From the IMG/VR virus record IMGVR_UViG_3300025670_000002: a stretch of DNA of 64,000 bases. One strand, 5' to 3'. The notes beneath the pieces were generated by a model. The model had not been told where the DNA came from. It ran no database searches and worked only from the letters and a program-made list of their open reading frames with translations. A program made the translations under genes and the position numbers. Positions 1 to 64,000 of the stretch are shown one piece after another (positions within the stretch are counted from its first letter, which is position 1; every line of letters starts with the position of its first letter). Source of the stretch: a virus (lineage: Duplodnaviria > Heunggongvirae > Uroviricota > Caudoviricetes).

Positions 1-983
1 ATGCGACAGGTGGTATAACAATTGAAACTCCAGCGGCTACGCTAGTTGCTGGTCAATCAATTTCAGGCGCAATTGAATTAATTGGCGGCGACGTAAATGC
101 GATCACTTGGGGTGCGAATTACGATTGGGGCGGGAGTGCGCCTGTATTGAGTTCGGTTGCATTAATTGGCTTTCGTAGAGAATTTGGGGATACGAAAACT
201 AAGATTTGGGTGGCGAATAGTGTTGAGGCGGTTGCTGAGGTTGTTGCTGGTGGAACGAGTATCTACTCCAATAGAACGAATGGGTATTTTGGCGGAGGGC
301 ACAATGGCGCAACCTCATCAGCAATAGACGGCATTCAATTTTCAGATGAAACAGCTATTAACCCAGCAGCTACTTTAAGTGCCGCAAGATATGTTTTGGC
401 AGGTGTTTCATCCCCAGATAAAGGGTATTTTGCTGGAGGCAGTGATGGGTCGACCGCCAGATCAGAAATTAATGGAATAGATTTCACAACAGAAGCGGCA
501 ATTAACCCAGCATCTACTATAAGTGTTGCTAGAAATGGTTTAGCAGGCGTTTCTTCCCCAGATAAAGGTTATTTTGGCGGGGGACATGATGGCGTAGCCT
601 TCCAATCAGCAATAGATGGAATTCAATTTTCAGATGAAACAGCTATTAACCCAGCAGCGGTATTAAGTGTTGCTAGATATTATTTAGCAGGCGTTTCCTC
701 CCCAGATAAAGGCTATTTTGGTGGGGGTCATGATGGCAACAACTTATCAACTATTGATGGAATTAATTTCACAACAGAGGCTGCCATTAACCCAGCGGCT
801 ACTTTAAGCGTTGCTAGGCAAGGCTTAGCAGGGGTTTCTTCACCAGACAAAGGGTATTTTGGTGGGGGCTATGATGGCGCAGCCAGAGTGTCAACAATTG
901 ATGGAATAGATTTCACAACAGAAGCGGCAATTAACCCAGCATCTACTCTAAGTGTTGCTAGACAGTATTTGGCTGGCGTATAG
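1..983 (+). CDS. 5'-truncated repeat-rich structural protein (tail-fibre-like), ~40-aa tandem repeats GGxDG..AINPAA.LSVAR..LAGVSSPDKGYFGGG
   Basis: Frame 3 is open from nt 3 to the stop at 981-983, so the ORF starts upstream of the window. At least six ~120-nt in-frame repeat units are visible in both DNA and protein. Confidence 0.5.
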   Translation, partial: ATGGITIETPAATLVAGQSISGAIELIGGDVNAITWGANYDWGGSAPVLSSVALIGFRREFGDTKTKIWVANSVEAVAEVVAGGTSIYSNRTNGYFGGGHNGATSSAIDGIQFSDETAINPAATLSAARYVLAGVSSPDKGYFAGGSDGSTARSEINGIDFTTEAAINPASTISVARNGLAGVSSPDKGYFGGGHDGVAFQSAIDGIQFSDETAINPAAVLSVARYYLAGVSSPDKGYFGGGHDGNNLSTIDGINFTTEAAINPAATLSVARQGLAGVSSPDKGYFGGGYDGAARVSTIDGIDFTTEAAINPASTLSVARQYLAGV

Positions 984-1011
984 AAATGGCAAAATCAAAA
1001 CAGGAAAACAA

Positions 1012-1671
1012 ATGCAATACATAACAGTAAAAAACGGCGCATCAACGGGTTCGCCACACATAGCACCAAAAACACTAACGCTGGAAAATGGCAATGTGAT
1101 TTCGGGATTTGATAAACTAAGTGATGCTGAAAAAATCACTTACGGGGAATACCCCTTTATTGACGAAACGCCGCAATTGGACAGGCGCTATCAAATGCTG
1201 GGGGGCAAATCAGTCGTAATAAATCCAACAAATGTAACAGTTGGCTATGCAATTGCACTAAAACCCATTGCTGACTTTATTGAAGCGACAATCAATAGCG
1301 TTTACAAGGAAGCTCAAGCTAGATTAGATAAGCAGTCCGAAGGTAGATCAATGATTGAGGTTGCCAAGTGGAATCAATTAAAGCTTGAAGTGGCGCAATA
1401 TGATATTGACGAAACTATTGGATTGACCATGAATGAGGCAATTTCAACCAGTGAGTATGATGCGGTCGGAATATCCTCATACGTTAATGCAAAAAAGGCA
1501 TACGAGGATGGAATTTTAGCAGCAAGACTTGGGCACGTTATGGCACTGAAGGGCATGACAACGCATGAGCAAGTAGCAAGCCATGTTGTTGGTCGGGTTT
1601 CAGGCGAGGTTGATATTGATGGAAACCCAATTGACCAAACCGGCATGATCGTGTGGCCCGCAGTTATCTAG
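1012..1671 (+). CDS. hypothetical protein (listed ORF 952..1671; probable start is ATG 1012 after AGGA at 1002-1005)
   Basis: In-frame ATG with RBS spacing of 6 nt. The listed M at 952 lies inside the upstream gene. No motif recognised. Confidence 0.45.
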   Translation: MQYITVKNGASTGSPHIAPKTLTLENGNVISGFDKLSDAEKITYGEYPFIDETPQLDRRYQMLGGKSVVINPTNVTVGYAIALKPIADFIEATINSVYKEAQARLDKQSEGRSMIEVAKWNQLKLEVAQYDIDETIGLTMNEAISTSEYDAVGISSYVNAKKAYEDGILAARLGHVMALKGMTTHEQVASHVVGRVSGEVDIDGNPIDQTGMIVWPAVI

Positions 1672-1680
1672 AAACTAACC

Positions 1681-1707
1681 AAGCCCGTGTATTTTTGCGG
1701 GCTTTTT
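1681..1707 (+). terminator. rho-independent terminator (AAGCCCG/CGGGCTT stem followed by T-run)
   Basis: Perfect 7-bp stem, loop TGTATTTTTG, then TTTTT. Confidence 0.6.
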
Positions 1708-1729
1708 ATTAACTCACCAGTGACTTACT

Positions 1730-3526
1730 ATGAAGCAGAAGAAAAAGAGCAATCACACTAGAGAAGCAAGAATCGGCAGAAAAAGAAGCAGACGGTTAAA
1801 TGTCGATTCTGAGCCGTCCTTTAGTGAAATGAAACCGAGAGTAGATAGAGCTATTATTCAGCCCGTCAGCGCAATGACAGAAGCTCAGGGGCAGTATATT
1901 AGCTCAATCAAAGATAACATTATTACATTCGGGGTCGGGCCAGCGGGAACGGGTAAGGCCCAGCCACTTGATGCGCTGATAAAGACGCCAAATGGCTGGT
2001 CGCAAATGAGAGACATGACAGTTGGCAGTGCTATAGTTGCAAAAGATGGAACTAAAACATCCGTAACCGCTGTGTTTCCACAGGGCAGCAAGGATATTTA
2101 CACAATAAAGTTTAAAGATGGTAGGGAGGCTAGATGCTGTAGGGAGCATCTATGGAGGGTATACTGTTATGATTGGAAGGACAAGTGGAGAGTTATAAAT
2201 ACTGAGGTGCTGATTGGACTTCTTGCTCAGAAGTCAAAAGAGGGGAGATTGTATATCGATCTGCCTGACTCAGAGGATGTGATCGACTCAGAAAACCTTC
2301 CAGTTGATCCATATTTACTGGGCTTGTTGCTGGGGGATGGTCACATAGGGAGGAACTGCATAAGACTTTCAACGGGAGATGATTTTATAGTTGAGCAAGT
2401 GAGGGGAATTCTACCGAGTGAATTGGGAATATTTCATGTTGGAAAATTTGATTACTCAATAGTAAAGTCCTCAAGAGAGAGAAGACGCGGAAACAACTCT
2501 CTATTGTCAACACTGAGAGATGACTTGGGAATGTGTGGGATAAAATCAGACATGAAGTTTGTGCCCGATGTGTATCTTCATAGCTCGACATCTCAAAGAT
2601 TGTCAATTCTTCAGGGGCTAATGGATAGCGACGGAACGGTTTGTAAAAACAGTGGTTCGCTGTCGTTTACATCGGTAAGTGAAGGATTGGCGATGGACGT
2701 TCAGTATTTGGTGAGATCACTAGGGGGGCTGGCGTCGATATCTGAAAAGGAGGTGTGGTTTGGCTATGATGAGAAAAAGAAAAAGGGTAAAAACGCTTTC
2801 AATGTAAATATACGAATGAAGACCCCAAGCGCAGCCTTTAGATTGCCTAGAAAAATTGAATTAACCAGAGATGATGGTCAATACAAGGGCAGCCTAAGAC
2901 TCGGTATCGTGTCTGTTGAGAAAAGTGGGTGCGAGGAGGCGCAGTGTATATCAATCAAGCACGGTGACAGCCTATATGTCACCAACGACTTTGTTGTTAC
3001 TCACAATACTTATGTTGCCGCAGGACTTGCCGCTGATGATTTGCGTGATGGAAAGATTGATAAAATTATCATCACTAGACCAGGCGTTGAGGCAGGTGAG
3101 TCATTTGGCTTTCTACCTGGCGAGATTGAGGAAAAATACGCACCATATATCGATCCATTCCGTGACATTCTGAATGAGCGGTTGGGGAAAGGTCAGGTAG
3201 AGTATTTAATCAAGTCAAAGAAAATCGAGGCGAAGCCGCTTGCGTTTATGAGAGGTAGCACTTTTAAAGATGCCGTAATTATCTTGGATGAAGCTCAGAA
3301 CACAACACCGACGCAGATGAAGCTATTTCTTACGAGAATTGGTGAAGGATGCACGGTGATTGTTGATGGAGATACGGCACAGAAAGATATTTCTGGAAAA
3401 TCTGGACTATCTGATGCCGTGAATAGATTAAGAAGCTTGAGTAATGTCGGTGTGGTTGAGTTTCATTCCGATGACATAGTTAGGTCCGGTATTGTTAAGG
3501 ATATAATCGAAGCCTACGAAGAATAA
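1730..3526 (+). CDS. phoH: PhoH-like ATPase interrupted by an intein with a LAGLIDADG endonuclease
   Basis: The exteins read GPAGTGK|TYVAAGLAADDL .. DEAQNTTP .. DGDTAQKD, i.e. a PhoH P-loop and Walker B once the 350-aa insert is removed. The insert has Hint blocks and two LAGLIDADG motifs (LLGLLLGDGHI, LQGLMDSDGTV). Confidence 0.85.
   Translation: MKQKKKSNHTREARIGRKRSRRLNVDSEPSFSEMKPRVDRAIIQPVSAMTEAQGQYISSIKDNIITFGVGPAGTGKAQPLDALIKTPNGWSQMRDMTVGSAIVAKDGTKTSVTAVFPQGSKDIYTIKFKDGREARCCREHLWRVYCYDWKDKWRVINTEVLIGLLAQKSKEGRLYIDLPDSEDVIDSENLPVDPYLLGLLLGDGHIGRNCIRLSTGDDFIVEQVRGILPSELGIFHVGKFDYSIVKSSRERRRGNNSLLSTLRDDLGMCGIKSDMKFVPDVYLHSSTSQRLSILQGLMDSDGTVCKNSGSLSFTSVSEGLAMDVQYLVRSLGGLASISEKEVWFGYDEKKKKGKNAFNVNIRMKTPSAAFRLPRKIELTRDDGQYKGSLRLGIVSVEKSGCEEAQCISIKHGDSLYVTNDFVVTHNTYVAAGLAADDLRDGKIDKIIITRPGVEAGESFGFLPGEIEEKYAPYIDPFRDILNERLGKGQVEYLIKSKKIEAKPLAFMRGSTFKDAVIILDEAQNTTPTQMKLFLTRIGEGCTVIVDGDTAQKDISGKSGLSDAVNRLRSLSNVGVVEFHSDDIVRSGIVKDIIEAYEE
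1958..3007 (+). mobile_element. intein in the PhoH P-loop: Ala1 N-terminus, ends VVTHN, +1 residue Thr; carries a LAGLIDADG homing endonuclease
   Basis: Block A AQPLDALIKTPNGW, block B REHLWRV, two LAGLIDADG motifs, C-terminal HN followed by T. Removing it restores GPAGTGKT. Confidence 0.7.
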
Positions 3527-3594
3527 GCAGCACCCATCTTTACCGCTGTATAGTGATACTTTATTATTTAAGTTATTACTATACAGTAGTAAAG

Positions 3595-3665
3595 AAAAAC
3601 ATGCCCGCACCTAGTTGGAGCCGATAGTGTTACTAACTAAATACAGGTGCGGGCATGTTTTCTCT
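3595..3665 (+). terminator. long hairpin terminator (AAAAACATGCCCGCACCT ... AGGTGCGGGCATGTTTT then TCTCTTCTT), preceded by a second 9-bp inverted repeat at 3549-3590
   Basis: ~16-bp perfect stem seen directly in the sequence. A second hairpin CTGTATAGT/ACTATACAG lies just upstream. Confidence 0.55.
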
Positions 3666-3728
3666 TCTTACTATTTATAGTTAATATCTAAACTAAAGTA
3701 TAGAAGAAAAGCAATTAAGGAAAATAAA

Positions 3729-4427
3729 ATGTCAGACACATTCGGTGATTTCTTTGGAAGTCAGTTTACTGCACAAGAATGCGACCTGCTTGCGTTCGAT
3801 GGTATAAATGAAAAGTTACTCAGCGGTGAGGCGAAGTTGTTTGGGGAAAAGTGGTTTGATTATCGCTTTATGCACCCAACTACGGCAACATATCTATTTG
3901 CACACTTATATTCGGAAGGATGTAAGGATGCCAACCAGGTGATTTATGATGTCGATAAAGGCAAGTTCATGAAGAACTGGAAGGGTAAAGACTTCCTCGA
4001 TAAGAAAGAGCGCGGTGGTTTTTGGAAAGCCAGACAATCGGCAGACAGAATGTGCATGCCTTACAACTACTATATAAGATTTGCTATCGACTTCGGATTG
4101 TCACGCTGCTGGAAGAGAATACCGCGTCCTTCTCAGATGTATTCCAAAGAATGTATTGAGTGGGTTCAGAATAAATGGAGTGATGAGCTGAGTTCGGGAG
4201 TGGTTGAGCCCGTAATATCGCATCTAAGAGCGCCTATGCAAAAAGACGAACAAGTTCATTTAGAAATGCAAAGGTGGGTGTGTGGGGTGCTTAAAACTCG
4301 CAGAAACGCACATTACGGGTTAAGTCACTATTTATTTATTTTCCCGATCATTTCTGAACAAATTGCGCTACAATATTTCACAGTTGAAGAGATACAGAAA
4401 GCGAAGCGAGTAGCCGAATCTCTTTAA
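3729..4427 (+). CDS. hypothetical protein
   Basis: 232-aa ORF with an AAGGAAAATAAAATG RBS context. No motif recognised. Confidence 0.5.
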   Translation: MSDTFGDFFGSQFTAQECDLLAFDGINEKLLSGEAKLFGEKWFDYRFMHPTTATYLFAHLYSEGCKDANQVIYDVDKGKFMKNWKGKDFLDKKERGGFWKARQSADRMCMPYNYYIRFAIDFGLSRCWKRIPRPSQMYSKECIEWVQNKWSDELSSGVVEPVISHLRAPMQKDEQVHLEMQRWVCGVLKTRRNAHYGLSHYLFIFPIISEQIALQYFTVEEIQKAKRVAESL

Positions 4428-4482
4428 TTTAATAAATAAGTCATCAATGACTTAATCAAGCAATCAAAAGGAGTTACACAAT

Positions 4483-4902
4483 ATGTCACAAGCTATCAAT
4501 CAAGAGTCAAAAATCCGCCAAGATCAGTTGGAATACGCAAGACAACAATCGGATGATGGGGCAGCTCTCTCAAGAAAAAGTGTGCACGGCGGAGGGGGAA
4601 GTAAGTCGGAGCAAAAGCGAATTAGCGTTTTGAAAGGCAATCCCTCAAGAGTTCATCAGCAGCCTAAGCCAAAGAAGACTGAGCGCAAGATAGAAGGCCA
4701 TGAAGTTGATTTCAAGAAGGCGGTATCCAGTAGGGCAATCGTTAGTGTGTTTATGAAGGGTGTTGATTCGATGTCGGGTGAGATACGCGGCAGAATAGAG
4801 AAGTTTGATAAATATGCAATCAAGATTGATATGGGCGCTGGTGAATCAATGTGGGTATTCAAGAGCGCAATTGGTGCATTTAAAATGTCTGGTGTGTCGT
4901 AA
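4483..4902 (+). CDS. hfq: Hfq-like Sm-fold RNA chaperone with a ~75-aa basic N-terminal extension
   Basis: The C-terminal 60 aa read VSVFMKGVDSMSGEIRGRIEKFDKYAIKID...WVFKSAIGA. These align by eye to the Hfq Sm1/Sm2 motifs ([25 protein letters not shown]...MVYKHAIST). Confidence 0.55.
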   Translation: MSQAINQESKIRQDQLEYARQQSDDGAALSRKSVHGGGGSKSEQKRISVLKGNPSRVHQQPKPKKTERKIEGHEVDFKKAVSSRAIVSVFMKGVDSMSGEIRGRIEKFDKYAIKIDMGAGESMWVFKSAIGAFKMSGVS

Positions 4903-6228
4903 GTGAGTTCGGAAGAGCCAAAGTATGAGTTCGATACTAGTTTCCAGACGAAGATAGCGGCGTGCGTTCTAAAAGACGCGTCATTCAATGGGAAGACAGT
5001 CGGGCTAATAAAGCCTGAATACTTTGAAAACTCAGCAGAAGCGGCACTTGTAAATCTGGTCATTAAGTATTATGAAAAATACGAGAGAACGCCAGATGTA
5101 TCAACGCTAATTTCCCTTATTAAGAAAGACGTTGACGCGAAGATAATTAGAAAAGACCTTGTTGTTGATGTAAAAGCTTCCGTTGTTTCGCTCAAGAAGG
5201 AAGACATCGGTGATGTTGACTATGTTGTGGAAGAGGTTGCTAGTTTCGCAAAGCACCAGGCTGTAGAGACTGCGATTTTAAACTCCGTTGACCTGCTTGA
5301 GCGCAGAGACTTTCCAGCAATTGAGAAGGCTGTTTCAAAAGCTCTCGAAGTTGGTGCAAATGAGGATGTTGATAATTACGACTTCTTCTCGGACGTAGCA
5401 CTTGAAAGCAGAGAGAAGCTTAGAAATGACAGATTATCTGGTGCAAAATCTAAAAAGGTAATCTCTACTGGCGTAAAGGGGCTTGATAAGCGACTGTTTC
5501 ACAAGGGATGGGCAAGGCAAGAGTTATACGTCTTAATGGGCCCACCTAAGTCGGGTAAGTCAATTGCTCTCGCTAACTTTGCAAAAAACGCATCTGTTCA
5601 GGGATACAACACGTTGTTCGCAACGCTTGAGGTATCGACGGATGTTGCGGCAGAGCGTATTGATTCGAGCATCACGGGCATTGAGCTTAATGATATTGAG
5701 AACAGAAGTGTGGAGGCTAAGGATAAAGTAAAAGCAATGCGTGACAGTGCAGGGAAGCTTATGATCGAGCAGTTCCCAACTGGGACACTAACAACGAGAG
5801 AGCTCGGCAGAGTGATACAGAAATACAAAAGCAGAGGTATTGTTTTTGATATGGTCGTCGTTGATTATGCAGATATTATGGCACCGAACATTAGATCAAA
5901 TGAGCCTATTGAAAATTCAAAATCAATCTACGTTGACCTAAGAGCTTTGGCGCAAGTTGAAGACGTGGTGATGCTGTCTGCAATGCAGACAAACAGAGAG
6001 GGTGCGAAAGTAACAACTGCAAAAATGGAACATGCGGCAGAAGATTTCAACAAGATCAGAATCCCAGACCTTGTTATATCAATCAATGCGACCCCAGAAG
6101 AGAAGAAGCGAAACGAGGCTAGATTGTTCTTCGTCGCTTCGAGAAACCAAGAAGGTGAATTTTCAATACACATTCAGCAAAACTTGGCGTCGATGCGGTT
6201 CTTAACCAAAATTCTCAAGATAGAATAA
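4903..6228 (+). CDS. dnaB: DnaB-family replicative helicase (GTG start)
   Basis: Walker A reads GPPKSGKS, and the block LFATLEVSTDVAAERIDSSITGIELND fits a RecA-like helicase core. Size and position next to the primase agree. Confidence 0.75.
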   Translation: MSSEEPKYEFDTSFQTKIAACVLKDASFNGKTVGLIKPEYFENSAEAALVNLVIKYYEKYERTPDVSTLISLIKKDVDAKIIRKDLVVDVKASVVSLKKEDIGDVDYVVEEVASFAKHQAVETAILNSVDLLERRDFPAIEKAVSKALEVGANEDVDNYDFFSDVALESREKLRNDRLSGAKSKKVISTGVKGLDKRLFHKGWARQELYVLMGPPKSGKSIALANFAKNASVQGYNTLFATLEVSTDVAAERIDSSITGIELNDIENRSVEAKDKVKAMRDSAGKLMIEQFPTGTLTTRELGRVIQKYKSRGIVFDMVVVDYADIMAPNIRSNEPIENSKSIYVDLRALAQVEDVVMLSAMQTNREGAKVTTAKMEHAAEDFNKIRIPDLVISINATPEEKKRNEARLFFVASRNQEGEFSIHIQQNLASMRFLTKILKIE

Positions 6229-7301
6229 TGTCAGAAAGAGAGGATTTGTCAGAGATACTCTCCAATATCGACATGGAGAGTTATCTCGATCGGGAAGCAA
6301 TTGAGTATAGGCTTACAAGAGGTAGCTCAGGTGAGCAGTTGCAGATAAAAGAGTGCCCTGAGTGCGGCGGCAATGAGTGGAAGGTGTATCTCAATGCCGA
6401 TACAGGATTGGGGAATTGTTTTGCGGGGTCATGCGGGACAACATTCAACAAGTGGAGTTTCATACGTTCGCACCTTCAAGGGTCTTCAACTGGCGATGTG
6501 TTCAGACACATCAAGACCGTTTCTCAAGAGCATGGGTGGAGACCAAAGAAGGTTGCGAGGGAGGTCGATGAGGAAGCGTCTGAGCTAAAGCTGCCAGAGT
6601 CAGTGCCTTTGCCATACAAGGGGAAAAACCTTTCGTATCTAACCGCGAGGGGGATTAGTCTCGATATGGCAAAGCACTTTAACCTTAGATTTAGTTCAAA
6701 GGGCATGTTTTGGTATAAGCACGAAGGGGAGGTAAGGTTTCAGAGCTACAAAAATAGAATACTTATTCCAATCTACGACATAGAAGGTGTGTTAGTATCA
6801 TTTCAGGGAAGGGATATTACTGGGGACGCTGAAAAGAAATATCTGTTTCCGCCTGGATTTGCATCAACAGGAAAGTATTTGTATAACGCCCACAATGCAA
6901 CTGGGGCAAAGAGTATTGTTGTGAATGAGGGCGTGTTTGATGTTATGGCAACGAGGATTGCTTTGGATCAAGATGTATCAACGAGATCGGTTGTTTCAAT
7001 CGGCACGTTCGGCAAGCATTTATCCAGCGGCGGAAGTAATGACCAAATAGCTCAGTTCATCCTTCTTAAGCAATCGGGGCTGAAAGAGGCCACCTTTATG
7101 TGGGATGGGGAGAGACTTGCTACGGAAGCGGCGGTAAAGTCCGCGCTTGAAATATCAAAGCTTGGGATTACTGTTCGTATAGCAATTTTACCAGACGGAA
7201 AAGACCCCAACGAAGTTCCCGCGCATGTTGTAAGAGATGCCTACAAAAACGCAACAACCGTAAACAAAAGAACGGCGGTTAGGCTACTGCTTGGGAAATG
7301 A
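6228..7301 (+). CDS. DNA primase (zinc-ribbon plus TOPRIM)
   Basis: CPECGG..x..CFAGSCG zinc ribbon. TOPRIM-like IVVNEGVFDVMA and DG.D motifs. The start overlaps the helicase stop (ATAATG). Confidence 0.7.
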   Translation: MSEREDLSEILSNIDMESYLDREAIEYRLTRGSSGEQLQIKECPECGGNEWKVYLNADTGLGNCFAGSCGTTFNKWSFIRSHLQGSSTGDVFRHIKTVSQEHGWRPKKVAREVDEEASELKLPESVPLPYKGKNLSYLTARGISLDMAKHFNLRFSSKGMFWYKHEGEVRFQSYKNRILIPIYDIEGVLVSFQGRDITGDAEKKYLFPPGFASTGKYLYNAHNATGAKSIVVNEGVFDVMATRIALDQDVSTRSVVSIGTFGKHLSSGGSNDQIAQFILLKQSGLKEATFMWDGERLATEAAVKSALEISKLGITVRIAILPDGKDPNEVPAHVVRDAYKNATTVNKRTAVRLLLGK

Positions 7302-7348
7302 CGCTATAAGCAAGCGCACCCAGCACTGTAGTTGTAAAATATGTATTC

Positions 7349-7362
7349 AGTCAGTAATGACT
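7349..7362 (+). promoter_or_regulatory. palindromic AGTCAGTAATGACT motif (family A) upstream of 7393
   Basis: AGTCA/TGACT inverted repeat in an intergenic region. Confidence 0.4.
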
Positions 7363-7392
7363 AACTAAAAATCAAGCAAATAAGGAGTTTAT

Positions 7393-7866
7393 ATGGCCAC
7401 TGAGATAAGAATGAAGCAATGCCGCTACACCAAAGACAGTAAGTTTTATGATGTATCAGTAACGGCTGTTGTCGTTGATGACGGAAATGGCTTTTCAACA
7501 TTTATAAGAAGGTGGGGGAAAGGGGATGGGGTTAGTCTAGTTGGGTCAGTAAGAAGTGTTGACGCTTCAAATCTTGACTGTAATATTAAGTTTGACAAGG
7601 AGTGCGCAACAAGGGCAAAAAGACATTATTCAGCGACAGGTGTTGTTGAGAAGATTGTCAAATTGGATGAAATGAGTATCGACGATGCGAGAAAGGAGAT
7701 ACATGACTTTATGAGATTTGATGCCGCAGAGGTAATAAATGGAATTGGTATTTTGTTGAGGGATTTGCCGAAATCAACATCGCGAGGTGAGAGTGTGATT
7801 CCAGTAAATCTACTGGATGAAGATTTTGATAAATACAAAGATAACTCAAAATGGGGGTCGTGGTAA
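7393..7866 (+). CDS. hypothetical protein ending ...SKWGSW-COOH
   Basis: 157-aa ORF with RBS AAGGAG 7381-7386. C-terminal GSW tail shared with three other ORFs. Confidence 0.55.
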   Translation: MATEIRMKQCRYTKDSKFYDVSVTAVVVDDGNGFSTFIRRWGKGDGVSLVGSVRSVDASNLDCNIKFDKECATRAKRHYSATGVVEKIVKLDEMSIDDARKEIHDFMRFDAAEVINGIGILLRDLPKSTSRGESVIPVNLLDEDFDKYKDNSKWGSW

Positions 7867-8477
7867 TGGATGATAAATTGAGCGTTAGTGAGAGTAAAGG
7901 TTTGGGCAACAACCATACAATGTGGTGCGACAAGCATGACCAGCGCAGACATTATGGCGCATGCATTTGGCAAGTCGAAGCTTATGACGAAGATAGACTT
8001 GAGACTGGCGAGCATAACGACTGTGCAAACGCCATGTGTGCGGGTAACTGCGTTGCTAAAAAAATGCGCGAAGAGGAGATTGCCGCTGGACATGCGATTT
8101 ACTTTAGAGAAAAGAATGTGGTAAATAAGCACGAAAGCGTGGTTAATACGGTCAAGAATGACAGCTACAAGCGCGGATGGAATCAGGTTGGGTCAAGTGC
8201 TGGCAAAACAGATGACAACTATGAAGTGGCGGGGATTCCGAGAGCCGTAGTTAAGAGAATTGAGCGGCATTCCGATAGTGCACCAATTGTCAAAACTGTC
8301 GATATGGCTGATGTAATTACAAAAGCTGTTGCGGAAGAGTCAAAGAAAATTTCAATGGCTGAATTTGTAAAAATGAAAAGAGAAGTGATACTTCTGTCAA
8401 AGACAAATATGGCGAAAGCCAAAAAGCTCTTGATTGAGGTAAAGAGAATTGAATCAAATAACTTAGTGACTGCATAA
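7851..8477 (+). CDS. hypothetical Cys/His-rich protein
   Basis: 208-aa ORF coupled to the upstream gene. Contains a CDKHDQRRHYGAC..HNDCANAMCAGNC cluster suggesting metal binding. Confidence 0.5.
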   Translation: MGVVVMDDKLSVSESKGLGNNHTMWCDKHDQRRHYGACIWQVEAYDEDRLETGEHNDCANAMCAGNCVAKKMREEEIAAGHAIYFREKNVVNKHESVVNTVKNDSYKRGWNQVGSSAGKTDDNYEVAGIPRAVVKRIERHSDSAPIVKTVDMADVITKAVAEESKKISMAEFVKMKREVILLSKTNMAKAKKLLIEVKRIESNNLVTA

Positions 8478-8487
8478 GGGCATAGAT

Positions 8488-10395
8488 ATGAATGAAAAAA
8501 TGATAGAAGCGATAAAGGGTGTTGAGATTGGCGTCTCAAGTGGCAGACTTAAGATGAGCGACGTTAGCGACAGTTCGCTCTCCAATATGATTGACAAATG
8601 TAATCTCGAATACCGAAAGGGTAACGCGGTAGTCAGTGATGACTTTTACGACCACACCCTAATTGCGGAGCAGAAGCGCAGAAACCCCGACATAGAGGAT
8701 GAGCTTGAGATTGAGCCTGAGCTAATAAGCGGCAAGACTGTTGAATTGCCACAGCGTATGCTGTCAACTGACAAGGCGTATGATGCTGAGTCAATCAAAA
8801 AATGGATTACAAAAGTTCTTGCCGTCGGCGACACCTATGTAAAAGTAACACCGAAGCTTGATGGGTTTGCAACGTATGATGATGGCGAAAATCTCTACAC
8901 TCGCGGAAACGGATACAGAGGGACTGACATTACGCATGTGATAAATCGCGGAATCAAGATCGTGGGTGACGCCAGAGGAATGGGCCCTGGTGAAATTGTC
9001 ATAAACAAAGCTTATTTTGAAAAGCGTCTTGCTGACCATTTTGACAATTCAAGAAATGTTATCTCCAGTGTTATCAAAGAGGGTGAGTTGAGTCCCGTGA
9101 TTGCAACCGCGATGGCATGGGGCGCTGTTGTGTTCGCACCATTTGCTGAGATAAATCATATAATAGTTAGAGACAGACGCGAGGTAGAAAATATCTCCGA
9201 CATGATTGATAAGTTGTGGGCTGACTTAGTTGATGGGTCAAAATACGACACAGATGGGCTTGTGTTTGAGGCAACAAGCGACTCAGTGAAGAAAGAAATG
9301 GGGCACACAAGTCATCATCACAGATGGCAGATTGCTTACAAGCGCAACACTGAGTATAAGGACGTCAAAGTTCTCTCGATAACAAATCAAACTGGCAAGA
9401 CGGGTGTAATTACGCCCGTTGCAGAGCTTGACCCGACTAGAATATCAGGCGCAGTATTAAGCAGAGCAACCTGTCACAACTGGGGCAATGTGTTAAAAAT
9501 GGGTATCGGTGCTGGATGCACAGTAAGAGTGTTTCGATCAGGCTTAGTGATTCCATACATTGAAAAGGTTGTTGAGCATACGCAAACAGAAGCGATGCCT
9601 GATAAGTGCCCAAGCTGCGGTGCAGAAACAGAGTTGTCAAAATGTGGAACGCATTTGTCATGCACAAACAACACTGACTGTTCGGCGCAAGTAGAAGGTA
9701 TCATTGAGTATTGGTTCAAGACACTTGGTAATTGTGATGGGTTCGGACCAAAAGTAATTGCTGATATTGTTGGGTATGGCGTTGATAAGGTCAAAATGAT
9801 TTACGACTTAAATCAAGCTAATTTTGAAAACGCAGGATTAGGGGCTGGCATATCTGCAAACTTACTGTCCGAACTCGAAAGAAGCAGAACGGAGCAAATT
9901 GAAGACTGGCGATTTCTAGCTGCCTTCTCAATACATAATGTCGGGAAGGGAGGGTGTGAGCGGTTGCTAAAGCACCATAGACTTCTTGATATATTTGAAC
10001 TAACGGCAGACGATGTTGTTGAGATTGATGGCTTTGCTGAGAAAACAGCCAAAATTTTAGTTGATACATTGGAGAGAATTAAGCCCGACTTCGATTATCT
10101 TCACTCGTTGGGGTTCAATCTATCTGAAACACCGCTTGAGGGTGAGCTAGAAGCTGTTGACAGCCCGATAAGCGGTAAGACAATTGTTGTTACGGGTTCT
10201 CTACAAACGGGAAGCAGAAACGACATACATGACAAAATAAAAAGCATGGGTGGTATCGTAGGAAAAGCAGTGTCGGGGAAGACAGATATTTTAGTAATCG
10301 GCGAGAAGGTTGGTGAGTCAAAGTTGAAGGCGGCCACTAAGCATGGAACTGAGGTGATTGCAGAAAAAGCTTTTGTAGAAATGATGGGCGATTGA
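8488..10395 (+). CDS. ligA: NAD-dependent DNA ligase (LigA)
   Basis: KxDG adenylation motif (VTPKLDGFA). Zn finger CPSCG..x..CTNNTDC. C-terminal BRCT-like GKTIVVTGSL...ILVIGEKVG. Confidence 0.85.
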   Translation: MNEKMIEAIKGVEIGVSSGRLKMSDVSDSSLSNMIDKCNLEYRKGNAVVSDDFYDHTLIAEQKRRNPDIEDELEIEPELISGKTVELPQRMLSTDKAYDAESIKKWITKVLAVGDTYVKVTPKLDGFATYDDGENLYTRGNGYRGTDITHVINRGIKIVGDARGMGPGEIVINKAYFEKRLADHFDNSRNVISSVIKEGELSPVIATAMAWGAVVFAPFAEINHIIVRDRREVENISDMIDKLWADLVDGSKYDTDGLVFEATSDSVKKEMGHTSHHHRWQIAYKRNTEYKDVKVLSITNQTGKTGVITPVAELDPTRISGAVLSRATCHNWGNVLKMGIGAGCTVRVFRSGLVIPYIEKVVEHTQTEAMPDKCPSCGAETELSKCGTHLSCTNNTDCSAQVEGIIEYWFKTLGNCDGFGPKVIADIVGYGVDKVKMIYDLNQANFENAGLGAGISANLLSELERSRTEQIEDWRFLAAFSIHNVGKGGCERLLKHHRLLDIFELTADDVVEIDGFAEKTAKILVDTLERIKPDFDYLHSLGFNLSETPLEGELEAVDSPISGKTIVVTGSLQTGSRNDIHDKIKSMGGIVGKAVSGKTDILVIGEKVGESKLKAATKHGTEVIAEKAFVEMMGD

Positions 10396-10442
10396 TAGTT
10401 GCCGTAACTTAGTGATAACATTTCATACTATAAGGAGGTGGT

Positions 10443-10802
10443 ATGAAAAAAGAAACACTAGGTATTGACGACATTTGCGCTTATCTTGGCGAAATGCCGC
10501 AAGTTAGTAAGTATGCAATATGCTACTGTGTCTTTCAGGACATAGCGATAGAGGAGGTTATAAATCTAAAGTGGACTGACGACGTTTCAAGCGTCAATCA
10601 CAGGGCGCTTTCAGTTGTTGAAATTCAAAAGCCATCTAGCAGTGTTGACTATGTATTCTGGAGCAAAGAGGATCACTCCAGAATATCAACACTTAGATGG
10701 CAGTTTGAATATTATAGTTGCTGGATCGGATGGCGTTCGTTTCGCAACATGTTTAAAGATGCGGTAGGGATAGACTTTCAAAAATCGATTCCTAATCGCT
10801 AA
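10443..10802 (+). CDS. hypothetical protein
   Basis: 119-aa ORF with RBS GGAGGTGG. No motif recognised. Confidence 0.45.
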   Translation: MKKETLGIDDICAYLGEMPQVSKYAICYCVFQDIAIEEVINLKWTDDVSSVNHRALSVVEIQKPSSSVDYVFWSKEDHSRISTLRWQFEYYSCWIGWRSFRNMFKDAVGIDFQKSIPNR

Positions 10803-11208
10803 CATATAGCGTCTTTACAAATGCGTCCAGAGCATCCCTCTGTTCCTTTGTTGAAACTCTTGGATCAGTTCCATGAGTGCCCTCTCTAATGCAGTCGAGT
10901 ATTGCGGATTCATTTTTTGTATTCATTGGTGAAATCTCATCCATAGCGTCAAGAAGTCCAGACTTTCCCTGCGCTTCGCACGCCATTCTAAATAGTCGTG
11001 TCTTATCGACGCCAAGTATTGTTGCGAACTTTGCAACTCTTTCTAGGGGGACGCTGGTTGTTCCCTGCTTAAACATGGTGATTATATTTGGCTTCTTATA
11101 TCCCAGTTCAGATGCTATCGCAACCTGAGTCATGTTTGAGTTGTCAATTTGAAATGATAGGTATTTAAGAAAGGCTTCTTTTTTTTGGTCAAGATGTAAA
11201 TCAGACAT
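10792..11208 (-). CDS. XRE/Cro-C1-type HTH transcriptional regulator; the only minus-strand gene inside the replication module
   Basis: HTH segment reads MTQVAIASELGYKKPNIITMFKQGTTSVP. RBS AGGAGATAAAAATG on the minus strand. It diverges from a 680-bp noncoding region. Confidence 0.65.
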   Translation of the reverse strand: MSDLHLDQKKEAFLKYLSFQIDNSNMTQVAIASELGYKKPNIITMFKQGTTSVPLERVAKFATILGVDKTRLFRMACEAQGKSGLLDAMDEISPMNTKNESAILDCIREGTHGTDPRVSTKEQRDALDAFVKTLYVSD

Positions 11209-11624
11209 TTTTATCTCCTAATTGTGGTGAGTGTTGCTGCGCGAACTTATTAGATTTGGCAATGGTTATTTGCGATCGAAACTAATGACTCCAGAGTATA
11301 GGCGTTAATTTGAGAAACACAACAAAAATAAGTATATGGTTGAGTATTAATTTTCCAAGCCTAGCGAAATTTATAATTCTCCGAATTGAATATCGGTTTT
11401 GTCGATTTGGCGTAAAATGCTTACAAAGCGAGTCATATAACCTACTTCTTGCTGTATATGCCTGTATTTTCCTTATATTGCCAAATATAAATTGGCATGC
11501 AATACAACTGTGATAACATAAAAGTAAGTATCTAGTGAGCTAGGTTCTTTGTTTATTTACTAAGTCAGTAGTTGCGGCAGAAGTGTTGTAATTAATAAAA
11601 TAAAATAAAAATGGGAAATGTTGA

Positions 11625-11810
11625 ATGGAAAATGCACTGGTAAGACAGGTAACGATTGAACAGGCAGTTGAGATGATTGAGAATGCAGCGAGAGCCATTG
11701 CGAAAACAGTGGGTGGAATTCTAGTTACAACGGTAACTATGAAGTGTGGCAAAACCGTGTTGTTAATGGATACATCAAGTGAAGATGGGTTTGTTTTGAT
11801 AGAAGCATAA
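11625..11810 (+). CDS. possible small protein in the regulatory intergenic region
   Basis: 61-aa ORF. No clear RBS. Confidence 0.2.
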   Translation: MENALVRQVTIEQAVEMIENAARAIAKTVGGILVTTVTMKCGKTVLLMDTSSEDGFVLIEA

Positions 11811-11830
11811 CACCCAGCGAACTCCCAGCA

Positions 11831-11871
11831 TTCACTTTGTATAATAGATACTCTTATAGATACAAAGTGAA
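11831..11871 (+). promoter_or_regulatory. operator-like perfect inverted repeat TTCACTTTGTAT-N17-ATACAAAGTGAA containing TATAAT, immediately upstream of the cobT-like gene
   Basis: 12-bp perfect arms seen directly. A -10-like TATAAT sits inside the spacer. The RBS AAAGGAGAG follows. Confidence 0.5.
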
Positions 11872-11891
11872 TTTTTAAATTACAAAGGAGA

Positions 11892-13919
11892 GTGTGTATG
11901 CCTAATCTAAACATAAGCGCAATTAGAAGTTCTATTGCCGCAATAACAAGAGCTTTGTCCGATAGGGACATAAAAGTAACGAGTCACGGAAGCCAAGCCT
12001 ATGTTCAGTCTGTAGACGGAGTTCCCATAAGAGTGAACGTCCCCAATATACCAGACGAAGCTTCTGAGGAGCTTATTGCCGCAGTTAATGGGTTCTTGGA
12101 TCATGAAGTTGGACATCTTCTTTATACCGATTTTGGCGTAACGAATGATCTGTCAGTTAAGATGGGCAAGGCGGTTTTCGATCTATACAATATAGTTGAG
12201 GACACCCGAATTGAAAGAGAGATGCAGAAGCGCTTCAGAGGGTCGAGAAAGAATTTAGATAGCGTATCCAGTTTCTTTATAAAGAATCACATTGAGCCGA
12301 GCGTCCAGCAAGCAAAAGACGGCGGTGATGAAAAAAGCCTCTACTCAGTTTTGATGATGCCAGCTTTTAGATCGTGGGCTGGCCAGTCAATATTTGGCGA
12401 CTTTATGAGTGACCACTGGGATAGCTTTTCTCCAGTTGCGAAGAAGTTAGATCACTTAGTTGAAAAGTTTCCAAAAGTTAGATCAACTCAGGGCTCTATT
12501 GATTTGGCAATTGAAGTGTATGATGCTTTAAAGCCAGAAGACAAGCCAGAAGATGAGCCAGAAGATGAGCCAGAAGACAAATCTGACGAAAAAGGTGAAG
12601 ATTCTAAATCTGACGAAAAAGGTGAAGATTCTAAATCTGACGAAAAAGGTGAAGATTCTAAATCTGACGAAAAAGGTGAAGATTCTAAATCTGACGAAAA
12701 AGGTGAAGATTCGGATGAAGGCGCTGATGAGGATTCCGATGAAGACTCTGACGAAGAGCCAGAAGACAAATCTGACGAAAAAGGTGAAGATTCCGATGAA
12801 GACTCTGACGAAGACTCTGGCGGTGGTAGCGGCGGCTCAGAGGATTCAGACAGCAAAGATAAATCGGGTGACGAACCAAGTGATGCTTCTGATGCAGGCG
12901 GTAGGGATTTTGAAGTAGATGATGCCGCAGAATTTGATGTAGAAAGTTTGATGGAAGACGCTGTTGATTTTGACGAGGCGGTTGCTTCTGAAATATCAAA
13001 GATGGCTGCCTTAGCTGTGATTGAATCGGAATATAGAGTTTTTACGACAGACGAGGATGTAGTGGAGCCGTTCAAAGTCGGTAGTGGGTATGACGACAGC
13101 ATGATCGCGGAAATGGATGACTCAACAAAGAAATTAGTTGGTCCACTTCAAAAAACAATTGAAAGATTGGTGATAGCAAAGTCTCACTCCAGAAATGTGC
13201 CAGGAAAGACATCTGGCAGAGTCAATTCGTCGTCACTCTTTAGATTGAAAACTGGCGACAACAGAGTGTTTAAGCAAAAAGAAGAGGCGGAGACAAAAGA
13301 TGTTGCCGTAAGTCTCGTTGTTGATTGCTCAGGGTCGATGAATGGTGAGTATATTAAAATAGCATTGCAAAGTGCGTATGCCCTATCAACGGTTCTTTCG
13401 AGATTGAATATCTCAAATGAGGTAATCGGATTCACAACAAAGACCCCAAAATCAAGAAGTTACTCAAGGGAGATGCATGACGAACGTGAGAGACTTGGGG
13501 TTTCATACTCGCGAACAGAGCCGATATACATGCCGATATTCAAAGGGTTTGATGAGAAGCTGGGTGTTGAGCAAAAGAAAAGAATGGCGTATGGCTACAG
13601 AAGCTCTGGGTATCTAAGAAACAACGTTGATGGCGAAAGCGTAGTGATTGCGGCTAAGAGATTGATGCAGCGTCCTGAGATTGGAAAAAAGATGTTTGTC
13701 TTGTCCGATGGTAGGCCGTGTGCTGATGGGGATTTTGCCGCTATGGACAGAGACCTTGTGGAATCGGTCAGAAAAATAGAAAATAGCGGCGTAGGTGTGG
13801 TTGGGATTGGAATTGGTGACGACTGTGTTAGGCGCTACTACAGTAAGAATGTGGTAATAACAGGTGTTGATGAGCTACCTGACTTAATAATGAAGGAGTT
13901 GAAGAATTTATTGGTTTAA
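11892..13919 (+). CDS. cobT: CobT-like protein: N-terminal HExxH-like metal site, acidic repeat linker, C-terminal vWA domain
   Basis: DHEVGHLLY near the N-terminus. Tandem SDEKGEDSK repeats in the middle. vWA MIDAS motif VVDCSGSM near the C-terminus. Followed by a CobS-like AAA gene. Confidence 0.7.
   Translation: MCMPNLNISAIRSSIAAITRALSDRDIKVTSHGSQAYVQSVDGVPIRVNVPNIPDEASEELIAAVNGFLDHEVGHLLYTDFGVTNDLSVKMGKAVFDLYNIVEDTRIEREMQKRFRGSRKNLDSVSSFFIKNHIEPSVQQAKDGGDEKSLYSVLMMPAFRSWAGQSIFGDFMSDHWDSFSPVAKKLDHLVEKFPKVRSTQGSIDLAIEVYDALKPEDKPEDEPEDEPEDKSDEKGEDSKSDEKGEDSKSDEKGEDSKSDEKGEDSKSDEKGEDSDEGADEDSDEDSDEEPEDKSDEKGEDSDEDSDEDSGGGSGGSEDSDSKDKSGDEPSDASDAGGRDFEVDDAAEFDVESLMEDAVDFDEAVASEISKMAALAVIESEYRVFTTDEDVVEPFKVGSGYDDSMIAEMDDSTKKLVGPLQKTIERLVIAKSHSRNVPGKTSGRVNSSSLFRLKTGDNRVFKQKEEAETKDVAVSLVVDCSGSMNGEYIKIALQSAYALSTVLSRLNISNEVIGFTTKTPKSRSYSREMHDERERLGVSYSRTEPIYMPIFKGFDEKLGVEQKKRMAYGYRSSGYLRNNVDGESVVIAAKRLMQRPEIGKKMFVLSDGRPCADGDFAAMDRDLVESVRKIENSGVGVVGIGIGDDCVRRYYSKNVVITGVDELPDLIMKELKNLLV
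12579..12713 (+). repeat. five tandem copies of a 27-nt unit AAATCTGACGAAAAAGGTGAAGATTCT (one further copy at 12769-12795), encoding SDEKGEDSK
   Basis: Direct repeats read from the DNA. Confidence 0.9.
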
Positions 13920-13933
13920 TTGGGATTGTAAAA

Positions 13934-13966
13934 ATAAGTAAGTAAGTAATGACTTACATTTCCCAG
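13934..13966 (+). promoter_or_regulatory. family A motif ATAAGTAAGTAAGTAATGACTTACATTTCCCAG upstream of 14048
   Basis: Shared TAAGT..TGACTTA core plus trailing TCCCAG. Confidence 0.4.
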
Positions 13967-14047
13967 ACATTAAGCAATATAATAGATTCATAGTTTGAAA
14001 GCAGACAAACTAAAAATAAATTCAACAAACAAAGGAGTAAGTCACCA

Positions 14048-15199
14048 ATGACTAAAATAGTATGTAGTATATGTGGAGAGCAGACGCACTCAATTCAGCT
14101 TCACCTTAAAGAAGCCCACCCTGAAGTGACAGTAAATGATTATATTGCCGAATACCCTAATGCGGAGCTATTCAGTCAAGCCGCAAAGGAAAAGATAGAT
14201 GGCATTCGATCCGAAAAGATAAAGATGGCAGGCGTGTCAACGGCGGAAGTTGTCAAGCCAAAGTTTGGTGACTCAACAAAAGCAATGAATGATGTGTTTG
14301 GGCTTGGTAAAACTAAGGCCGCCATGTCAGCAAAAGGCGACCCAATTCAAATATCAGTCATGTCAAGAACGGGCGAATACACAGACTTAATTCCAAATCA
14401 GGACAGTAAGTATGTTTACCCAATAGAGCTGTTGAAAAATGTGCTTTTGGGTATCGAAACGGGCATACCTACTTACTTATGGGGTCACGCGGGCGTCGGT
14501 AAGTCAACCATGTATGAGCAAGTCTGCGCAAGAACAAACAGACCTTATATGCGAGTTCAGCACACTGCTAATACAGAAGAGTGCCACATCGTCGGGCAGA
14601 TTTTGGCAAATGAATCAGGCACGTATTTCGAGCCTGGACCTCTTGCATTAGCAATGCGACATGGGTTTGTTTATAACGCCGATGAGTATGACTTTGCACA
14701 TGCCTCTGTCCTCGCTGTTTATCAGCCAGTTTTAGAGGGCAAAGCAATGTTGATTAAAGAAGCGCCTCCAGAGTGGCGTATGGTAGAGCCGCACAAAGAC
14801 TTTAGATTTGTAGCAACTGGGAACACTAACGGTAGTGGTGACGATACTGGGCTGTATAACGGAACTAACTTAGGGAATGCGGCAAACTACTCGCGTTTTG
14901 GCATAACAGATCATGTCGTTTACATGGATAAGAAGATTGAGTCCAGAGTTATCTCATCTCAATCAGGAATAGCGATTGACGACGCACTGACGCTGGTTGA
15001 TTTTGCAAAGCGAATTAGAGATTCGTTTGACTCAGGAAACATGACATCAACAATTGGCCCGAGAGAGCTTATCTATGCCGCAAAAATTGGACTTATGAAG
15101 AAGAGCTGGCGTATGGGAATTGACCTTGCGTTTGTAAATCGTCTAAGTGCAATTGATAGAGAGGTGGCGTCGGGTCTCGCTCAGAGAGTATTTGGGTAG
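14048..15199 (+). CDS. cobS: CobS-like / MoxR-type AAA+ ATPase
   Basis: Walker A LWGHAGVGKST and Walker B FVYNADEYDFA. An N-terminal CxxC..H..H segment is present. Paired with the CobT-like vWA gene upstream. Confidence 0.7.
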   Translation: MTKIVCSICGEQTHSIQLHLKEAHPEVTVNDYIAEYPNAELFSQAAKEKIDGIRSEKIKMAGVSTAEVVKPKFGDSTKAMNDVFGLGKTKAAMSAKGDPIQISVMSRTGEYTDLIPNQDSKYVYPIELLKNVLLGIETGIPTYLWGHAGVGKSTMYEQVCARTNRPYMRVQHTANTEECHIVGQILANESGTYFEPGPLALAMRHGFVYNADEYDFAHASVLAVYQPVLEGKAMLIKEAPPEWRMVEPHKDFRFVATGNTNGSGDDTGLYNGTNLGNAANYSRFGITDHVVYMDKKIESRVISSQSGIAIDDALTLVDFAKRIRDSFDSGNMTSTIGPRELIYAAKIGLMKKSWRMGIDLAFVNRLSAIDREVASGLAQRVFG

Positions 15200-15208
15200 G
15201 AGAGTATT

Positions 15209-15790
15209 GTGAATCCAGGGTGTTACGGTAGTGTCGCTTGCCACAATGAAGACAGTGACGCCTGTGCTAATTGCAGCCTGCTTAGTGAGTGTCATGAAGT
15301 GGCGTATAAGTCACTTCTTGAACTAAGTTCGGTAATGGATGTTGAGCACATCTTGAGGCGCTATCAGCAAAGTAGAATTAGATCAGGTGGTGAAGCACCC
15401 AAGAATATGGCGAGCTCAGGTAAGCGAGTTGAGCTAACTTCATACCAAAGAAGCATAGTTGATAATGAAAATTTCCCAGTAAAGTCTAGGAAAATGGCTG
15501 GTGCAATTTTTGCAAAGGGGATGGATGGGGGGCTGATTAGAAAGATGATATTCAACAAGGTAAATCCGTTTAAAGATGCAACCCCAGCGATTATGGACAT
15601 TTGCTGTGACCTATTGATAGCCAGAAGGCTAACTGCGGTAAATATGAACAGAGGGATTATCGATAGAAGTCAGAGGTCACTAAGTTACAAAACGGTAAAG
15701 TCCCAAGCATCCGTTGCGATAACCACGCTAATGCTAATGGGGGTCGTTGAGAGGTCAGGGCTTGACTATATATTGAGGAGAAAAAAGTGA
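15209..15790 (+). CDS. hypothetical protein with an N-terminal Cys cluster
   Basis: 193-aa ORF. Contains CYGSVACHNEDSDACANCSLLSEC. Confidence 0.45.
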   Translation: MNPGCYGSVACHNEDSDACANCSLLSECHEVAYKSLLELSSVMDVEHILRRYQQSRIRSGGEAPKNMASSGKRVELTSYQRSIVDNENFPVKSRKMAGAIFAKGMDGGLIRKMIFNKVNPFKDATPAIMDICCDLLIARRLTAVNMNRGIIDRSQRSLSYKTVKSQASVAITTLMLMGVVERSGLDYILRRKK

Positions 15791-18168
15791 GTAGAGAAAT
15801 TACTGGTTATTTACTGGCAACGCGATCTCACTTTTCGCTTGGCGAGAGTATGTTGTCGCCAAAAGAAATTGTGAAGACTGCAAAGGACAGAGGGCATCAT
15901 ACAGTTGCTCTCACAGACACAATGACGGTATCGGGAATGATGGAGTTCTCAAGTGCCGCAAAAGAGCATGATATTAAGGCGATCATAGGTTGCCGACTTC
16001 GCATCGTTATGGACTTGGCTTACAGAAAGCCAAAGCGATCTGAAATTGCTATGCCAAAAGATAACCCAGAGTGGTATCCAAAGGTGTATGTGAAAAACAA
16101 ACAAGGCATGACTGATCTCTTAGGAATGCTGTCGGTAGCAAATGACGAAGACCACTTTTTTCACGTCGCAAGATTGAGTCTAAAGGACTTACTTGTGTGC
16201 CTAAAGAAAGGAAATTTGGCAGTATCGACAGGCGACATGAACGGATTGTTTCATGTAAGCTGCAATAAGTATAATTACAAGCGTATATGTGAGTTATTAA
16301 ACATGCACGCAAGCAAATCCAATGTGTTTTTAGAGCATTCTATTGTTAATACTATACTCAGTGACACACTAGCAAAAAAAGTCGCTAAGATCGCATTAGA
16401 GAGCGAGGCTCAGACAATAGCAACGTATCCCGTTCTTTATAAAAATGAAGAAGATGCGGACACACTAGATGTTTTGGCTACCATTGTTCAAAACAATAAA
16501 ATAACAGACCCCTGGCGACATATCCCATACATCAGAAATTTCAGCCTAAAGTTTCCTGAAAAATATGTAAAGGACATGATTGACGCAAGTGCTAGATTAA
16601 AAGCCGATGGCGTTAGTATTAGCATGAAGAGATCGCTTGCTGGTGCAAAAGCACTGTCCGATATGTGTGAGTATGTTTGGGAGGTTCAGGAAATTTCGCT
16701 ACCAAAGATTGTCGAAAATGAGCACAGAGCCTTGATGGCTGAGGTTGCTAAGGGGTGGAATAGAAGAATCAAGGTTGAAACTCTGGGATACAAGCCTGAT
16801 CCATCGCTAATTCCAGTATACAAAGAGCGTCTTGCCTATGAAATTGGCATTCTTAATAGAATGGGGTTCGAGCGTTATTTCCTAGTTGTTCAAGACTTGG
16901 TAATGTGGGCGAGAGATAGCAATATTTTTGTTGGGCCAGGAAGGGGGTCTGATGGGGGCAGCTTGGTTGCATACCTTATGGGAATAACAGATGTTGACCC
17001 AATTAGATTTAATCTGATTTTCGAGCGATTTATCAATCCAGATCGACTTGATTTGCCAGATGCAGATTTGGATTTTATGTCAACGAGACGACATGAGGTT
17101 ATTCAATATCTAATTGACAAATACGGGCAGGACTATGTTGCTGGAATTTCAAACTATTCAACACTTGCATCTGCATCCGCACTTAGGGATTGCGGAAGGG
17201 TATATGGCATGTCTGGATTTGATCTATCTGCAACAAAGCTAGTTCCAAAAGAAGGGGGTAAGTCAGCAACGCTAACAGAGGCGGCTGAATTAGTTCCAGA
17301 AATTCAAGAGTTTAGAGATGCAAATGTTGATGTGTGGCGACACGCAACGAAGCTTGAGGGCGTAATGCGTAACATGGGTAAACATGCTGCTGGAGTTGTT
17401 GTGGCAAGTGTTCCGATTACAAATAGAGCCGTCGTTGAGAAGCGTTCTGGGGCAATGGTTGCTAACTGGGACAAGAGAAGCATCGAAGATCAAGGCTTAG
17501 TTAAGATTGATATTTTGGGGCTATCAACGCTTGATGTATTGCAAATAGCTGTGGACTACATCGAACAAAGAACTGGTGAGTTTATCGAGCTTACAAAGTT
17601 GCCAATTGATGATTACGAAACGATGAAGAACTTTGGCATTGGAAATACCGTGTCTGTATTTCAGTTCACATCTGGCGGAATGAGGCATCTGTTGAAAGAG
17701 TTGGCAAGAGGTGGAATGCTGACGTTCGATGATGTATCTGCGGCAACAGCACTGTATAGACCTGGACCTATGGAATCGGGCCTAATGGATGACTATATTG
17801 CAATCAAGCAAGGCATTGCTGATCCAGAGTATGACCATTACTCAATGAAAGGGGCGCTTGAGGTAACGGGTGGTGTGATTATTTACCAAGAGCAAACTAT
17901 GCAGATTGTTAGGGATGTTGCTGGCTTTACGATGGTCGAAGCAGACCATGTTAGGAAGGCTATGGGAAAAAAAGACATGGAGAAAATGAAAGCCCTTAGA
18001 GATAGATTTGTTGAAGGCGCAATGGCGGGGTATGTTGAGATAGAGTTTGATGATGGCACTACTAGAAAAGTCCACAAGATGACTAAATTCTCTGTAAAAG
18101 GGCGTGATGAGAAGGTCACTGTGATGGATATTTTCAAACATGGTTATGAAATCTCAGAGAACATTTAA
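15787..18168 (+). CDS. dnaE: DNA polymerase III alpha (DnaE), N-terminal fragment (PHP plus palm); recognisable similarity stops at ..RDRFVEGAMAG (~nt 18024), followed by a 47-aa unrelated tail
   Basis: PHP motif HFSLGESMLSPKEIVKTAKDRGHHTVALTDTMTVSG. Palm region FERYFLVVQDLVMWAR, GPGRGS, ILGLSTLDV. Confidence 0.8.
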   Translation: MSREITGYLLATRSHFSLGESMLSPKEIVKTAKDRGHHTVALTDTMTVSGMMEFSSAAKEHDIKAIIGCRLRIVMDLAYRKPKRSEIAMPKDNPEWYPKVYVKNKQGMTDLLGMLSVANDEDHFFHVARLSLKDLLVCLKKGNLAVSTGDMNGLFHVSCNKYNYKRICELLNMHASKSNVFLEHSIVNTILSDTLAKKVAKIALESEAQTIATYPVLYKNEEDADTLDVLATIVQNNKITDPWRHIPYIRNFSLKFPEKYVKDMIDASARLKADGVSISMKRSLAGAKALSDMCEYVWEVQEISLPKIVENEHRALMAEVAKGWNRRIKVETLGYKPDPSLIPVYKERLAYEIGILNRMGFERYFLVVQDLVMWARDSNIFVGPGRGSDGGSLVAYLMGITDVDPIRFNLIFERFINPDRLDLPDADLDFMSTRRHEVIQYLIDKYGQDYVAGISNYSTLASASALRDCGRVYGMSGFDLSATKLVPKEGGKSATLTEAAELVPEIQEFRDANVDVWRHATKLEGVMRNMGKHAAGVVVASVPITNRAVVEKRSGAMVANWDKRSIEDQGLVKIDILGLSTLDVLQIAVDYIEQRTGEFIELTKLPIDDYETMKNFGIGNTVSVFQFTSGGMRHLLKELARGGMLTFDDVSAATALYRPGPMESGLMDDYIAIKQGIADPEYDHYSMKGALEVTGGVIIYQEQTMQIVRDVAGFTMVEADHVRKAMGKKDMEKMKALRDRFVEGAMAGYVEIEFDDGTTRKVHKMTKFSVKGRDEKVTVMDIFKHGYEISENI

Positions 18169-18214
18169 AGAGCCATCTTGTTAGCCAGCTCTCACGCGGT
18201 ATAATATTATTTTT

Positions 18215-18236
18215 AATAAGTAAGTAGTGACCTATT
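18215..18236 (+). promoter_or_regulatory. family A motif AATAAGTAAGTAGTGACCTATT directly upstream of the HNH endonuclease gene
   Basis: Core shared with the other family A copies. Lies inside the dnaE interruption. Confidence 0.4.
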
Positions 18237-18240
18237 AAAT

Positions 18241-18966
18241 ATGAGATACGAGATTGAACAGAGTTGGCTTGCTGATGAGTATGTCGGTAAATTAAGGAGT
18301 GTTGTTGATATTGCTAACGACATTGGATGCAGCACTCACAACATCAAAAAAAAGCTTAGTTACTGGGGGATAAAGAGGGGTAAAGCCGCCATTGTAAATA
18401 AGCCGTCTTGGAATAAAGGGTTAACAAGAGAGGCTGATGAAAGAGTTGAGAGGTATGCAAAGAGCAAGGATGGTTCTTTAAATCCAATGTTTGGTAAAAA
18501 AGCGTGGAATAAGGGCGTTGGTGTAGAGGATGAACGCGTGTTTAGAATGACCGCAGCGATGCGAAAGGGCTTTGACTCAGAAGAGACGAGGTTGAAGATG
18601 AGTGCCGCCAAGACGGGGTTGAGAGGTGAGGATACGAATAACTGGGGTGGGGGTGTATGGAAGCCAGGAGGTTCTGGTTACATTCAGATGACAAAGAATG
18701 GCGTCAGACACTATCTTCACAGATACGTTGCGGAGACGGCGATAGGTAGAAAGCTTTTGACGATTGAGGAAGTCCATCATGTAGATATGAATAGGGAAAA
18801 TAACGAACCTGAGAATCTACTTGTTATAAGAGCGAGAGATCACACAGCCCTGCATTCAGCAATGAGTCACGAACGTATTGAGAATCAAGTCGAATGGCTT
18901 GTTAATAATAACATTTGGCACTTGGAGATAGGAAAGATTGAAGATAAAAAACATAAAACAGCTTAG
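18241..18966 (+). mobile_element. free-standing HNH homing endonuclease gene inserted in dnaE
   Basis: Repeated WNKG motifs (NUMOD3-like). HNH box HHVDMNRENNEPENLLVIRARDHTALH. The gene sits between the two dnaE fragments. Confidence 0.75.
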
Positions 18967-20125
18967 AGATGGGATGAGCGAGAGCGGAGCATCTGAGTTG
19001 TTCGATAAGATTGAGAAATTCGCAGGATATTCCTTTAATAAAAGTCATGCAGTTGAGTATTCCGTAATTAGCTACTGGTGTATGTATTTAAAAACGCATT
19101 ACCCAGCGGAATATTTTGCCGCAACACTAACGGTTGTTGATAAGGACGAAACGCTAAAGGCGACGGTAAATGATGCTAAGAAGAGTGGAATAGTGATCGT
19201 CCCGCCAGACATTAATATCTCAACAGATAGATTTGAGATAAGACATGGGCTGCTTGATGATGAAATGTTTCTATACACGCCATTCAATAAGCTAAAGGGG
19301 TTAAGTGAAAAGACTGCTGCCGCGATAATTCTCGCAAGAGAGTCCAAGTCCGACAAGCTCTTTGAAAGTAAAGAGGACTTTCTAAGCACTGTCAATAAAA
19401 CAAAATGCAATAAGAGGCACCAGGCGGTTCTCGATTCAGTTGGTGCGTTCGCAAGTGTCGAGCCTGATTCAATCCCTGCAAGAAGTCAGGATAGAATCAA
19501 GGATCAAATTGAAATGATGCCTGGGTTGATTGTTGAGTATGTAAAGGCGGATAGACAAACAAAGCTAAATGACATTGCGCCTGAGCTAAATGCAAATGTT
19601 AAAAGATTTAGAGCCTGTTCAGAGTGCGACCTGAAAGATAAGCCGCACTGCATACCGTCAGCGGGAGGGAAAACATTGAAGTTCATGGTTGTCTCAGATA
19701 CCCCTTCTTGGTCAGAAGACAAAGAAGGTGTGATGATGGCTGGGATTAGCTCAAAACCGATTGAGTCAGCAATGAAGGAGGCTGGGGTAAGAAAGTCAAA
19801 CGGGTTCTTTACGTCACTTGTGAGAGCGCAGAAGTCAGACAAAAGACTTACAAATGAGCAGATCAATGGGTGCAAGGGCTTTCTCGATGAAGAGATTGCG
19901 GTAATGAGTCCGCCAGTGATTGTGTGTATGGGTGGGGCATCCATTAGACACTTTGTTCCTGATGTAAAAGGGGGCTGGAAGGACTTGTGTGGCCAAGTTG
20001 TCTACAACAAAGAATTGGATGCAAATATTGTATTCGGAATTAACCCATCAATGACGGCGTTTAGAGATGAGGCGCAAGAAATGATTGATGATGTTTTTAG
20101 AAAGGTTTATGAAATATTAAATTAG
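18938..20125 (+). CDS. dnaE: DnaE C-terminal fragment (fingers FNKSHAVEYS) fused to a family-4 UDG-like domain; the listed start is TTG 18938, and the likelier start is ATG 18974 just after the HNH stop
   Basis: SELFDKIEKFAGYSFNKSHAVEYSVISYWCMYLKTHYPAEYFAATLT matches the DnaE fingers region. The C-terminal ~200 aa carry FMVVSDTPSWSED...CMGGASIRHF...GINPS, which is UDG-superfamily-like. Confidence 0.7.
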   Translation: MKIKNIKQLRDGMSESGASELFDKIEKFAGYSFNKSHAVEYSVISYWCMYLKTHYPAEYFAATLTVVDKDETLKATVNDAKKSGIVIVPPDINISTDRFEIRHGLLDDEMFLYTPFNKLKGLSEKTAAAIILARESKSDKLFESKEDFLSTVNKTKCNKRHQAVLDSVGAFASVEPDSIPARSQDRIKDQIEMMPGLIVEYVKADRQTKLNDIAPELNANVKRFRACSECDLKDKPHCIPSAGGKTLKFMVVSDTPSWSEDKEGVMMAGISSKPIESAMKEAGVRKSNGFFTSLVRAQKSDKRLTNEQINGCKGFLDEEIAVMSPPVIVCMGGASIRHFVPDVKGGWKDLCGQVVYNKELDANIVFGINPSMTAFRDEAQEMIDDVFRKVYEILN

Positions 20126-20134
20126 GAGATTGAA

Positions 20135-20326
20135 ATGTTTAGTGTGGCGCAGAAAAGAGATATTAGTGAAAAGATACAAAAGGTGCTGAGAGAGGGTGAG
20201 ATAACTTTTGCAATTCATGTGAGCGGTGAGGAGCGTTGGAGCTGGGCGGATATACAAAACAATGGCGCAGTGTCGTCACCTGATGTAAATCCTCATAATG
20301 AGAAAAGCGACCCTTTGGCTCGTTGA
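20135..20326 (+). CDS. small hypothetical protein
   Basis: 63-aa ORF with RBS GGAGATTGAAATG. Confidence 0.3.
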   Translation: MFSVAQKRDISEKIQKVLREGEITFAIHVSGEERWSWADIQNNGAVSSPDVNPHNEKSDPLAR

Positions 20327-20359
20327 AATAATAAGTAATTAATTACTTACTATTCCCAG
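20327..20359 (+). promoter_or_regulatory. family A motif AATAATAAGTAATTAATTACTTACTATTCCCAG
   Basis: Palindromic core plus trailing TCCCAG. Confidence 0.4.
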
Positions 20360-20393
20360 AAAAAGTGAAATATAATAGCTACATTGTTAGAGA

Positions 20394-20954
20394 TTGATAC
20401 AGGAGAAGAAAATGAGTGACGTAACAGAAGAAGAGTTGGATGCGGTGAGTGAGCTTGATGTCCGTCTGCAATTTGATGATGAAGGCTTTGCAGGGCAAAT
20501 GATGAGTGACACTGCGTTCTCGCCAGAGGACATTGATAGTGCAATGATTCAACAGGCGGGGCTATATGCTTTCTACGCAGAGCAAAGTCAGAAGGCAAGC
20601 AAGCGAGCTGATAATCTTAAATTAAAAATCTCTATCGTAGAGGCAGAGGTTGATAAGGAAATCAGAGATAAGGTTGCAGAAGAAGGTGGAAAGATCACAG
20701 AAAAGGCAATTGATAAGGAAATTGTCAGAACTGCGAAATATGTGCGAGCCGTCATGAATCACAATGACGCGAAGGCTGTGTCTCAAATGATTAGAGACAT
20801 GCTTGAGGCGTTCAAGCACAAGAAGGACATGCTAATTCAAATTGGCGTAGCAAAAAGAGAGGAACGCGGTGGTCAAACTCGCGTCGCAACTGCTGAAAAG
20901 GCACAGGAGAATATGGAGGAGAGGCGTAATAAATTTAAGACAAAAGCGGCTTAG
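20394..20954 (+). CDS. hypothetical coiled-coil protein; possible recombination or replication mediator (UvsY- or gp59-like) from its position next to the SSB gene
   Basis: 186-aa ORF, acidic N-terminus, heptad-like KxxE repeats. The functional guess is from synteny only. Confidence 0.4.
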   Translation: MIQEKKMSDVTEEELDAVSELDVRLQFDDEGFAGQMMSDTAFSPEDIDSAMIQQAGLYAFYAEQSQKASKRADNLKLKISIVEAEVDKEIRDKVAEEGGKITEKAIDKEIVRTAKYVRAVMNHNDAKAVSQMIRDMLEAFKHKKDMLIQIGVAKREERGGQTRVATAEKAQENMEERRNKFKTKAA

Positions 20955-20975
20955 GGAATTTTGAAACAACTCACA

Positions 20976-21000
20976 TTATAAGTCATTAGTGACTTATAAT
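20976..21000 (+). promoter_or_regulatory. family A motif TTATAAGTCATTAGTGACTTATAAT (near-consensus copy, includes TATAAT)
   Basis: Perfect AAGTCA..TGACTT palindrome. Confidence 0.45.
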
Positions 21001-21058
21001 AGAGCTTGTTGAAAGACAAACTTTTAAAACTAATTAAACTAAAGAAACTGGAATAAAA

Positions 21059-21955
21059 ATGGCAAACTTACAAGAATTACTAAAGAACAAAAAGAAAGCA
21101 ATTGCGGCAGCATCAGGTCGTCGTGAGAACACAACGAAGCTACAGTCTGGCAAAAACAGAATCAGAGTTCTTCCTTCGTGGAGAGGTGATGGTGATGTTC
21201 AGTTTTATCATGACTTTGGCAATCACTTTATTAAAGATGATGTCGATAGCAAAAAGCCAACCGCTGTGTATATGTGTGTTGATAAGACGTTTGGTAAGCC
21301 GTGCCCTGTGTGTGATGCAATTGAAGCTGGAATCAACTCATCAGCAAGTGACGATACAAAAGCGGCGTTAAAAGCGTCAAAAGCATCTGGACGTATTCTA
21401 GTCAACGCTTTGATGCTTGATAAAGATAAAAATACGCCAGTGATTTTAGAGCTGTCTCCAACAACCTTTGACAAGGTTATTGATATTATTACCGATAACC
21501 CTGATGAAGAAAACGATGCCTTCAATATCGCAACTGATGTTAAAAATGGCGTTGATATTGTCATTACAAGATCGGGAACGGGAATTAATACTGAATATTC
21601 TGTAATTCCTGCGCTAAAGGGCTCAAAGCCTGTTCCAAAAGCAGCACTTGATAACTTATTCAACCTAGATGAATACGTCGCTCAAGAGTATGAGTCTGGA
21701 ATGAATAAGGCAATTGCAGCGGTCAGCACTGTATCTGGCGCACTACCGTCTCCAAAGAAAAGCTCTGCGTCTTCCGATACGCCGTTTGATGAAGATGTTC
21801 CTGAGTTTGAATCAGCACCAAAGGCTGTTGATAAAGCAGCAGCAGATGATGATGCGCTTGATGGCGAGTTTGAAGAGATTGATGAAGCCCCTAAAAAGGA
21901 AGAGTCGGACATTTCTGATGACGAACTTGATTCGCTTTTGGATGAGCTTGACTAA
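21059..21955 (+). CDS. gp32-like single-stranded DNA-binding protein
   Basis: RIRVLPSW...HDFGNH..CVDKTFGKPCPVCD is a zinc-site pattern like T4 gp32. The C-terminal 40 aa are strongly acidic. Confidence 0.6.
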   Translation: MANLQELLKNKKKAIAAASGRRENTTKLQSGKNRIRVLPSWRGDGDVQFYHDFGNHFIKDDVDSKKPTAVYMCVDKTFGKPCPVCDAIEAGINSSASDDTKAALKASKASGRILVNALMLDKDKNTPVILELSPTTFDKVIDIITDNPDEENDAFNIATDVKNGVDIVITRSGTGINTEYSVIPALKGSKPVPKAALDNLFNLDEYVAQEYESGMNKAIAAVSTVSGALPSPKKSSASSDTPFDEDVPEFESAPKAVDKAAADDDALDGEFEEIDEAPKKEESDISDDELDSLLDELD

Positions 21956-21980
21956 CTAACTTAGTTAAGTAGTAAAGGGA

Positions 21981-22002
21981 GGGGCTACTTAGCCCCTTTT
22001 TT
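21981..22002 (+). terminator. rho-independent terminator GGGGCTACTTAGCCCC followed by TTTTTT
   Basis: 7-bp stem plus T-run after the SSB gene. Confidence 0.65.
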
Positions 22003-22020
22003 AATTCAGAGGAGAAAAGA

Positions 22021-22974
22021 GTGCCTAATTATTTATTGATTGATGCAAACAGCATTGGCTTCGCAGCTCAAGACGCACCGAAACTATATGTTGGTGAGGA
22101 TGAAGTTCAGTCAACTTACGGCTTCGTAAGGAAAATGCGAGTTGTTTTGAAAGAGTTTGCTGGCTACATACCGATAGTGCTGTGGGATGGCAGAGCGCAG
22201 TGGCGTTTTGACTTGTTTCCGCAATACAAGGGCAACAGAAATGTTTACCCAGAAAGAGTTAAAGAAAAAGATGCGTATAAGTCTCAGCACGAAAATATCA
22301 AGCGAGCAATGTCGGCGTTGGGAGTGACCCAAGTTACCGACAAAGAAGCTGAGGCGGATGACCTCGCGGCCTATTTTTCAAGAAAGCTTGGTGCAGATAA
22401 GCGAAACAAAATAGTAATGGTTTCAGGCGATAAAGATTGGTGCCAGTTGGTTACTGAAAATGTCTCTTGGTATTGCCACAAAACACAAAGAAGGTGCGGT
22501 ATTGATAACTTTGAGGAGTTCACTGGGTATGCAACACCGCGATTGTTTGTTGAGGGCAAATGTCTTACGGGTGACGGTTCTGACAATGTGCCTGGAGTTG
22601 GCAATATCGGTGACAAAGGTGCTCCAGAGTTTTTAGACAAGTATGGAAGCGTTGCTGGATTTATATCTCAGCGAGATAAAGGTCTGTTGCCTGACAAGCT
22701 GCCAGCCGCACACAAGCGTCTAAGAGACAACATCGCTCCAAATCCTTCTAAGAAGTATGGGGAAATGTTGCCAGCGCATGATGCCTTTGTAAGAAACAAA
22801 GAGCTTATGAATCTAATGGGTGACTGGAAGCCCAATAAGGCAACGACGGTTATGATCTCAGGAAACTATAGCTACAGGCTATTTAAAGAGTTCTGTGAGG
22901 ACATGATGTTTAACACAATATTGAAGCAGCTATCCACATGGGTAGTGCCATTTAAAAACGTAGCAAAGGGGTAA
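22021..22974 (+). CDS. rnh: 5'-3' exonuclease / RNase H (FEN family)
   Basis: LLIDANSIGFAAQ at the N-terminus, EADDLAAYF, VSGDKDWCQLV, and a glycine-rich NVPGVGNIGDKGA helix-hairpin-helix. Confidence 0.7.
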   Translation: MPNYLLIDANSIGFAAQDAPKLYVGEDEVQSTYGFVRKMRVVLKEFAGYIPIVLWDGRAQWRFDLFPQYKGNRNVYPERVKEKDAYKSQHENIKRAMSALGVTQVTDKEAEADDLAAYFSRKLGADKRNKIVMVSGDKDWCQLVTENVSWYCHKTQRRCGIDNFEEFTGYATPRLFVEGKCLTGDGSDNVPGVGNIGDKGAPEFLDKYGSVAGFISQRDKGLLPDKLPAAHKRLRDNIAPNPSKKYGEMLPAHDAFVRNKELMNLMGDWKPNKATTVMISGNYSYRLFKEFCEDMMFNTILKQLSTWVVPFKNVAKG

Positions 22975-22977
22975 TTT

Positions 22978-25074
22978 ATGAGCGTCGCGGAAGATTTAGC
23001 AAAAGCACTAACAAAAGGTATCGGAGAGAACGATGAGAAGTCAGAAGTTACAGACTGGCTAAACACTGGCTTTCCGAACTTAAACATGGCTTTGTCGGGG
23101 AGACATAACGGCGGTCTTGGCTTCGGTCGTCTATATGAAATGTATGGGCCAAGTTCAAGCGGTAAGACAGCCATCGCAACTTACTTGATGATCGAGGCGC
23201 AGCGAAGAGGTGGTGTTGCCGTTTTTATTGATTACGAGCGATCATTTGACTTGGGAATGGCTGTAAACATGGGGCTAAAAGACGAATTTCCATTCTTTAT
23301 CTACAAGCAGCCCGAGACATGGGAAGAGGGGAACACTCAAGCAACAAGAGCGGCGCAGATCATTCGCGAGTCAAAGGCTATTCCTGAAAACGCACCTATT
23401 TTCATTGTTCAGGATTCAATTGCATCAGCAACACCTAAGTCAATGCTGTATGACAGCAAGGGAAAGAAGAAGGAAATGGATGAGCTAACGATGAATGATA
23501 CGACAGCGTTAAGCCGTGTCACCTCAACAACATTAAAAGTTGTCGCTCAGTTGGCAAATGAGCTAAATGCAACGGTTCTCTATCTCAACCAAATCAGAAC
23601 AAAGATCGGCGTTCTGCATGGTGACCCAACCTGTTTGAGAGGAGACACTGTCGTCCCCCTCACTAACGGAACGTCAATGAAAATCAAGGACATTGTTGAC
23701 AATAAAGTTGAAGCGGATGTGTGGTCATACAACGAAAGCTCTGGTGAATTTGAAGAGAGAAAGATTGTAAATTGGTTTGATAACGGCAAAATACCGGACG
23801 ATCAAGATTGGATTCATATAAAAACGTCAGGCGTTGAAACTAAAAATGGCGTTTGCGGCATGACTGTGACTCCAGATCATAAGGTTTTTATTGAAGACAA
23901 TGGGTGGTGCAGAGCAGATTCCGTCTCCGTGTCCGACATGTTGCTTACAAAAAGAACGACAAAAATTAGTGGAACACTTAGAGAGTTTATCTTTGGTGTA
24001 TTCGCTGGTGACTGCTCGTTGAGAAAAATGTCAGATAGAAGAACTACCGCCAATATGAAAATTCAGGATAACAATGACCCTGATTACGCAAGATGGAAGG
24101 TTGATAAATTAAGCCCGTTCTTTTCGTTCAAAAGGGGCAATGTCAAATGGAAAGGTGGTGAAGGCGTAAGATATGATTCCGAGTTTACATCTGAATTGGC
24201 AAGCTATGTTGACGTAAGCCGTGACCCACTGGAATTGATGTCTAAAAAGTCAGCGATGCAAATGGCAATTTGGATTATGGATGATGGCTACATGGACAAG
24301 AGCAGATGCAGATACACGGTATCAGTAAAAAGAAAGAAGAATGCAGACTATCTTGATAATCTGGCTGATATGTTTTTTGAGACGTGGGGTTTGACATCGA
24401 GGGTTAGAGAAAGAGAAGGCGCTTTGATCTTCAACGCAGACTCAAGTAGAAAGATTGCTGAAATGATTGCGCCATTTGTTCCTGAGTGTATGGAAAGGAA
24501 GTTGCCAGAAGAGCATAGAGGTAAGTATATTGAGTTTGATCTGACAAACGATGGCGATAAAATCAAGTCCGCATTCGTCCCTGTAACATCTGTGTCAATT
24601 AGGGATAGACAGGGGTATAGAGGTAGATATGATATTGAGGTCGAGAGCAATCACAATTATCTTGTCGGAAATAAAGATAACGGGGTTCTTGTTCATAATT
24701 GCACTCCAGGTGGCGGTGCTATGGAGTTTTATGCTTCTGGCAGAATTTCACTGGGGAGAACGAAGGTGATGGAGACGGTTAATGGCGATAAAGAAATGAC
24801 CGCTCAGATCATTAGAGCGAAGATAACCAAATCAAAGCACACTAGACCATTCAAGGTTGCAGAGTTGCGCATGGGCTTCAATGACGACGGCAGTGCGTAT
24901 TTTGAAGAAATATCAGTCATACTGGATTACTTAGTTAAGCTCGATATTATTGAAACTGCGGGTGCTTATGTCTTGTGGGATGGAAAGAAATATCACCGCA
25001 AGACACTTGCGAAGAAAATCATTGAAGATGGCGATGAAGATAAGTTGAGAAAAATGGTTCCCGACTATGTGTAG
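22978..25074 (+). CDS. RecA/UvsX-family recombinase interrupted by an intein
   Basis: RecA core GRLYEMYGPSSSGKTAIA and VAVFIDYERSFD. A 356-aa insert CLRGDTVV...VLVHN|C carries Hint blocks. Confidence 0.8.
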   Translation: MSVAEDLAKALTKGIGENDEKSEVTDWLNTGFPNLNMALSGRHNGGLGFGRLYEMYGPSSSGKTAIATYLMIEAQRRGGVAVFIDYERSFDLGMAVNMGLKDEFPFFIYKQPETWEEGNTQATRAAQIIRESKAIPENAPIFIVQDSIASATPKSMLYDSKGKKKEMDELTMNDTTALSRVTSTTLKVVAQLANELNATVLYLNQIRTKIGVLHGDPTCLRGDTVVPLTNGTSMKIKDIVDNKVEADVWSYNESSGEFEERKIVNWFDNGKIPDDQDWIHIKTSGVETKNGVCGMTVTPDHKVFIEDNGWCRADSVSVSDMLLTKRTTKISGTLREFIFGVFAGDCSLRKMSDRRTTANMKIQDNNDPDYARWKVDKLSPFFSFKRGNVKWKGGEGVRYDSEFTSELASYVDVSRDPLELMSKKSAMQMAIWIMDDGYMDKSRCRYTVSVKRKKNADYLDNLADMFFETWGLTSRVREREGALIFNADSSRKIAEMIAPFVPECMERKLPEEHRGKYIEFDLTNDGDKIKSAFVPVTSVSIRDRQGYRGRYDIEVESNHNYLVGNKDNGVLVHNCTPGGGAMEFYASGRISLGRTKVMETVNGDKEMTAQIIRAKITKSKHTRPFKVAELRMGFNDDGSAYFEEISVILDYLVKLDIIETAGAYVLWDGKKYHRKTLAKKIIEDGDEDKLRKMVPDYV
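23632..24699 (+). mobile_element. intein in the recombinase (Cys1 ... VHN, +1 Cys) with an endonuclease domain
   Basis: Block A CLRGDTVVPLTNG, block B VTPDHKVFI, C-terminal LVHN followed by C. Degenerate LAGLIDADG-like FIFGVFAGD and IWIMDDGYMD. Confidence 0.75.
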
Positions 25075-25456
25075 TGATTTGAAGCTTTATGCCCCAGCGG
25101 GGTATTCAAACATATTCGGTGAATATAAAAACGCTATATGTAATGGATGCGGTAGCAAAGGTCTTGGCGGCTTCTTCGTTCCAAATACACTATGGGGATT
25201 GAGCATAAAGGAGTCATGCAATATTCACGACTTTATGTATTTTGCAGGCGAGAGTATAGATGACAAGAACAGTGCCGATAGGGCGTTTCTTAACAACATG
25301 ATTAGAACCATAGATGCAAACAAAAGCTGGCGTGTTGTAAACTATCTTAGAAAAAACAGGGCGTTTATTTATTATAAAATCGTTAAGACTTTTGGCGGAC
25401 CTGCTTTTTGGGATAAAAAGAATGCCAATGATGAAATGATAGTGGTAGAAAGTTAG
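25067..25456 (+). CDS. hypothetical protein
   Basis: 129-aa ORF coupled to the upstream gene. Confidence 0.45.
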   Translation: MCSDLKLYAPAGYSNIFGEYKNAICNGCGSKGLGGFFVPNTLWGLSIKESCNIHDFMYFAGESIDDKNSADRAFLNNMIRTIDANKSWRVVNYLRKNRAFIYYKIVKTFGGPAFWDKKNANDEMIVVES

Positions 25457-25512
25457 TTACCATTTGGTAAAAATGGTGTAGTATCAACGTCTTAACATTT
25501 TAGGAGAATGTC

Positions 25513-26085
25513 ATGCTTGATACTACACCGCCAATTGTCGATTACAGAGGTATCCACAGTAAAGATGGAGCATTTTACAGCAAAACAAAGACCCTGTGCA
25601 ATCACTGCGCAAACCCAATTTGCGATGAATTTGCCGCTCAACTATGCGGTGAGTTTGTTCCAACTATCAAATTTACATCACTAAAGGGTATAGAGGGCGA
25701 GTTCAATACGTTTAGAATTGGCGATGCTTGGTCGAGACGAGTATCGGAGGGCATGACGGTTGCCCTAATGAACTCAAAGAAAAATGTAATTATGTGCTTT
25801 GCAGAAGTCACCAGTGTTTTTGTTGGTGATAAGTTTGCGCTTGCCGATATGTTCTCTCAAGACAATCACAGCATTAAGGCGCTCGATGTTATCGACGATG
25901 TTCCAGAGAAAATGCTAAAGCGATTGAAAAATGCATCAGGCACTATGATTTACAATGCAAACGAAAGGGCTACGGTTATCTATCTAAAGGTTATTGATTA
26001 TGCTAAAAACGAAAAAGAAGCTGTGGGTGAGAGAGTCATCACACAACGGGAAGAACGGGAAATACGGAAATTTTTGGAGACGTAA
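25513..26085 (+). CDS. hypothetical protein
   Basis: 190-aa ORF with RBS TAGGAGAATGTCATG. Confidence 0.5.
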   Translation: MLDTTPPIVDYRGIHSKDGAFYSKTKTLCNHCANPICDEFAAQLCGEFVPTIKFTSLKGIEGEFNTFRIGDAWSRRVSEGMTVALMNSKKNVIMCFAEVTSVFVGDKFALADMFSQDNHSIKALDVIDDVPEKMLKRLKNASGTMIYNANERATVIYLKVIDYAKNEKEAVGERVITQREEREIRKFLET

Positions 26086-26098
26086 GGATACCGACCAG

Positions 26099-26374
26099 TT
26101 GATATACGTTGCCGAAAAGAGAGATGTCGCAACTGGTGTATTTCACGAAACAAACTCTCTTGCCATAGACATAGAAACATTAAAATTGGCAAGAGAGCTT
26201 GGTGTTAAAGTGGTGGTTGTTCATATAGGAACAAGCGGTGATAAATACGCCACCACGCTAGATATGTTCGATAGCGAGGCGGCGGTAATGAATTATGACA
26301 AAAGAGGGGGTGCTTTGCAGAGATACCTTCCGATAAGCAAATTCAGAAAGCAAGATAGGGAAAGCTTCTTTTGA
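26099..26374 (+). CDS. hypothetical protein (the listed ORF 25994..26374 overlaps the upstream gene; a TTG at 26099 after AAGGA is the likelier start)
   Basis: Frame continuity checked. AAGGA lies at 26086-26090. Confidence 0.35.
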   Translation: MIYVAEKRDVATGVFHETNSLAIDIETLKLARELGVKVVVVHIGTSGDKYATTLDMFDSEAAVMNYDKRGGALQRYLPISKFRKQDRESFF

Positions 26375-26388
26375 ATAGCTTTGCCCAA

Positions 26389-26419
26389 AATAGTAAGTCA
26401 TTAATGAGTTATAATAATG
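26389..26419 (+). promoter_or_regulatory. family A motif AATAGTAAGTCATTAATGAGTTATAATAATG (right arm degenerate)
   Basis: TAAGTCA half-site plus TATAAT. Confidence 0.35.
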
Positions 26420-26456
26420 ATTAATAAGAAAGCACATTACAAAACAAGGGGAATAT

Positions 26457-27521
26457 ATGACTATATCTAGCTCGCCATACTTGGTGGTATCCGACACACA
26501 TTTTCACAATTTCACAGCGTTCGCGTCCGTAAATGATGCGGGTGTAAATACTCGATTACAAATTCAGATAGACGAATTCAAAAGAGCTGTCGGCGTCCTT
26601 CTGGATAATGGCGGAGATACCATCTATAACGCAGGGGATACGTTCCACATAAGAGGCAGAGTTGACACAACTGTTTTGAATCCAGTTACCGATCTATTTG
26701 AGTGGATTTCCGATCAGGGTGTGAAAATTATATCCATCCCAGGCAATCACGATCTTGCTGGCAAAAATAGCGAGAAGATAGGTAATGCCGCACAGTCATT
26801 GCACAACACGCTTGAGGCGAACATGTGCAATGACGTGTCAATCACCTCAGAGCGAACTGGTCATGATGTGATTTTGTTCCCCTGGCACGCCAATCTCGAT
26901 GAATTGAAAGCGCGGTTGGAGGCTGAGGCTTCTGATGGCCTGACTGCAATCATTCACGCACCTGTTAATGACGTTGTTTACGGCATACCAAATCACGGTT
27001 TGGATGCAGATTACTTAGCTGGGCTTGGGTATAGAAGAGTTTTGTCAGGTCACTATCATAATCATGTTGACTTCGGTAATGGGGTTTATTCAATTGGAGC
27101 GATGTGTCATCAAACTTGGGGTGATGTTGGCTCAAAAGCAGGCTTTCTGCTTGTTACCGACTCTGCTGATGAGGTGAGATATATAGCATCACACGCTCCA
27201 AAGTTTGTCGATATTACAGAGGATAATTTTGAAGACGCCGAGCTTATCGTTGATGGCAATTATGCAAGGGTGAAAATCGAAGTTACTAAGGGCTCTGATG
27301 TTGATGAAATAAGAAAGCAATTTTCTGACTGGGGTGCATTAGGTTGCGTAGTAAATCAGATAAAGAATCACACGCCTGTTGAGCGAGATGGCGTAACGGT
27401 TGTGGGTGTATCAATAGGCAACTCAGTTGAGTCATTCATTGATGCAAAAAAATACAGTAACCCAAAGAAACTATCGAAGCTGTGTGCCGAGATACTTGCT
27501 GAATCTGAGGAGATGAGTTAA
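26457..27521 (+). CDS. sbcD: SbcD/Mre11-like nuclease (gp47-like)
   Basis: Calcineurin-like phosphoesterase motifs DTHFH, GDTFH and GNHD. Confidence 0.8.
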   Translation: MTISSSPYLVVSDTHFHNFTAFASVNDAGVNTRLQIQIDEFKRAVGVLLDNGGDTIYNAGDTFHIRGRVDTTVLNPVTDLFEWISDQGVKIISIPGNHDLAGKNSEKIGNAAQSLHNTLEANMCNDVSITSERTGHDVILFPWHANLDELKARLEAEASDGLTAIIHAPVNDVVYGIPNHGLDADYLAGLGYRRVLSGHYHNHVDFGNGVYSIGAMCHQTWGDVGSKAGFLLVTDSADEVRYIASHAPKFVDITEDNFEDAELIVDGNYARVKIEVTKGSDVDEIRKQFSDWGALGCVVNQIKNHTPVERDGVTVVGVSIGNSVESFIDAKKYSNPKKLSKLCAEILAESEEMS

Positions 27522-29449
27522 TGAAGATACTATCGGTGGATATAAATAATTTTCTGGTAATAGGAAAGGCAAAAGTTAATTTAAGTGACAGGGGGATTGT
27601 TCTTGTTCAGGGTGAAAACGAAGTTGATGGCTCTGCAAATTCAAATGGTGCGGGAAAGTCGTCGCTTGTTGATGCAATTAGCTGGTGTCTGTATGGCATA
27701 ACAGCAAGAGGTGTTGTCGGTGATGATGTCGTTAATAACAAAGTTGCCAAAGATTGTAGAGTTGTTGTCAATGTTGAAGATGACGGAAGTAAGTATCAGA
27801 TAATCAGACATCGAAAGCACAAGACTGGAAAGAACTCTTTATTGCTTATGAATGGCGAAAAAGATGCAACAGGCGGAACATCAAAGCTAACTCAGGAGTC
27901 CATTAATAAAATAATAGGTTGTTCCGCAGATGTATTCAATACTGCGGTATATGCGGGTCAAGAACAGATGCCTGATTTGCCTGGCATGACTGACAAACAA
28001 TTAAAGATGCTAATTGAAGAGGCCGCTGGTGTAGAGCGCCTTCAACAGGCACACATTGTAGCCATAAAAAAACTATCTGTTGCAAAGAGCAAAATGGATG
28101 CGATTGAATCAAATGTTGTGAGTGAGATGTCAGGCAGAGAGGATGACGGTAGAAAGCTGACTGACGCACTCGATAAGCACTCCGCTTACAAACGTGGAGT
28201 CACTGGTGATATTGTCAAAGCGGCTGCCGATGCTCATGATGCAAGAGATGAATCCGATAAGCTTGAAAAGCTGCGGATGAAACTTCGTGATGAAAGTGCA
28301 ATCAGATCGGACATTGGTTGCATAGCGGATGACATAGCGCGTAACAAGGGTGAAGTTGAAAAACTTGGTGAACTAAAGAATGTATTGATAGATTTGGAAT
28401 ACGATCTGAAAGTGGCCCAGCGCGATGTGAGAGTTGCAACGATGGATTGCAAAAAGCAGAAAAAATCAATTGATGATATTGATGATGTAGTTGGCACTCC
28501 ATGTGGCGAATGCGGTAAAGAGTATCGCAGTGAGGACATCGGCGATGCAAGAGACGCAATGAAGTCCAAGCTAAGAAATAAGCTTGTTGAATTAAAGACG
28601 TTAAAAGAGTCTATGGAGTCGCTAAGGAACGCTGTAAATATCGCGAATAACGAGCTTAACAAGTTTGCTAGTGCAATGATTGATGTTAGTGAAGTTTTAG
28701 AGCGTCACGGTGCTTTAACGAGCGAGTTAGAAGAGGTGAACGGTTTTGCACACAAGGTAACAAAGCAGAGTGACTTGGCAGACAAGCTTGATGAAAAGGT
28801 TTTGCGACTAAAGGAGTCTTCTGAGCTGAACCCTTTTGACAAGTTGATAGAAATGTTGCGTGAAAATCTCAAGAGTTCAGAGGAAAGAGAGATGATGCTT
28901 CGTGATGACCTTAAAAAGTCAGAGAGTTTGGTTGAGGTTACAAACGATGCTGTTGAAATTTTCGGCAGATCGGGTGTAAGAGCGCATATTATCGACACCG
29001 TAACGCCATTTCTTAATGAAAAGACGGCTGAGTATCTAACCGAGTTGACAGAAGGAAGTATTTCTGCGATTTGGTCAACCATCAGCAAGACATCGAAGGG
29101 TGAGTTGCGTGAAAAATTTGGCATCGCAGTTGAAAAAGAGAATGGTGCGAAAAATTTCAGAGGGCTATCTGGTGGTGAAAAGAGAAAGGTAAGAATTGCA
29201 ACGTCAATGGCTCTGCAAGATTTGGTGGCATCGCGAGCAAGTAAGCCAATCAGTCTGTATATGGCGGATGAAATTGACGATGCGCTAGACACGTCGGGAC
29301 TTGAGAGACTAATGGGTGTCCTCACTGCAAAATCAAGAGAGAAGGGGACGGTGCTTGTTATATCGCATAACAATCTATCGGACTGGATTGAAAAAGAAAT
29401 TACCGTTAGAAATGTTGGCGGGGTTTCTACTGTTGATGGAGCGGTGTAA
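27521..29449 (+). CDS. sbcC: SbcC/Rad50-like ATPase (gp46-like)
   Basis: Walker A GAGKSS, a long coiled coil, ABC signature LSGGEKRK, Walker B YMADEIDDALD. Confidence 0.8.
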   Translation: MKILSVDINNFLVIGKAKVNLSDRGIVLVQGENEVDGSANSNGAGKSSLVDAISWCLYGITARGVVGDDVVNNKVAKDCRVVVNVEDDGSKYQIIRHRKHKTGKNSLLLMNGEKDATGGTSKLTQESINKIIGCSADVFNTAVYAGQEQMPDLPGMTDKQLKMLIEEAAGVERLQQAHIVAIKKLSVAKSKMDAIESNVVSEMSGREDDGRKLTDALDKHSAYKRGVTGDIVKAAADAHDARDESDKLEKLRMKLRDESAIRSDIGCIADDIARNKGEVEKLGELKNVLIDLEYDLKVAQRDVRVATMDCKKQKKSIDDIDDVVGTPCGECGKEYRSEDIGDARDAMKSKLRNKLVELKTLKESMESLRNAVNIANNELNKFASAMIDVSEVLERHGALTSELEEVNGFAHKVTKQSDLADKLDEKVLRLKESSELNPFDKLIEMLRENLKSSEEREMMLRDDLKKSESLVEVTNDAVEIFGRSGVRAHIIDTVTPFLNEKTAEYLTELTEGSISAIWSTISKTSKGELREKFGIAVEKENGAKNFRGLSGGEKRKVRIATSMALQDLVASRASKPISLYMADEIDDALDTSGLERLMGVLTAKSREKGTVLVISHNNLSDWIEKEITVRNVGGVSTVDGAV

Positions 29450-29970
29450 TGGTTGATGAAGCGTCAACGCCAAGAATGCTGCTGGATATTATGGAGGGTG
29501 CGGTATCTAGTGTAAATAAGAAAATTAGAGACGCAACGATGCTTAGTAAGGGTGCGTTGATTTACAAACTAAATCAGCCCATCTCGGTAACAAAAAGGAT
29601 TGGGAGTAAGTATAGAAAGGAGCCGCTAATTGGCGGTGAAGAGTTTCAGGTAAAGAAGGTTTATTTTGGCAAAAAGAAAAGGCCAATATTTGTATTTAGA
29701 CAGATCGGAAGGTCACCTTCCGAAGCTGTCGAGATGATGGGTGAAGATGCAATCGAAGTTCTCGATGGCTTTGGTGACTTCATTGAGCAAGTGATGGATG
29801 GCGGTGCGCTTGCGATAGTTGAGAGCAGAGCCAGAGAGATTGAGGGTTTCAAATCAAAGGCTGACTACGAAAAGGAGGAGGCTGTTAAAGAAAAGGAGCG
29901 TGCTGTAAAGAAAAAAATCATAGAAAAGGAGGAGTTTTACGATGACAAAGACGATTACGGGAGTTGGTAA
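29449..29970 (+). CDS. hypothetical protein ending ...DDYGSW-COOH
   Basis: 173-aa ORF coupled to sbcC. Shares the GSW C-terminal tail. Confidence 0.5.
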   Translation: MVDEASTPRMLLDIMEGAVSSVNKKIRDATMLSKGALIYKLNQPISVTKRIGSKYRKEPLIGGEEFQVKKVYFGKKKRPIFVFRQIGRSPSEAVEMMGEDAIEVLDGFGDFIEQVMDGGALAIVESRAREIEGFKSKADYEKEEAVKEKERAVKKKIIEKEEFYDDKDDYGSW

Positions 29971-30156
29971 ATGAAAGTAGGTGACATCGTTGTGATGAGA
30001 TACGGGTGTTATTGATGAAAGATCACGAAATAGCGGGCTTGGTGAACGCACTGAGAGATGAATTGTTTAGTAGATTCCCAGTGCTGCCCCAGTGCTTGCG
30101 TGAAATAATACGCAATGTTGTGATTAATTTTTTAGAAAAAGAGGGGTTAAAGAAGG

Positions 30157-30351
30157 ATGACAGTAAGTAGTGTGATTATTAAAAATCTTGAGCGCAGATA
30201 TGAGAGTGCAAAAAGAGTGGTGGAGAGAGAAAGGGAGAAGAGTTACCCCAAGAGCGGAATAGTGCCTTTGGATTTGGCACTTGCAAGAGAGTCTGAGGCG
30301 CAATGCGCACTTCAAGCATCAATATCAATATTCAACGGGAATGAGCCATGA
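30157..30351 (+). CDS. small hypothetical protein
   Basis: 64-aa ORF with RBS AAGAAGGATG. Confidence 0.3.
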   Translation: MTVSSVIIKNLERRYESAKRVVEREREKSYPKSGIVPLDLALARESEAQCALQASISIFNGNEP

Positions 30352-30626
30352 GTGACTTGGATGAAAGAATGAAGAGCGCAGGAATGATGTCAGTGTCGGA
30401 AATGCTAGGGAGGACTCCTTTGGACGCATTTGTTGGAAACGCACAGGTGACCGATCTCAAAACATTTGAAGAGTGGGTTCTGATGAGACGTGAGAAGTTT
30501 ATTAGAATGCAGATTGGAATGACTTTGGATAGTAACGAAAGTGATGAAATGTTTGAGTGGGTGATTGCTCACAATGCAATTCTTGCTGAGGTAATTGTAA
30601 ACTTTAGACAGGCAATTGGGAAATAG
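30348..30626 (+). CDS. hypothetical protein
   Basis: 92-aa ORF coupled to its neighbours. Confidence 0.4.
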   Translation: MSDLDERMKSAGMMSVSEMLGRTPLDAFVGNAQVTDLKTFEEWVLMRREKFIRMQIGMTLDSNESDEMFEWVIAHNAILAEVIVNFRQAIGK

Positions 30627-31206
30627 AATGAGTGAGATAAAAATTGTAAGCTTTGATCCATCGTTATGTAACTTTGGGATAGCAACGCTGACGCTGGATA
30701 CAGAAGACAATTCAATTAAGGTCAACACATTGATCTTGGCTAAACCAACCAAAGCTGACAACGCAACAAAGAAGTCCGTAAGAAAAAACAGTGACGATCT
30801 CAGAAGGGCAAGATGGCTTCAAAAGCACATGGTTGACTCATGCAAAGGTGCGGCAATAGCAATTGCAGAAGTCCCCGTTGGCTCTCAGTCAGCAAGGGCG
30901 ATGGCAAGTTATGGCATTTGCTTAGGCGTTCTTGCTTCGTGCCCAATACCGTTAATCGAAGTGACACCTGCTGAGGTAAAAATGGTGTCGGTTGGCAAAA
31001 AGACGGCTAGTAAAGCGGAAATGATTGCGTGGGCGACAAAGAAGCACCCAGAGGGCAACTGGAATACCAGAAAGCTAAAGGGCGAAATGGTTCTTACCAA
31101 TGACAACGAACATTTGGCAGATGCAGTAGCGGCGGCCTATGCGGGCATGGAGTCAGAGCAGTTCAAGTCGGCAATTGAGATGCTTAGAATGATGAAGATG
31201 GCTTAA
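30616..31206 (+). CDS. RuvC-fold Holliday-junction resolvase-like protein
   Basis: N-terminal IVSFDPSLCNFGIATL resembles the RuvC DPG...G start. The C-terminal HLADAVAAAYAG resembles the catalytic H..D helix. Confidence 0.5.
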   Translation: MGNRMSEIKIVSFDPSLCNFGIATLTLDTEDNSIKVNTLILAKPTKADNATKKSVRKNSDDLRRARWLQKHMVDSCKGAAIAIAEVPVGSQSARAMASYGICLGVLASCPIPLIEVTPAEVKMVSVGKKTASKAEMIAWATKKHPEGNWNTRKLKGEMVLTNDNEHLADAVAAAYAGMESEQFKSAIEMLRMMKMA

Positions 31207-31221
31207 TTTTTGTGGATCATA

Positions 31222-31250
31222 TAGTAAGTAAGTGGTGACTTATTATATAA
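31222..31250 (+). promoter_or_regulatory. family A motif TAGTAAGTAAGTGGTGACTTATTATATAATC upstream of nrdA
   Basis: TAAGT..TGACTTA core plus TATAAT. Confidence 0.4.
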
Positions 31251-31310
31251 TCAAGCACTAAAGGTGAGATGCAGACCGTATAACTGCTGTTAATATTAAA
31301 TGGGAAATGC

Positions 31311-34300
31311 TTGATGGCGATAGAAGTAGAAAAAAGAAATGGCAGAAGAGAGCTGCTGAATGTAGGTAAGATTCACAAAGCAGTCCAATGGGCCTGCGAT
31401 GGACTTGACGTATCTTTGTCTGAAATAGAGACGGGTGCGCACATTCAGTTCTTCAATGGAATTAAGACCAGCGACATTCAGAGCGCGTTGATAGGGTCTG
31501 CTGCGTCGTTAATTGATGTTGATACGCCAGACTACGAATACGCAGCGGCAAGATTGATGTTGTTGCAGATTTATAAAGAAGCTGGCATGGGGGAGGTGTC
31601 GTATCTAAGCTTGGATGACTACGTTGCGCACGGTATTGAGATTGGAAGACTGTCTCCTGAATTGGCAAAGTTTGACCTGGAAGAGCTGGATAAGGGTATT
31701 GATCCAGAAAGAGATATGCAGTTTAAGTATCTAGGCATGCAAACGGTGTATGACCGATATTTGATTCAAGAAAATCCAGAAGTAGGAAGTGATCGCGGCA
31801 GAGTTATTGAAATGCCTCAGCACATGTGGATGCGTATTGCGATGGGGCTGGCTTTAAACGAGTTGTCAGAAGAAAGAACATTTAGAGCTATTCAGTTCTA
31901 CGATATTTTGTCCAAATTTGAGTTTGTGAGCTCAACACCAACTCTGTTTAATTCTGGAACAACACATCCTCAAATGAGTTCGTGCTTTGTGAATACAGTG
32001 CAGGATGCTATTTGGGAAAGATCGCAAAACAACCCAATTGGCGATGGGATATTTGGAACAATCACCGAATGTGCTTTGTTGTCAAAGTTTGCTGGTGGTA
32101 TTGGGACTGATTGGACTAGGGTTAGACCAACTGGTTCGCACATTAAATCAACTAATGGAACGTCGTCCGGAATCGTTCCTTACCTAAAAGTGTTTAATGA
32201 CACTGCGGTTGCGGTTAATCAATCATTCACACCCGACACCATGTTGGTTACAAAGGATGGATTTAAGCGCATTGAGGATGTTGTGAGTGCCGATCTTTTG
32301 ATGAATGGGTCTGGTGACTTTAGAGAGATAGAGAAGATAAAGTCATACGATCAGCACGACCCCGTTGTGTCAGTCAAGTTTGCCAGAGGAATTGAACCAG
32401 TGGAGGTGACATCCGGTCACAGATTTCTCGTAGTTAGGGGGATACGACTCAGAGAGTCATTTAAGCGCGTAAATTGGAATGATAAAAAAACCGAGTGGGT
32501 TGAGGCAAAAGATCTGTTGGATACTGACATGCTTTGTGTTGCGCAGCCAAGTCCTAATTCGGCACATTTGATACATTCGGAAGATGATTGCAGAATGTAT
32601 GGCGTCATGATTGGGGACGGTCACGTAAAGAAGGATAGGTATGAGGCTGGTGTATCTCTGGGCATCGACGGGAAGAGCGATGTCATTTCATTTGTGAGGT
32701 CGTATCTAAAAAGCAAGTCGGTTCATAGCTGGGAGACTGTTGACGGAAAGTGTCAGTATATTTCTTGGAACTCAAGAGACCTGCCTGCATTCTCAAGAAA
32801 TTCTCTTTATGATAAACACGGCGAAAAGAGAATTTGTGGGGACATGTTGAATGTCCCACCAACTCACGCAATATTCATAATTCAAGGCATGTTGGAGACA
32901 GACGGCTATTACAAGAAGTCAGGTTCAATGAACTATGTAACAACGTCAAGAAACCTTGCGGAGTCATTTAGGTTTTTATGCACAAAGTTTGGCGTTTTGC
33001 CAACGGGATATAGAAGAAAAATTTCTGGCGGAACGTTTACAAAAAGATGTGGCGAGAAGGTGAAGAGGGAGAACTGTAAAGATATTTATGAGGTGTCGAC
33101 TCCGATATTCTCAGAGATTTCTGATATTTTCGACGTCCCAAAGACAACAACGTTTCAAGGGTGGTATAGGCTCGAATCGGGCGCTTTGCTGAATAGGGTG
33201 AGATCGGTTACGCCAATTGACTATAGTGGCTACGTGTATGACTTTGAGATGGATGGCCCACATAGCTACTCGATCAGTGAGGGAATCGTGCATAACGGTG
33301 GCAAAAGAAATGGTAGTTTCGCGGCATACCTAGAACCCTGGCATGGCGATATTGAAAGATTCTTGTCACTCAAGAAGCCAAATGGTGACGAGCGTTTGCG
33401 GGCAAGGGAAATATTTCCTGCACTCTGGACAAATGACTTATTCATGGAGCGAGTTCGTGACCAGAAGGATTGGTCACTGTTTGACTCGCATGAATATCCA
33501 GAACTACATCAGCTTCATGGTGATGACTTCAAAATTGCTTACGAGCAAGCAGAAGCCGATGGGGGTGCGATAAGAACTGTTAATGCAGAAGTTCTCTGGA
33601 GAAAGATTATCACGGCTCTAGTAGAGTCTGGTGCGCCCTGGATTACATTCAAAGACGAGTTCAATAGAAGAAATCCTCAAAAACACATTGGTTCTATTTT
33701 ATCGAGCAACTTATGCTGCATGACGGCAGACCAAAGAGTTGTTACTGATGCAGGAATTATGACGGTTGGTGAGCTATATGCCTCCGAACGTAGTAATAAA
33801 GTCGTTGGCTTGTCTGAATTTAGTGATGCCTCAAAGATGCTTCTGCCAAGACCCAATGCGCCAATTGTTCAGATCAACACCGCAGAGGGATATGAGCACA
33901 AAGTAACTCCAGACCATAGAGTTTGGGTAAGAGATAAGGGGTGGGTTGAGGCGCAAGATTTGGAGTCTGGCGACAAGTTGCTAACTCAACAAATTGAAGG
34001 AATGTTTGGTGAACAGCATTTTCCAAAGCTTGCTTTGATTGCAGGCTTGGTAGCTGGTGACGGGACGTTTAGCGAAAAGGCTGGTTCAACAATATCAGTT
34101 CATATTGATTTGTGGGGCGAGAAGACTGGTAAATTCGTTCCTGTTGTTGAAAAGGTTGTTGAGAGTTTGATATGTGGTGAGGTAGCGTCTACATCATCGG
34201 TTCATAAGCCGAAGTTTTCATTCAATCACGCCAAGAACTCATATAGACTTTGCAGTGCGCCATTGGCAAGAGTTCTTGATGAAATGGGGTTCAATAAGCA

Positions 34301-35846
34301 AACTAAGTTAGATGTGCCTGATTTTGTTTGGAAGGGAACAAGATCAACAGTTATGGGGTATCTTAGAGGCTTGTATCTGACAGATGGAAACATACAGGTT
34401 GGTAAAGATGCGACATGCATGGCGCTGTCATCATCAAGTAGAGATTTCCTAAGAGATATTCAGATACTTTGGGCTAACTTTGGGGTCAAGTCGTCAATGA
34501 ATAAGGTTCATAACGGCGGCATGCGTGACTTTGGCGATGGGTATGGCGAGTATGAGTGCAAGACTGTCTGGAGATTGTTAATAACCTCAATTCAGGGCTG
34601 TCAGATTGCAGAGCGTGTGACCATGTTGGGCAAGTATAGAACTGGAGACGGTGCGGATACATTTGTTAGTAACCTAAGTAAGAAAGGGTATAAGCAGAAG
34701 CTATATGCAACATTCACTGACTTAACTGAGTTGCCAAATGAAGATGCCTACTGCTTGACTGTTGACTCAGAAACTCACGCTTGGACTGTAAATGGGCTGA
34801 TAACTCATAATACCGAAATTGCCTTAAATACGAGTGACGATGAGACCGCCGTTTGCAATCTGGGCTCAATTAATATATCAGTCGTCAAGCCTCACATGTT
34901 TAGCCGAGTGATTCCAATCGCAATGCGTATGCTTGACAACGTAATTGATTTGAATTTCTATCCAACTGAAAAGGCTCGCGCTACAAATATGAAGCACCGA
35001 CCTGTTGGATTGGGCTTGATGGGGTGGGCTGATTACATTGTTGAAAAAGGTATTGATTGGGAATCAATTGCTCACCTAAAAGAAACTGATAATGTTTTTG
35101 AGCAATTTTCTTACTGGGCAATTAGCGGCTCTGTTGATTTGGCACAAGAGCGCGGTGCTTATGAGTCATTCAAAGGCTCAAACTGGGACGAAGGCATTTT
35201 TCCAATTGACACCGCAAGGGAGCTACCGAGTGAATGGAGTGCCGATTCAAGCGAAAGAGTTATTACTCAATGGGATACGTTGAGAGCTCGCCTTGAAGAG
35301 CACGGCATTAGAAACTCCAACTGCACATCGTTAGCACCAACCGCAACTATTTCAAATCTTGTTGGAACTGAGCCTTGTATCGAGCCCCCTTTCAAGCAGG
35401 TCTCAATAAAAGAGAACAAGTCTGGCAAGTTTAAAGTTGTCGCACCTTCCCTACGTCACGGCAGACCTGAATTGGTAAAAGTTGCATTCAATATTGACCA
35501 GAAGTGGATCATTAGACCAGCCGCAGTTCGTCAAAAGTGGCTGTGTCAGTCGCAATCCGTGAACCTGTTTAAGAAGCTTGGTGTAAAGGGTAGCGTAATT
35601 AGCTCATGGTATTTCTTAGCATGGGAGTTAGGTCTTAAATCTACATACTACCTAAAGCAACAGATTAATGAGCTAACTGATGAAGAGGCTGGGACTTCGT
35701 TAGTCAAGCAGGCTCTTGAAAGGCTTGAGAAGCCTGTTGACCCTGTTGGTCCCGTTGAGGTTGATGGTGAGAAGAGTCTCGATGATATGGTTGATGGTGT
35801 AAAGGTTTGCAGTATCAGCAACCCAGAATGCGAGAGCTGTCAATAA
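31311..35846 (+). CDS. nrdA: class I ribonucleotide reductase alpha subunit (NrdA-like) with ATP cone and two inteins
   Basis: ATP cone VEKRNGRRELLNVGKIHKAV. PTLFNSGT...SSCFV. NQ|[intein]|GGKRNGSFAAYLEPWH. SNLC|[intein]|TEIALNTSDDETAVCNLGSINI. C-terminal CxxC tail. Confidence 0.9.
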   Translation: MMAIEVEKRNGRRELLNVGKIHKAVQWACDGLDVSLSEIETGAHIQFFNGIKTSDIQSALIGSAASLIDVDTPDYEYAAARLMLLQIYKEAGMGEVSYLSLDDYVAHGIEIGRLSPELAKFDLEELDKGIDPERDMQFKYLGMQTVYDRYLIQENPEVGSDRGRVIEMPQHMWMRIAMGLALNELSEERTFRAIQFYDILSKFEFVSSTPTLFNSGTTHPQMSSCFVNTVQDAIWERSQNNPIGDGIFGTITECALLSKFAGGIGTDWTRVRPTGSHIKSTNGTSSGIVPYLKVFNDTAVAVNQSFTPDTMLVTKDGFKRIEDVVSADLLMNGSGDFREIEKIKSYDQHDPVVSVKFARGIEPVEVTSGHRFLVVRGIRLRESFKRVNWNDKKTEWVEAKDLLDTDMLCVAQPSPNSAHLIHSEDDCRMYGVMIGDGHVKKDRYEAGVSLGIDGKSDVISFVRSYLKSKSVHSWETVDGKCQYISWNSRDLPAFSRNSLYDKHGEKRICGDMLNVPPTHAIFIIQGMLETDGYYKKSGSMNYVTTSRNLAESFRFLCTKFGVLPTGYRRKISGGTFTKRCGEKVKRENCKDIYEVSTPIFSEISDIFDVPKTTTFQGWYRLESGALLNRVRSVTPIDYSGYVYDFEMDGPHSYSISEGIVHNGGKRNGSFAAYLEPWHGDIERFLSLKKPNGDERLRAREIFPALWTNDLFMERVRDQKDWSLFDSHEYPELHQLHGDDFKIAYEQAEADGGAIRTVNAEVLWRKIITALVESGAPWITFKDEFNRRNPQKHIGSILSSNLCCMTADQRVVTDAGIMTVGELYASERSNKVVGLSEFSDASKMLLPRPNAPIVQINTAEGYEHKVTPDHRVWVRDKGWVEAQDLESGDKLLTQQIEGMFGEQHFPKLALIAGLVAGDGTFSEKAGSTISVHIDLWGEKTGKFVPVVEKVVESLICGEVASTSSVHKPKFSFNHAKNSYRLCSAPLARVLDEMGFNKQTKLDVPDFVWKGTRSTVMGYLRGLYLTDGNIQVGKDATCMALSSSSRDFLRDIQILWANFGVKSSMNKVHNGGMRDFGDGYGEYECKTVWRLLITSIQGCQIAERVTMLGKYRTGDGADTFVSNLSKKGYKQKLYATFTDLTELPNEDAYCLTVDSETHAWTVNGLITHNTEIALNTSDDETAVCNLGSINISVVKPHMFSRVIPIAMRMLDNVIDLNFYPTEKARATNMKHRPVGLGLMGWADYIVEKGIDWESIAHLKETDNVFEQFSYWAISGSVDLAQERGAYESFKGSNWDEGIFPIDTARELPSEWSADSSERVITQWDTLRARLEEHGIRNSNCTSLAPTATISNLVGTEPCIEPPFKQVSIKENKSGKFKVVAPSLRHGRPELVKVAFNIDQKWIIRPAAVRQKWLCQSQSVNLFKKLGVKGSVISSWYFLAWELGLKSTYYLKQQINELTDEEAGTSLVKQALERLEKPVDPVGPVEVDGEKSLDDMVDGVKVCSISNPECESCQ
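32223..33296 (+). mobile_element. RNR intein 1 (Ser1 ... IVHN, +1 Gly), LAGLIDADG type
   Basis: Block A SFTPDTMLVTKDG, block B TSGHRFLV, motifs VMIGDGHV and IIQGMLETDGYY, ends GIVHN. The residue after the insert is G. Confidence 0.65.
33717..34811 (+). mobile_element. RNR intein 2 (Cys1 ... ITHN, +1 Thr), LAGLIDADG type
   Basis: CMTADQRVVTDAG, VTPDHRVWV, LIAGLVAGDGTF, YLRGLYLTDGNI, ends LITHN followed by T. Confidence 0.8.
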
Positions 35847-35894
35847 CAAGTCTTGTGAATCTTGACAGTAACTTGGTTTAGTTAGTTTACCCAA

Positions 35895-35949
35895 TAATAA
35901 TAAGTCATTAGTGAGTTATAATAAGACTCATTAGTGACTTACTTAGAGG
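35895..35949 (+). promoter_or_regulatory. two tandem family A motifs (AATAATAAGTCATTAGTGAGTTATAAT / ATAAGACTCATTAGTGACTTACTTAGAGG)
   Basis: Duplicated palindromic element seen directly. Confidence 0.45.
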
Positions 35950-36116
35950 TGATAGATATGAGCGAAGGTGATGATTATTGTAGTGCTTGCAACGGTAGTG
36001 GCGAAGGTAGCTACGACGGGTCTTCTTGCTCGACATGTGGCGGATCAGGTCACGACAAGCAAGAGGTGGATGAACGCGACTGGGGTGATGTATATGACGA
36101 AGGATGGGGTGATTGA
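35934..36116 (+). CDS. small Cys-rich acidic protein (zinc-ribbon-like CSACNGSG..CSTCGGSG)
   Basis: 60-aa ORF with RBS GAGGTGATAGATATG. Confidence 0.4.
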   Translation: MTYLEVIDMSEGDDYCSACNGSGEGSYDGSSCSTCGGSGHDKQEVDERDWGDVYDEGWGD

Positions 36117-36185
36117 TGCCTGATGCAGATAGCATTTTAGCTATGGTGGCTTACTTTGTGATAATAGTGGCGGTAGTGGTTTTTA

Positions 36186-36458
36186 GTGCTCTTTTTGGTG
36201 AAAACGAGAGTGATGATAGATGCGGCTTATAAAGATGGACTGAGAGAAGTTATGAATGTGAATAATAAAGATAAAGAGAATATGGCATTTGGGTGTTTTG
36301 GAATTACGATTGCCGCAATCATTGTGTCGCTGGGCGGGTGGGTGACGCATGTTGTCTCCTGCATTCAAAGCGAAGATTGGTTGTTTTTAATTGCAGGTGC
36401 AATAGCAGCCCCAGTTGGAGTAATTCATGGGATTGGTATTTGGTTTGGGGCGTGGTAA
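36186..36458 (+). CDS. small membrane protein (two predicted TM segments) ending ..WFGAW
   Basis: Hydrophobic stretches FGCFGITIAAIIVSLGGWV and LFLIAGAIAAPVGVIHGIGIWFGAW. Confidence 0.4.
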   Translation: MLFLVKTRVMIDAAYKDGLREVMNVNNKDKENMAFGCFGITIAAIIVSLGGWVTHVVSCIQSEDWLFLIAGAIAAPVGVIHGIGIWFGAW

Positions 36459-36461
36459 ACA

Positions 36462-36644
36462 ATGTCAAATAAACAGTTTAATTTATGGCTAATCATTGCC
36501 CGACTTGTGCCAAAGAAATTGGTTTACGCATGTGCGGTCTTGGTTGCGGCATACGCAACATATGGCAAGAACGAAAAGAATAATTTATCTAAGCTAAAAG
36601 CTACTGATGCAATAAGAATATACGGTGATGGCAATGGCATTTAA
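36462..36644 (+). CDS. small hypothetical protein (one TM)
   Basis: 60-aa ORF coupled to its neighbours. Confidence 0.3.
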   Translation: MSNKQFNLWLIIARLVPKKLVYACAVLVAAYATYGKNEKNNLSKLKATDAIRIYGDGNGI

Positions 36645-37623
36645 TGTTAATGATAGACGGCTAATTGAGGGGCCGACGAACGACCTCATGCAAATTAGAC
36701 CCGTAAAGCATGGCTGGGCTATGGATGACCTTCAAAGAATGAAGGACAACACTTGGGATGAACGGGAAGTTGATTTAAGTGAGGATGCAAAACAGTATGC
36801 AACAGGAATGCTTAGTGATGGCAATCTAACCGCGTATAAGAAGGCTCTCGCGTTCCTAAGTAACTTGGATGGGATTCAGTTTAATAATTTAACGATGAAC
36901 ATCGGAAGACACATAACTTCGCCAGAAGCAAGTATGTGTGTTTCTCGTCAGGCATGGGAAGAGGCGCAGCACGTTCTTTCCTATGGCCAGATGATCGAAA
37001 GTATCGGTTTTGATCCAGAAGAAATCTACTGGATGTTTGAAGAAGACCCAATACTTGCCGAGAAGAACCGATACATAATGAGTTCGTCTCAGATTTTAGG
37101 GAAGGGGTTCACGCCAGAGAACTTTGTAAAAGCAGTTGCGGCAAATATTGCTTTGGAGGGTATTTACTTTTACAGCGGCTTTCTAACATTCTATGTATTA
37201 GAGCGTCAGGGCTTGATGAGAGGTAGCGCGAAGATGATTAAGCTCATTCAGCGTGACGAAGTGGGTCATCTGAACTTCTTCGTAAACATGTGGCATACGT
37301 TGCGTCAAGAGCGACCTGAGCTGTTTACTGAGCAGCTAATGAAGGACGTAATGACGATTATGACAGATGCGGTCGAACATGAGCGGGTTTGGGCTAAATA
37401 CATTATTGGTGAAGGCGTTCTGGGGCTAACTGAGGTGATTACCGACGATTTCATGGGCGTTCTTGGTAACAAACGTCTGGCATCTATGGGTTTGGAGCAA
37501 AAATACAAAGTGAGGGATTTGGTTTCTTGGTTCGATGATGCTTCGAGAGTGAATGGGACGGATGAAAACTCATTTGAAACAAAAGTGTCTGCGTATGCAA
37601 CAGGAGCGTTGGAGTGGAATTGA
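36625..37623 (+). CDS. nrdB: ribonucleotide reductase beta subunit (NrdB-like, ferritin fold)
   Basis: EEAQHVLSYGQMIESIG and RDEVGHLNFF di-iron ligand motifs. EGIYFYSGF. Confidence 0.85.
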   Translation: MMAMAFNVNDRRLIEGPTNDLMQIRPVKHGWAMDDLQRMKDNTWDEREVDLSEDAKQYATGMLSDGNLTAYKKALAFLSNLDGIQFNNLTMNIGRHITSPEASMCVSRQAWEEAQHVLSYGQMIESIGFDPEEIYWMFEEDPILAEKNRYIMSSSQILGKGFTPENFVKAVAANIALEGIYFYSGFLTFYVLERQGLMRGSAKMIKLIQRDEVGHLNFFVNMWHTLRQERPELFTEQLMKDVMTIMTDAVEHERVWAKYIIGEGVLGLTEVITDDFMGVLGNKRLASMGLEQKYKVRDLVSWFDDASRVNGTDENSFETKVSAYATGALEWN

Positions 37624-37784
37624 TTGATTTTTTAATGAGAGTTTTGTTTATTGTTGACATTAGACCAAATGGCATTTACGCACTTGATGTCCAGAATAAT
37701 AGATGGGAAAAAAGATTGTCAAGAAAGGTTGGTAACAAAAAGTAGCAAAAACAAGGCATTGGGGGTTGTGCTATTTTAAGCGTG

Positions 37785-37816
37785 AAAATAAGTCACTTAT
37801 GACTTACTTATCCCAG
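37785..37816 (+). promoter_or_regulatory. family A motif AAAATAAGTCACTTATGACTTACTTATCCCAG
   Basis: Palindromic core plus trailing TCCCAG. Confidence 0.4.
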
Positions 37817-37996
37817 ATGCATTGTGCAACAATACACTTTCTCGATAGAGAGTGACAATTAACTACAAGAATAGGGGGCAGCATGAAGTATGTATTAGCA
37901 ATCGCACAGGCATAGATAAAAAGAGCACGTTGCTGTTTGAAAACGGTGGGTTCGATTACTTCGGCCCACCAAAGTTATTAATATTTCGAGTAAAAA

Positions 37997-38275
37997 ATGA
38001 TTACATTAAAAAGTTTAGCAAAGAATATTTCAAAAGACTCTGGCGAATCTGCGCAGTGTGTTGAGCGAATTTTAAAGGCAGCATTTGACGCAATTAAAGA
38101 AGATGTTGCGTTAGATCAAGAGGTTAGAGTTCATGGGTTTGGCACATTTAAGCTAAAACATAGAGCGGCACGAAAAGGGCGTAATCCACAAACAGGCGAA
38201 GAGCTTCAAATTAAGGCATCAAGTATTATGGTATTTAAGCAATCAAAGGCAAAGGTAAGTGAAAAAAGTGTTTGA
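37997..38275 (+). CDS. HU/IHF-family DNA-binding protein
   Basis: GFGTFKLKHRAARKGRNPQTGEELQI matches the HU arm signature. Confidence 0.75.
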   Translation: MITLKSLAKNISKDSGESAQCVERILKAAFDAIKEDVALDQEVRVHGFGTFKLKHRAARKGRNPQTGEELQIKASSIMVFKQSKAKVSEKSV

Positions 38276-38510
38276 TACGTTGTCGGTAGAGCCATTAACA
38301 GCGATTGAAAAGGTTGGGATATTTAGGGTTATTGCCGTCGCAATGTTGACGGCATTTAATGTTATATCGGTAGGCTTTGTTATGCCGTTTATGATTAGCT
38401 CCGATTCGTCAGAGCTTGTGATGCTAGGTTTTGCTTTGGCGTTAATGACGCTGGCTGTCAATTGGTTTTGTATTTACATGTTTATTAGAGGTAAAAAGAA
38501 TAATGTTTAG
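38259..38510 (+). CDS. small membrane protein (two TM segments), possible NfeD-like partner of the SPFH protein
   Basis: Hydrophobic stretches FRVIAVAMLTAFNVISVGFVMPF and LGFALALMTLAVNWFCIYMFI. Overlaps the SPFH gene start. Confidence 0.4.
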   Translation: MKKVFDTLSVEPLTAIEKVGIFRVIAVAMLTAFNVISVGFVMPFMISSDSSELVMLGFALALMTLAVNWFCIYMFIRGKKNNV

Positions 38511-39360
38511 AATTTTTGGTATTGTTGCGCTGGTTTTATCAATGATTGGTGTTTCTAGCTGTGAAAAAGTCCCCGCTGGTCACGTTGGGGTAAAGGTGTT
38601 TCTTTTGGGTGGAAGCAAAGGTGTTGACTCAGAAGAGCTGGGTGTCGGTAGATACTTTATTGGTCTCAATGAGGAGCTATTCTTGTTCCCAACCTTCACT
38701 CAGAACTATGTGTGGACTGCTGGAAAGGATGAGGGCTCACCAAACAACGAGTCAATTACGTTTCAGACGAATCAGGGTTTGGCAATCAACACGGATGTCG
38801 GTGTTTCGTATGAGGTAAATAAGGAAAAGGTAACAAGTGTCTTTCAGAAGTATCGAAAGGGGGTTGATGAAATTACCGATGTTTATCTGAGAAATATGGT
38901 GCGTGATGCGTTTGTATCCGAAGGGTCAAAGCACGATGTTGAGTATATTTATGGAAAAGGTAAAACCGATTTCATGAAGGCGGTGCAGGCAAGTGTTATA
39001 TCTCAAGTCAGAGAGATCGGCATTGATGTTGAGAAGATTTATCTAATTGGCAGAATGAGATTACCTGATTCAGTTGTTAGAGCAATTGATGCAAAGATTG
39101 GCGCAACTCAGAAGGCTCAACAGCGTGAAAACGAAGTTCGAGAGGCAGAAGCATCAGCCGCGAAGAAAGTTGCACTAGCGAACGGTGAGGCGGATTCAAT
39201 TCTGGCAGTTGCAAGAGCGCAGGCTGAGGCAAATAGTTTACTGAGCGGGTCGCTTACCAAAAACTTGCTTGAAAACAAAGCAATTGAAAAGTGGGACGGA
39301 AAGCTACCGTATATGAACGGCAGTAGCGGTGTTCCGATGATTAAGTTACCTAATATGTAG
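38503..39360 (+). CDS. SPFH/band-7 (stomatin/prohibitin/HflC-like) membrane protein
   Basis: N-terminal TM/signal anchor. SPFH core. C-terminal coiled coil AKIGATQKAQQRENEVREAEASAAKKVALANGEADSILAVARAQAEA. Confidence 0.65.
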   Translation: MFRIFGIVALVLSMIGVSSCEKVPAGHVGVKVFLLGGSKGVDSEELGVGRYFIGLNEELFLFPTFTQNYVWTAGKDEGSPNNESITFQTNQGLAINTDVGVSYEVNKEKVTSVFQKYRKGVDEITDVYLRNMVRDAFVSEGSKHDVEYIYGKGKTDFMKAVQASVISQVREIGIDVEKIYLIGRMRLPDSVVRAIDAKIGATQKAQQRENEVREAEASAAKKVALANGEADSILAVARAQAEANSLLSGSLTKNLLENKAIEKWDGKLPYMNGSSGVPMIKLPNM

Positions 39361-39386
39361 CATAGATTGTTTGTTGCTGGTGATTG

Positions 39387-39417
39387 TAATAAGTCACTAG
39401 CAACTTACACAGCCCAG
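39387..39417 (+). promoter_or_regulatory. family A motif (degenerate) TAATAAGTCACTAGCAACTTACACAGCCCAG
   Basis: TAAGTCA half-site plus trailing CCCAG. Confidence 0.3.
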
Positions 39418-39612
39418 AGAATAACTGTAATAATAAGCACTCTTGAAAGAAAGAGTTTTTATTATTACAAAAGGAGACGATAGTGAGAGCAACGCTTAGT
39501 GATTTATTGGAACAGCTTGAGAACTCAACCAATCCCGTTACGGACTGGGTTTTGAAAGAGTGCATCATGGCAAGATTGATGATTAAAGATTTTAGTTAAA
39601 AGAGGGAAGCCT

Positions 39613-39795
39613 ATGTTAGATGTTAGCAAAGTGCCGTCGATGATGGCGATAGCTGCGAGTTTCACTGGCGGTGGTATTCAGAAGCCAGTAATGCCGAAGT
39701 CGGATTGGAAACATGATGACAAAAGAGTTGCCAAAGCTCAGGCAAAAAGAGAGCGCAGAATGAAACGTAATTTAAAAAATAAAGGTGGTAGATAA
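39613..39795 (+). CDS. small basic protein
   Basis: 60-aa ORF with RBS AGAGGGAAGCCTATG and a Lys/Arg-rich tail. Confidence 0.35.
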   Translation: MLDVSKVPSMMAIAASFTGGGIQKPVMPKSDWKHDDKRVAKAQAKRERRMKRNLKNKGGR

Positions 39796-39796
39796 T

Positions 39797-40750
39797 ATGC
39801 AGCAGTATAAAGAATTATTGCAGGACATTCTTGAGAATGGCGACAGCTCGGATGATAGAACTGGAGTTGGAACAACATCGGTGTTCGGCAGACAAATTAG
39901 GTTCAACTTGAAGGATGGCTTTCCCCTACTTACAGCAAAGCACACATCATTCAAGATGATTGCAACAGAGCTTTTGTGGATGCTTTCAGGCGACACAAAC
40001 GTAAAGGCTCTTAACGATCAAGGCAATAAGATTTGGAATGAGTGGGCGACAGAAAGTGGTGAGCTTGGCCCTGTTTATGGCAAACAGTGGCGTGCTTGGC
40101 ATAACGACCGCGACGGTTGCGAAGTTGACCAGATTGCAAATGTAATTGAGTCGCTAAAAAGTAATCCAAAATCAAGAAGACATATTGTGTCAGCTTGGAA
40201 TGTGAATTACCTTCCAGATGAGAGGACTTCGCCAAGTATGAGTGCATATATTGGGTTCATGGCTTTGCCGCCATGCCACCTATTGTTTCAATTCAATGCG
40301 AGAAAGCTAAGTGCCTCCGAAAGAAGAAAGCTTATTCCAAAGGGGACAGTATTTTCTCAAAGCATTGTAACGGACAAAGAGTGGCACAGGGCTCTTGATT
40401 TAAATGGCATTCCTTCATACGAACTTAGCTGCCAGTTGTATCAACGTAGTGCAGATATGTTCTTAGGTGTTCCGTATAACATTGCTTCATACGCATTGCT
40501 TACGCACATGGTAGCCCAGCTAACAAACATGACCGTTGGTGATTTCGTTCATACATTTGGCGATGCTCATATTTACAATTCACATTTAGAGAAGGTCGAA
40601 GAGTTATTGAGTAGGGATTTTGATAAATATGATTTACCTAAGCTAAATATAGTTGGGAAGCATGACGGCATTGATGACTTTACCTTAGATAGTTTTGAGG
40701 TTGTGAGTTACCAGTCTCAACCATCTATCAAAGCCCCAATAGCTGTATGA
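39797..40750 (+). CDS. thyA: thymidylate synthase ThyA (start moved to ATG 39797 after AAAGGTGG; the listed ORF begins at GTG 39785)
   Basis: MQQYKELLQDILENG..DRTGVGT..FNLKDGFPLLTAKH..ELLWMLSGDTN..GPVYGKQWRAW..LPPCH..LSCQLYQRSADMFLGVPYNIASYALL. A ~40-aa internal insertion is present. Confidence 0.9.
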   Translation: MQQYKELLQDILENGDSSDDRTGVGTTSVFGRQIRFNLKDGFPLLTAKHTSFKMIATELLWMLSGDTNVKALNDQGNKIWNEWATESGELGPVYGKQWRAWHNDRDGCEVDQIANVIESLKSNPKSRRHIVSAWNVNYLPDERTSPSMSAYIGFMALPPCHLLFQFNARKLSASERRKLIPKGTVFSQSIVTDKEWHRALDLNGIPSYELSCQLYQRSADMFLGVPYNIASYALLTHMVAQLTNMTVGDFVHTFGDAHIYNSHLEKVEELLSRDFDKYDLPKLNIVGKHDGIDDFTLDSFEVVSYQSQPSIKAPIAV

Positions 40751-41286
40751 TTGAGTGGCGAGAGGTTGGTGGCTATGACGGTGCGTATTTGGTATCCAAT
40801 CGTGGTGATGTAAAAAGTGTTGCAAGAGTGGCAAGGAGAGCTGTTAATGGTGTAGAGATAGTTAGACCCATCAGGGAGAGGCTGTTAAAAGCTCGGAGAA
40901 ATGGCGGAGGGTATCCAATAGTTACAATGTATAAAATAGGTGTGCCGAGAACCATCGTTGTTCATTCGATAGTTGCCAGTGCGTTTCTAGGAGAAAGACC
41001 GCCTGGCATGTTCATCTGTCATAACGATAGTAATGTTGAAAACACAAATGACTGGAATTTGAGATACGATACGCCAAAGGGAAATATGGGGGACAGAGTT
41101 TCAAATGGAACGTCACCAGTTGGTGAAAAAAACGGAAATTCTAGGTTGAATGGGTCTGATGTTTTAAAAATAAGAGACCTCATATCGGATGGCATGTCGA
41201 ACATTGACATTTCAAACAAAATGGGTGTCTCTAAGTCAACGGTGTCGCACATAAAGACGGGAAGAACTTGGGGGCATGTAGTTTGA
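40747..41286 (+). mobile_element. HNH homing endonuclease (I-HmuI-like: N-terminal EWREV..GY.G.Y.VSN.G.V.S, HNH box, C-terminal HTH) directly after thyA
   Basis: HNH box CHNDSNVENTNDWNLRYDTPKGN. C-terminal DISNKMGVSKSTVSHIKTG helix-turn-helix. Confidence 0.75.
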
Positions 41287-41332
41287 TCTTAATGCCCACG
41301 AACAACCCACAATTTTGAGTATAAAATGCTCA

Positions 41333-41413
41333 ATTGATAATTTCAAGTTAGAAGATTTTGAAGTTATCGGATACGAATCACAGCCTTCGATAAAGGCTGA
41401 AATAGCAGTTTAG
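41333..41413 (+). pseudogene. thyA: duplicated 3'-terminal remnant of thyA (IDNFKLEDFEVIGYESQPSIKAEIAV*) downstream of the HNH gene
   Basis: It parallels the true ThyA C-terminus GIDDFTLDSFEVVSYQSQPSIKAPIAV*. The frame is open only from 41282. Confidence 0.7.
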
Positions 41414-41681
41414 GTTAGGAGAGGGCATGAGTGAGGATGGGAAAAAAGGTTTTATCAGGTTGATAAATGGGGTTTGGCATACTCGCGTTCGCATTGAGGA
41501 TAGTTTCTCGGTGATGCGATATAGCGAGGTTGAGTCAAGAGGGCTTTTGAATGAATGATCGCTCAAATGAAATAACATACGAATATTTTTGTGTTTTGGG
41601 TGAGCCATCAAACGGCAAATGCAGTAAGAGGATGCGCCAAAACGGATCGCATACTTACTTCACATATCATCTGATGCGGTA

Positions 41682-41966
41682 ATGGCTGGTTTACCCAATG
41701 TCAAAAAGCCATGCTCCAACTGCCCTTTTAGAAAAGACTCACAAAAGGGGTGGCTCGGTGCAGAGAGAATGCGGGAAATATTAAGTTACACCTCTTTTGT
41801 TTGTCATAAGAAGACCACTCTACAGTGCGCTGGTCACATGCTGATAAAAGGGGATGAGAACGCATTTGTTCAGATTGCAGAGAGACTTGGTGTTGATCCA
41901 AATCTATCAGGTAGTGATTTGGTATTTGAAACAGAGGAAGATTGTATAAACCATCATGGGGGATAA
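41682..41966 (+). CDS. hypothetical Cys-rich protein (CSNCPFR..C..CAGH)
   Basis: 94-aa ORF. No recognisable family. Confidence 0.4.
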   Translation: MAGLPNVKKPCSNCPFRKDSQKGWLGAERMREILSYTSFVCHKKTTLQCAGHMLIKGDENAFVQIAERLGVDPNLSGSDLVFETEEDCINHHGG

Positions 41967-41991
41967 ATGATTAATTGGAAGAGATTGAGCA

Positions 41992-42408
41992 TTGCGTTTG
42001 GGGCTTGTGTTGCTGTTTTGGCAGCAGCGGTGTTACTTGCGGGTGGAAAATGACTATATTAAGACCGACGATAGATCGGTGGAAATAAGAAATGAAACAA
42101 AAACAAGAATGAAAATGGGCAAATTGGCAAGTCAATTCATTAATAAAAGACTGACCTTCGTTTATAAAAACTGGCGAGGGGAAACTGGAAAAAGAACTGT
42201 TGTGCCAATTAGCATTCGATTTGGCGAAAGCAAGTTTCACAAAGGCGAGCAGTGGATTATGAGAGCTTTTGATGTGGAGAGAAAGGGTGACCCAGTGAGA
42301 GAGTTTGCAATGAAAGACATACAAGGCATTAAAAGATGCCATGACTGTTTGCCAAAAACGAAAAACCCATGTCTTGATATTGAAGTTGATGAGATTTCGG
42401 GTGATTGA
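41992..42408 (+). CDS. hypothetical protein
   Basis: 138-aa ORF. No motif recognised. Confidence 0.4.
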   Translation: MRLGLVLLFWQQRCYLRVENDYIKTDDRSVEIRNETKTRMKMGKLASQFINKRLTFVYKNWRGETGKRTVVPISIRFGESKFHKGEQWIMRAFDVERKGDPVREFAMKDIQGIKRCHDCLPKTKNPCLDIEVDEISGD

Positions 42409-42629
42409 TGAGTAGAGTGAAATTTGAAGAGGATATGGAGAGGTTCATATCAGGCAAGATCAACAAGATGATGGGTGAGATTGAAGGTGAGTATCCAGAT
42501 TGCTTTACGGAAATGAGAATTACCGATGATGACTGGTTGGGTGTGAAAAGAAAAACACTTAGCAAGGCGAGAGTTGATTTCAAAAACACAATAAAGGCGG
42601 CAATTAGATGGAGCGAGTGGATTAAATGA
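42405..42629 (+). CDS. hypothetical protein
   Basis: 74-aa ORF coupled to its neighbours (ATGA overlaps on both sides). Confidence 0.4.
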   Translation: MMSRVKFEEDMERFISGKINKMMGEIEGEYPDCFTEMRITDDDWLGVKRKTLSKARVDFKNTIKAAIRWSEWIK

Positions 42630-43090
42630 TTACCATGATGATGGCAGTGTCCCAAAACGGGGTCATAGGCTGCGATACAGGTATGCCCTGGCATGTATCA
42701 AGCGAGTTGAAGTTCTTCAAGGCACAGACAATGGGAAAGCGCATTGTGATGGGCAGAAAGACTGCTGAATTGGTTGGCTGCTTGCCAGGAAGAGAGTGCA
42801 TTGTTGTCTCTCGAAATAGAGGCTTCGTTGTTGAGGGCTTCGAGGTAAGAACTGCATACGAGGTTATTAAGCAGGATGAGGCCATTCTGGATATGGACAC
42901 TGTAATATGTGGCGGCGGTGAAATATACGATCTATTTATGCCGTATGTGGATGAGATTCTTGTGTCCAGACTCGCTGTTACTGCGGAGGGAAATGTGCTT
43001 ATGCCTGGTATTGACTTAAGCGTGTGGAAAATTGGCGGATATGAAAATCACCCTGAGTTTACGGTTGAGAAATATGTTAGGGTAGATTAA
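42626..43090 (+). CDS. folA: dihydrofolate reductase
   Basis: MITMMMAVSQNGVIGCDTGMPWHVSSELKFFKAQTMGKRIVMGRKT aligns with the FolA N-terminus. GGGEIY is present. Confidence 0.85.
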   Translation: MITMMMAVSQNGVIGCDTGMPWHVSSELKFFKAQTMGKRIVMGRKTAELVGCLPGRECIVVSRNRGFVVEGFEVRTAYEVIKQDEAILDMDTVICGGGEIYDLFMPYVDEILVSRLAVTAEGNVLMPGIDLSVWKIGGYENHPEFTVEKYVRVD

Positions 43091-43092
43091 AT

Positions 43093-43130
43093 TAATAAGT
43101 CATTACTTACTTATTAGTGTGTATAATAAT
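43093..43130 (+). promoter_or_regulatory. family A motif AATAAGTCATTACTTACTTATTAGTGTGTATAATAATC
   Basis: TAAGTCA half-site, TTACTTA, TATAAT. Confidence 0.4.
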
Positions 43131-43162
43131 CATACTGTTAATTTGAAACAAAGAGAGCGTAA

Positions 43163-43420
43163 ATGGAAACAAAACAAACTATTAAGATTCAGTGTTTTGA
43201 GGTGAATCATGAAAAAAAAGAGGCGACCCCTTTTGATATTGAATATGAGTATGAAATGTCGGATGAAATCATCGATATGATTAATGAAGAAATTGAAGCC
43301 GGTGCTAATGCCGCCGTTGGTGTAATTTCTGAAGAACGAGCTGAGGACAGACGTATTGCCGAAATCTCAAGAATGTGCGGAATGTCTTACAGAAAGTATT
43401 GGAAGGAGTGCTTTGCATGA
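43163..43420 (+). CDS. small acidic hypothetical protein
   Basis: 85-aa ORF with RBS AAGAGAGCGTAAATG. Confidence 0.4.
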   Translation: METKQTIKIQCFEVNHEKKEATPFDIEYEYEMSDEIIDMINEEIEAGANAAVGVISEERAEDRRIAEISRMCGMSYRKYWKECFA

Positions 43421-43704
43421 TTGGTTTACTGAAAAAGATATTTAAGTTTGGCGCAAGAAAGATTGGTGTAAGTAGTCTTTCCGTTAGTTCGATTGTTGAT
43501 CGCCACTCAAGAGAGATCGTCTCCATTGAGCAAAAAATGAAAGCAGCTAAAAAAGATGCTGCCAAGTTACTTGCGGAAAGATCGGAAGCAATGAAGCGAG
43601 AGGCAGATAGCCTTATTGAGCGTGAATTACTTTTGCAGAAGAAACGTGCAGAGGCGGAGGTGGAGCTTGAGCTTGCGACGATTGCGCAGGCAGACATGAT
43701 GTAA
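43375..43704 (+). CDS. hypothetical coiled-coil protein
   Basis: 109-aa ORF overlapping the upstream stop. The true start is uncertain. Confidence 0.35.
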   Translation: MRNVLQKVLEGVLCMIGLLKKIFKFGARKIGVSSLSVSSIVDRHSREIVSIEQKMKAAKKDAAKLLAERSEAMKREADSLIERELLLQKKRAEAEVELELATIAQADMM

Positions 43705-43734
43705 CAATCGGCAGCACATTTAATTTTCAACATA

Positions 43735-43758
43735 GGCGGGCTAGTTCCCGCCTTTTTA
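43735..43758 (+). terminator. rho-independent terminator GGCGGGCTAGTTCCCGCC followed by TTTTT
   Basis: 6-bp GC stem plus T-run. Confidence 0.65.
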
Positions 43759-43783
43759 TTATCTAAAATATATAGGAACATAT

Positions 43784-44449
43784 ATGACTATTAAAAAACA
43801 ACACATTTTGGCAGTAACAAACGGCTCGGTATCAGAAGCGGCAGAACATCACATTGGCGACGTTAGTTACCTAAGTGAGCATGTGAGTGAGGGAAAGGGG
43901 TTTATTCGCTTTAACAAGGGGTTTAAAGGGCTTCCATTTGATACAAATGACGTGGTAGTTGCTCCGAGAGATATTCTTGAAACATCGGACGACTACATGC
44001 AAATCATTCCATACATTGTGACAATGCGTGATGGAAAAATTCTTTCTTACACTCGAACAAAAACAGGTGGTGAATCACGATTGCACGACAATGTGTCAAT
44101 TGGGTTCGGCGGGCATATTGATGTTGGTGACGTATCTGTCAAAAACGGCAAGCAGGAAATTGATGTCGAAGCGACAGTTGCTAATGCCGCAAGTAGAGAA
44201 ATGAATGAAGAGCTAACCATTCAGGGTGCAGGCGATACATTCAATGCGGTAGGTATGATTGTTGACAGAAGTAATCCTGTAGGTATGGTTCATGTTGGCG
44301 TTGTTATTATCGTCAATACGGACGGCATCGTTACCTCAAATGAAGATCAGATTGATCTACATGGCTTCAAAACGAAAGAAGAATTGCTTGAGGTAGAAAA
44401 TCTTGAAAACTGGACTGGTATTTTACTGAATAGCGGATTGTTTGAATAA
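43784..44449 (+). CDS. Nudix-like hydrolase with ~100-aa N-terminal extension
   Basis: GFGGHIDVGD...ASREMNEELTI loosely fits the Nudix box GX5EX7REUXEEXGU. Confidence 0.4.
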   Translation: MTIKKQHILAVTNGSVSEAAEHHIGDVSYLSEHVSEGKGFIRFNKGFKGLPFDTNDVVVAPRDILETSDDYMQIIPYIVTMRDGKILSYTRTKTGGESRLHDNVSIGFGGHIDVGDVSVKNGKQEIDVEATVANAASREMNEELTIQGAGDTFNAVGMIVDRSNPVGMVHVGVVIIVNTDGIVTSNEDQIDLHGFKTKEELLEVENLENWTGILLNSGLFE

Positions 44450-45057
44450 TGATTGGTTTAATTGGTGCATCTGGGGTCGGCAAGACAACTCTGGCTAAGA
44501 AGTTTGCAAAGAAGTCTGGCTTTGTTTATGTAGAGAGTAGCGTTAGAGGCGTTTTTGAAAGCATGGGTCTTGATCCAAAGGTTGATTATGACTTCGACAC
44601 AAGACTGAAGATTCAGATTGGTATATTGGAGGCTTCAAAGGCAAGTTACCAAGAAATCGGCAGCTCTTTTATTTCCGACAGAACGCCGCTTGATTTACTT
44701 GCATACACAATTGCGGATGTTGGTAGGGAAAATCTAAACGAACAGCAGTCATTGGCATTACTTGATTATGTGGATGAGTGCTTTCATGCTACCAACACTT
44801 ACTTTTCTGCGGTGATACTGGTTCAACCCGGCATACCAATGAGCAGTGACGGCATTAGACCAACTAATTTGGCCTATATGGAGCACATTGCAATTATATT
44901 AATGGGGCTTCTTGCAGACCAGAGATTGAACTGTGCAAAGAGCTTTATTAATCGGAACACCCTTGATCTAAGCAAGCGAATTGGCGTTGTTGAAAGCATT
45001 CTAGGTAAGGTTCATCTTGACAATGCTGAGTTGGCTAAAATAAGTGGCGTTCATTAG
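44449..45057 (+). CDS. P-loop nucleoside/nucleotide kinase-like protein
   Basis: Walker A MIGLIGASGVGKTT at the N-terminus. DRTPLD lid-like motif. Coupled to the Nudix gene. Confidence 0.45.
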   Translation: MIGLIGASGVGKTTLAKKFAKKSGFVYVESSVRGVFESMGLDPKVDYDFDTRLKIQIGILEASKASYQEIGSSFISDRTPLDLLAYTIADVGRENLNEQQSLALLDYVDECFHATNTYFSAVILVQPGIPMSSDGIRPTNLAYMEHIAIILMGLLADQRLNCAKSFINRNTLDLSKRIGVVESILGKVHLDNAELAKISGVH

Positions 45058-45168
45058 CAAGAAAAGGGTTAGTTAATTAGCCCACAGCTCTCCCTAGTTG
45101 TAGATGAAATAATAGATTCAAGTTAAGAAATGAATTAATTATTTTGCATCAACGAAGGAGAGTTTTTT

Positions 45169-45999
45169 ATGTCAAGAACAAATAGATTGCCAGAGAACAA
45201 AGTTAAAGTTTTGGGATTCGTTCCAGAAGTAAAATGGCTAAAGATAGCGGATATAAAAAGAACGCCTGAGTATCAAAGAAGTCTTGATGTTAAGAAGGTA
45301 GATCGCAGACTAAAAAAGGGGCTTGATTGGGGAAAGGTGAAGTCCGTAAGTATCTCGTCAAGACCTGATGGAACAATGTGGTGCTACGATGGTCAGCACA
45401 CAATGGCTCTTATAGAAAGAGCAGGGTATGACAAAGTTCCGTGCAGCATTCAGCCCTGTGAAACGGTGTCCAGAGAAGCGGAGCTTTTTTCTGAAATGAA
45501 TACCGATGTTGTAAAGGTAACGCCAATAGAAAAACACAATGCGTGTCTTCTTATGGACGAAAGAACACACTCTCATGATGTTGAGTATGCCCTAAGTATG
45601 TTTGATATAAAAATAGGCACAATGGATGTCAACACTGTCAATTGTCTGGGGACGCTAAGAAGTATTGTTGAGAGACATGGTGGAGTAAGTGGCTTAATCA
45701 GAACACTCGAAGCAATAACTACGGCATTTCCAGAAGACGACAGGCGCTTTTACAGCACAATAGTCTTTGGGACAACGGGCTTAATAAGTAGACTTGTTGC
45801 AGATGGACACGATTACAAAGAGGTGATGGGTGCCATAGCAAAAAGTGGGGTCACTTGCTCTGAAATCAATAAGGCAGCAACAACTATGAGTTCTGCCTTA
45901 ATGAGTTCAAAGAAAGCGCCTAATAATTTCATCCCTCAAGTTATGCTTGATATTTATAACAGTGCGACGAGAGTTCCTATCGCATTAAAGATAGCTTAG
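45169..45999 (+). CDS. ParB/sulfiredoxin-fold (DGQHR-like) protein
   Basis: RTPEYQR...SRPDGTMWCYDGQHTM resembles the ParB N-terminal domain nuclease-like motif. Confidence 0.4.
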   Translation: MSRTNRLPENKVKVLGFVPEVKWLKIADIKRTPEYQRSLDVKKVDRRLKKGLDWGKVKSVSISSRPDGTMWCYDGQHTMALIERAGYDKVPCSIQPCETVSREAELFSEMNTDVVKVTPIEKHNACLLMDERTHSHDVEYALSMFDIKIGTMDVNTVNCLGTLRSIVERHGGVSGLIRTLEAITTAFPEDDRRFYSTIVFGTTGLISRLVADGHDYKEVMGAIAKSGVTCSEINKAATTMSSALMSSKKAPNNFIPQVMLDIYNSATRVPIALKIA

Positions 46000-46003
46000 G
46001 GAA

Positions 46004-46035
46004 TAATAAAATAAGTCACTAGTGACTATTCAAAC
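46004..46035 (+). promoter_or_regulatory. family A motif AATAAAATAAGTCACTAGTGACTATTCAAACC (perfect AGTCACTAGTGACT palindrome)
   Basis: Read directly from the sequence. Confidence 0.45.
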
Positions 46036-46105
46036 CAGCTAATTGCTAGTAGAATACTAACTTCACTAGCAATTAGTGATTAAAGCAAAAACTAGGAGAA
46101 ATAAA

Positions 46106-46714
46106 ATGGCTAAAAAAAGACTAACAAACAAAATGCGTGAGGATATTGTGGACTCAATTATTGAGAAAACTGTGTCCAAAAAAATAACCGACAAGAGGAT
46201 TGAGCGAAGTGCAATAGGAACAAAGATTTACGACCTTTGTATGCAAAAGTTCAGGACAAGTGTTGACTCATTGCCCGCCTCATTCATGCCCACATCATCG
46301 GTGCTGAGAGTTTGCCTAAGCAACGTTCTTGGTCCAAATGTCGTCAACTGTGATACTGGAGAGTTTGACTCAGGCGAGATGCGTCTCGACATAGGCATGA
46401 CGGCGGGCGAAAGAGTCCCAGTTTACTCATCTATGTATGGATCACCTGTGTTTTCAATGGGGGAAACTACGCCGCTAATTCTTGATTATAGAAATGCCGA
46501 ATCTGAAGTTGGCGAGCTTGTTGACCAAAGAAAGGCCCTAACAAGAGAGCTTAAGGCGGCAATTATGAATTTCAAAAATGTCGAACAGATTGAAAGCGAA
46601 TGGGGCGAGATATATCAATATGTTCCTGAGCACATCAAGTCCAAAGATGTAGTCAGCTTGCCTGCTGTTAAACTCGATTCGATAAACCAAATGATCCAAA
46701 AAGTAGCGGCATAA
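46106..46714 (+). CDS. hypothetical protein (start set at ATG 46106 after AGGAG; the listed ORF starts at 46076)
   Basis: RBS AGGAG 46094-98. No motif recognised. Confidence 0.45.
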   Translation: MAKKRLTNKMREDIVDSIIEKTVSKKITDKRIERSAIGTKIYDLCMQKFRTSVDSLPASFMPTSSVLRVCLSNVLGPNVVNCDTGEFDSGEMRLDIGMTAGERVPVYSSMYGSPVFSMGETTPLILDYRNAESEVGELVDQRKALTRELKAAIMNFKNVEQIESEWGEIYQYVPEHIKSKDVVSLPAVKLDSINQMIQKVAA

Positions 46715-46747
46715 GTCGCTTTTATTAATACAACTAAGGTAAAGAAA

Positions 46748-47218
46748 ATGGCAGTAACAAAATTAGGCAAAGAGTTTAAGAAACTTCGTATTGACCACGA
46801 AATCAATCGTAAAGAAATGGCGAAAGCGATTGGTGTTTCTGAAGCTACACTGACAAACATCGAAGGTGGTAAAGAAGAGGTTACATCTGAAATTATGAAT
46901 AAAGTGTTTGCGAAGTATGCAGACCCAAGTAATGCGACTTTGGCAATGCAGCTATCAAATGCGGCAAGAGACTCAATCAAGCAAGTTGTGTTCGATATGA
47001 GCTCATTGAGTGCCGATCACAAAGACATGATTCTCGAAGTAAGAAGCAAGATTGCCTGCGACATTGCAGATAAACAGCGTATTGCCAAAGAAAAAGCGGC
47101 TGCTGATAAAAAAGCGAAGGCTGAAGCAAGACGAATTGCTAAGGGAGCGGCTGCTGAAAAGCCACCTCAAGACCCTAGCATTGATGATCTTGAAGAAGCG
47201 CTGGATAAGGCGGCGTAA
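46748..47218 (+). CDS. XRE-type HTH protein with a Lys/Ala-rich C-terminal tail
   Basis: HTH EINRKEMAKAIGVSEATLTNIEGG. C-terminal AKEKAAADKKAKAEARRIAKGAAAEK. Confidence 0.55.
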   Translation: MAVTKLGKEFKKLRIDHEINRKEMAKAIGVSEATLTNIEGGKEEVTSEIMNKVFAKYADPSNATLAMQLSNAARDSIKQVVFDMSSLSADHKDMILEVRSKIACDIADKQRIAKEKAAADKKAKAEARRIAKGAAAEKPPQDPSIDDLEEALDKAA

Positions 47219-47640
47219 TGAACGAAACTCTTCCAAGTATTGAAGAAGAGTTGACTCGCAAAGCACTGGATCAACTCCAGTGCCTTGTTGATGATCTTCA
47301 AAGCAAGCGCATCACCAATTCAGAATATAAAACAGGCATTGATACGCTGTTTGCTATATGTTCCGGCCTTGTTGATGATGAATTTTTTGAGCTAATTGGC
47401 ATTGCAGGTAAAGATGTAAACACCAGTGGCAAGAGTTACTGGCGCAACGCTAAGACGCTCGTTAAAGGAGATGTTACTGCGGATATATCATACAAACGTG
47501 ATGGCTCTATTGTGACGGTAGAGCTTGCAAAGAAAATTAGCAACAAGCAGTATGACTTGGGTGAGGAAGCGACGCATGAGCAAGTTATAAAAAAGGTAAT
47601 CTCAATCATTGGGAAACTAAGAAAGTCTGGTTTTTCTTAA
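47218..47640 (+). CDS. hypothetical protein
   Basis: 140-aa ORF coupled to its neighbours (TAATGA). Confidence 0.45.
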   Translation: MNETLPSIEEELTRKALDQLQCLVDDLQSKRITNSEYKTGIDTLFAICSGLVDDEFFELIGIAGKDVNTSGKSYWRNAKTLVKGDVTADISYKRDGSIVTVELAKKISNKQYDLGEEATHEQVIKKVISIIGKLRKSGFS

Positions 47641-47666
47641 TCAAAACAATAGGTAACTGGTGACTT

Positions 47667-47897
47667 ATGGCAATTACAGCACAGCAACAAACAATCGCAG
47701 CCACTCTCAATATTGCAAATGAAGTAATGCTTGATGGCAGGGTTGATATTGGTAGGCGAATTATGAAAGAAGTATCTGACATAATCGCGGCAGGTGGCAC
47801 AATTGCCATGATGTCGAAGCGTGAAATGGTGTCGTTTATCACTCACAAGATAAATGCTGAAAATGCCAGAAAAGATGATGGCGGGGTGAGTGCGTGA
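47667..47897 (+). CDS. small hypothetical protein
   Basis: 76-aa ORF. Confidence 0.35.
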   Translation: MAITAQQQTIAATLNIANEVMLDGRVDIGRRIMKEVSDIIAAGGTIAMMSKREMVSFITHKINAENARKDDGGVSA

Positions 47898-48448
47898 CAA
47901 CAATCAATGGTCTTGATCTCGAAACTACCGGTCTAAAGCAAGAGGATGGTGAGAGAATTGTAGAAATTTGCATGATCTCCTACGATTTAGAATCGGCAAC
48001 GGAGATCGCTAGATATGAGAAGAGGATCAATCCCAAAAAAAGGATTGAAGCCAAAGCCGAACTCATACACGGCATTTCATTGTCTGAGTTAATGACTGAG
48101 CCTGTGTGGTCGGATGTTGTTGGTGAGATCGGCGAAGTGATTGAATCAAGTGACATCCTTATTGCTCACAATATGGACTTTGATGGCCCGTTCTTAGCAG
48201 GTGAAATGATTCGCGGGGGTCACGATGTTCCAGATGTAAAAAGCTTTTGCACAATGGAGTCTGGAAGATGGGCTACAGCTACAGGCAAAAAACCCTCTCT
48301 TCGTGAGCTGTGCTTTGCATGTGATGTTAAATACAACGTGGCGGAAGCACATGCCGCTACATACGATACGCGAAAAATGATGGATTGCTTTTTCTATGCA
48401 AGAAATCGCGGGTTCTATCAAGACTTTAATGAGTTGGTTGGTGAATAA
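47894..48448 (+). CDS. DnaQ-like DEDDh 3'-5' exonuclease (candidate proofreading subunit for the phage DnaE)
   Basis: Exo I LDLETTGL, Exo II IAHNMDFDGPFL, Exo III HAATYDTRKM. Confidence 0.7.
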   Translation: MTTINGLDLETTGLKQEDGERIVEICMISYDLESATEIARYEKRINPKKRIEAKAELIHGISLSELMTEPVWSDVVGEIGEVIESSDILIAHNMDFDGPFLAGEMIRGGHDVPDVKSFCTMESGRWATATGKKPSLRELCFACDVKYNVAEAHAATYDTRKMMDCFFYARNRGFYQDFNELVGE

Positions 48449-49128
48449 TTGGGGTAATTTATGGCGATTATAGGTTTTTTTGTGTATTGGTTGTTGGAGT
48501 GGCGTTGATGTTTTCATCTTTGCTTGCGGGGGTATTTATTTACGCCATGAGTAACAGAGTTACATCTGAGGTTTGGGCGTTCGTAACTATTTTTTCGATA
48601 GGCGCAGCACTTGTGCTTGTTGCAATAGCGGAGTCTCCGTTTACTGTGACACTTAATTAAGCGAGTAAGGAAGTTGTCATGTGTGAAAAACACCCAAAGC
48701 CCTTTATTGAAAACATTAATAGAGGCAATGAGCACATCACCTACGATGTGTGTAGGGCAATCGTGCATGACAAGTCCGAACCGATTAACGAACTAGCACG
48801 TGCCTTAGCGGTGCAAATAATGAACGGCATATTCCGAGAAATATAGTTAGCGGTGGGTTAGTAGTTGTGAGGTGATATTAAGAGGTAACTATGGATATTT
48901 TGATGAATCGGTATGTTATAGCATCTGTGCTTACAATGGCTTTAGTTGTTTATACCGACAAGCCAAAAACCAAGAAATGTAATTATAAATGTAGAAACAG
49001 GTAGAGAGATAAGGGGGCGTTATCAATGTTTATTTGGCAATCTAATATCCGTTGAAGAGCATATACATTCAACATCAAGAGTTAGCATTAAGGGTATAAC
49101 CTGAATAAATAAAACTACTAACCAGTAA

Positions 49129-49359
49129 TTGAGAGGCACGTTTGCCTCGATAATCAATAGTGAGAAATATATGCCAGAAAATTTAGATATGTGCAGATGT
49201 CCAAAATGTGGTGGTGACATGATAGGTAATGGATATACCGTAGTATTCCATTGCGAATACGCCGATGATTATGAATCATTAGAGCCAGATGCTTCACCAA
49301 AATATTGCAATTTTAAAGAAGAGGAGGTGCAAACGGAGCCAGAAGGCAGAATTGATTAG
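49129..49359 (+). CDS. possible small zinc-ribbon protein (CRCPKCGG...C)
   Basis: 76-aa ORF in an otherwise noncoding 1-kb stretch. Weak RBS. Confidence 0.25.
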   Translation: MRGTFASIINSEKYMPENLDMCRCPKCGGDMIGNGYTVVFHCEYADDYESLEPDASPKYCNFKEEEVQTEPEGRID

Positions 49360-49488
49360 CTATTTGGGTAAGTTTTAAAAAACATCAAATCAGCTCTGCA
49401 AGCCCATCTGTGCTGAGTAAAATAGACTTATCGAATCAATACAGCGATTCGCAATAACAACCTATTTTTAATTATTCGGAGCAAGTTT

Positions 49489-50355
49489 ATGACATCTATT
49501 AATACAGAAACAGCAACATCATCTACACCTTCTGACGCAGTGATTGATGACCTTTCTATTGAAGACCTTGAGGCAATGATGTCTGACGAGGGGCTTAGTG
49601 AAGGTGCTATTGAAGAGGGTGCGACTGACGTTGCTAGCCTTGAGGCAGATGAAGTTGAAGATGGCGCTGACATCGAAATTGATGAGGTTGATGAGACTAA
49701 TGAACTGTCGGAAGAAGATTTGCTAAGTGCAATGTCCGACGTTGAGACTGATGAGGAAATTCAAAAGTCTTATGAAGAGCAGGGTGATGAAGTTGAAGAA
49801 AGCGAGTCAGCTCCTAAGATGGCAACCGAAGAAGACAGAAAGAAAGTTACCAAAGCACCTGCTGAAAAGAAAGCACCTAAGAAAACTGTTAGCACTGATA
49901 AACGCAGTATTGTTGCCGACGACAGAGCAAGTGATGGCTTCTTTCTTCTTGAAAAGGCAGACCTCTTGCTAGATGAAGCTGGCAAGCAAGCAAAGCATGA
50001 TGAAGTTGCTGAAATGATTGACGGAATGAATGTAAAAGTTGGCGCAAGCTGTCTTAACTTCTTAGCATCGTTAAACGGCAAAGCTAAAATGTCACTATTT
50101 ACAGAAATCACCTTTAAGTTCGTATCCGCACCTGATGCAGAACCGATTAAGGCCGGCGATCTTCAACAGCACTTTATGGATGGCGATGCGAATGGAGTTA
50201 AGTCTTACGCAAAAGGAACAGCGATGCCCAAAACCACAAACGGTTTGAAGATGCTGTCCTTGCTAAAAGTTATCATTAAGAAAGAAGGCGGTTACTTTAT
50301 CAATCCTGAAAGCGCACTGTTTGAGGTAGCAAAGACGGTAGTTGGCACAAAGTAA
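49489..50355 (+). CDS. hypothetical protein with a strongly acidic N-terminal half
   Basis: 288-aa ORF. Roughly 40 percent of the first 100 residues are D/E. Confidence 0.5.
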   Translation: MTSINTETATSSTPSDAVIDDLSIEDLEAMMSDEGLSEGAIEEGATDVASLEADEVEDGADIEIDEVDETNELSEEDLLSAMSDVETDEEIQKSYEEQGDEVEESESAPKMATEEDRKKVTKAPAEKKAPKKTVSTDKRSIVADDRASDGFFLLEKADLLLDEAGKQAKHDEVAEMIDGMNVKVGASCLNFLASLNGKAKMSLFTEITFKFVSAPDAEPIKAGDLQQHFMDGDANGVKSYAKGTAMPKTTNGLKMLSLLKVIIKKEGGYFINPESALFEVAKTVVGTK

Positions 50356-50375
50356 GCATTACAAGTTAGATGACT

Positions 50376-50400
50376 GGGGGCAATTTCGCCCCCTTTTTTT
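50376..50400 (+). terminator. rho-independent terminator GGGGGCAATTTCGCCCCC followed by TTTTTTT
   Basis: Stem plus T-run seen directly. Confidence 0.7.
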
Positions 50401-50428
50401 ATGGCAGTTGGAAAATGGGGAATGAAAT

Positions 50429-50650
50429 ATGAGTTATAAAGTTTATAAAATGCTGGAGAAACTAGAGCTGGCAGCAAAGTATAAAAAGGAATACTACAAA
50501 CAGAACCGAGTTATGCGATTCCTGCATAAGATTGGGTTTGAACGCGGTGCTGATTCGTTGCCAACGAAATACGCAATGGGTAGGGCGGAAAGAGAGCTTA
50601 ATGAAAAGTATAAGAACGAAGCGCTCTCCATCAATCACGATGCGTTTTAA
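50429..50650 (+). CDS. small hypothetical protein
   Basis: 73-aa ORF with RBS TGGGGAATGAAATATG. Confidence 0.35.
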   Translation: MSYKVYKMLEKLELAAKYKKEYYKQNRVMRFLHKIGFERGADSLPTKYAMGRAERELNEKYKNEALSINHDAF

Positions 50651-50828
50651 GCGCGTTAATGAGTTTTTAGCATAAAGTATTAATAAATTTAAAAAAAGTC
50701 TCTTAAATAGCAGTTTAAGAGCTTCAAATAGCAACCCAGCACTGAGCTATCAGTGCTATTTACAGTAGAGAGTGATAAATAAGTGGGGCTTTGAAATAAA
50801 AAATACACAGCCCTAGTTTTAATTGTAA

Positions 50829-50852
50829 CAATAAGTCATTAGTTACTTATGA
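50829..50852 (+). promoter_or_regulatory. family A motif CAATAAGTCATTAGTTACTTATGAG
   Basis: TAAGTCA..TTACTTA. Confidence 0.4.
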
Positions 50853-51133
50853 GTAGTCACAAAGAGGTGTATATGAAGATTATGAAATTTATTTTTAAGG
50901 TTGATGGAAGCATTCCTGCTTCATTTTTAGCAAACACAAGAGCTGCGGCAGTTGCCTGTCTAAGACGAACAATGGGTAAGGACTCTAAAATTGAATACGT
51001 TAGAGAGGAGTTTTCTCACAATGTAGGTGATTTTGAAGACACAGTTGTTCCGAAGAAGCCTGCTGCCGCTGAGACTGAGGGTTTTGATAGTGTTGTTGAG
51101 GCTTACGGAAGACACAGCAAGGTGAGACTATGA
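50849..51133 (+). CDS. hypothetical protein
   Basis: 94-aa ORF. Confidence 0.4.
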   Translation: MSSHKEVYMKIMKFIFKVDGSIPASFLANTRAAAVACLRRTMGKDSKIEYVREEFSHNVGDFEDTVVPKKPAAAETEGFDSVVEAYGRHSKVRL

Positions 51134-51345
51134 TAAACAAAATGTCATTAAGATCGGACATTGATGGAACGGTAATTGACGTGTCGATGGACAACACGTC
51201 TGGCGTAACGGAACTGAACATGTCGGTGGAACAAACGAGCGCACTTGGTAAACCTAAAACCACACTTAGATTTACAAATGGAGATGAGGTTGCCGAGTTC
51301 GTAAGGCTGCTCGATAAGATTCAGAACGAAGTGGATATTCTATGA
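51130..51345 (+). CDS. small hypothetical protein
   Basis: 71-aa ORF coupled to its neighbours (ATGA). Confidence 0.4.
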   Translation: MINKMSLRSDIDGTVIDVSMDNTSGVTELNMSVEQTSALGKPKTTLRFTNGDEVAEFVRLLDKIQNEVDIL

Positions 51346-51560
51346 TTGTCGATGCCGCAACATTATCTGAGTGCATAAATGAGCCAAGAGGTCTTAATGG
51401 ACTTGAGGGGTATCAGATGGGCGACACGTATGTTACTAACAAGGTGATGTCTGATGATGGGGTGACGTATTTCAGAATTTACCCATGTCCGGGTGATTAT
51501 TACGAAACCTGTTCACCCTCTACTTTCAAGAAGTTCTTTAAAAGGACTGGTGTGAGATGA
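51342..51560 (+). CDS. small hypothetical protein
   Basis: 72-aa ORF coupled to its neighbours. Confidence 0.4.
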   Translation: MIVDAATLSECINEPRGLNGLEGYQMGDTYVTNKVMSDDGVTYFRIYPCPGDYYETCSPSTFKKFFKRTGVR

Positions 51561-51861
51561 CTGAATTAGAAATGGCGGTGGTGGCCGCATCAATGATACT
51601 TACTGCCTCAGTTGCAATGCAAGAGCAAGTTGTGGTGGTTAAACACGCAACCTGCATGAGAATTACGGGGAAAGCCTGTGTCCAGCCGTAATCTTTGGCT
51701 GACTCAAAGAGGCTCAACATGGAGTCTTGAAAGATATGACGGGGCAGTGATTACGCAAGCCCCAATGGTAAGCTCATGCAGATGCGTGGCGCTGAGGATG
51801 CACGCAAAGTTCGTGTTCGTCAGCTCCAGATCAAAGCAGGGCGTGATTACCGAATACAACA

Positions 51862-52575
51862 ATGCAACTGGGAATGAATATGAGAAGCCTGAAAAAACGC
51901 AAGAAACTAATTATTATTAGCGGCGGAACAATGTCGGACATTCGACCGCACTTGTCACTCTGCGCACCTGCATTTGGAACGGTTGGCAAGCAGATAAAAA
52001 AGCGATGCGATGCCAACACAAGACTTTTTAATGGAATTGACGTTCATCTTGAGCTAACAAAGATGGCAGGTGGAAAGCTTTTGAATACCGTTGATAATGT
52101 CAGAGGGTATGTCAGGTCAATGCTTAAGGACGAAGAAGTTATTGGCATTGTTATGGCCGCTGCCATTTGCGACTTCAAGGCAGAGAGAATTGAAGGTTTG
52201 CCTCATGACGGTATCGGCAGGGACAAGTCCAGAATCAAAACAAAAAGACATGATGGCAATGACCAGCACATGTATGTATTCATGTCGCCAGAGGAGAAAA
52301 TCATATCTGAGGTGAAGAAGATAAGACCCGATATTGTATTGGTTGGCTTCAAAACGGTGTCGGATGTTAGCTCGCAGGAGCTACTTGATGCGACTAAAAA
52401 GGCAAAGCTAGATACAGGTGCGGACATAGTAATTGGGAATGATATTGCAAAGAGAATGAACGCGGTAAATCTGACAGACGGGCGGGGTGTTGACGGAACA
52501 AGAGAGTTGATTCTGGATTTGATGTGCATTGAGCTGGGTAACTTGCTTAACAAGCGGTATCGCCTTGATTCTTAA
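51862..52575 (+). CDS. CoaB-like (phosphopantothenoylcysteine synthetase / DFP C-terminal domain-like) protein; start uncertain (ATG 51862, 51874 or 51880)
   Basis: LIIISGGTMSDIRPHLSLCAPAFGTVGKQI resembles the CoaB motif LITAGGTxEPIDPVRxIxNxSSGKMG. VIGIVMAAAICDFKAE resembles DVLIMAAAVADFRP. Confidence 0.4.
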   Translation: MQLGMNMRSLKKRKKLIIISGGTMSDIRPHLSLCAPAFGTVGKQIKKRCDANTRLFNGIDVHLELTKMAGGKLLNTVDNVRGYVRSMLKDEEVIGIVMAAAICDFKAERIEGLPHDGIGRDKSRIKTKRHDGNDQHMYVFMSPEEKIISEVKKIRPDIVLVGFKTVSDVSSQELLDATKKAKLDTGADIVIGNDIAKRMNAVNLTDGRGVDGTRELILDLMCIELGNLLNKRYRLDS

Positions 52576-52617
52576 TAGATAATAAACACTCTTAAAGAAA
52601 GCAAACAACAAGCGAGA

Positions 52618-53124
52618 ATGTCCATGAGTGAAGTTAATAACGAAACAAACGCTGTATATAATGCCGGCGCACTTGCCCAGAAAACTGAGGAGTGCGCCAT
52701 CGTTCTGCACGCACTCGAAATTATCAGAGGTAGATTGTTAAAGACAGGGTTCAATGCATCATGCCCCGCTGATGTAACAAACTATGTAAGACTGCAGGTT
52801 GCCGATCTTGAGCATGAGGTATTCGGCGTGCTATTTATGAACAATCAGAACTGCCTTATTGATAGCGAAAACATGTTCAGAGGAACAATTGATAGCGCAT
52901 CTGTTTACCCTAGAGAGGTAGCAAAACGCGCACTTGAGTTAAATGCTGCCTCTATTATTGTTTATCACAATCATCCAAGCGGAAACTGCGATCCATCCGA
53001 TAGTGATAAGAAAATCACAAAAAGATTGAGTTCAGCGATGGAGCTAATTGACGTGAGGCTTCTTGACCACATCTTAATTGGCGGAATGAATGATATGAGT
53101 TTCGCAAACAAAGGGCTTCTGTAA
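52618..53124 (+). CDS. RadC-like JAB/MPN metalloprotease-fold protein
   Basis: JAMM motif YHNHPSGNCDPSDSD. The surrounding sequence matches the RadC C-terminal domain. Confidence 0.75.
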   Translation: MSMSEVNNETNAVYNAGALAQKTEECAIVLHALEIIRGRLLKTGFNASCPADVTNYVRLQVADLEHEVFGVLFMNNQNCLIDSENMFRGTIDSASVYPREVAKRALELNAASIIVYHNHPSGNCDPSDSDKKITKRLSSAMELIDVRLLDHILIGGMNDMSFANKGLL

Positions 53125-53143
53125 GTAAACGACGGGGAAATAT

Positions 53144-53404
53144 ATGTTAAATCAAGTGGGTTCAGTATGGGTATCGCGTCACCTCAACGCAGCACTGATG
53201 TATGGTGACATGTCTGGGCTTAGTGATGAAGATGAGGCGCTTGTGAATAAGTTTATGTCGGAGCGTTCTGACTTTACCGTGTATGAGTTTCAGGACGACC
53301 TGGGCGAGTTCCATTACGACCTTACCAAATGCTCTATAGTTGGTAAATTATCAGAGTGTGTTCAGGTAAGAGTGTTTGCTGACGACGGAAAGCTTTCAAA
53401 CTAA
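53144..53404 (+). CDS. small hypothetical protein
   Basis: 86-aa ORF. Confidence 0.4.
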   Translation: MLNQVGSVWVSRHLNAALMYGDMSGLSDEDEALVNKFMSERSDFTVYEFQDDLGEFHYDLTKCSIVGKLSECVQVRVFADDGKLSN

Positions 53405-53432
53405 CTCTGGACTTTACCAATGACTGTTTGCA

Positions 53433-53460
53433 ATAATAAGTCATTGATAACTTATCCCGC
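53433..53460 (+). promoter_or_regulatory. family A motif AATAATAAGTCATTGATAACTTATCCCGC
   Basis: TAAGTCA..ACTTA core. Confidence 0.4.
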
Positions 53461-53488
53461 AAAGACCTTAGCAATATCGAGATGAAGT

Positions 53489-53824
53489 ATGAAAATATCA
53501 GACAGGTTGCTGATTGAAAATGAACTACCTAATGAAATTGGAGCAGACATTGTTGCCAAATTTGGAGCTGACCTAAAAATAATAAGCGGCAGGATAGCCA
53601 AGTTAGCAAGGTCAAAAGATAACGTCACTTTTATTCTTGTGGAATGGAGTGACGAAGCAATAAAGCAGGTATACATAAGAGATATTATTTCAATAAATGA
53701 TGTCCAAATTGACGTGTATATTGAAAAAATAATATCCGCCAATGACGAAAGGGTGAGTGTTGATGAGGTAGCCAAAGATGGCCCATCTGATACCGAATTG
53801 CTACCTGATTACGGCAGTTGGTAA
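53489..53824 (+). CDS. hypothetical protein ending ..LPDYGSW-COOH (paralog of 53852..54139)
   Basis: Shared core IKQVYIRDIISINDVQIDVYI versus IRQVYLGDILSVNDMPVDDFI. Shared C-terminal tail. Confidence 0.5.
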   Translation: MKISDRLLIENELPNEIGADIVAKFGADLKIISGRIAKLARSKDNVTFILVEWSDEAIKQVYIRDIISINDVQIDVYIEKIISANDERVSVDEVAKDGPSDTELLPDYGSW

Positions 53825-53851
53825 TTACTCAAGCAAACATCAAGAGGAAGT

Positions 53852-54139
53852 ATGAAAAAGATTAACGTGGAGATTCTAAGGGACATACTCTATGAAGGTG
53901 CGCTTGCCACTGGCAGAATCAGAGGCAACGGCAGGCATGTTGATGGGAAGGTGGTTGGCTTTGTCACGAACCCCAAAGACAATTCGGAATTGGCACTGCT
54001 TGAGTCAAAGAGCGGTGTGATAAGACAGGTGTATTTGGGTGACATACTCTCGGTGAATGACATGCCAGTTGATGACTTCATAAGGGCAACAAGGGCGCAT
54101 CCTGAGACAGAATCACTGCCTGGTTACGGTAGCTGGTAA
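53852..54139 (+). CDS. hypothetical protein ending ..LPGYGSW-COOH (paralog of 53489..53824)
   Basis: See the paralog entry above. Confidence 0.5.
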   Translation: MKKINVEILRDILYEGALATGRIRGNGRHVDGKVVGFVTNPKDNSELALLESKSGVIRQVYLGDILSVNDMPVDDFIRATRAHPETESLPGYGSW

Positions 54140-54170
54140 TAAACTTTACCCAATAACAGCCCTAACTTTA

Positions 54171-54205
54171 GCTGTCATAATAAGTCATAAGTTACTTACA
54201 TAGAG
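54171..54205 (+). promoter_or_regulatory. hybrid of motif families B and A: GCTGTCATAATAAGTCATAAGTTACTTACATAGAG
   Basis: Begins like GCTGTCATAATACA (family B) and continues like TAAGTCA..TTACTTA (family A). Confidence 0.35.
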
Positions 54206-54214
54206 AGTAAAGCA

Positions 54215-54865
54215 ATGAGCCTAATACAAAAAGAATTTGAATACCGAGAATGTGAAGTTTACGGCGGCATGGGGTGGGTAGAGAAAGATGCCCCAAAAGA
54301 ATATGTATGCGGAATGGGAATGATTGTTGCGCATGGCGTTCTGGAACACGTTGATACCGAATACAGAAAGGACTCTTGGGAAGATGAGCTACTTGCTTTA
54401 GGCGCAATGACTTTCATAAGAGGGAGGAATTACTTTGTAAACAAAATGTATCCAGATGTATCAGACCAGATGAGCGGTGACCTGACGAGATGCTTTCAGA
54501 GAATGGCGTCTTTAGATAGGGACATCAGACTGCATCAATTTGTCGAGCAAATTGACGATGATGAGGTTGATAACGAACTTGTTAGAGCAATTAGCCTGGC
54601 TGTAGACGAGTGCAATGAGTATGGGGGTGATAGACCCAGCAGAATCAATCAGGAAAGAATGTTGCACATCCTAAGAGATGGTCACAACAGAGCCAAAAAG
54701 CGTTTTGATGGTGATGAACAAACTGCGGTGTCAATGTTTATTGACATCGAAAGTCAGGTTAATGATTTTAAGTATGCAGATGAAACGACCGTGATGGATA
54801 TTGAAGCGAATCCAGATGACGGAAGAGTGAGCGTAATTTTTCGGGAGAATGAATATGAATACTAA
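54215..54865 (+). CDS. hypothetical protein
   Basis: 216-aa ORF. No motif recognised. Confidence 0.45.
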   Translation: MSLIQKEFEYRECEVYGGMGWVEKDAPKEYVCGMGMIVAHGVLEHVDTEYRKDSWEDELLALGAMTFIRGRNYFVNKMYPDVSDQMSGDLTRCFQRMASLDRDIRLHQFVEQIDDDEVDNELVRAISLAVDECNEYGGDRPSRINQERMLHILRDGHNRAKKRFDGDEQTAVSMFIDIESQVNDFKYADETTVMDIEANPDDGRVSVIFRENEYEY

Positions 54866-55295
54866 CAAAGCAAAGGCAATTTTAATTCTATCGCTGGTAA
54901 CACCTTTGGCAAATGCAAGCTACGCAGAGAGCCTTAAGTGTATGTCTGACAATCTGTATCACGAAGGCAGAGGTGAGTCATCTCTGGGTAGAAAGATGAT
55001 TATGGATGTCGTTATGAACAGAGTTAATTCGCCAAAATTTCCAAATACAATTTGCAAAGTAATCCATCAGAAAAGCCAGTTCTCATGGACTAACGACAGC
55101 CTATCAGACGAGCCGAGTGACAAAGGCGTATACAAAAAATTAAGAAACGAGGCTCATAAGTTTCTAAGAGACAGAGCTTATGGAATCAGCAACAACTCAC
55201 TTTTTTACCATTCGTTCAGCGTAAGTCCCAAGTGGGCAAAGGCAATGCGAATGGAAAGAATTATCGGTAATCACATTTTTTACAAAGAGGCATAA
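54849..55295 (+). CDS. secreted SleB-type cell-wall hydrolase (lysis enzyme candidate)
   Basis: Signal peptide MNMNTNKAKAILILSLVTPLANASYA. Then NLYHEGRGES..MIMDVVMNRVNSPKFPNTICKVIHQKSQFSW, which matches the SleB hydrolase signature as I recall it. Confidence 0.6.
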   Translation: MNMNTNKAKAILILSLVTPLANASYAESLKCMSDNLYHEGRGESSLGRKMIMDVVMNRVNSPKFPNTICKVIHQKSQFSWTNDSLSDEPSDKGVYKKLRNEAHKFLRDRAYGISNNSLFYHSFSVSPKWAKAMRMERIIGNHIFYKEA

Positions 55296-55297
55296 GC

Positions 55298-55735
55298 ATG
55301 AAGAAACCACTATTGGATAGAATTCAGGATTTAGAAGAGGAGTTGCTGGAGCTAAAGAAGAATATTGGCAGCTACGTTGATTGGAGTTTGGTAAAGGTTG
55401 ATACGCCGATTCTCGTTAGAAATGATGAGGAGTCTATATGGCAGCCTGCATACTTCGGCAGATACGATGCCGAAAGATGTGATATATACGCATCATCCAA
55501 CGGAACAACGAGTCGCACTGGGAGAGGTGGGTCAAAGGTTGGTTTCGCAAAGCTAGATATAAATGCGCCAAGTATCATCAACTGGATACCTAACGACGGC
55601 ATCAGACCGAATTGCGAACGTGTAATCATCATACGCGAAGATGGGGTGAGAACATTTGGCTGCCCAAATAGCTTTCAGTTCAAAAAAGGGGGTAGACACA
55701 TTCATGATATTGCCTCATACGCAATAATTGAATAA
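55298..55735 (+). CDS. hypothetical protein
   Basis: 145-aa ORF with RBS AAAGAGGCATAAGCATG. Confidence 0.45.
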   Translation: MKKPLLDRIQDLEEELLELKKNIGSYVDWSLVKVDTPILVRNDEESIWQPAYFGRYDAERCDIYASSNGTTSRTGRGGSKVGFAKLDINAPSIINWIPNDGIRPNCERVIIIREDGVRTFGCPNSFQFKKGGRHIHDIASYAIIE

Positions 55736-55964
55736 GGGGCTTGGTATGGTAAAAGAACTGATTGATGCGTTAGATATACTTTGTGAAACCCAAAGAGTAT
55801 ATATCAACGAAAGAGGGTCGGCAAATGAATCATTAATGACGTGCATTAAAAGAACTACCGATGCCATAATTGAGCTTGGCGGGAAGGGGGTGAGTGATGT
55901 GGACATGTGCAAAAGAGTTATGGCAATTTGTAACAGAGGGGAGATAGGAAGTGGGCTTATTTAG
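55728..55964 (+). CDS. small hypothetical protein
   Basis: 78-aa ORF. Confidence 0.35.
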   Translation: MNKGLGMVKELIDALDILCETQRVYINERGSANESLMTCIKRTTDAIIELGGKGVSDVDMCKRVMAICNRGEIGSGLI

Positions 55965-56448
55965 AAAGAAGGGGGCAATAATCAAAATGAAAGATAAGCT
56001 AAAAGTTAGCCAATAAAATAGCAATCAATATCAATTGACTTAGGTGAAATTCACGACTAAAAACCTAAGTCATATCAGGCACTTACAAATACAGTCAGAA
56101 AGCTCCATTTTTAGAGAGCAATTATAAAAGAAAAACTCCTTATAAATCAATTCGTTAAATCATTCTCTAAGAGACGATAGTATAAAACAGTAGTCATTAC
56201 TACAATTTAAGCTAAATCACGCTCAAACACCGCTTAAATCAGTCAGAATAAGCATTCCTAATAGAGAGTAGTAGCTAAGTAATACCGTAACTTCAATATA
56301 CAAAGTTACCCGTTTCTCAAATCGGGGCTGGGCGTGTGTCATGTAGCATAAGGTAAAGGTGATTAACAGGAAAGAAACAGTCAGCACAACATCACCCAAT
56401 ATTGAGTGTATATAATGTAAATCAACGTAATCAGATAAGAGAGAAATT

Positions 56449-57120
56449 ATGAACCCAATCGAAAGAGCAGAAGAGAATGTAAATATCCATTTCAGAACAA
56501 ACCAATTCAAATTAACATCAAATGATTTAAAAGATCAGATAAGAAGTAAGGAATGGATAGGGATAGAGATAGAGATAAACTTACTTGATAAAGAAACCAG
56601 TATCAAATCAGTTAAACGAATCATTATGCGTAAAGCCCTTGTAGATCAAGACCTGCATATAGAATATAAAATAAGAACCGCATTGATAAAGGCAGTGGAG
56701 AATAGAAGAAGCTCCTATCTTGAATCCATTTCAGAAGAACTAAATCAAATAAATCCAATTGATATAGAGGGGTATGAAACGGAGTATCAACGGAGTAGAG
56801 ATAAAACCAAACTACTAAAAATCATTGTTAATACGGTATTGGAATCAATAGAAATAGTGATAGATAAAGGTGAAGTTGACGGAACACATTCACTTGTCAC
56901 AGGAGTTATAGAATTCACCCATCACTGCAATGAAAATGAAACGTGGAATAAAACGACGCAGCTACCATTAAACCTGATCTGGAGCGATTCAAATAAAGAT
57001 GTGGCAACAATTCTAAAGGTGATTCAGGAGTATATATTTCAGATAAGAATGAGCAATGAGGACATGCGGGAAACTGAATTAATGAAGGAATTGGCAGATG
57101 GTAACGGATGTGCAGTTTAA
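56449..57120 (+). CDS. hypothetical protein
   Basis: 223-aa ORF with RBS AAGAGAGAAATTATG. Lys/Glu/Ile-rich. Confidence 0.45.
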   Translation: MNPIERAEENVNIHFRTNQFKLTSNDLKDQIRSKEWIGIEIEINLLDKETSIKSVKRIIMRKALVDQDLHIEYKIRTALIKAVENRRSSYLESISEELNQINPIDIEGYETEYQRSRDKTKLLKIIVNTVLESIEIVIDKGEVDGTHSLVTGVIEFTHHCNENETWNKTTQLPLNLIWSDSNKDVATILKVIQEYIFQIRMSNEDMRETELMKELADGNGCAV

Positions 57121-57129
57121 TCAGCCTTA

Positions 57130-57700
57130 AGTCCAGCACAGTAGCGGTGTAACAAGCCGCTATATTTTTACTTACAATTCTCCCATGGCAACGGCAGCCC
57201 TTAACATACGCGGGTAAGAGGGTAAAAAATCTCAGTGAGGATCCCCATAGGTAATCGGGCGGGTAATACATACAGGGTGGAGGAGGAGCTTTCTGATCGG
57301 CAAGGAAGTTGAATGTAATCGGCAATGGATTCGCCTTTTTATACAGACCAAGGAAAAAGCTTATGTCCATAGGGGTCAAACCAATGCGCAGCCCTTGGAA
57401 TACGTGGGATTGGGAAAAAGACAAATTCCCGTATTTCCATGATTTCACTAATCCATGGGAATTTAGCTAATTATGGGCAATAATCCATGGAAATAGATAG
57501 ATTTCGGGGTAAAAACGGGTATTTCCCATGGAAAAATATGTTAGAGTGGGAATTTGTAAGTGACTGTTTTATAAGGGAATCGCATCAAAATCCCCAAGGG
57601 AGCATAAAGAAATGAACTCAGTGGCTTTTTTGTTAGATGGATTTAGCTAATTACCCACTATACCGCCATCATTTAGATAGCATAATACAAACTCAATAAA
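57130..57700 (+). promoter_or_regulatory. 570-bp noncoding region with reiterated CCATGG-centred 10-12-mers (TCCCATGGCAA, AATCCATGGGAAT, AATCCATGGAAAT, TTTCCCATGGAAAA, TTTCCATGATTTC) and two copies of GGATTTAGCTAATTA; iteron-like
   Basis: Repeats read directly from the sequence. No ORF longer than 60 aa on the plus strand. Confidence 0.4.
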
Positions 57701-57718
57701 CAAACAGCGAGAAAGCAA
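57678..57718 (+). promoter_or_regulatory. family B leader motif TAGCATAATACAAACTCAATAAACAAACAGCGAGAAAGCAA followed by ATG at 57719
   Basis: Shares ...CATAATACAA...AAACAGYGAGAAAGCAAATG with 59101 and 59635. Confidence 0.45.
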
Positions 57719-57916
57719 ATGAACTTCAAGGTTGACCCATTTAATACTAATCACAGAGCGGTGGTTGATAAATGCAATTGGTTAGAGAACAGAGGTAAAT
57801 ACTCACGTTACGACATTGGTGAGGAAGCAAGTGTATGGGTATGTAATGAATGTGAGTGTGACCCAACGGAAATTGATGTTGATGAAGAAACTTGTGAATG
57901 TGGGGGAGAGCTATGA
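57719..57916 (+). CDS. small zinc-ribbon-like protein (CNECECD..CECGG)
   Basis: 65-aa ORF directly after the family B leader. Confidence 0.45.
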   Translation: MNFKVDPFNTNHRAVVDKCNWLENRGKYSRYDIGEEASVWVCNECECDPTEIDVDEETCECGGEL

Positions 57917-58137
57917 GTAGAACAGAGAGAATGATGTTGGAACGCAGCTTTCAACTACAGCATGACAATCCGCCATTGCCTTTGAACAAAGGATTTAATC
58001 CAAAAGCAAAAGCAATGATGAAGAAGGTGCACGCTTTTATAGCAAACGAATCGGCGGACGCATTCAGATCGAGAGATCAGCGTATGGTTAGAATTAAAGA
58101 GGTTACCTCAATGTATAAGCGTGGAGTTCTTGTTTAA
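57898..58137 (+). CDS. small hypothetical protein
   Basis: 79-aa ORF coupled to its neighbour. Confidence 0.4.
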   Translation: MWGRAMSRTERMMLERSFQLQHDNPPLPLNKGFNPKAKAMMKKVHAFIANESADAFRSRDQRMVRIKEVTSMYKRGVLV

Positions 58138-58168
58138 ATAAATAAGTCACCAATTACTTATTGACATG
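58136..58168 (+). promoter_or_regulatory. family A motif AATAAATAAGTCACCAATTACTTATTGACATGG
   Basis: TAAGTCA..TTACTTA core. Confidence 0.4.
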
Positions 58169-58236
58169 GCACAAGGATGTGCGTATATTAAGCCTCGTTA
58201 AAGACATATATTTACTCCTTTTAGCGAGAGAAGATT

Positions 58237-58404
58237 ATGATTACGGATTATGCAGACAGAGCTTATTTAACGGGCTACAAGCAACGCAAACGAAAAACAC
58301 AAGCAAGTGTCGTGCTTAAGTTATTGGCGGGGGTTGTGTCGGGAGTTTGCACTGCTGCTTTGCTTTATTCGGCACTGTTTATCTTGTTTATTCTGGGAGC
58401 ATAA
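58237..58404 (+). CDS. 55-aa membrane peptide (basic N-terminus plus one TM helix); holin- or toxin-like, not in the supplied ORF list
   Basis: MITDYADRAYLTGYKQRKRKTQASVVLKLLAGVVSGVCTAALLYSALFILFILGA, translated by hand. RBS AGAGAAGATTATG. Confidence 0.3.
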   Translation: MITDYADRAYLTGYKQRKRKTQASVVLKLLAGVVSGVCTAALLYSALFILFILGA

Positions 58405-58406
58405 GT

Positions 58407-58565
58407 ATGAATGAAAATTACACAGATGTTGGTAACTTATTTGCAGACCTAATTACTGAAACTGAGGATGAGCATGATACCTTCCTTATTCAACAAAAGA
58501 TTAACGCCTCAGAAATGAGACTAGATAGAAGAATGGCGGCTGAGGTTAGAAACTCAATGCTGTAG
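58407..58565 (+). CDS. small acidic protein (start at ATG 58407 after GGGAG; the listed ORF begins at 58347)
   Basis: RBS GGGAGCATAAGTATG. Confidence 0.35.
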   Translation: MNENYTDVGNLFADLITETEDEHDTFLIQQKINASEMRLDRRMAAEVRNSML

Positions 58566-58736
58566 CCATATTGCTGATAGCGAGTAGGCAATGTATAATG
58601 AATAAGTCAGTGAGGGAACTGGGGCGACCTTCACACCGACTTTTCTCGCTAGTCCTAGTTAATGTTTGTTTAAAAGCCCTCCCTCTTACTTAATTTGCTT
58701 TGTTTGAGGGAGGCAATACTAATTACTGGAGAATGA

Positions 58737-58970
58737 GTGCTTGATTTTTTGCTAAAGGTGACCCTAAAACGGCGTGAAGAGTTTCAAATGGTTATCGAGT
58801 GTGACGGAAGTGAGCTAGACTTTCTCATTGAGGTGGACGGCGCTAATGTAAAGGCGACACTGCATGATGACTGCGAGCTGCCAGATAGCTTTGATCAGCA
58901 GGCTTTTAGTGAGTTTCTTAGAGCACACATAGAGGCACACTATGAAAATCAAATGGTGCTGGAAGCATAG
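58737..58970 (+). CDS. small acidic hypothetical protein
   Basis: 77-aa ORF. Confidence 0.35.
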   Translation: MLDFLLKVTLKRREEFQMVIECDGSELDFLIEVDGANVKATLHDDCELPDSFDQQAFSEFLRAHIEAHYENQMVLEA

Positions 58971-59001
58971 ATGATCGGCAAGCATTTACATTTTATACAG
59001 A

Positions 59002-59024
59002 GAGGCACTTCATGTGCCTTTTTT
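59002..59024 (+). terminator. terminator AGGCACTTCATGTGCCT followed by TTTTTT
   Basis: 6-bp stem plus T-run. Confidence 0.6.
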
Positions 59025-59100
59025 ATTGTCTGAAATAAGCCAAGGAATAGCGGTATTCACAACATGGTTATAATTAAGTAACCGCTGACTTACCTTTTTT

Positions 59101-59145
59101 TAGCTGTCATAATACAATCTCTTTAAACGAACAGCGAGAAATATT
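59101..59145 (+). promoter_or_regulatory. family B leader motif TAGCTGTCATAATACAATCTCTTTAAACGAACAGCGAGAAATATT followed by ATG at 59146
   Basis: Near-identical to the copy at 59635-59678. Confidence 0.5.
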
Positions 59146-59436
59146 ATGTCAGACCTAATTCAAGAACAGTCAGCTCATATCAAAAAAATTCAAGAAGATT
59201 CAAAACTTATCCTCATTGACGATAGCAGCACCGATGCTGAGATGATTTGTGTTTCCTACTGCAACAATGATTTCGCATCCACATTGCTACACTCACTTGA
59301 AGACCTTGCTAATGAGTGTAGCTATCCACAAACAATATCAAGTGAAGTTAGCAGCTCTTATAATTACGAGCTAAGTCAGCCCAGCGAGCTAGTCTCGACC
59401 ATCATGCAGATAAAAGAAGACTTCGACCAGCAGTAG
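59146..59436 (+). CDS. small acidic hypothetical protein
   Basis: 96-aa ORF after the family B leader. Confidence 0.45.
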   Translation: MSDLIQEQSAHIKKIQEDSKLILIDDSSTDAEMICVSYCNNDFASTLLHSLEDLANECSYPQTISSEVSSSYNYELSQPSELVSTIMQIKEDFDQQ

Positions 59437-59442
59437 ATCAAG

Positions 59443-59469
59443 AGAGAAGCCATGCGCTTCTCTTTTATT
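59443..59469 (+). terminator. terminator AGAGAAGC-CATGC-GCTTCTCT followed by TTTATT
   Basis: 8-bp perfect stem. Confidence 0.6.
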
Positions 59470-59634
59470 CACAATAAACCAAGGAATAGCCCGTCTCCCG
59501 AATCGGGGCTGGTGAGGGTATACGCATGGGTGGAAACATACCGATCCCAGCCCAAGGTCAAGGCGGTCAAGCAACGGTCAAGCAATTGGCTAAGTGCTTG
59601 GTTAAGTTTTCAAAGTGCTGTAACTCCATGTTTT

Positions 59635-59678
59635 CGCTGTCATAATACAATCTCTTTAAACAAACAGTGAGAAAGCAA
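59635..59678 (+). promoter_or_regulatory. family B leader motif CGCTGTCATAATACAATCTCTTTAAACAAACAGTGAGAAAGCAA followed by ATG at 59679
   Basis: Direct comparison with the copies at 59101 and 57678. Confidence 0.5.
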
Positions 59679-60158
59679 ATGGCATATTTAACGCCAGAGC
59701 AAATCGAAGCAATCAAAGAAATCGAAGCAACACCAGCAAAGCATCGAGAAGACATACCAAGCGGGGACGAGAATTACACAGTAGAAATTTTACACGTCCA
59801 AGCAGTAAGCCAGACCTATTTAGCTAGTAGCCACACAGTAGTAGAGGGTGACCTAAGCAATCACTCTCTCATTCAAACACTAAGAGGAAAGAACGTGTCA
59901 GAATTTACACAGATCAAAGCCCATAAGCACGATTGCGATGCTTGCACTTATGTAGGAACAACTGAAGTAAAGGGAGCTACATTTGATATGTATATTTGCC
60001 TAGATAACAGCAACCGATTGGATTCAACAGCGGTTGCTAGATTCGGTAAAGATGGGGATTGCATATCTGCTCCATTTGGTATTCTTGACAGAACACCCGC
60101 ACTGATAGATTACCCACCGCAAATTTGCCTAGATAGATACAGAGGTAGTATCTCCTAG
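59679..60158 (+). CDS. hypothetical protein (start at ATG 59679; the listed ORF starts at GTG 59667 inside the conserved leader)
   Basis: 159-aa ORF after the family B leader. Confidence 0.45.
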   Translation: MAYLTPEQIEAIKEIEATPAKHREDIPSGDENYTVEILHVQAVSQTYLASSHTVVEGDLSNHSLIQTLRGKNVSEFTQIKAHKHDCDACTYVGTTEVKGATFDMYICLDNSNRLDSTAVARFGKDGDCISAPFGILDRTPALIDYPPQICLDRYRGSIS

Positions 60159-60173
60159 CAACAGTGATAACGA

Positions 60174-60198
60174 GGGCAGCGCAACAGTTGCCCTTTTT
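60174..60198 (+). terminator. terminator GGGCA..TGCCC followed by TTTTT
   Basis: 5-bp stem plus T-run. Confidence 0.5.
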
Positions 60199-60253
60199 AT
60201 TATTCTACTGAGACCCAAGGGCGACACGCTCTTGTCCCTCACCATAGAATCAA

Positions 60254-60365
60254 ATCACCATAGGTTTCCCCATTGGATCGGCTTCGGTTAATATGACAGC
60301 GGGGTATCCCTCACCCTTGGTTGAAAATCACTATGGGTTTCCCCATTGGATCGGCTTCGGTCAAT
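60254..60365 (+). repeat. two 41-nt direct repeats AATCACYATRGGTTTCCCCATTGGATCGGCTTCGGTYAATA separated by a 30-nt unique spacer
   Basis: The copies at 60254-60294 and 60325-60365 differ at 3 positions. Confidence 0.8.
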
Positions 60366-60957
60366 ACACAGGCGGCAGGAGTGAACTGCCTTGGTTGTTT
60401 GAAATTCCAAGGTCAGAATTCTGTATAGGATAAGGCAAGCTTTCTATAAGGCAGGGGGCTGGATGCTAAAATCACTAAAAATGATATTAAATCTCAAAAC
60501 ATCATCAAAAATGATAATCATTTAAAACGATGTAATATTTTTAAACATCATCAAAAATGATAACTCAGTAAAATCAACATTATCATTTTCTATGATAATA
60601 GCTGTTTTGTTCTTCTTATATAGTATAGTGAAAATTAAACTAAATTTCTTTTAAAATCAGTCACTTATAAATTAATTTTATTTATTTTCAATTCTCTTTA
60701 AAATCAACAACTTACAATTTTATTGTTTAAAAACAGTCGCTTATAAGACTGCATCAAAAGCGGTAAAAGTCAGTAATTGCTTATTATTTTATTTTTGTTT
60801 GTGTTTAAAATCAATCACTTGTAAAAAGTTTTAAAAAAGAAGTTTTTATTTATTGCGCTTTTTTTTAAGTTCTGTAAACTTAATTTCGTCGTCAAGCAAA
60901 ACGACAAACGAAAGCACATTAACTAATTAACGCTACATTGTAGCAAGTGAGAATAAA

Positions 60958-61554
60958 ATGATTTTATCTAATGAAGAGCTAGCAGTATTGAATGCAATTG
61001 AATCTAATGATATTGAAGCGTTAGAAGCTATTGAGAGCGATTTTAATAATGCAGCTTATGACATATCAGACGACATTAAAAACCGCGCTTATGTAGCGTT
61101 AGAATCGCTTAAAAATACAAGCTTAAATGTTAGCACTGATAAAAAAGCAGATTTAGAAAAAAATGCTTTAAACAGAACAAGATTAATAAACAAGTTTAGC
61201 AGTAAATATACTAAAGAGATTGATTATATAATAAACATGTATGATGAAAATATGATAAGTGAGTTGATGACATTATCATGCTACAAAACAAGTGAGCGTA
61301 TTTTATGCGCTGTTGCTTATTTAATTGATGATAGCAGTATAAAAAAAGAGAGAACTTTAAATAGTAATGCTTTTGATGTTTTAAAGAAAAACAAAACATT
61401 GTCGGTTGATACATTTAGTTTTAAAACTGTAAAAGATAAGAGTCGAGCTAATAAGCTATTGAAAGCTTATATTTTCTTAAAGCTTGTAAGCGTAGAAAAT
61501 AAGCAATACAGAGCGACTTTAAAAAGTGATGATGTAATTACAAGCTTAGTCTAG
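60958..61554 (+). CDS. hypothetical protein encoded in an AT-rich block compositionally distinct from the phage genes
   Basis: 198-aa ORF whose codon usage is strongly A/T-biased. The surrounding 60420-61900 is much more AT-rich than the rest of the window. Confidence 0.45.
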   Translation: MILSNEELAVLNAIESNDIEALEAIESDFNNAAYDISDDIKNRAYVALESLKNTSLNVSTDKKADLEKNALNRTRLINKFSSKYTKEIDYIINMYDENMISELMTLSCYKTSERILCAVAYLIDDSSIKKERTLNSNAFDVLKKNKTLSVDTFSFKTVKDKSRANKLLKAYIFLKLVSVENKQYRATLKSDDVITSLV

Positions 61555-61747
61555 TATCAATAAACTAAAAGAGTATATAATTATGTTAGTATTAAAATCA
61601 TTCATTAGCAAGTCGGGTGCAAACAAGTCAAAAGCACAATATAAAAGATATAATAAAAAACCGACTGATATAACTATACATACGTTAAAAGATAATAGAT
61701 TAATAAACAATAAGAGATATATATTCTTTATTAATATATAAACAGAT

Positions 61748-61790
<43 letters not shown>

Positions 61791-61795
61791 AATAA

Positions 61796-61831
61796 AGAGA
61801 TAATATATATTATTATATTATCTCTTTTTTT
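61796..61831 (+). terminator. AT-rich palindrome AGAGATAATATATATTATTATATTATCTCT followed by TTTTTTT
   Basis: Perfect inverted repeat plus T-run. Confidence 0.5.
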
Positions 61832-62106
61832 ATGCGCGTTAGAAAATCAATCAATAATAATCTTTAAACATCAAATTCTACGCGCTTGAAATAGCGCATA
61901 TCAAGCGATAAGTATTTTTTGCTATCAGAGTTAGTAAATCAGATTATCACCGCTTAAAAGCTATATATGAAAGTCTTAGATATGAGTGAATGTAGCGGCA
62001 TACCTCCCCTCCAGACTCCATGACTCGAAAATCCGAGTCCTTATATAATAATTGGGGGTCAGAACCTATGTCCTTATATATGGATTGGCTCTAGCCCCGT
62101 GAATCC

Positions 62107-62424
62107 TTATAGTTCGCCGCTCTCAATCATAGCTTCAAGACGCGCACGTTTGTCTGGCGATAGATTTTTTACCTTCTTGGACAAAGAGGGCATCGCATCA
62201 GACTCGTAGTGAAACTTGACAGCGGCATCAAGAACAGCAGAGTCCTGTTCAGCCAGTAGAATGAGTGCAGATGCCAGTTGCCACTGACGGATATTGGTAT
62301 GTGAAATGCCCTGCATTTCACACTCAATGTCGTGACGCTCGTTGGCAATCTTGACCAATTTATTCAGGACATTGGATGAGTTAGATGGGATAGAAACGGT
62401 CTTTCGATCTGATGGGCTTAACAT
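62107..62424 (-). CDS. hypothetical small protein next to the integrase (possible regulator or directionality factor)
   Basis: 105-aa minus-strand ORF co-oriented with the integrase. No motif recognised. Confidence 0.45.
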   Translation of the reverse strand: MLSPSDRKTVSIPSNSSNVLNKLVKIANERHDIECEMQGISHTNIRQWQLASALILLAEQDSAVLDAAVKFHYESDAMPSLSKKVKNLSPDKRARLEAMIESGEL

Positions 62425-62506
62425 ATTTACTCTCTGCGTTTATTTAATAAGCTTAAATTATAACACTCAGAAATAAAAACTCAACGAGCCCAGATAGAAA
62501 TAGTCA

Positions 62507-63691
62507 CTATTCCCTTATTTTTGCATTGTCCGATATGTAGTCTGATATTTTTTGCATAGGCTCACGCAATCTATCGACGTTTATCTGAATATAATTGCCA
62601 GTGACATCTTTGCCGCCGACCTTATGATTCACTAATGCCTTTAGGGTGTAGTGCGATATATCCAGGCTCTCAGCATAGGTGATGAATGTTCGCCTTAAGT
62701 CATGGATCGTGAAGTGATAGCCGATGGCTTTGCCAACAGCAATGACGTTCTTTTTTGGCTCCTCTATGTGTCCAGACGCAGAAGTGGGGGAGGGGAATAC
62801 GAACCTGTCGTTGTCTATGAACTGGCGCTGCTTCATGATCTCATACAGTTGATCGGACATAGGCAGCTCAATATCTATGTGATTTTTAGGATCGATAATA
62901 AGAAAGCTTCTGGTTTTCATATCGACATCAGACCACTTAAGCCCAGATATTTCTCTTCGTCGAGCGCCTGTGTAAATGATGAACTTCATGTAATCACCCA
63001 CCGTTCTGTTTCTTAGCTTATTTACCTCAGTGAACCATGAGCTCAGATACACTGGCTTTAAATAAGCGGTCTTTGGTCTGACTTTGTTCCATTGTTTATT
63101 TTCAGATAGTCGCGATACTGGATTCATAAGAATTACTGGCTCCCCGTTTATTTCGTATTTGGACTGAGCGAATGTAAATATTGCGCCGATAGTTCTGGTG
63201 AACTTATTTGCCTGTGCTGGGCCACGTTGTTTACTCATTAATATATGGCGATCCTCAACCATGTCTTTGGAAATTGACTTCATCTCTTTATTTAGCCAAT
63301 CCTTGTATGCACCGTTGATCGCTCTATTATATTCATCCAAAGTCGTCTTCTCCAGTGTTCTGGATTTCTTGTAACTAACGAACGCCTCATCGAGAGTTAC
63401 CGTTTTCATTCGGCTTATTTTCTTAACTTCGTTTGCATCGACTCCTTTGTTGAAATTGGCAATTGTCTCGGTTGCAATTTTCTTTGCCTCGATAACAGAC
63501 ATGAGCGGAAATTTCCCGACAGTTACTCTACGGGTTTTCCCATTGACTCTTCCTTCGCAAATAAATGACTTTGAGAACTTGCCTATTAATACGCCAAACT
63601 TTGAAAAGTCGGTATCCCAGAAAATCTTCTGGCCAGATACGGACAGTGGTAAACTGGCTACTGAGTGGTTGTTTATTTTTATGTGGCTCAT
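62507..63691 (-). CDS. int: tyrosine site-specific integrase (P4-like, with N-terminal arm-binding domain)
   Basis: N-terminal GKTRRVTVGKFPLMSVIEAKKIA. Catalytic R, H-x-x-R and Y: ..TGARRREISGL.., HDLRRTFITYA.., ..TGNYIQ. Confidence 0.85.
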   Translation of the reverse strand: MSHIKINNHSVASLPLSVSGQKIFWDTDFSKFGVLIGKFSKSFICEGRVNGKTRRVTVGKFPLMSVIEAKKIATETIANFNKGVDANEVKKISRMKTVTLDEAFVSYKKSRTLEKTTLDEYNRAINGAYKDWLNKEMKSISKDMVEDRHILMSKQRGPAQANKFTRTIGAIFTFAQSKYEINGEPVILMNPVSRLSENKQWNKVRPKTAYLKPVYLSSWFTEVNKLRNRTVGDYMKFIIYTGARRREISGLKWSDVDMKTRSFLIIDPKNHIDIELPMSDQLYEIMKQRQFIDNDRFVFPSPTSASGHIEEPKKNVIAVGKAIGYHFTIHDLRRTFITYAESLDISHYTLKALVNHKVGGKDVTGNYIQINVDRLREPMQKISDYISDNAKIRE

Positions 63692-63816
63692 ATTGCTTGT
63701 TTAATTTGCTTAAAATTAATAGGCATATAATAGGCATTTGAAAATAGACTGTCCAATTAATAGGCAATTAATAGGCAGATAATGGAGGTAAGATAGTTGT
63801 GATTCTTTGGCGTTTT

Positions 63817-63940
63817 AGCGATATGCTCAGTGTTTACGAGGCTTGCCGAGTAATAAGCGGCGACCGAAGGGAGGCAGTCCGGTTAGAGCACAGGATTCAT
63901 AACCCTGGGGTCCCAAGTTCAATTCTCGGTATCGCCACCA
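63817..63940 (+). tRNA. CAT-anticodon tRNA-like sequence (Met/Ile2 type) with a ~48-nt insertion in the D-loop. The 3' 60 nt (63881-63940) are canonical. The 5' 16 nt (63817-63832) are slightly degenerate (A1.C72 mismatch, position 9 missing).
   Basis: 3' part by hand folding: GGTTA GAGC A CAGGA TTCATAA CCCTG GGGTC CCAAG TTCAATT CTCGG TATCGCC A CCA. 5' part: AGCGATA T GCTC AGTG. Acceptor pairs 6/7 and D-stem pairs 4/4. D-arm GCTCAGTG[insert]GGTTAGAGCA is the tRNA-Ile2/Met consensus as I recall it. Confidence 0.5.
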
Positions 63941-63964
63941 TTAACTTCTTTATTGAAGTAATCA

Positions 63965-63990
63965 AACCAGCCTTCAGTGCTGGTTTTTTT
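63965..63990 (+). terminator. terminator AACCAGC-CTTCAGT-GCTGGTT followed by TTTTTTT, directly after the tRNA-like CCA end
   Basis: 7-bp stem plus T-run. Confidence 0.7.
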
Positions 63991-64000
63991 ATGCCTGAAA

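Follow-up and report, generated by a model that had tools for sequence, protein, structure and literature searches.

The replicative polymerase gene of this phage is best explained as a 'gene in pieces', divided by a mobile cassette and encoding a two-part enzyme, a reading to which we assign a probability of about 0.72. Within the window, meaning the whole 64,000-nucleotide stretch analyzed, the product of dnaE is most likely made as two polypeptides, judging from sequence comparison, because relatives stay split even where a gap of only ~70 nt without an endonuclease separates the fragments. Profile comparison shows the ends at the split, a C-terminal tail on the first fragment and an N-terminal head on the second, to be homologous to the part of DnaE-type split inteins that begins at block B and ends with the first C-intein strand and, as read from the alignments, to lack every residue required for protein splicing. 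By analogy with known split genes, these splicing-incapable intein leftovers may instead hold the polymerase halves together.

Organization of the split dnaE locus

The features discussed below are as follows.
15787-18168, plus strand: dnaE-N, the Pol III alpha N-fragment, 793 aa (PHP, palm/thumb and first part of the fingers)
18028-18165, plus strand: dnaE-N C-terminal tail, 46-47 aa (GYVEIEFDDG...YEISENI), probable leftover from the second, C-terminal half of an N-intein, catalytic residues absent
18178-18205, plus strand: sigma-70-like promoter match TTGTTA-16 nt-TATAAT, 10/12 positions, between the dnaE-N stop and the endonuclease gene
18216-18235, no strand assigned: 20-bp palindrome copy ATAAGT-N8-ACTTAT of a genome-wide motif, ending 5 nt before the endonuclease ATG
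18241-18966, plus strand: free-standing HNH homing endonuclease, 241 aa, with NUMOD3 and a C-terminal HNH_3 (Pfam)
18924-18928, plus strand: GGAGA, putative ribosome-binding site read from the sequence, 9 nt 5' of the dnaE-C TTG and within the endonuclease 3' end
18938-18973, plus strand: dnaE-C N-terminal head, 12 aa (MKIKNIKQLRDG), probable counterpart of the first C-intein strand
18938-20125, plus strand: dnaE-C, the Pol III alpha C-fragment, 395 aa (remaining fingers, HhH/beta-binding region and UDG-like domain)
19550-20122, plus strand: family-4 uracil-DNA glycosylase (UDG)-fold domain with altered catalytic motifs, dnaE-C residues ~205-395
47894-48448, plus strand: DnaQ-like DEDD 3'-5' exonuclease, a separate gene (Pfam RNase_T, E 2.5e-19)

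Two dnaE open reading frames (ORFs) flanking an HNH/NUMOD endonuclease gene had been described in an earlier note on this DNA; the ORFs are as stated there, and Pfam agrees. In the ORF list, dnaE-N starts at a GTG that overlaps the stop of the upstream ORF. Its translation, in which Pfam recognizes PHP, DNA_pol3_alpha and finger domains, contains the catalytic LDLPDADLDF and KIDILGL segments with the Asp motifs visible. The second fragment starts at a TTG inside a 29-nt overlap with the endonuclease gene, an overlap that is identical in two related loci (L095 and L097), and it matches HHH_6 and UDG PF03167 (E 1.4e-10). Profile matches to PDB entries 3e0d and 2hqa, together with the Pfam PHP, palm, fingers and HhH assignments, identify both fragments as Pol III alpha, whereas Pfam returned no match to the OB fold and tau-binding domain at the Pol III alpha C-terminus, where the UDG-fold domain sits. 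Compared with relatives lacking the insertion, polymerase similarity stops at ...FVEGAMAG and restarts at MSESGASELF (nt 18974); the abrupt break noted earlier is thus real, but it falls at nt 18030 rather than 18024. The DnaQ-like exonuclease that the same note placed at 47894-48448 is borne out by the RNase_T match and is a candidate proofreading subunit on sequence grounds.

The endonuclease gene is intact (HNH_3 E 5e-7, NUMOD3 E 9e-6), lies within the size range of its homologues, and is separated from dnaE-N, whose stop occupies 18166-18168, by having its own ATG at 18241. Homologues with 36-46% identity occupy the same dnaE gap in L009, L013, L036, L038, L095 and L097, and all homologues whose context was examined sit in this gap; another four come from contigs with the same length as one bearing a C-fragment. 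The repeated palindromic motif reported earlier at 18215-18236 was reproduced: four copies with at most three mismatches occur in the window against none expected, and the core ATAAGT-N8-ACTTAT occurs 14 times against 0.3 expected. The motif also lies at the dnaE-N stop or the endonuclease start in L009, L093 and L094. The TTGTTA-16 nt-TATAAT match is only suggestive of a promoter, and the count of sigma-70-like sites in the region does not exceed the shuffled expectation.

A conserved intein-derived module at the split

The 47-aa tail, previously regarded as unrelated sequence, proved to belong to a conserved module of ~59 aa, formed with the first 12 aa of the C-fragment, that accompanies the split. 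The tail is conserved in all split relatives and aligns with a stretch that SSU5-type DnaE proteins carry uninterrupted. Among 50 aligned stand-alone C-fragments, nearly all start with M-K-I/V-x-x-x-K..L.DG, a few being called slightly longer or shorter.

Two module profiles (A3 and A4) matched DnaE split inteins over intein residues ~57-100 with E-values of 2e-5 to 1e-4, figures based on profiles of 45-57 positions and on targets that amount to effectively two or three natural inteins. These inteins were the only significant matches of the module profile, scoring 25-28 bits against a maximum of 11.5 bits among 5000 shuffles. The match spans block B to the natural IntN/IntC break, and the A4 alignment crosses that break in 4kl6 and in the Npu intein, the Npu IntC sequence used being approximate. 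Single tail sequences searched individually against Pfam did not return Intein_splicing. In an AlphaFold model of the joined protein, the tail is predicted as beta-beta-beta-beta-alpha and the head as one strand (residues 796-801), with pLDDT values of 72-85; tails carry a mean net charge of -2.7 and heads one of +1.0. The cyanobacterial DnaE intein is presumably inserted ~22 residues further downstream than the split in the window, directly before CFNKSH.

A different explanation takes the ~59 aa segment to be an ordinary insertion confined to certain DnaE lineages, with no more than a resemblance to inteins, that is targeted by endonucleases and tolerates the split, with no special role for tail or head. 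SSU5-type polymerases do carry the segment unsplit, the module also has weak matches to SH3-like and Tudor-like small barrels, and the split falls within the fingers, a region in which packing of the native helices could keep the halves together. We nonetheless regard this explanation as unlikely: the intein matches surpass every other single-stretch match by a factor of ~100-1000 and stay collinear as far as the intein split point, a homologous module with an endonuclease occupies a second, unrelated dnaE site in L092 and L094, and the module is absent from the closest, unsplit relative of the window (L008) and patchy on the polymerase tree.

It is very improbable that tail and head together act as a split intein of unusually small size, still able to join the DnaE halves through protein trans-splicing. 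Homology to DnaE split inteins with a break at the natural split point would fit such an activity, as would the fully catalytic split intein and HNH endonuclease found at a third dnaE site (L093) and the resemblance of the layout to fractured genes (PMC2677866). However, a Hint fold takes at least ~130 aa and the module measures ~59 aa; it lacks blocks A, F and G, the block A Cys/Ser1 and a terminal Asn; its position 2 is F/Y/W/N/T/Q and its +1 residue M, L or V; and TxxH is not conserved in register, the invariant His of the module lying opposite the intein Thr and not the intein His. Furthermore, the segment is contiguous in the DnaE of cultured SSU5-type phages, without sign of excision.

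Distribution of the split among relatives

Junctions were compared across 44 loci and fell into three states: unsplit with a 13-15 aa linker, which includes the closest relative L008 (72% identity); unsplit with an insertion of ~55-60 aa, the SSU5 type; and split inside that insertion. The split is not confined to this genome: about a quarter (28/120) of the best N-fragment homologues are the same kind of fragment, 772-792 aa long, and stand-alone C-fragments form about 90 clusters. In a neighbour-joining tree, split proteins are scattered and frequently sister to unsplit ones.

The contents of the gap vary. Two unrelated HNH endonuclease families are found among split loci, the endonuclease is shortened in L027 (188 aa) and L023 (63 aa), and L025 and L039 have none, so that a single fixed dnaE site is occupied, decayed or empty depending on the relative. 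A clear co-conversion tract flanks the cassette in one cultured Klebsiella phage: the dnaE genes of Kp4727 and pJN2-26 are 93-100% identical except in a tract of ~1.25 kb around the cassette, where identity is 58-77%. The window and L008, at only 70% identity, are too distant for such a tract to be resolved.

A selfish element entering an essential gene can inactivate it, and the split dnaE might accordingly be a decaying pseudogene in a phage that relies on the host replicase. This is very improbable, given that each fragment is still a full-length ORF that has kept its catalytic motifs, start signals of its own and conserved ends, and that the two-gene arrangement is kept in dozens of lineages at only 45-60% identity, even after decay or loss of the endonuclease.

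A free-standing endonuclease gene rather than an intron

HNH ORFs are common inside phage introns, and minimal splice-site rules could be satisfied here, with a U at 18165 and a G at 18940 restoring the frame. Even so, a group I (or group II) intron that carries the HNH ORF and is spliced out to give a single continuous dnaE frame is very improbable: Rfam covariance scans detected no Intron_gpI or group II match in 17700-19300 at E up to 10, no intron over the whole window at the gathering threshold, and none over six split relatives at E up to 1; only 72 nt lie 5' of the endonuclease ORF, which extends 29 nt into dnaE-C; and a conserved start of their own (MKI..) is seen in nearly all stand-alone C-fragments. 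The interval 18000-19000, for which an Intron_gpI scan had been suggested earlier, lies within the region searched. The conserved P3-P9 group I ribozyme core gave no Rfam match at E up to 10, nor any in the relatives, and the gap has no room for it. The endonuclease ORF of L001 overlaps the stop of dnaE-N, with 21 nt between its own end and the ATG of dnaE-C, and L039 is still split with a gap of ~70 nt. Because of the Rfam null result, the L001 overlap and the short L039 gap, the endonuclease is supported as a free-standing homing endonuclease gene that is not intron-borne, as the earlier note had favored.

Comparison with known systems

The closest precedents are the fractured genes of Dassa, London, Stoddard, Schueler-Furman and Pietrokovski (2009) and the tails of Aeh1 NrdA. 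In fractured genes, as here, a phage-type replication gene, dnaE included, is broken in two, and intein-derived ends enclose a free-standing homing endonuclease gene with control elements (PMC2677866). They differ in having complete split inteins with all catalytic residues and endonucleases of the GIY-YIG or Vsr-like type, although the authors predicted that HNH enzymes were possible (PMC2677866). The split dnaE of the window, in contrast, retains only block B to the first C-intein strand (~59 aa), has an HNH endonuclease, and is not expected to permit ligation because the module lacks catalytic residues. L093 is of the original fractured-gene type, but with an HNH enzyme.

In Aeromonas phage Aeh1, a free-standing HNH endonuclease likewise splits an essential gene (nrdA-a / mobE / nrdA-b; Friedrich et al. 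2007, as summarized in PMC3045599). The Aeh1 NrdA tails have no detectable database match and are needed for the dimerization of heterodimers, a higher-order assembly, and not for fragment pairing; Crona et al. (2011) speculated that such tails are possible remnants of a degenerate split intein (PMC3045599). The host gene in the window is Pol III alpha, and its tails form a conserved family significantly similar to DnaE split inteins. Candidate interaction-type tails are present on both window fragments and are conserved among relatives.

The cyanobacterial split DnaE inteins (Ssp, Npu; PDB 1zd7, 2keq, 4kl5) are the best sequence matches of the module and share with it the host protein family and the position of the Hint-fold break; they differ in being catalytic, in their size (102-123 aa + 36 aa) and in having their two genes at separate loci, with no endonuclease. 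In T4-related Aeromonas phages, split gene 43 (PolB), and in T4 itself gp39/gp60 (cited in PMC3045599), are also encoded by two cistrons with mobile-element DNA between them and function as complexes, but gene 43 belongs to another polymerase family (PolB) and intein-like flanks are not reported for these systems.

Proposed mechanism

Under the two-part enzyme reading, the mobile cassette lies between the codons for ...GAMAG and MSESG... and comprises the 46-aa tail, a stop, the HNH gene with its control signals, a new start and the 12-aa head. DnaE-N (~90 kDa) and DnaE-C (~45 kDa) would be made as separate translation products and come together, without a covalent bond, as an active polymerase. 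The acidic tail and basic head could refold into a small half-Hint beta module that aids docking, comparable to the capture step that split inteins go through and to the tails on Aeh1 NrdA-a and NrdA-b; this role is an analogy, because the Aeh1 tails are not needed for fragment pairing. In mixed infections, the endonuclease would cut cassette-free dnaE, and the whole cassette would thereby spread.

More tentatively, and with somewhat less than even odds, tail and head may constitute a domesticated half-intein, namely a single pseudo-symmetric lobe from a split DnaE-type intein in which catalysis is lost and fragment recognition kept, and so would serve as a portable non-covalent clamp. If so, homing endonucleases could break an essential polymerase apart at more than one position and the phage would survive, the module would supply, at the sequence level, the link missing from the Crona/Edgell proposal in which split-gene interaction tails descend from split inteins, and it would represent a natural, minimal, non-splicing heterodimerization tag.

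The UDG-like C-terminal domain

The predicted structure of the dnaE-C C-terminal domain (pLDDT 92.9) has a genuine family-4 UDG fold, in agreement with the resemblance first noticed from the sequence. Foldseek matched it to 4zbx, 1l9g and 1ui0 with target TM-scores of 0.81-0.83 (4zbx: E 1e-12, TM 0.81), phmmer gave E 1e-12, and profile sequence similarity reached E 1e-20. The earlier note had considered UDG an unusual fusion partner for DnaE; the domain is instead present across the whole phage DnaE clade (e.g., SSU5, nickie and RHEph10), and is carried by unsplit relatives from cultured phages as well as by metagenomic proteins in the thousands. It is ancestral in this clade and sits where bacterial Pol III alpha has its OB and tau-binding domains.

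Inspection of motifs A and B, also proposed earlier, revealed altered catalytic motifs. The changes are family-wide: GE[AG]PG to SDTPS, GRPFVG to GVMMAG, TN..KC to TS..RA, and the motif-B His to Asn. In the window, family-4 motif A GE[AG]PG, the stacking Phe and the motif-B His were not found, the corresponding segments reading SDTPS, GVMMAG and INP. The role of the domain is probably DNA binding or uracil sensing and not that of a standard uracil glycosylase. Among the Fe-S ligands, CxxC and a third Cys align, the KC cysteine is replaced by Ala, and several relatives lack all of them. Family-4 UDG and UdgX proteins (4zbx, 1l9g, 1ui0, 6ajo) share the fold (TM 0.8), and the CxxC and third Fe-S Cys are kept; they stand alone, whereas the domain in the window is fused to a polymerase and has altered motifs. 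The RHEph10 record already mentions the UDG fusion.

Organization of the split dnaE locus

The dnaE region of the window is made up of three open reading frames (ORFs), all in the same orientation. Two of them encode fragments of the phage Pol III alpha gene, dnaE-N and dnaE-C, and flank an intact HNH_3/NUMOD3 endonuclease ORF, confirming the split that had been described from the sequence. The exonuclease gene located separately in the same description is indeed of the RNase_T/DnaQ type.

Features of the dnaE region and the separate exonuclease (window coordinates)
15787-18168, + strand: dnaE-N, 793 aa; Pfam PHP, DNA_pol3_alpha and DNA_pol3_finger
18241-18966, + strand: endonuclease ORF, 241 aa; Pfam HNH_3 (E 5e-7) and NUMOD3
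18938-20125, + strand: dnaE-C, 395 aa; Pfam HHH_6 and UDG PF03167 (E 1.4e-10)
47894-48448: exonuclease ORF, RNase_T/DnaQ-type

Compared with relatives without an insertion, polymerase similarity ends at ...FVEGAMAG (last base 18030) and restarts at MSESGASELF (first base 18974). dnaE-C begins with TTG, which has GGAGA 9 nt before it and gives a 29-nt overlap with the endonuclease gene. This start is supported by the N-terminus M-K-I/V-x-x-x-K..L.DG, found in nearly all of 50 aligned stand-alone C-fragments, and by an identical 29-nt overlap in the closest homologues of the window endonuclease. The catalytic motifs are conserved, both dnaE genes are intact with separate translation signals, and the two-gene state has been kept long-term. 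The endonuclease ORF is in frame with dnaE-N; with a likelihood of 1 in 3, this was judged to be chance. The public JGI call of dnaE-N (P0001, 772 aa) begins 21 codons inside the gene (window 15787-15849); the GTG at 15787, overlapping the upstream stop, agrees with the conserved N-termini of homologues. Upstream, a CobT/VWA-like ORF (11892-13919) contains a long acidic low-complexity stretch of repeated KSDEKGEDS units.

Absence of an intron at the junction

The earlier note had left room for a group I intron that restores the polymerase. Rfam covariance models detected no group I or II intron across the junction (17700-19300, E up to 10), in the whole window (gathering threshold) or in six related split loci (E up to 1); matches to mir-12 and snoRNA models scored far under gathering and were dismissed as noise. 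An intron is also excluded by the anatomy of two relatives. In Klebsiella phage vB_KpnS_p4727 (Kp4727), there is a 4-nt overlap between the dnaE-N stop and the endonuclease ORF, whose end lies 21 nt 5' of the dnaE-C ATG, and in another locus (L039) the endonuclease is absent and ~70 nt separate both dnaE genes. We therefore conclude with high confidence that dnaE is a split gene without splicing, and the endonuclease is free-standing, as that note had favoured.

Distribution and movement of the cassette

Megablast of the dnaE region against phages returned no match, indicating that no cultured phage is closely related to this genome. By tblastn, the polymerase clade includes Pseudomonas phage nickie, Rhizobium phage RHEph10, Stenotrophomonas phage ANB28 and SSU5-like phage-plasmids, with the common gene order CobT-like, AAA_5, dnaE, gp32-like and 5'-3' exonuclease. 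Comparison of 44 loci distinguished three junction states: unsplit with a 13-15 aa linker, including the locus closest to the window (L008, ~70% identity); unsplit with an insertion of ~55-60 aa (SSU5, pJN2-26 and CMS-2020a); and split within this insertion (the window, Kp4727, L009, L010/11, L013, L023, L025, L027, L036, L038 and L039). In a collection of 5.8 billion proteins, fragments of 772-792 aa that include the C-terminal tail accounted for 28 of the 120 best dnaE-N matches, and stand-alone C-fragments formed ~90 clusters.

A neighbour-joining tree was built from the polymerase core, with split and unsplit labels assigned from protein lengths. Split proteins are spread across it, often as sisters of unsplit ones, indicating that the cassette (tail, stop, endonuclease gene, new start and the first residues of dnaE-C) moved horizontally. 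Direct evidence of such movement comes from Kp4727 and pJN2-26, whose dnaE DNA is 93-100% identical except in a tract from ~380 nt upstream to ~150 nt downstream of the cassette, where identity falls to 58-77%, a classic co-conversion tract. Between the window and L008, divergence of the cassette flanks is too high to resolve co-conversion. The gap holds a window-type endonuclease (NUMOD3 with a C-terminal HNH_3), an unrelated type (NUMOD4, HNH_3 and HTH), truncated copies, or nothing, which fits the expected homing endonuclease cycle of gain, decay and loss, with the split outliving the endonuclease. All homologues of the window endonuclease examined in genomic context lie within the same dnaE gap, and a further four come from contigs equal in length to one that carries a C-fragment.

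In many public records, the annotation covers one half of this polymerase at most. The split dnaE of the cultured phage Kp4727 (PQ492289.1 78184-86347), which would make a convenient system for experiments, lies in a record that has no annotation, and GArcari-2022a and -2022b (CP101890.1, CP101896.1; ~8248-10712) have the same ~800-nt gap between two dnaE matches. In Xanthomonas phage JGB6 (OQ436456.1 35423-36890), a dnaE-homologous region is annotated as an AAA family ATPase and a metallophosphoesterase and matches in two pieces, likely a mis-annotated or interrupted dnaE. Two unsplit homologues (P0015 and P0017, 1166-1167 aa) carry a shorter, degenerate insertion of ~41 aa, GFVKVKTATNKVEEIHK..., which may be a re-fused, decaying form of the tail and its partner.

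Relationship of the tail and head to DnaE split inteins

The extension of dnaE-N had been taken for a 47-aa unrelated tail, a view that does not hold. SSU5-type proteins carry an uninterrupted insertion to which the 46-aa tail (GYVEIEFDDG...ISENI) and the 12-aa head of dnaE-C (MKIKNIKQLRDG) both align; together, tail and head form a well-conserved module with the consensus G-x-x-E-V-E-L-E-D-G-x4-V-H-R-x2-K-F...T-I-E-E... for the tail and M-K-I-x-S-I-K-x-L-x-D-G for the head. Profiles of the tails alone (A3) and of tails plus heads (A4) were compared with every chain sequence in the PDB. The top A4 matches were DnaE split inteins; the intein matches of the two profiles (7qil E 1.9e-5; 1zd7, 2keq and 4kl5 ~1e-4) each consist of a single stretch over intein residues ~57-100, from block B to the end of the N-intein. 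Three designed (de novo) repeat proteins ranked first with A3, a spurious result summed from six TVEEAVKRALKL repeats at 4-5 bits each. Pfam matches of single tails included no intein family, only weak SH3-like and miscellaneous ones.

The alignment with the Npu intein crosses the natural split point, the head Met pairing with Met1 of the C-intein, and scores 25-28 bits, compared with 11.5 bits for the best of 5000 shuffles; for this test, the C-intein sequence was entered by hand. The match to 4kl6 likewise spans the junction of the N- and C-intein. The module lacks the first ~56 intein residues, including Cys1, as well as blocks F and G and the terminal Asn; its TxxH is out of register, and the +1 residue is Met, Leu or Val. 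No known intein mechanism would allow the module to splice. We have good confidence that the tails descend from a split intein.

The same module and an HNH endonuclease occupy a second dnaE site, between the HhH and UDG domains, in two related loci (L092 4001-8146 and L094 4001-8104), where a NUMOD4-HNH endonuclease lies in the gap. At a third site (FQFSS/SGMRHLL), locus L093 (1-6638) has a true fractured dnaE, with a fully catalytic split intein (Pfam Intein_splicing; C-intein end ...VANEIIVHN followed by S) and an HNH-like endonuclease. This true split intein gives no score with the module profile, placing the module closer to the cyanobacterial-type intein. The L093 contig also contains an AAA_5 (CobS-like) gene with an intein carrying Hom_end_hint and LAGLIDADG.

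Proposed assembly of the split polymerase

The two DnaE polypeptides would assemble non-covalently. By E. coli alpha numbering, the split falls near residue 730, within the fingers, and native packing should therefore contribute to assembly. AlphaFold modelled the joined dnaE with a mean pLDDT of 90.9 overall and 72-85 in the module. The predicted tail comprises four strands and a helix, and the head a single strand, which is the order of elements in the matching part of the Hint fold. Tails are on average acidic (mean charge -2.7) and heads basic (+1.0), the same pattern as in split inteins, whose capture step is driven by an anionic N-intein and a cationic C-intein (PMC11766414). Based on the predicted fold and these charges, we propose with moderate confidence that the module acts as a half-Hint clamp, which would help the DnaE halves find and hold each other.

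The dnaE locus of the window is built like the fractured genes described by Dassa et al. 2009, three of which were metagenomic dnaE loci that combined complete split inteins with GIY-YIG or Vsr-like endonucleases (PMC2677866). In function, its nearest counterpart is nrdA-a/mobE/nrdA-b of Aeh1, where the insertion gave rise to tails that are kept and are essential; the authors of that work speculated that they might derive from a degenerate split intein but found no database match (PMC3045599). In contrast, the dnaE tail family does have a database match to split inteins. It was already known that selfish nucleases can break essential phage genes and that, in the one studied case of Aeh1 NrdA, function is rescued by short tails of unknown origin; the dnaE tails can be traced to a split intein. 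These tails recur in dozens of phage lineages, including Klebsiella phage-plasmids, occur at two dnaE sites and outlast the nuclease. Searches of the open-access literature turned up no account of a split dnaE in SSU5-like phages. Whether tails of this kind are degenerate inteins, as has long been proposed, becomes directly testable, and the dnaE tail and head suggest a compact natural protein-pairing module.

The UDG-like domain of dnaE-C

The UDG fold claimed for the C-terminal domain was borne out. In the AlphaFold model of dnaE-C (pLDDT 92.9), residues ~205-395 match the family-4 UDGs 4zbx, 1l9g and 1ui0 (E ~1e-12, target TM-score 0.81-0.83), with UdgX as a further structural match; sequence searches gave E 1e-12 with the single sequence and 1e-20 with a profile. 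Residue-level alignment of the catalytic motifs, a check that the earlier note had suggested, revealed changes common to the whole family: GE[AG]PG to SDTPS, GRPFVG to GVMMAG, TN..KC to TS..RA, and the motif-B His to Asn. A CxxC pair and a third cysteine are retained in the window.

The fusion had been considered unusual. However, nickie, RHEph10, ANB28 and SSU5 all carry the domain on an unsplit DnaE, as do thousands of metagenomic proteins. The conserved fusion is a separate feature of a large phage clade; the domain is already named in the RHEph10 record and in several JGI names. No description of a DnaE-UDG fusion was found in the open-access literature. In position, the domain replaces the OB and tau-binding domains of bacterial alpha, and a DNA-binding or uracil-sensing role is plausible. 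The vaccinia D4 UDG, a polymerase processivity subunit, offers a possible analogy.

Control signals upstream of the endonuclease

The palindromic motif noted upstream of the endonuclease gene was confirmed: the window contains 14 copies of its core, ATAAGT-N8-ACTTAT, versus 0.3 expected, and those checked are intergenic.

Positions of the 20-bp palindrome (roughly ATAAGTCAyTArTGACTTAT)
Window: 4436, 18216, 20331, 20978, 31224, 35900, 37788, 39389, 43095, 47649, 50831, 53436, 54180, 58142
Relatives: L009 6394; L025 6810; L093 4240 and 6639; L094 6750

It also lies at the dnaE-N stop or the endonuclease start in L009, L093 and L094. The window copy at 18216 stops 5 nt short of the endonuclease ATG, with no Shine-Dalgarno sequence in between. 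The palindrome is probably a promoter, operator or hairpin of this phage group; at this gene it could be a promoter for a near-leaderless mRNA, an operator, or a hairpin limiting endonuclease translation. A TTGTTA-16 nt-TATAAT match lies at 18178-18205, and such sites are not above chance in the region. Phages sharing the palindrome encode their own sigma-like factor.

Follow-up and report, generated by a model that had tools for sequence, protein, structure and literature searches.

Gene hybrids formed by mobile ORFs have been described in fungal mitochondria, i.e., in atp6 of Allomyces macrogynus and in atp6, atp9, cox2, and nad3 of Glomus (PMC3630166). In these hybrids, the C-terminal part of the gene is present twice; the inserted in-frame copy completes the gene and is followed by an endonuclease ORF and then by the displaced native C-terminus, and the two copies share 64 to 81% identity at the DNA level and much higher identity at the protein level (PMC3630166). 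In T4-like phages, the Seg and Mob proteins are encoded by free-standing genes, for which intronless homing, co-conversion, and marker exclusion have been described, and one-sided, illegitimate double-strand-break repair is documented in phage T4 homing (PMC2988022). Thymidylate synthase genes are themselves a target of homing, as in the case of I-TevI, which is encoded in the td intron of T4 (PMC2988022). A third group comprises I-HmuI and I-HmuII, the intron-encoded HNH nicking endonucleases of the Bacillus phages SPO1 and SP82. I-BmoI, from the thyA intron of Bacillus mojavensis, is also a homing endonuclease targeting thymidylate synthase genes.

Here, we analyzed a 64,000-nucleotide stretch of phage DNA (the window), in which an HNH homing endonuclease gene lies between a thymidylate synthase gene (thyA) and a second thyA 3' end. 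The features of the locus are as follows:

39797-40750, plus strand: thyA, complete thymidylate synthase gene, 317 aa (Pfam PF00303; PPCH and RSADMFLGVPYNIASY motifs)
40616-40750, plus strand: in-gene copy of the duplicated thyA 3' end, last 44 codons and TGA; aligns with 41282-41413
40747-40750, plus strand: ATGA overlap of the thyA stop codon and the HNH start codon, read from the sequence
40747-41286, plus strand: free-standing I-HmuI-like HNH homing endonuclease gene, 179 aa (NUMOD4, HNH, C-terminal helix-turn-helix)
41282-41413, plus strand: orphan, a 5'-truncated thyA 3' end of 43 codons and TAG (Pfam PF00303, ThyA profile)
41417-41429, plus strand: Shine-Dalgarno sequence and ATG of the next ORF, AGGAGAGGG, read from the sequence

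Pfam profile PF00303 covers thyA end to end (profile positions 1 to 266 of 266, E 8e-106), and both catalytic motifs are readable in the translation. AGGTGG is located 8 nt 5' of the ATG, and, based on the sequence and the ORF list, the C-terminus of the protein is GIDDFTLDSFEVVSYQSQPSIKAPIAV. The in-gene copy terminates with GCT GTA TGA, and the HNH start codon is made from the last Val codon (GTA) together with the TGA stop codon (GTATGA), giving an overlap of 4 nt. The orphan directly adjoins the HNH stop codon; its reading frame, uninterrupted between 41282 and the TAG at 41411-41413, encodes FDLNAHEQPTILSIKCSIDNFKLEDFEVIGYESQPSIKAEIAV and ends with GTT TAG, i.e., without the GTATGA junction signature. 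This frame contains no ATG or GTG and only a single TTG, at 41315, without a Shine-Dalgarno sequence upstream. The ATG of the next ORF, preceded by its Shine-Dalgarno sequence, follows 13 nt after the orphan stop codon, a spacing that is similarly tight to that in the HNH-free relative L005, in which a 10-nt gap separates the thyA stop codon from the next gene. A scan for promoters and terminators returned nothing above background. The sequence, the ORF list, Pfam, the ThyA profile, and tblastn together confirm what had been claimed in a first-pass annotation, namely, that thyA is followed by an HNH gene and a second, divergent thyA C-terminus.

The orphan by itself matches the last 35 positions of the PF00303 profile (232 to 266; E 3e-5), and a ThyA profile searched against all six frames of the window yields two significant matches only (E 1e-134 and 5e-7). 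Using tblastn, the thyA end matches the DNA 3' of the HNH gene with an E value of 1e-10. The two ends are clearly similar over 26 codons, with identity at 18/26 residues and 67% of bases. Alignment of 41282-41413 to the thyA end bore out the duplicate; however, the duplicate starts earlier than 41333, the position initially claimed, with weaker similarity reaching ~43 codons. The orphan seemed to continue into the final codons of the HNH gene ("EEL"), but this was judged to be due to chance. A similar arrangement is found in L007, a metagenomic phage contig from a Logan assembly, in which an orphan thyA 3' end follows the HNH gene (E 3e-16) and starts at the ThyA position equivalent to that of the orphan in the window. 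A longer version of this second orphan with an internal deletion was also judged to be a chance match.

The window is a metagenomic contig and, in principle, the doubled thyA end could have arisen by an assembly that joined HNH-plus and HNH-minus strain variants. However, a separately assembled JGI metagenome contig (sample 3300008227) is 100% identical to the window over 16,966 bp, including the locus, and because of this independent contig, an assembly artifact is unlikely. Moreover, the HNH protein cluster has entries from four contigs, the same architecture is present in the unrelated Logan assembly, and the two copies, at only 67% identity, are so different that an assembler would not collapse or chain them. 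Altogether, we regard the probability of an artifact as close to negligible.

The differences between the two ends are unevenly distributed over the codon positions. Over the 26 codons in the window, there are 6, 3, and 17 differences at codon positions 1, 2, and 3, respectively; over 45 codons in L007, there are 14, 11, and 31. This excess of third-position differences shows that both ends accumulated changes while belonging to functional genes, i.e., the two thyA ends in the window diverged under purifying selection rather than through decay of a locally duplicated copy. Tandem duplication of the thyA end in place, e.g., as a long target-site duplication at insertion, followed by neutral decay of the orphan would be in line with the lower score of the orphan against an independent ThyA profile (26.0 bits versus 36.4 bits for the in-gene copy; the orphan is lower in L007 also) and with its Glu four residues from the end, a position that is Pro in 110/119 ThyA homologs. 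However, this scenario does not account for the concentration of differences at third positions: with a third-position difference of 0.65, a Jukes-Cantor estimate for a neutrally drifting orphan gives a first-plus-second-position difference of ~0.3 to 0.5, while we observed 9/52 (0.17) in the window and 25/90 (0.28) in L007. Together with the lack of any frameshift or stop codon in the 43 to 45 codons of the window and L007, this makes a tandem duplication very unlikely. An interpretation of the Nei-Gojobori pS values of 0.90 to 0.93 as "recoding beyond saturation" was dropped; the codons at identical residues differ in 11/18 and 17/27 cases, which approximates random synonymous choice. The GC and GC3 contents of the segments do not discriminate between the copies.

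Group I introns occur in the thyA/td genes of T4 and of Bacillus phages, and I-HmuI is itself encoded in an intron. These precedents, and ThyA fragments of 230 to 240 aa among the relatives of L007 that hint at a split thyA elsewhere, would fit a scenario in which a group I intron harbors the HNH gene and splicing joins 41282-41413 to thyA as its true 3' exon. The possibility that the second end (41333-41413) is such a spliced exon had been raised in the first-pass annotation, and three lines of evidence speak against it. First, Rfam searches detected nothing at E ≤ 1 in the region of the locus, nothing at the gathering score across the entire window, and nothing in four sister loci. Second, since the orphan abuts the HNH stop codon, the 3' part of an intron core would have no space in between. 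Third, the in-gene thyA matches the profile through its final position without the orphan and has its own stop codon, and the HNH start codon is built from that stop codon. We therefore consider a spliced exon extremely unlikely. The HNH gene is a separate ORF outside any detected intron or intein, and Pfam identified no intein domain in either ThyA or the HNH protein.

In the HNH protein, NUMOD4 is detected by Pfam above the cut-off (E 3e-10; 40.7 bits versus 23.4), while HNH_3 is below it (20.8 bits versus 24.8), as are weak matches to HTH_38, GerE, and HTH_3 in residues 133 to 174. The protein matches PHROG HNH endonuclease families (E 1e-34), and I-HmuI (PDB 1U3E; phmmer E 7e-12) is its closest solved relative, with the same order of a NUMOD4-type region, HNH, and a C-terminal helix-turn-helix; the initial description of the gene as I-HmuI-like thus holds. 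The equivalents of I-HmuI His75, Asn87, and Asn96 are kept, whereas the metal-binding Asp74 is replaced by Cys in the protein of the window and in its aligned thyA-linked and closest homologs. A further difference is that I-HmuI is encoded in a group I intron of a DNA polymerase gene, whereas the HNH gene of the window is free-standing behind thyA. Based on these comparisons, we classify the protein as an I-HmuI-like HNH homing endonuclease with a NUMOD4-HNH-HTH organization and predicted nuclease activity.

The closest homologs of the HNH protein (37 to 45% identity) are encoded at the thyA stop codon in L007, the Acinetobacter phages P1/D22, L187, and L188. Thus, including the window, the thyA-stop/HNH-start junction recurs in five lineages, and the ThyAs of these loci are only 30 to 46% identical. 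The GTATGA junction is common to the window, L187, and L188. The five thyA-linked HNH genes group in a neighbor-joining tree, with weak bootstrap support of only 14 to 39% for their monophyly. Two thyA-linked cases came from the genome collection, and 160 loci of the HNH family from IMG/VR and metagenomes added no further case. For the locus search, an alignment of eight HNH proteins proved too divergent. At four further loci of the family, gene-end duplications flank the nuclease gene; there were none in the mismatched control.

Cultured Acinetobacter phages of the genus Saclayvirus provide an HNH-plus versus HNH-minus comparison, since the HNH gene is present in P1/D22 and absent in HB01, phi1, TAC1, and Liucustia. 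P1 and HB01 are identical in thyA up to the codons for GDIHVY, with ~160 aligned nt identical to the left of the breakpoint, and their downstream flanks are 100% identical over 1647 bp. Between these flanks, the last 165 nt of thyA and the HNH gene differ as one block. As read from the aligned genomes, this comparison demonstrates directly an exchange of the HNH gene and the thyA 3' end as one unit.

Altogether, we consider it probable that the free-standing homing endonuclease gene moves together with a thyA 3' end that serves as a replacement and that one-sided repair left the recipient's own end behind. The anatomy of the locus, the lack of an intron, the codon pattern, the four related loci, and the Saclayvirus block all support the original suggestion that the locus is the footprint left when a homing endonuclease gene was copied in along with adjacent thyA sequence, with an unspliced duplicate 3' end as the result. 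According to this model, the mobile unit would be the nuclease gene together with the last ~130 to 165 nt of thyA and not the nuclease gene alone. The nuclease would cut an HNH-free thyA ~130 to 165 nt before the stop codon; the left end of the break would recombine within thyA with an HNH-carrying donor of divergent thyA, and repair synthesis would copy the donor thyA 3' end and the HNH gene. On the right side, which would lack homology, joining would be illegitimate and at or near the break; therefore, the recipient's own last 43 codons would be left stranded as an orphan behind the HNH gene. Because the cassette would supply its own 3' end, thyA would stay intact, and because the HNH start codon overlaps the thyA stop codon, translation of HNH is probably coupled to that of thyA. 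The longest exact run common to both copies in the window is ≤8 nt; we suggest that the HNH gene would therefore not be lost by recombination between the repeats and that, for the same reason, the in-gene thyA end probably escapes cleavage.

By analogy, and also from the junction signature, we infer that the in-gene end in the window is donor-derived and that the orphan is the displaced native end. Specifically, the in-gene end is proposed to travel with the HNH gene because its GTATGA junction is shared with L187 and L188 and is absent from the orphan. Searches for closer relatives of the window gave little: megablast and blastn against 50,697 phage records returned nothing above ~79% and short pieces of thyA only, IMG/VR contained only ThyA relatives with 35% identity, and a search of 5.8 billion proteins recovered the window's own contigs and then dropped to 55% ThyA identity. 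With the nearest relative in the searched databases at this distance, the mosaic thyA 3' end claimed in the first-pass annotation is a putative feature of the window. An exact-sequence look-up of the ThyA and HNH proteins gave no match except via the GTG-start variant P0121. The nearest ThyA (L005/P0002) is about equally similar to the two copies (16 versus 17 of 26 residues), and the means over the 119 nearest ThyA C-termini are 14.2 versus 13.5 identities out of 26, values too close to discriminate between the copies.

This equal distance would also fit the opposite or a blurred polarity of the same element, in which the in-gene end is native and the orphan was brought in alongside the HNH gene by a donor already arranged as thyA-HNH-orphan, or in which repeated homing shuffled the ends. 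So would the observation that the in-gene end of L007 is congruent with HNH-free relatives (32 to 35/45 identities versus 24 to 25/45 for its orphan); because of these values, agreement of L007 with the model proposed here would require a conversion tract spanning most of thyA or decay of the orphan. However, opposite polarity would only push the emergence of the architecture back to a previous donor, the GTATGA junction of L187 and L188 is on the in-gene end and not on the orphan, and the block exchanged in Saclayvirus is the thyA end upstream of the HNH gene. Moreover, the rare motif CRCATATCACY is present once per locus just 3' of the orphan in L007 and just 3' of the intact thyA in the HNH-free L184. 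Based on these observations, we judge opposite or blurred polarity to be unlikely, and we favor displacement of the recipient's thyA end by a donor-derived one.

Compared with the described systems, the window and L007 resemble the fungal hybrids in that the gene end is doubled around a nuclease ORF with the gene-proximal copy in frame and complete. In contrast, the fungal nucleases are of the LAGLIDADG or GIY-YIG type and are encoded in mitochondrial genomes, while the window has an HNH nuclease in a phage, with its own start codon overlapping the thyA stop codon. Also, the downstream copy in the fungal hybrids was shown to be native using close relatives and RT-PCR (PMC3630166), while the same assignment in the window is a deduction. 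As in the case of the T4 Seg and Mob genes, the stand-alone nuclease gene adjoins a conserved gene of nucleotide metabolism, the flanking sequence would be obligatorily co-converted, and cleavage is presumed to occur some way off, within the neighboring gene; however, the HNH genes of T4 (Mob) differ from that of the window in domain make-up. Differently from the system proposed here, I-TevI and I-BmoI are GIY-YIG enzymes that are intron-encoded, have a more central target coding for the active site, and leave no gene-end duplication. A leftover duplicate of a target gene end is not mentioned in the review of T4-like homing (PMC2988022; no occurrence of "duplicat"), in the ICP1 survey (PMC10448857), or in the phage literature searched. 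We conclude that the architecture is established in fungal mitochondria, that the window is a phage example with an HNH nuclease, and that the literature searched contains no description of it in phages.

As a more tentative extension, for which we claim less than even confidence, an I-HmuI-like lineage may have specialized on the thyA 3' end, moving as a cassette of a cleavage-immune 3' end and a nuclease gene and thereby invading coding sequence without an intron or intein. In this scenario, the orphan would mark the cut site, which would be equivalent in two unrelated phages, and would provide a right homology arm for later homing; the same trick may recur in the family at the 3' and 5' ends of other genes, e.g., those for a dam-like methylase, a lysozyme, and a SleB-like hydrolase.

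These findings leave the overall view of homing unchanged, since they involve elements, an enzyme family, and repair pathways that had all been described before. The Acinetobacter phages P1 or D22 versus HB01 form a cultured pair for a direct test of thyA-directed homing. If the proposed mechanism is correct, then the start of an orphan would mark the break and give a computational handle on cut sites, and end replacement would account for some mosaic gene ends of phage genomes, as well as for some of the short gene fragments that lack annotation. Moreover, phage homing endonucleases would be able to enter the coding part of an essential gene via a replacement gene end, a route that has so far been documented mainly in fungal mitochondria.

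The thyA gene of the window is followed directly by a gene for an HNH nuclease and then by a second, 5'-truncated thyA 3' end (here, the orphan), as the first-pass annotation had noted. ORF calling, Pfam and a six-frame scan for ThyA matches bear out this order:

39797-40750, + strand: thyA, preceded by AGGTGG; the C-terminus reads SYQSQPSIKAPIAV, then TGA
40747-41286, + strand: HNH gene of 179 residues, whose ATG overlaps the thyA stop codon (GTATGA)
41282-41413, + strand: orphan thyA 3' end, an open frame that reads FDLNAHEQPTILSIKCSIDNFKLEDFEVIGYESQPSIKAEIAV and ends with TAG at 41411-41413

Because its alignment spans positions 1-266 of the 266 in the Pfam thymidylate synthase profile (E 8e-106), thyA is complete. 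The HNH product has a NUMOD4 match above the Pfam cut-off and weak HNH_3 and helix-turn-helix matches below it, and it matches PHROG HNH-endonuclease families (E 1e-34) and the I-HmuI structure 1U3E (E 7e-12). In the alignment to 1U3E, His75, Asn87 and Asn96 of I-HmuI are conserved, while Asp74 is replaced by Cys, as it is in the closest aligned homologues. The frame of the orphan overlaps the HNH stop codon (41284-41286). On its own, the orphan matches the final 35 positions of the ThyA profile (Pfam E 3e-5), and it is the sole second ThyA match in the 64 kb (E 5e-7); the duplicate proposed in the first-pass annotation therefore exists, and is somewhat longer than described there. The orphan frame has no in-frame ATG or GTG start, and the only candidate, a TTG at 41315, lacks an upstream Shine-Dalgarno sequence. 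The next ORF, with a good Shine-Dalgarno sequence and an ATG, begins 13 bases past the orphan stop.

An assembly artefact is very unlikely, as a JGI contig from a separate assembly matches the window at 100% identity over 16,966 bp, including this locus, and the HNH protein is recorded on four contigs. The orphan could instead be the 3' exon of a group I intron, which the first-pass annotation had named as the finding that would overturn its interpretation. Rfam gave no group I or II intron match at E≤1 across 38500-43000; the whole window had no match at gathering score, and four sister loci had none either. Moreover, the orphan directly adjoins the stop codon of the HNH gene, so that the 3' part of an intron core would not fit between them, and thyA needs no further exon. 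We therefore reject the spliced exon. The feature is real, and its reading as a scar of a homing endonuclease is right in its essentials.

Over their final 26 codons, the two thyA ends have 18 residues and 67% of bases in common, with no shared exact run longer than 8 nt, and differ at 6, 3 and 17 first, second and third codon positions, respectively. At the identical residues, 11 of 18 codons differ, which is the level of random synonymous choice. Thus, third positions are approximately saturated, while only 9/52 differences fall at first and second positions combined. Neutral drift of the orphan after a local duplication would predict otherwise: a Jukes-Cantor estimate gives a difference of ~0.3-0.5 at first and second positions once third positions reach 0.65. 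On these codon patterns, neutral drift is therefore unlikely, and most of the divergence accrued while both ends belonged to working thyA genes in different genomes. Against a ThyA profile from which these sequences were left out, the orphan scored 26.0 bits and the in-gene end 36.4 bits, and the orphan has Glu at a position where 110 of 119 ThyA homologues carry Pro; both are compatible with some relaxation after displacement. Among 5.8 billion proteins searched, the window's ThyA has no close relatives; besides the window's own contigs, the best match (55% identity) is on contig L005, which lacks an HNH gene but keeps the window's order of thyA, small ORF and DUF6283-like gene. The two ends of the window are equally distant from this ThyA (16/26 and 17/26 identical residues).

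The closest homologue of the nuclease (41% identity) is encoded on the metagenomic Logan contig L007, in the same arrangement: a thyA of 339 aa, the HNH gene and an orphan thyA 3' end, LTRDYRSLPRLVINPDKTDIFSFTPDDFVLTGYDPRPVTKYPVAT, followed by a stop. This orphan matches the L007 in-gene end with E 3e-16 and differs from it at 14, 11 and 31 first, second and third codon positions. In the ThyA alignment, the window and L007 orphans begin within a few columns of each other, just before an R-(E/D)-P..LP.L segment ~44-45 codons from the end. Many ThyA relatives of L007 (P0177, P0178, P0181, P0187 and others) are fragments of 230-240 aa (71% query coverage) that end in ...LNINIR just before the R-S-x-D active-site segment and look like first exons, or halves of a thyA split by another element.

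The cultured Acinetobacter phages vB_AbaM_P1 and D22 (Saclayvirus) also have an HNH homologue (41% identity) at the thyA stop, and two more thyA-linked homologues, L187 and L188, came from scanning contigs of bacterial and archaeal genomes. The GTATGA junction, in which the final Val codon and stop of thyA supply the nuclease ATG, is identical in the window, L187 and L188; in P1 the junction is TAGTG, and in L007 the HNH gene starts either 5 nt past the thyA stop or 37 nt inside thyA. An HNH-ORF ATG lies exactly 37 nt inside thyA in both P1 (L009 2468-2504) and L007 (3791-3827), spanning (E/Q)-Cys codons at -12/-11; L007, P1 and L187, three of the five HNH-linked thyA ends, have Cys at -11, against 12/119 ThyA homologues. 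This pattern was noticed post hoc. Identity is only 30-46% among the five HNH-linked ThyAs and 37-45% among the five nucleases. In a neighbour-joining tree of 45 HNH family members, the five thyA-linked genes cluster with one Vibrio phage gene, with weak bootstrap values (14-39%), and among 160 additional loci of the family, taken from IMG/VR and metagenomes, no nuclease gene adjoins thyA. In Vibrio phage V6Aob (L011), a homologue 39% identical to the window's lies between endolysin and DprA-like genes, ~2.3 kb upstream of a non-adjacent thyA.

Saclayvirus offers a comparison within one lineage. HNH-plus P1 and HNH-minus HB01 are 100% identical over 1647 bp from the gene just downstream, and their thyA genes are identical as far as the GDIHVY codons, while the final 165 nt are sharply divergent. 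The slot directly after thyA is variable (L009, L012-L015): P1 and D22 have the HNH gene there, HB01, phi1_092033 and Liucustia have an unrelated ORF of 109 codons, and in TAC1 it is empty. In phi1_092033, thyA is annotated as two pieces. Thus, in this lineage, the end of thyA and the nuclease gene have demonstrably changed hands as a single block, the left crossover falling within thyA. This exchange is homologous recombination on both sides and left no orphan.

Which end is native in the window can be judged with moderate confidence: the orphan is probably native and the in-gene end imported. Supporting this polarity are the Saclayvirus block exchange, the presence of the nuclease junction signature on the in-gene end (the orphan ends GTT TAG) and the native-like spacing of the next gene behind the orphan. 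Also in its favour, the motif CRCATATCACY, a pattern taken post hoc from an alignment, occurs once per locus in L007 and in HNH-free L184 (0.02-0.03 expected), 19 nt past the L007 orphan stop and 47 nt past the intact thyA of L184. The HNH-free relatives of L007, L183 (74% ThyA identity) and L184 (63%), are against this polarity or neutral, as they match the in-gene end of L007 at 32-35/45 positions and its orphan at 24-25/45; this fits a native orphan only if the conversion tract was long, homing recurred later or the orphan has decayed. Because supporting and opposing or neutral evidence coexist, our confidence is only moderate.

We propose that the nuclease makes its cut in an HNH-free thyA, ~130-165 nt ahead of the stop codon, and that the left break end recombines inside thyA with an HNH-plus donor, such that synthesis would copy the donor's divergent, presumably cleavage-immune 3' end together with the nuclease gene. 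With downstream homology in the donor, clean replacement would follow, as in Saclayvirus; without it, the right end would be sealed by an illegitimate joint and the original 3' end of the recipient would stay behind the nuclease gene, the outcome proposed for the window and L007. Once in place, the orphan and its right flank would offer perfect homology directly at the break when the element homes into sibling phages. In T4, experiments have demonstrated one-sided homing in which illegitimate joints form at microhomologies (reviewed in PMC2988022). The process would be intronless homing, as for the T4 Seg and Mob genes, and the enzyme is a relative of I-HmuI. The architecture is that of fungal mitochondrial mobile-ORF gene hybrids (Allomyces atp6; Glomus atp6, atp9, cox2 and nad3), in which an inserted C-terminus with a LAGLIDADG or GIY-YIG ORF displaces the native C-terminus and the two copies are 64-81% identical in DNA (PMC3630166).

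Other mobile elements occur in the window, which is unusually loaded with selfish elements. A DNA polymerase III alpha (DnaE-type) gene at 15787-20125 appears to be split by a second HNH gene, and no flanking duplication was found there:

15787-18168: N-terminal part of DnaE
18241-18966: HNH_3/NUMOD3 ORF
18938-20125: ORF of 395 aa, with the DnaE HHH_6 region at its start fused to a uracil-DNA-glycosylase domain

LAGLIDADG inteins are present in three replication genes (1730-3526, 22978-25074 and 31311-35846), encoding a PhoH-like helicase, a RecA/UvsX-like recombinase and the RNR large subunit; the last possibly carries two, as it has two matching stretches for Intein_splicing and two for LAGLIDADG_3. 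A promoter-like repeat of 23 nt, AAGTCATTARTGAGTTATAATAA, with TATAAT inside, occurs three times on the + strand with none expected by chance. Two copies (20980-21002 and 26395-26417) lie ~40-60 nt ahead of ORF starts at 21059 and 26457, and the third (35902-35924) in the gap that follows the gene for the RNR large subunit; no copy is near thyA or the HNH gene.

Comparing the sequences on the two sides of the nuclease gene in 159 loci of the HNH family, we found similarity at E≤1e-8 in four (the window, L007, L138 and L175) and plausible duplications in two more (L165 and L058); no mismatched control pair reached E≤1e-5. In L138 (1744-2948), the 3' end of the upstream gene is repeated. L175 (2273-3542, lysozyme-like), L165 (~150-1150, SleB-like hydrolase) and L058 (2318-3850, dam-like methylase) are the mirror image: the nuclease gene is preceded by a truncated 5' end and followed by the full gene, whose 5' end is divergent. 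In the literature searched, the coverage of which was incomplete, we found no phage description of such a gene-end duplication. Altogether, the window's feature is a new case, with a phage, an HNH nuclease and thyA, of a known selfish-element footprint. It is useful because the start of the orphan suggests where the nuclease cuts and because a cultured test system exists.

Follow-up and report, generated by a model that had tools for sequence, protein, structure and literature searches.

Near the end of the window, i.e., the whole stretch of 64,000 nucleotides that was analysed, a tRNA-Met-like sequence interrupted in its D loop lies beside an integrase gene. A sequence-only reading had interpreted the locus as the junction of a prophage with its host (attR) and had named a tRNA with a D-loop intervening sequence and a decayed phage tRNA as alternatives. 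Which of these does the locus represent, and what is the segment that splits the tRNA? The bases at 63817-63990 match the earlier description. The feature is very probably the int-proximal junction (P arm, core, and host B' arm; "attR") of a prophage of more than 64 kb, integrated in the tRNA-Met(CAU) gene of a Methyloprofundus-type methanotroph. The junction itself is ordinary; what is new is that its phage arm contains a small two-hairpin module, which is conserved and covaries.

The split tRNA-Met sequence

Screening of the whole 64-kb window with ARAGORN yielded neither a tRNA nor a tmRNA, and the native split sequence gave no Rfam match at the gathering score. In the E-value mode of Rfam, the sole tRNA match (63873-63937) reaches 18.1 bits and so falls short of the gathering score, which is 29. 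When the region was compared at near-identity with E. coli genomes and GenBank phages, no match was obtained either. Once 63833-63880 is deleted, ARAGORN calls a 76-nt tRNA-Met(CAT) with three A.C mismatches (1-72, 31-39, and 51-63); the tRNA is thus called only after the deletion. The 5' piece at 63817-63831, AGCGATATGCTCAGT, is at most two edits away from nt 1-16 of the real host tRNA and is unique in the window, and an equally good match arises in only 10 of 50,000 shuffles of the upstream 250 nt. Detection after deletion, together with the rarity of the 5' piece among shuffles, indicates that the split tRNA-Met-like sequence is real and not due to chance. The slight degeneracy that had been ascribed to the 5' piece is also present, as it forms an A1.C72 pair and lacks nt 9.

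The non-tRNA segment spans 63832-63874 (about 43 nt), with CAGT at both its sides. An insert of 48 nt, followed by a tRNA 3' part from 63881, had been proposed; the interruption is borne out, whereas its boundary has to be moved, as identity to the host begins at 63875, 6 nt further 5'. Nor is the 3' part "perfect", since it contains the A31.C39 and A51.C63 mismatches; an intact host gene has exactly the same bases, and both mismatches are therefore native to the host tRNA. The terminator attributed to the tRNA was recovered by a terminator scan, with a stem at 63964-63986 and a T run to 63993, after which the window stops within 7 nt. Features of the locus are collected in Table 1.

Table 1. 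Features at the integrase-proximal end of the window
Feature	Position	Strand	Basis or remark
Tyrosine integrase, 394 aa	62507..63691	-	Last gene; transcribed away from the tRNA-like sequence
Four exact TAATAGGCA repeats, putative arm-type Int sites of the P arm	63717..63777	+	Exact copies
Promoter-like site for int (TGGACA, 17 nt, TATTAT)	63727..63755	-	Consensus match; overlaps the arm repeats
Phage-borne copy of tRNA-Met nt 1-17 (AGCGATAT-GCTCAGTG)	63817..63832	+	A at nt 1, nt 9 missing
Hairpin 1 (predicted): AC-GA-GG-CUUG-CC-GA-GU, stem with tandem G.A	63836..63851	+	Motif common to the window, L010, and L047
Hairpin 2 (predicted): GGCGACC-GAA-GGGAGGC	63859..63875	+	RNAalifold and pair counts
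tRNA-Met(CAU) nt 13-76 and encoded CCA	63875..63940	+	Identical to the host gene
Anticodon loop TTCATAA, inferred crossover region	63896..63902	+	Analogy with L010, L009, and L014
Host 3' flank of the tRNA gene with intrinsic terminator	63941..64000	+	60/60 vs L007, 57/60 vs L005

Integrase and arm repeats

The window is a large phage genome. Its ORFs lie nearly all on the + strand, the GC skew across the 64 kb is strongly positive, and the encoded proteins include a DnaE-type polymerase, an NAD-dependent ligase, and a CobT-like protein, as well as PhoH-like, RecA/UvsX-like, and ribonucleotide reductase ORFs, each of which carries intein or homing-endonuclease domains. The adjacent, divergent integrase is of the P4 type, as had been stated: it combines the catalytic domain (PF00589 Phage_integrase, 8.6e-14) with an arm-binding one (PF13356 Arm-DNA-bind_3, 3.7e-07), matches PHROG 1 integrase (4.8e-43), and is accompanied by clustered TAATAGGCA repeats. 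Many of its homologues (n=2657; nearest 54% identical) come from Methylococcaceae.

The TAATAGGCA copies upstream of the integrase form two pairs with 11-bp spacing (63717-25 and 63728-36; 63758-66 and 63769-77), and a fifth, inverted copy lies inside int (63580-63588). Five copies per 64 kb compare with 0.53 expected, and all fall within 200 bp (63580-63777). Relatives carry equivalent repeats, with sequences of their own, between int and the tRNA-like region, and the repeats presumably are arm-type Int binding sites. The site at 63727-63755 is the sole sigma-70-type match within 63500-64000, and from its sequence we infer that it would drive int. No consensus promoter facing the tRNA-like sequence was found in the scan of the same interval.

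The host side of the junction

The uninterrupted host tRNA-Met sequence (GGCGATATAGCTCAGTCCGGTTAGAGCACAGGATTCATAACCCTGGGGTCCCAAGTTCAATTCTCGGTATCGCCACCA) was searched for with an exact 32-nt query in IMG/VR and a 60-nt query in species-representative genomes. Exact matches to the 3' part were found in five Methylococcaceae/Methyloprofundus genomes and in three IMG/VR proviruses, in every case together with an uninterrupted 5' half. The genomes include that of the methanotrophic gill symbiont of Bathymodiolus platifrons (L007). There, the tRNA-Met gene is intact, is followed by the same terminator, and has ychF on one side and an isoamylase/GlgX-like gene, which converges on it, on the other. 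In BLAST comparisons, the segment 63875-64000 (tRNA nt 13-76 plus 60 nt with the terminator) is identical to L007 at 126/126 positions and to a second host lineage, L005, at 123/126. Since the L007 locus is uninterrupted, this identity indicates that 63875-64000 is host DNA (B' arm); the terminator is host DNA too, as both L007 and L005 carry it. Beyond the stretch matching the end of the window, the L007 flank begins with TATAAGCGAGCAATCC, whereas L005 shares the tRNA and 64 nt downstream of it before diverging into toxin-antitoxin genes. The L007 locus is an unoccupied site, and this comparison supports the prophage attR reading. The host would accordingly be a Methyloprofundus-type methanotroph of the Bathymodiolus/Gigantidas gill-symbiont clade.

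Different DNA follows the same tRNA-Met gene in other genomes: a converging integrase in L001-3, a truncated integrase with an IS3 transposase in L008, and other sequences in L004 and L006. The variety of this DNA, including integrase-bearing elements, marks the gene as an integration hotspot. A match to AATAGGCATTTG after the terminator of L005 made this locus a candidate for the attL of a prophage like the one in the window; the candidate was rejected, as its downstream toxin-antitoxin modules are unlike the window. Within the 64-kb window, there is no second copy of the tRNA segment, which places the other junction outside it. The case for integration rests on one junction and on the empty site in a related genome.

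Related elements with the same arrangement

The DNA upstream of the integrase was read in eleven relatives. Four distinct elements share the architecture of the window, their integrases being 46-54% identical to that of the window, and contain tRNA-Met-like or tRNA-Thr-like copies with two hairpins between D-loop nt 17 and 18. The closest of them, L010 (Met-like; integrase 54% identical), has a 5' piece, GGCGATAAGCTCAGTG, that is identical to that of the window at 14/16 positions, followed by a 50-nt insert about 80% identical to the window insert, a degenerate D and anticodon-stem region, and then TTCATAA with a good tRNA 3' half; it is without an anticodon stem. The remaining three (L047, L050-52, and L053; integrases 46-49% identical) are Thr-like and consist of a degenerate 5' piece, a 47-48-nt insert, and a perfect tRNA-Thr(TGT) from the D loop on. 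Pairing in the acceptor stem amounts to 3/7 in L053 and 5/7 in L047. Both of these loci come with a terminator of their own and are flanked on either side by arm repeats, and are therefore complete attP sites; the L053 unit has the inverted orientation with respect to int.

Other relatives (L049, L048, L013, and L011) carry an uninterrupted tRNA or 5' half beside int, while L009 and L014 show tRNA identity solely from the anticodon loop onward. The integrases of the insert-bearing elements form no clean clade. As the same 5' piece and module recur beside int in four relatives, both belong to the element and not to the host.

Position of the crossover

In L010, L009, and L014, the sequence to the left of the anticodon loop cannot pair with the right strand, so that in these elements tRNA identity begins with that loop. 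The ends of the Logan contigs fall exactly 30 nt inside a block common with a second path, as is expected of an assembly with k = 31. For L010, this places the start of the shared block between GA and TTCATAA; for L014, the start is at the anticodon loop, and for L050, it is at TCAGTTGG. In the window, the crossover is unreadable, since phage arm and host do not differ from 63875 onward. By analogy with the relatives, it probably lies near the anticodon loop, further 3' than the insert, and the tRNA homology on its 5' side appears to be variable and dispensable in the phage arm.

A crossover in the D loop at the edges of the insert is not favoured, since L010 matches its host only from the anticodon loop; its arm keeps CAGTCC and the degenerate D/anticodon-stem region. 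The insert edges are thus not the recombination joint, and the insert is part of the phage arm. Of the earlier proposal, the joining of a phage 5' piece to a host 3' segment stands, whereas the placement of the joint at the insert edge does not, as the insert belongs to the phage arm in the relatives.

The two-hairpin module

In the window and its four relatives, the module is always located between D-loop nt 17 and 18, and U8, A14, G15, G18, G19, and A21 are kept in five out of five elements. A short D-loop segment flanks the insert on both sides (e.g., CAGT in the window, TCAGT in L010, and TCAGTTG in L050 and L053). For the five elements, RNAalifold predicts the D stem and both hairpins. 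In hairpin 1, the motif ACGAGG-loop-CCGAGT is common to the window, L010, and L047, and the inner stem reads GG/CC in the window and L010, GGUC/GACC in L047, and GGGC/GCCC in L050 and L053; compensatory pairs lengthen it in L047, L050, and L053. Hairpin 2 has a 7-bp stem and a GAA or GGA triloop; in the window, its GNA triloop closes an imperfect stem with tandem G.A. Among L047, L050, and L053, the sequence of this stem is almost wholly different, while its pairing is kept, and 5/7 of its pairs are changed on both sides across the five elements.

The predicted structure accounts for pairing in 89.9% of the cells, vs 25-44% with slid partners. Pairs changed on both sides number seven, compared with 3.4 in shuffles (3/500 shuffles reach seven), a weak statistic insofar as the five independent module sequences are related to one another. 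The module pairs include three G.U and no A.C, and in 5/5 elements folding is better for the strand of tRNA sense than for its complement. Furthermore, the loops are more conserved than the stems, which is the opposite of what a palindromic protein site would show and points to a folded single strand. A stable fold of the window insert by itself was considered and discarded (z-score about 0); for the inserts of the window and L010, the predicted stability does not exceed that of shuffled sequence.

No further representatives of the module were detected. Five different patterns found none in IMG/VR, the JGI metagenome contigs yielded only three chance matches, and distant BLAST against INPHARED phages gave no match. 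A covariance model of the module (R1) recovered no additional members in 248 kb of collected loci, and a search for other copies was negative for the rest of the 64-kb window, for 38 kb of host DNA, and for the full set of about 264 kb of sequence. In E-value mode, Rfam returned only sub-threshold or artefactual tRNA matches, and no other family, for the window and its relatives; the 30.1-bit match of L047 is an artefact of a D-arm-less alignment in which the D loop is paired with the acceptor 3' strand. Inspection by eye revealed no small ribozyme core, including hammerhead. On comparative grounds, the module is a conserved, apparently folded single-strand element of this att family, and we would guess that, within the transcript or strand of tRNA sense, it serves as a domain with a structural role or one that binds protein. 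In a shallow literature search, no structured D-loop module was found to have been reported for tRNA copies borne by attP, so that, as far as the literature was searched, the two-hairpin module is apparently undescribed.

Proposed mechanism

The phage attP would carry a nearly full-length copy of the target tRNA. Bound to arm and core sites, Int would exchange strands inside this copy, with the 7-nt anticodon loop as the most likely place. Beyond the window, at the far end of the prophage, a working tRNA would be rebuilt from the host 5' half, the phage 3' half, and the phage terminator. The junction in the window would be chimeric, combining the 5' piece and the module of the phage with the 3' part of the host, and would yield no working tRNA.

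The predicted energies bear on the last of these steps. For the window, the cloverleaf with the hairpins has -20.7 kcal/mol, vs a minimum of -37.4 for a different fold, in which the insert pairs with the T and acceptor 3' strands. When the inserts are removed, ARAGORN calls only L047 (and the window with one particular deletion), whereas the spliced L053 is not called. In the window and in L047, GCAGATAATGG with a -10-like GATAAT occurs 31-33 nt upstream of the 5' piece. The chimeric junction is probably not a working tRNA.

It is a tentative and rather doubtful possibility that the attP tRNA copies encode a new small structured RNA, consisting of a tRNA-derived scaffold, in which the D stem and the tertiary nucleotides of the D loop are retained, with a two-hairpin domain at nt 17/18, or that the hairpins act as single-stranded DNA in recombination. 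The 3' half of such an RNA would be swapped for that of the host at each integration. The RNA might play a role in lysogeny or recombination control, or might undergo maturation via its tRNA-like part, like P4 CI RNA.

Comparison with known systems

K. P. Williams reportedly classed tRNA att sites in 2002 by their sublocation, i.e., anticodon loop, T loop, or 3' end. The present locus has the integrase domains, the clustered arm repeats, the host flank, and the empty site that characterize an att junction, all recognized from sequence only, and it works in the manner of the att sites that heterobivalent (lambda/P4-type) tyrosine integrases use in tRNA genes. It resembles such sites in the arm-binding and catalytic domains of the integrase, the arm repeats beside int, the identity of att to the tRNA 3' part, the displaced fragment at the prophage end, and the hotspot character of the gene. 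It differs from them in that int is located 5' of the tRNA fragment and points away from it, the tRNA sequence in the phage arm reaches back to nt 1 instead of being confined to the 3' part, and the tRNA copy is split in the D loop by the two-hairpin module. In KplE1 (CPS-53), whose IntS/TorI system at argW is said to involve a P4-family integrase with a promoter within the att region, recombination proteins can reportedly control int expression. The window is similar in that the promoter-like site for int overlaps the putative arm repeats. It differs in that it yielded no directionality factor; to our knowledge, KplE1 has no interrupted tRNA copy.

Group I introns occur in the anticodon loops of bacterial tRNAs, and archaeal bulge-helix-bulge introns can lie in the D loop; we know of no tRNA splicing endonuclease in bacteria. 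The locus shares with these systems a tRNA-like sequence broken by a short structured segment. Unlike them, its 43-48 nt are too short for a group I intron and lie outside the anticodon loop, and the insert is seen only in element-borne copies, the host gene being uninterrupted. Both intron types were rejected, with negative results from the ARAGORN intron mode and Rfam and with the bulge-helix-bulge geometry judged by eye. A tmRNA was dismissed as well: the ARAGORN tmRNA search was negative, and an anticodon arm is present.

As a short imperfect-hairpin insertion, the module resembles REP/BIME and IS200/IS605-derived elements. REPs begin with GTAG, and the Thr-type inserts likewise start with GTAG. 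In contrast to REP/BIME, no dispersed copies were found, and the two hairpins differ from each other instead of being inverted copies of one unit. A dispersed miniature repeat (REP/MITE-type) was set aside, there being no copies elsewhere in the ~264 kb or in the collection scans. The P4 CI RNA and the C4 antisense RNA (RF01695) are phage regulatory RNAs matured by RNase P via a tRNA-like fold. They would provide a precedent for a small tRNA-like RNA in P4-type elements if the module acts as RNA; unlike them, the locus has no Rfam match to RF01695 or any other family.

In actinobacteriophages, a tyrosine integrase recombines at an attB that overlaps a host tRNA gene, and the fate of the tRNA matters for lysogeny; in this tRNA-dependent lysogeny, the common core measures ~10 bp, integration leaves the host tRNA unrestored, and its loss is made good by a phage tRNA of the same isotype (Guerrero-Bustamante and Hatfull 2024, PMC10865867). 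The present locus is unlike this system, with an identity block of at least 66 nt in place of the ~10-bp core and no tRNA gene in the 64-kb window, and tRNA-dependent lysogeny was not adopted as an explanation.

Alternative explanations

If the element were unintegrated, or if a tandem junction were present, the window would end within attP, so that the tRNA 3' part and a terminator identical to that of the host would be borne by the phage and P' repeats would lie just past position 64000. The relatives L047, L053, and L049 do have a tRNA or tRNA-like sequence with a terminator between arm repeats on both sides, and the end of the window, 7 nt past the terminator T run, would suit this arrangement. 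It is nevertheless highly improbable: over the 60 nt that follow CCA, identity is 100% with the flank in L007 and 95% with that in L005, i.e., with two host lineages with no element there and with different downstream genes, whereas a phage-borne copy would be expected to differ, as do the element-supplied flanks in L001-3, L004, L006, and L008. The same host identity contradicts a decayed phage-encoded tRNA gene unrelated to integration, which had been listed among the earlier alternatives. In its favour, the sequence resembles a tRNA, and tRNA genes are frequent in large phages; yet the host locus is matched without a difference by its 3' part and the next 60 nt, no other tRNA gene exists in the 64-kb window, its position is between the arm repeats and the host flank, and the architecture is conserved beside integrases, which leaves this explanation hardly credible.

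More closely tied to the module is the possibility that the locus is a working tRNA or tRNA-like RNA gene, transcribed from the phage arm, whose D-loop intervening or expansion sequence is tolerated or removed. The insertion point at nt 17/18 is the length-variable part of the D loop, the six conserved tRNA nucleotides (U8, A14, G15, G18, G19, and A21) are kept in the five elements, the hairpins covary, with wobble pairs only on the tRNA-sense strand and loops exceeding stems in conservation, and GCAGATAATGG with its -10-like GATAAT precedes the 5' piece in the window and L047. All the same, neither ARAGORN nor Rfam calls the sequence, nt 9 is missing, and 1-72 is A.C; the minimum-energy fold of the window destroys the cloverleaf, the acceptor stem is reduced to 3/7 in L053 and 5/7 in L047, the spliced L053 is no tRNA for ARAGORN, and L010 lacks an anticodon stem. 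Moreover, no consensus promoter was found, the host gene is uninterrupted in 5/5 genomes, and there is no match to a group I intron or another known family. Such a gene is very unlikely; the intervening sequence once suggested as an alternative is unsupported at this locus, although the insert has a conserved structure. As to how the module arose, the chief competing explanation is a selfish miniature insertion, in which the 43-48-nt segment would be a hairpin element of the REP/RAYT or IS200/IS605-derived type that entered dispensable phage tRNA copies at a D-loop target. Tandem G.A and C-GNA-G triloops are classic motifs of stable single-strand DNA hairpins, and the module has tandem G.A and GNA triloops; the short D-loop repeat on both sides of the insert (CAGT up to TCAGTTG), the use of the same site in two tRNA identities, and the lack of a clean clade among the insert-bearing integrases could be explained in the same way. 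Against this stand the want of any other copy in the window, the 38 kb of host DNA, or the other loci, and of any match in IMG/VR, the JGI metagenome contigs, or the INPHARED phages; in addition, the window and L010 share an altered 5' piece, which suggests descent and not repeated insertion. A selfish origin is accordingly judged unlikely.

Biological significance

Read as a prophage junction in the host tRNA-Met gene, the locus is of local importance: it fixes one boundary of the prophage and names the host clade, the Methyloprofundus-type mussel symbionts, and the tRNA-Met gene is marked as a hotspot of integration. In addition, the target tRNA can be present almost in full, as a copy, within the attP sites of such integrases. 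Split copies of this kind explain why tRNA finders miss such junctions, and tools that delimit prophages may misplace their boundaries. In at least five elements, the attP tRNA copy carries a conserved, covarying two-hairpin module at one position of the D loop. If functional, the module would add either a phage RNA or an accessory element to those so far recognized in site-specific recombination.

The host tRNA-Met gene as an integration hotspot

The native tRNA-Met(CAU) of the host clade carries two A.C mismatches, 31-39 and 51-63 (63895/63903 and 63916/63928 in the window), both of which are kept in five Methylococcaceae/Methyloprofundus genomes and three proviral contigs (L001-L008). Such mismatches are unusual for functional tRNAs; a C50.A64-type mismatch also occurs in the tRNA-Thr of L049, a related integrase-bearing locus. 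The tRNA-Met gene is an integration hotspot: besides the element of the window, foreign DNA of at least three further kinds directly follows it (in L001-L003, L004, L006, and L008; see the table).

Sequences resembling the phage arm repeats are found on the host side. In the Bathymodiolus platifrons symbiont (L007, about 1955-1975), where the site is empty, the -10 region of the tRNA-Met promoter is a palindrome, AATGCCTATAATAGGCATT, that includes the phage arm repeat TAATAGGCA. The palindrome matches GCATATAATAGGCATT of the window (63722-63737) at 15 of 16 positions, a score equaled in 2-3 of 500 shuffles. It could represent a captured promoter, an additional host-side integrase site, or a chance resemblance. 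In a second host lineage sharing the tRNA and its terminator (L005, about 2472-2585), the motif AATAGGCA occurs twice, 100-215 nt 3' of the terminator, one copy lying inside a 12-nt match, AATAGGCATTTG, to the arm region of the window; toxin-antitoxin genes (ParD-like/zeta, DUF433/DUF5615) come next. These motifs may be the remnant of an old P' arm (the phage arm on the far side of the att core) from an element like the one in the window, or they may have arisen by chance.

Gene content of the prophage

Nearly all genes of the window are carried by the + strand, with a GC skew of approximately +0.2, and ARAGORN detects no tRNA gene in the whole 64 kb. The prophage extends beyond the window. 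A domain search found intein/homing-endonuclease domains in three phage genes (e.g., the RecA/UvsX-like recombinase). Just inside the integrase end, the GC content drops to 0.30 (60001-62000) versus about 0.42; since neither Pfam nor PHROG gives a match to the ORFs of this stretch (59667-60158, 60958-61554, and 62107-62424), it may constitute cargo or moron DNA.

Phage genes of the window and foreign DNA following the host tRNA-Met gene
Feature	Location	Domains
PhoH-like protein	window 1730-3526	LAGLIDADG_3/Hom_end
NAD-dependent ligase	window 8488-10395	
CobT-like protein	window 11892-13919	
DnaE-type Pol III alpha	window 15787-18168	
RecA/UvsX-like recombinase	window 22978-25074	Intein_splicing + LAGLIDADG_2
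Class I ribonucleotide reductase large subunit, 1511 aa	window 31311-35846	two intein/LAGLIDADG stretches
29-53-kb proviruses with converging integrase	after tRNA-Met in L001-L003	
Truncated integrase + IS3 transposase	L008:1848-3901, after tRNA-Met	
Other flanks	after tRNA-Met in L004, L006	

Attachment sites of related elements

The phage attachment site (attP) of L049 (JGI 3300043325 contig, about 900-1200) contains a complete tRNA-Thr(TGT), called by ARAGORN, together with its terminator, the two being flanked on both sides by identical copies of the repeat TAGTAGACCTATAGTAGACC; genes for an NAD ligase and an SNase adjoin it. This attP is the uninterrupted counterpart of the sites bearing the two-hairpin module. 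In two of the latter, the Rfam tRNA model takes L047:167-225 (30.1 bits, slightly above the gathering score) and L053:535-593 as D-arm-less tRNAs by pairing the D-loop GUUGGUA with the acceptor 3' strand. Because the D loop of tRNA-Thr resembles the acceptor 5' strand, these alignments are artefacts, and automated annotation could be misled by them.

Three Logan contigs of related integrase-bearing loci (L010, L014, and L050) end exactly 30 nt inside the block that they have in common with the host tRNA, consistent with graph branching at k = 31. Such stop points provide a cheap indicator of where att identity starts.
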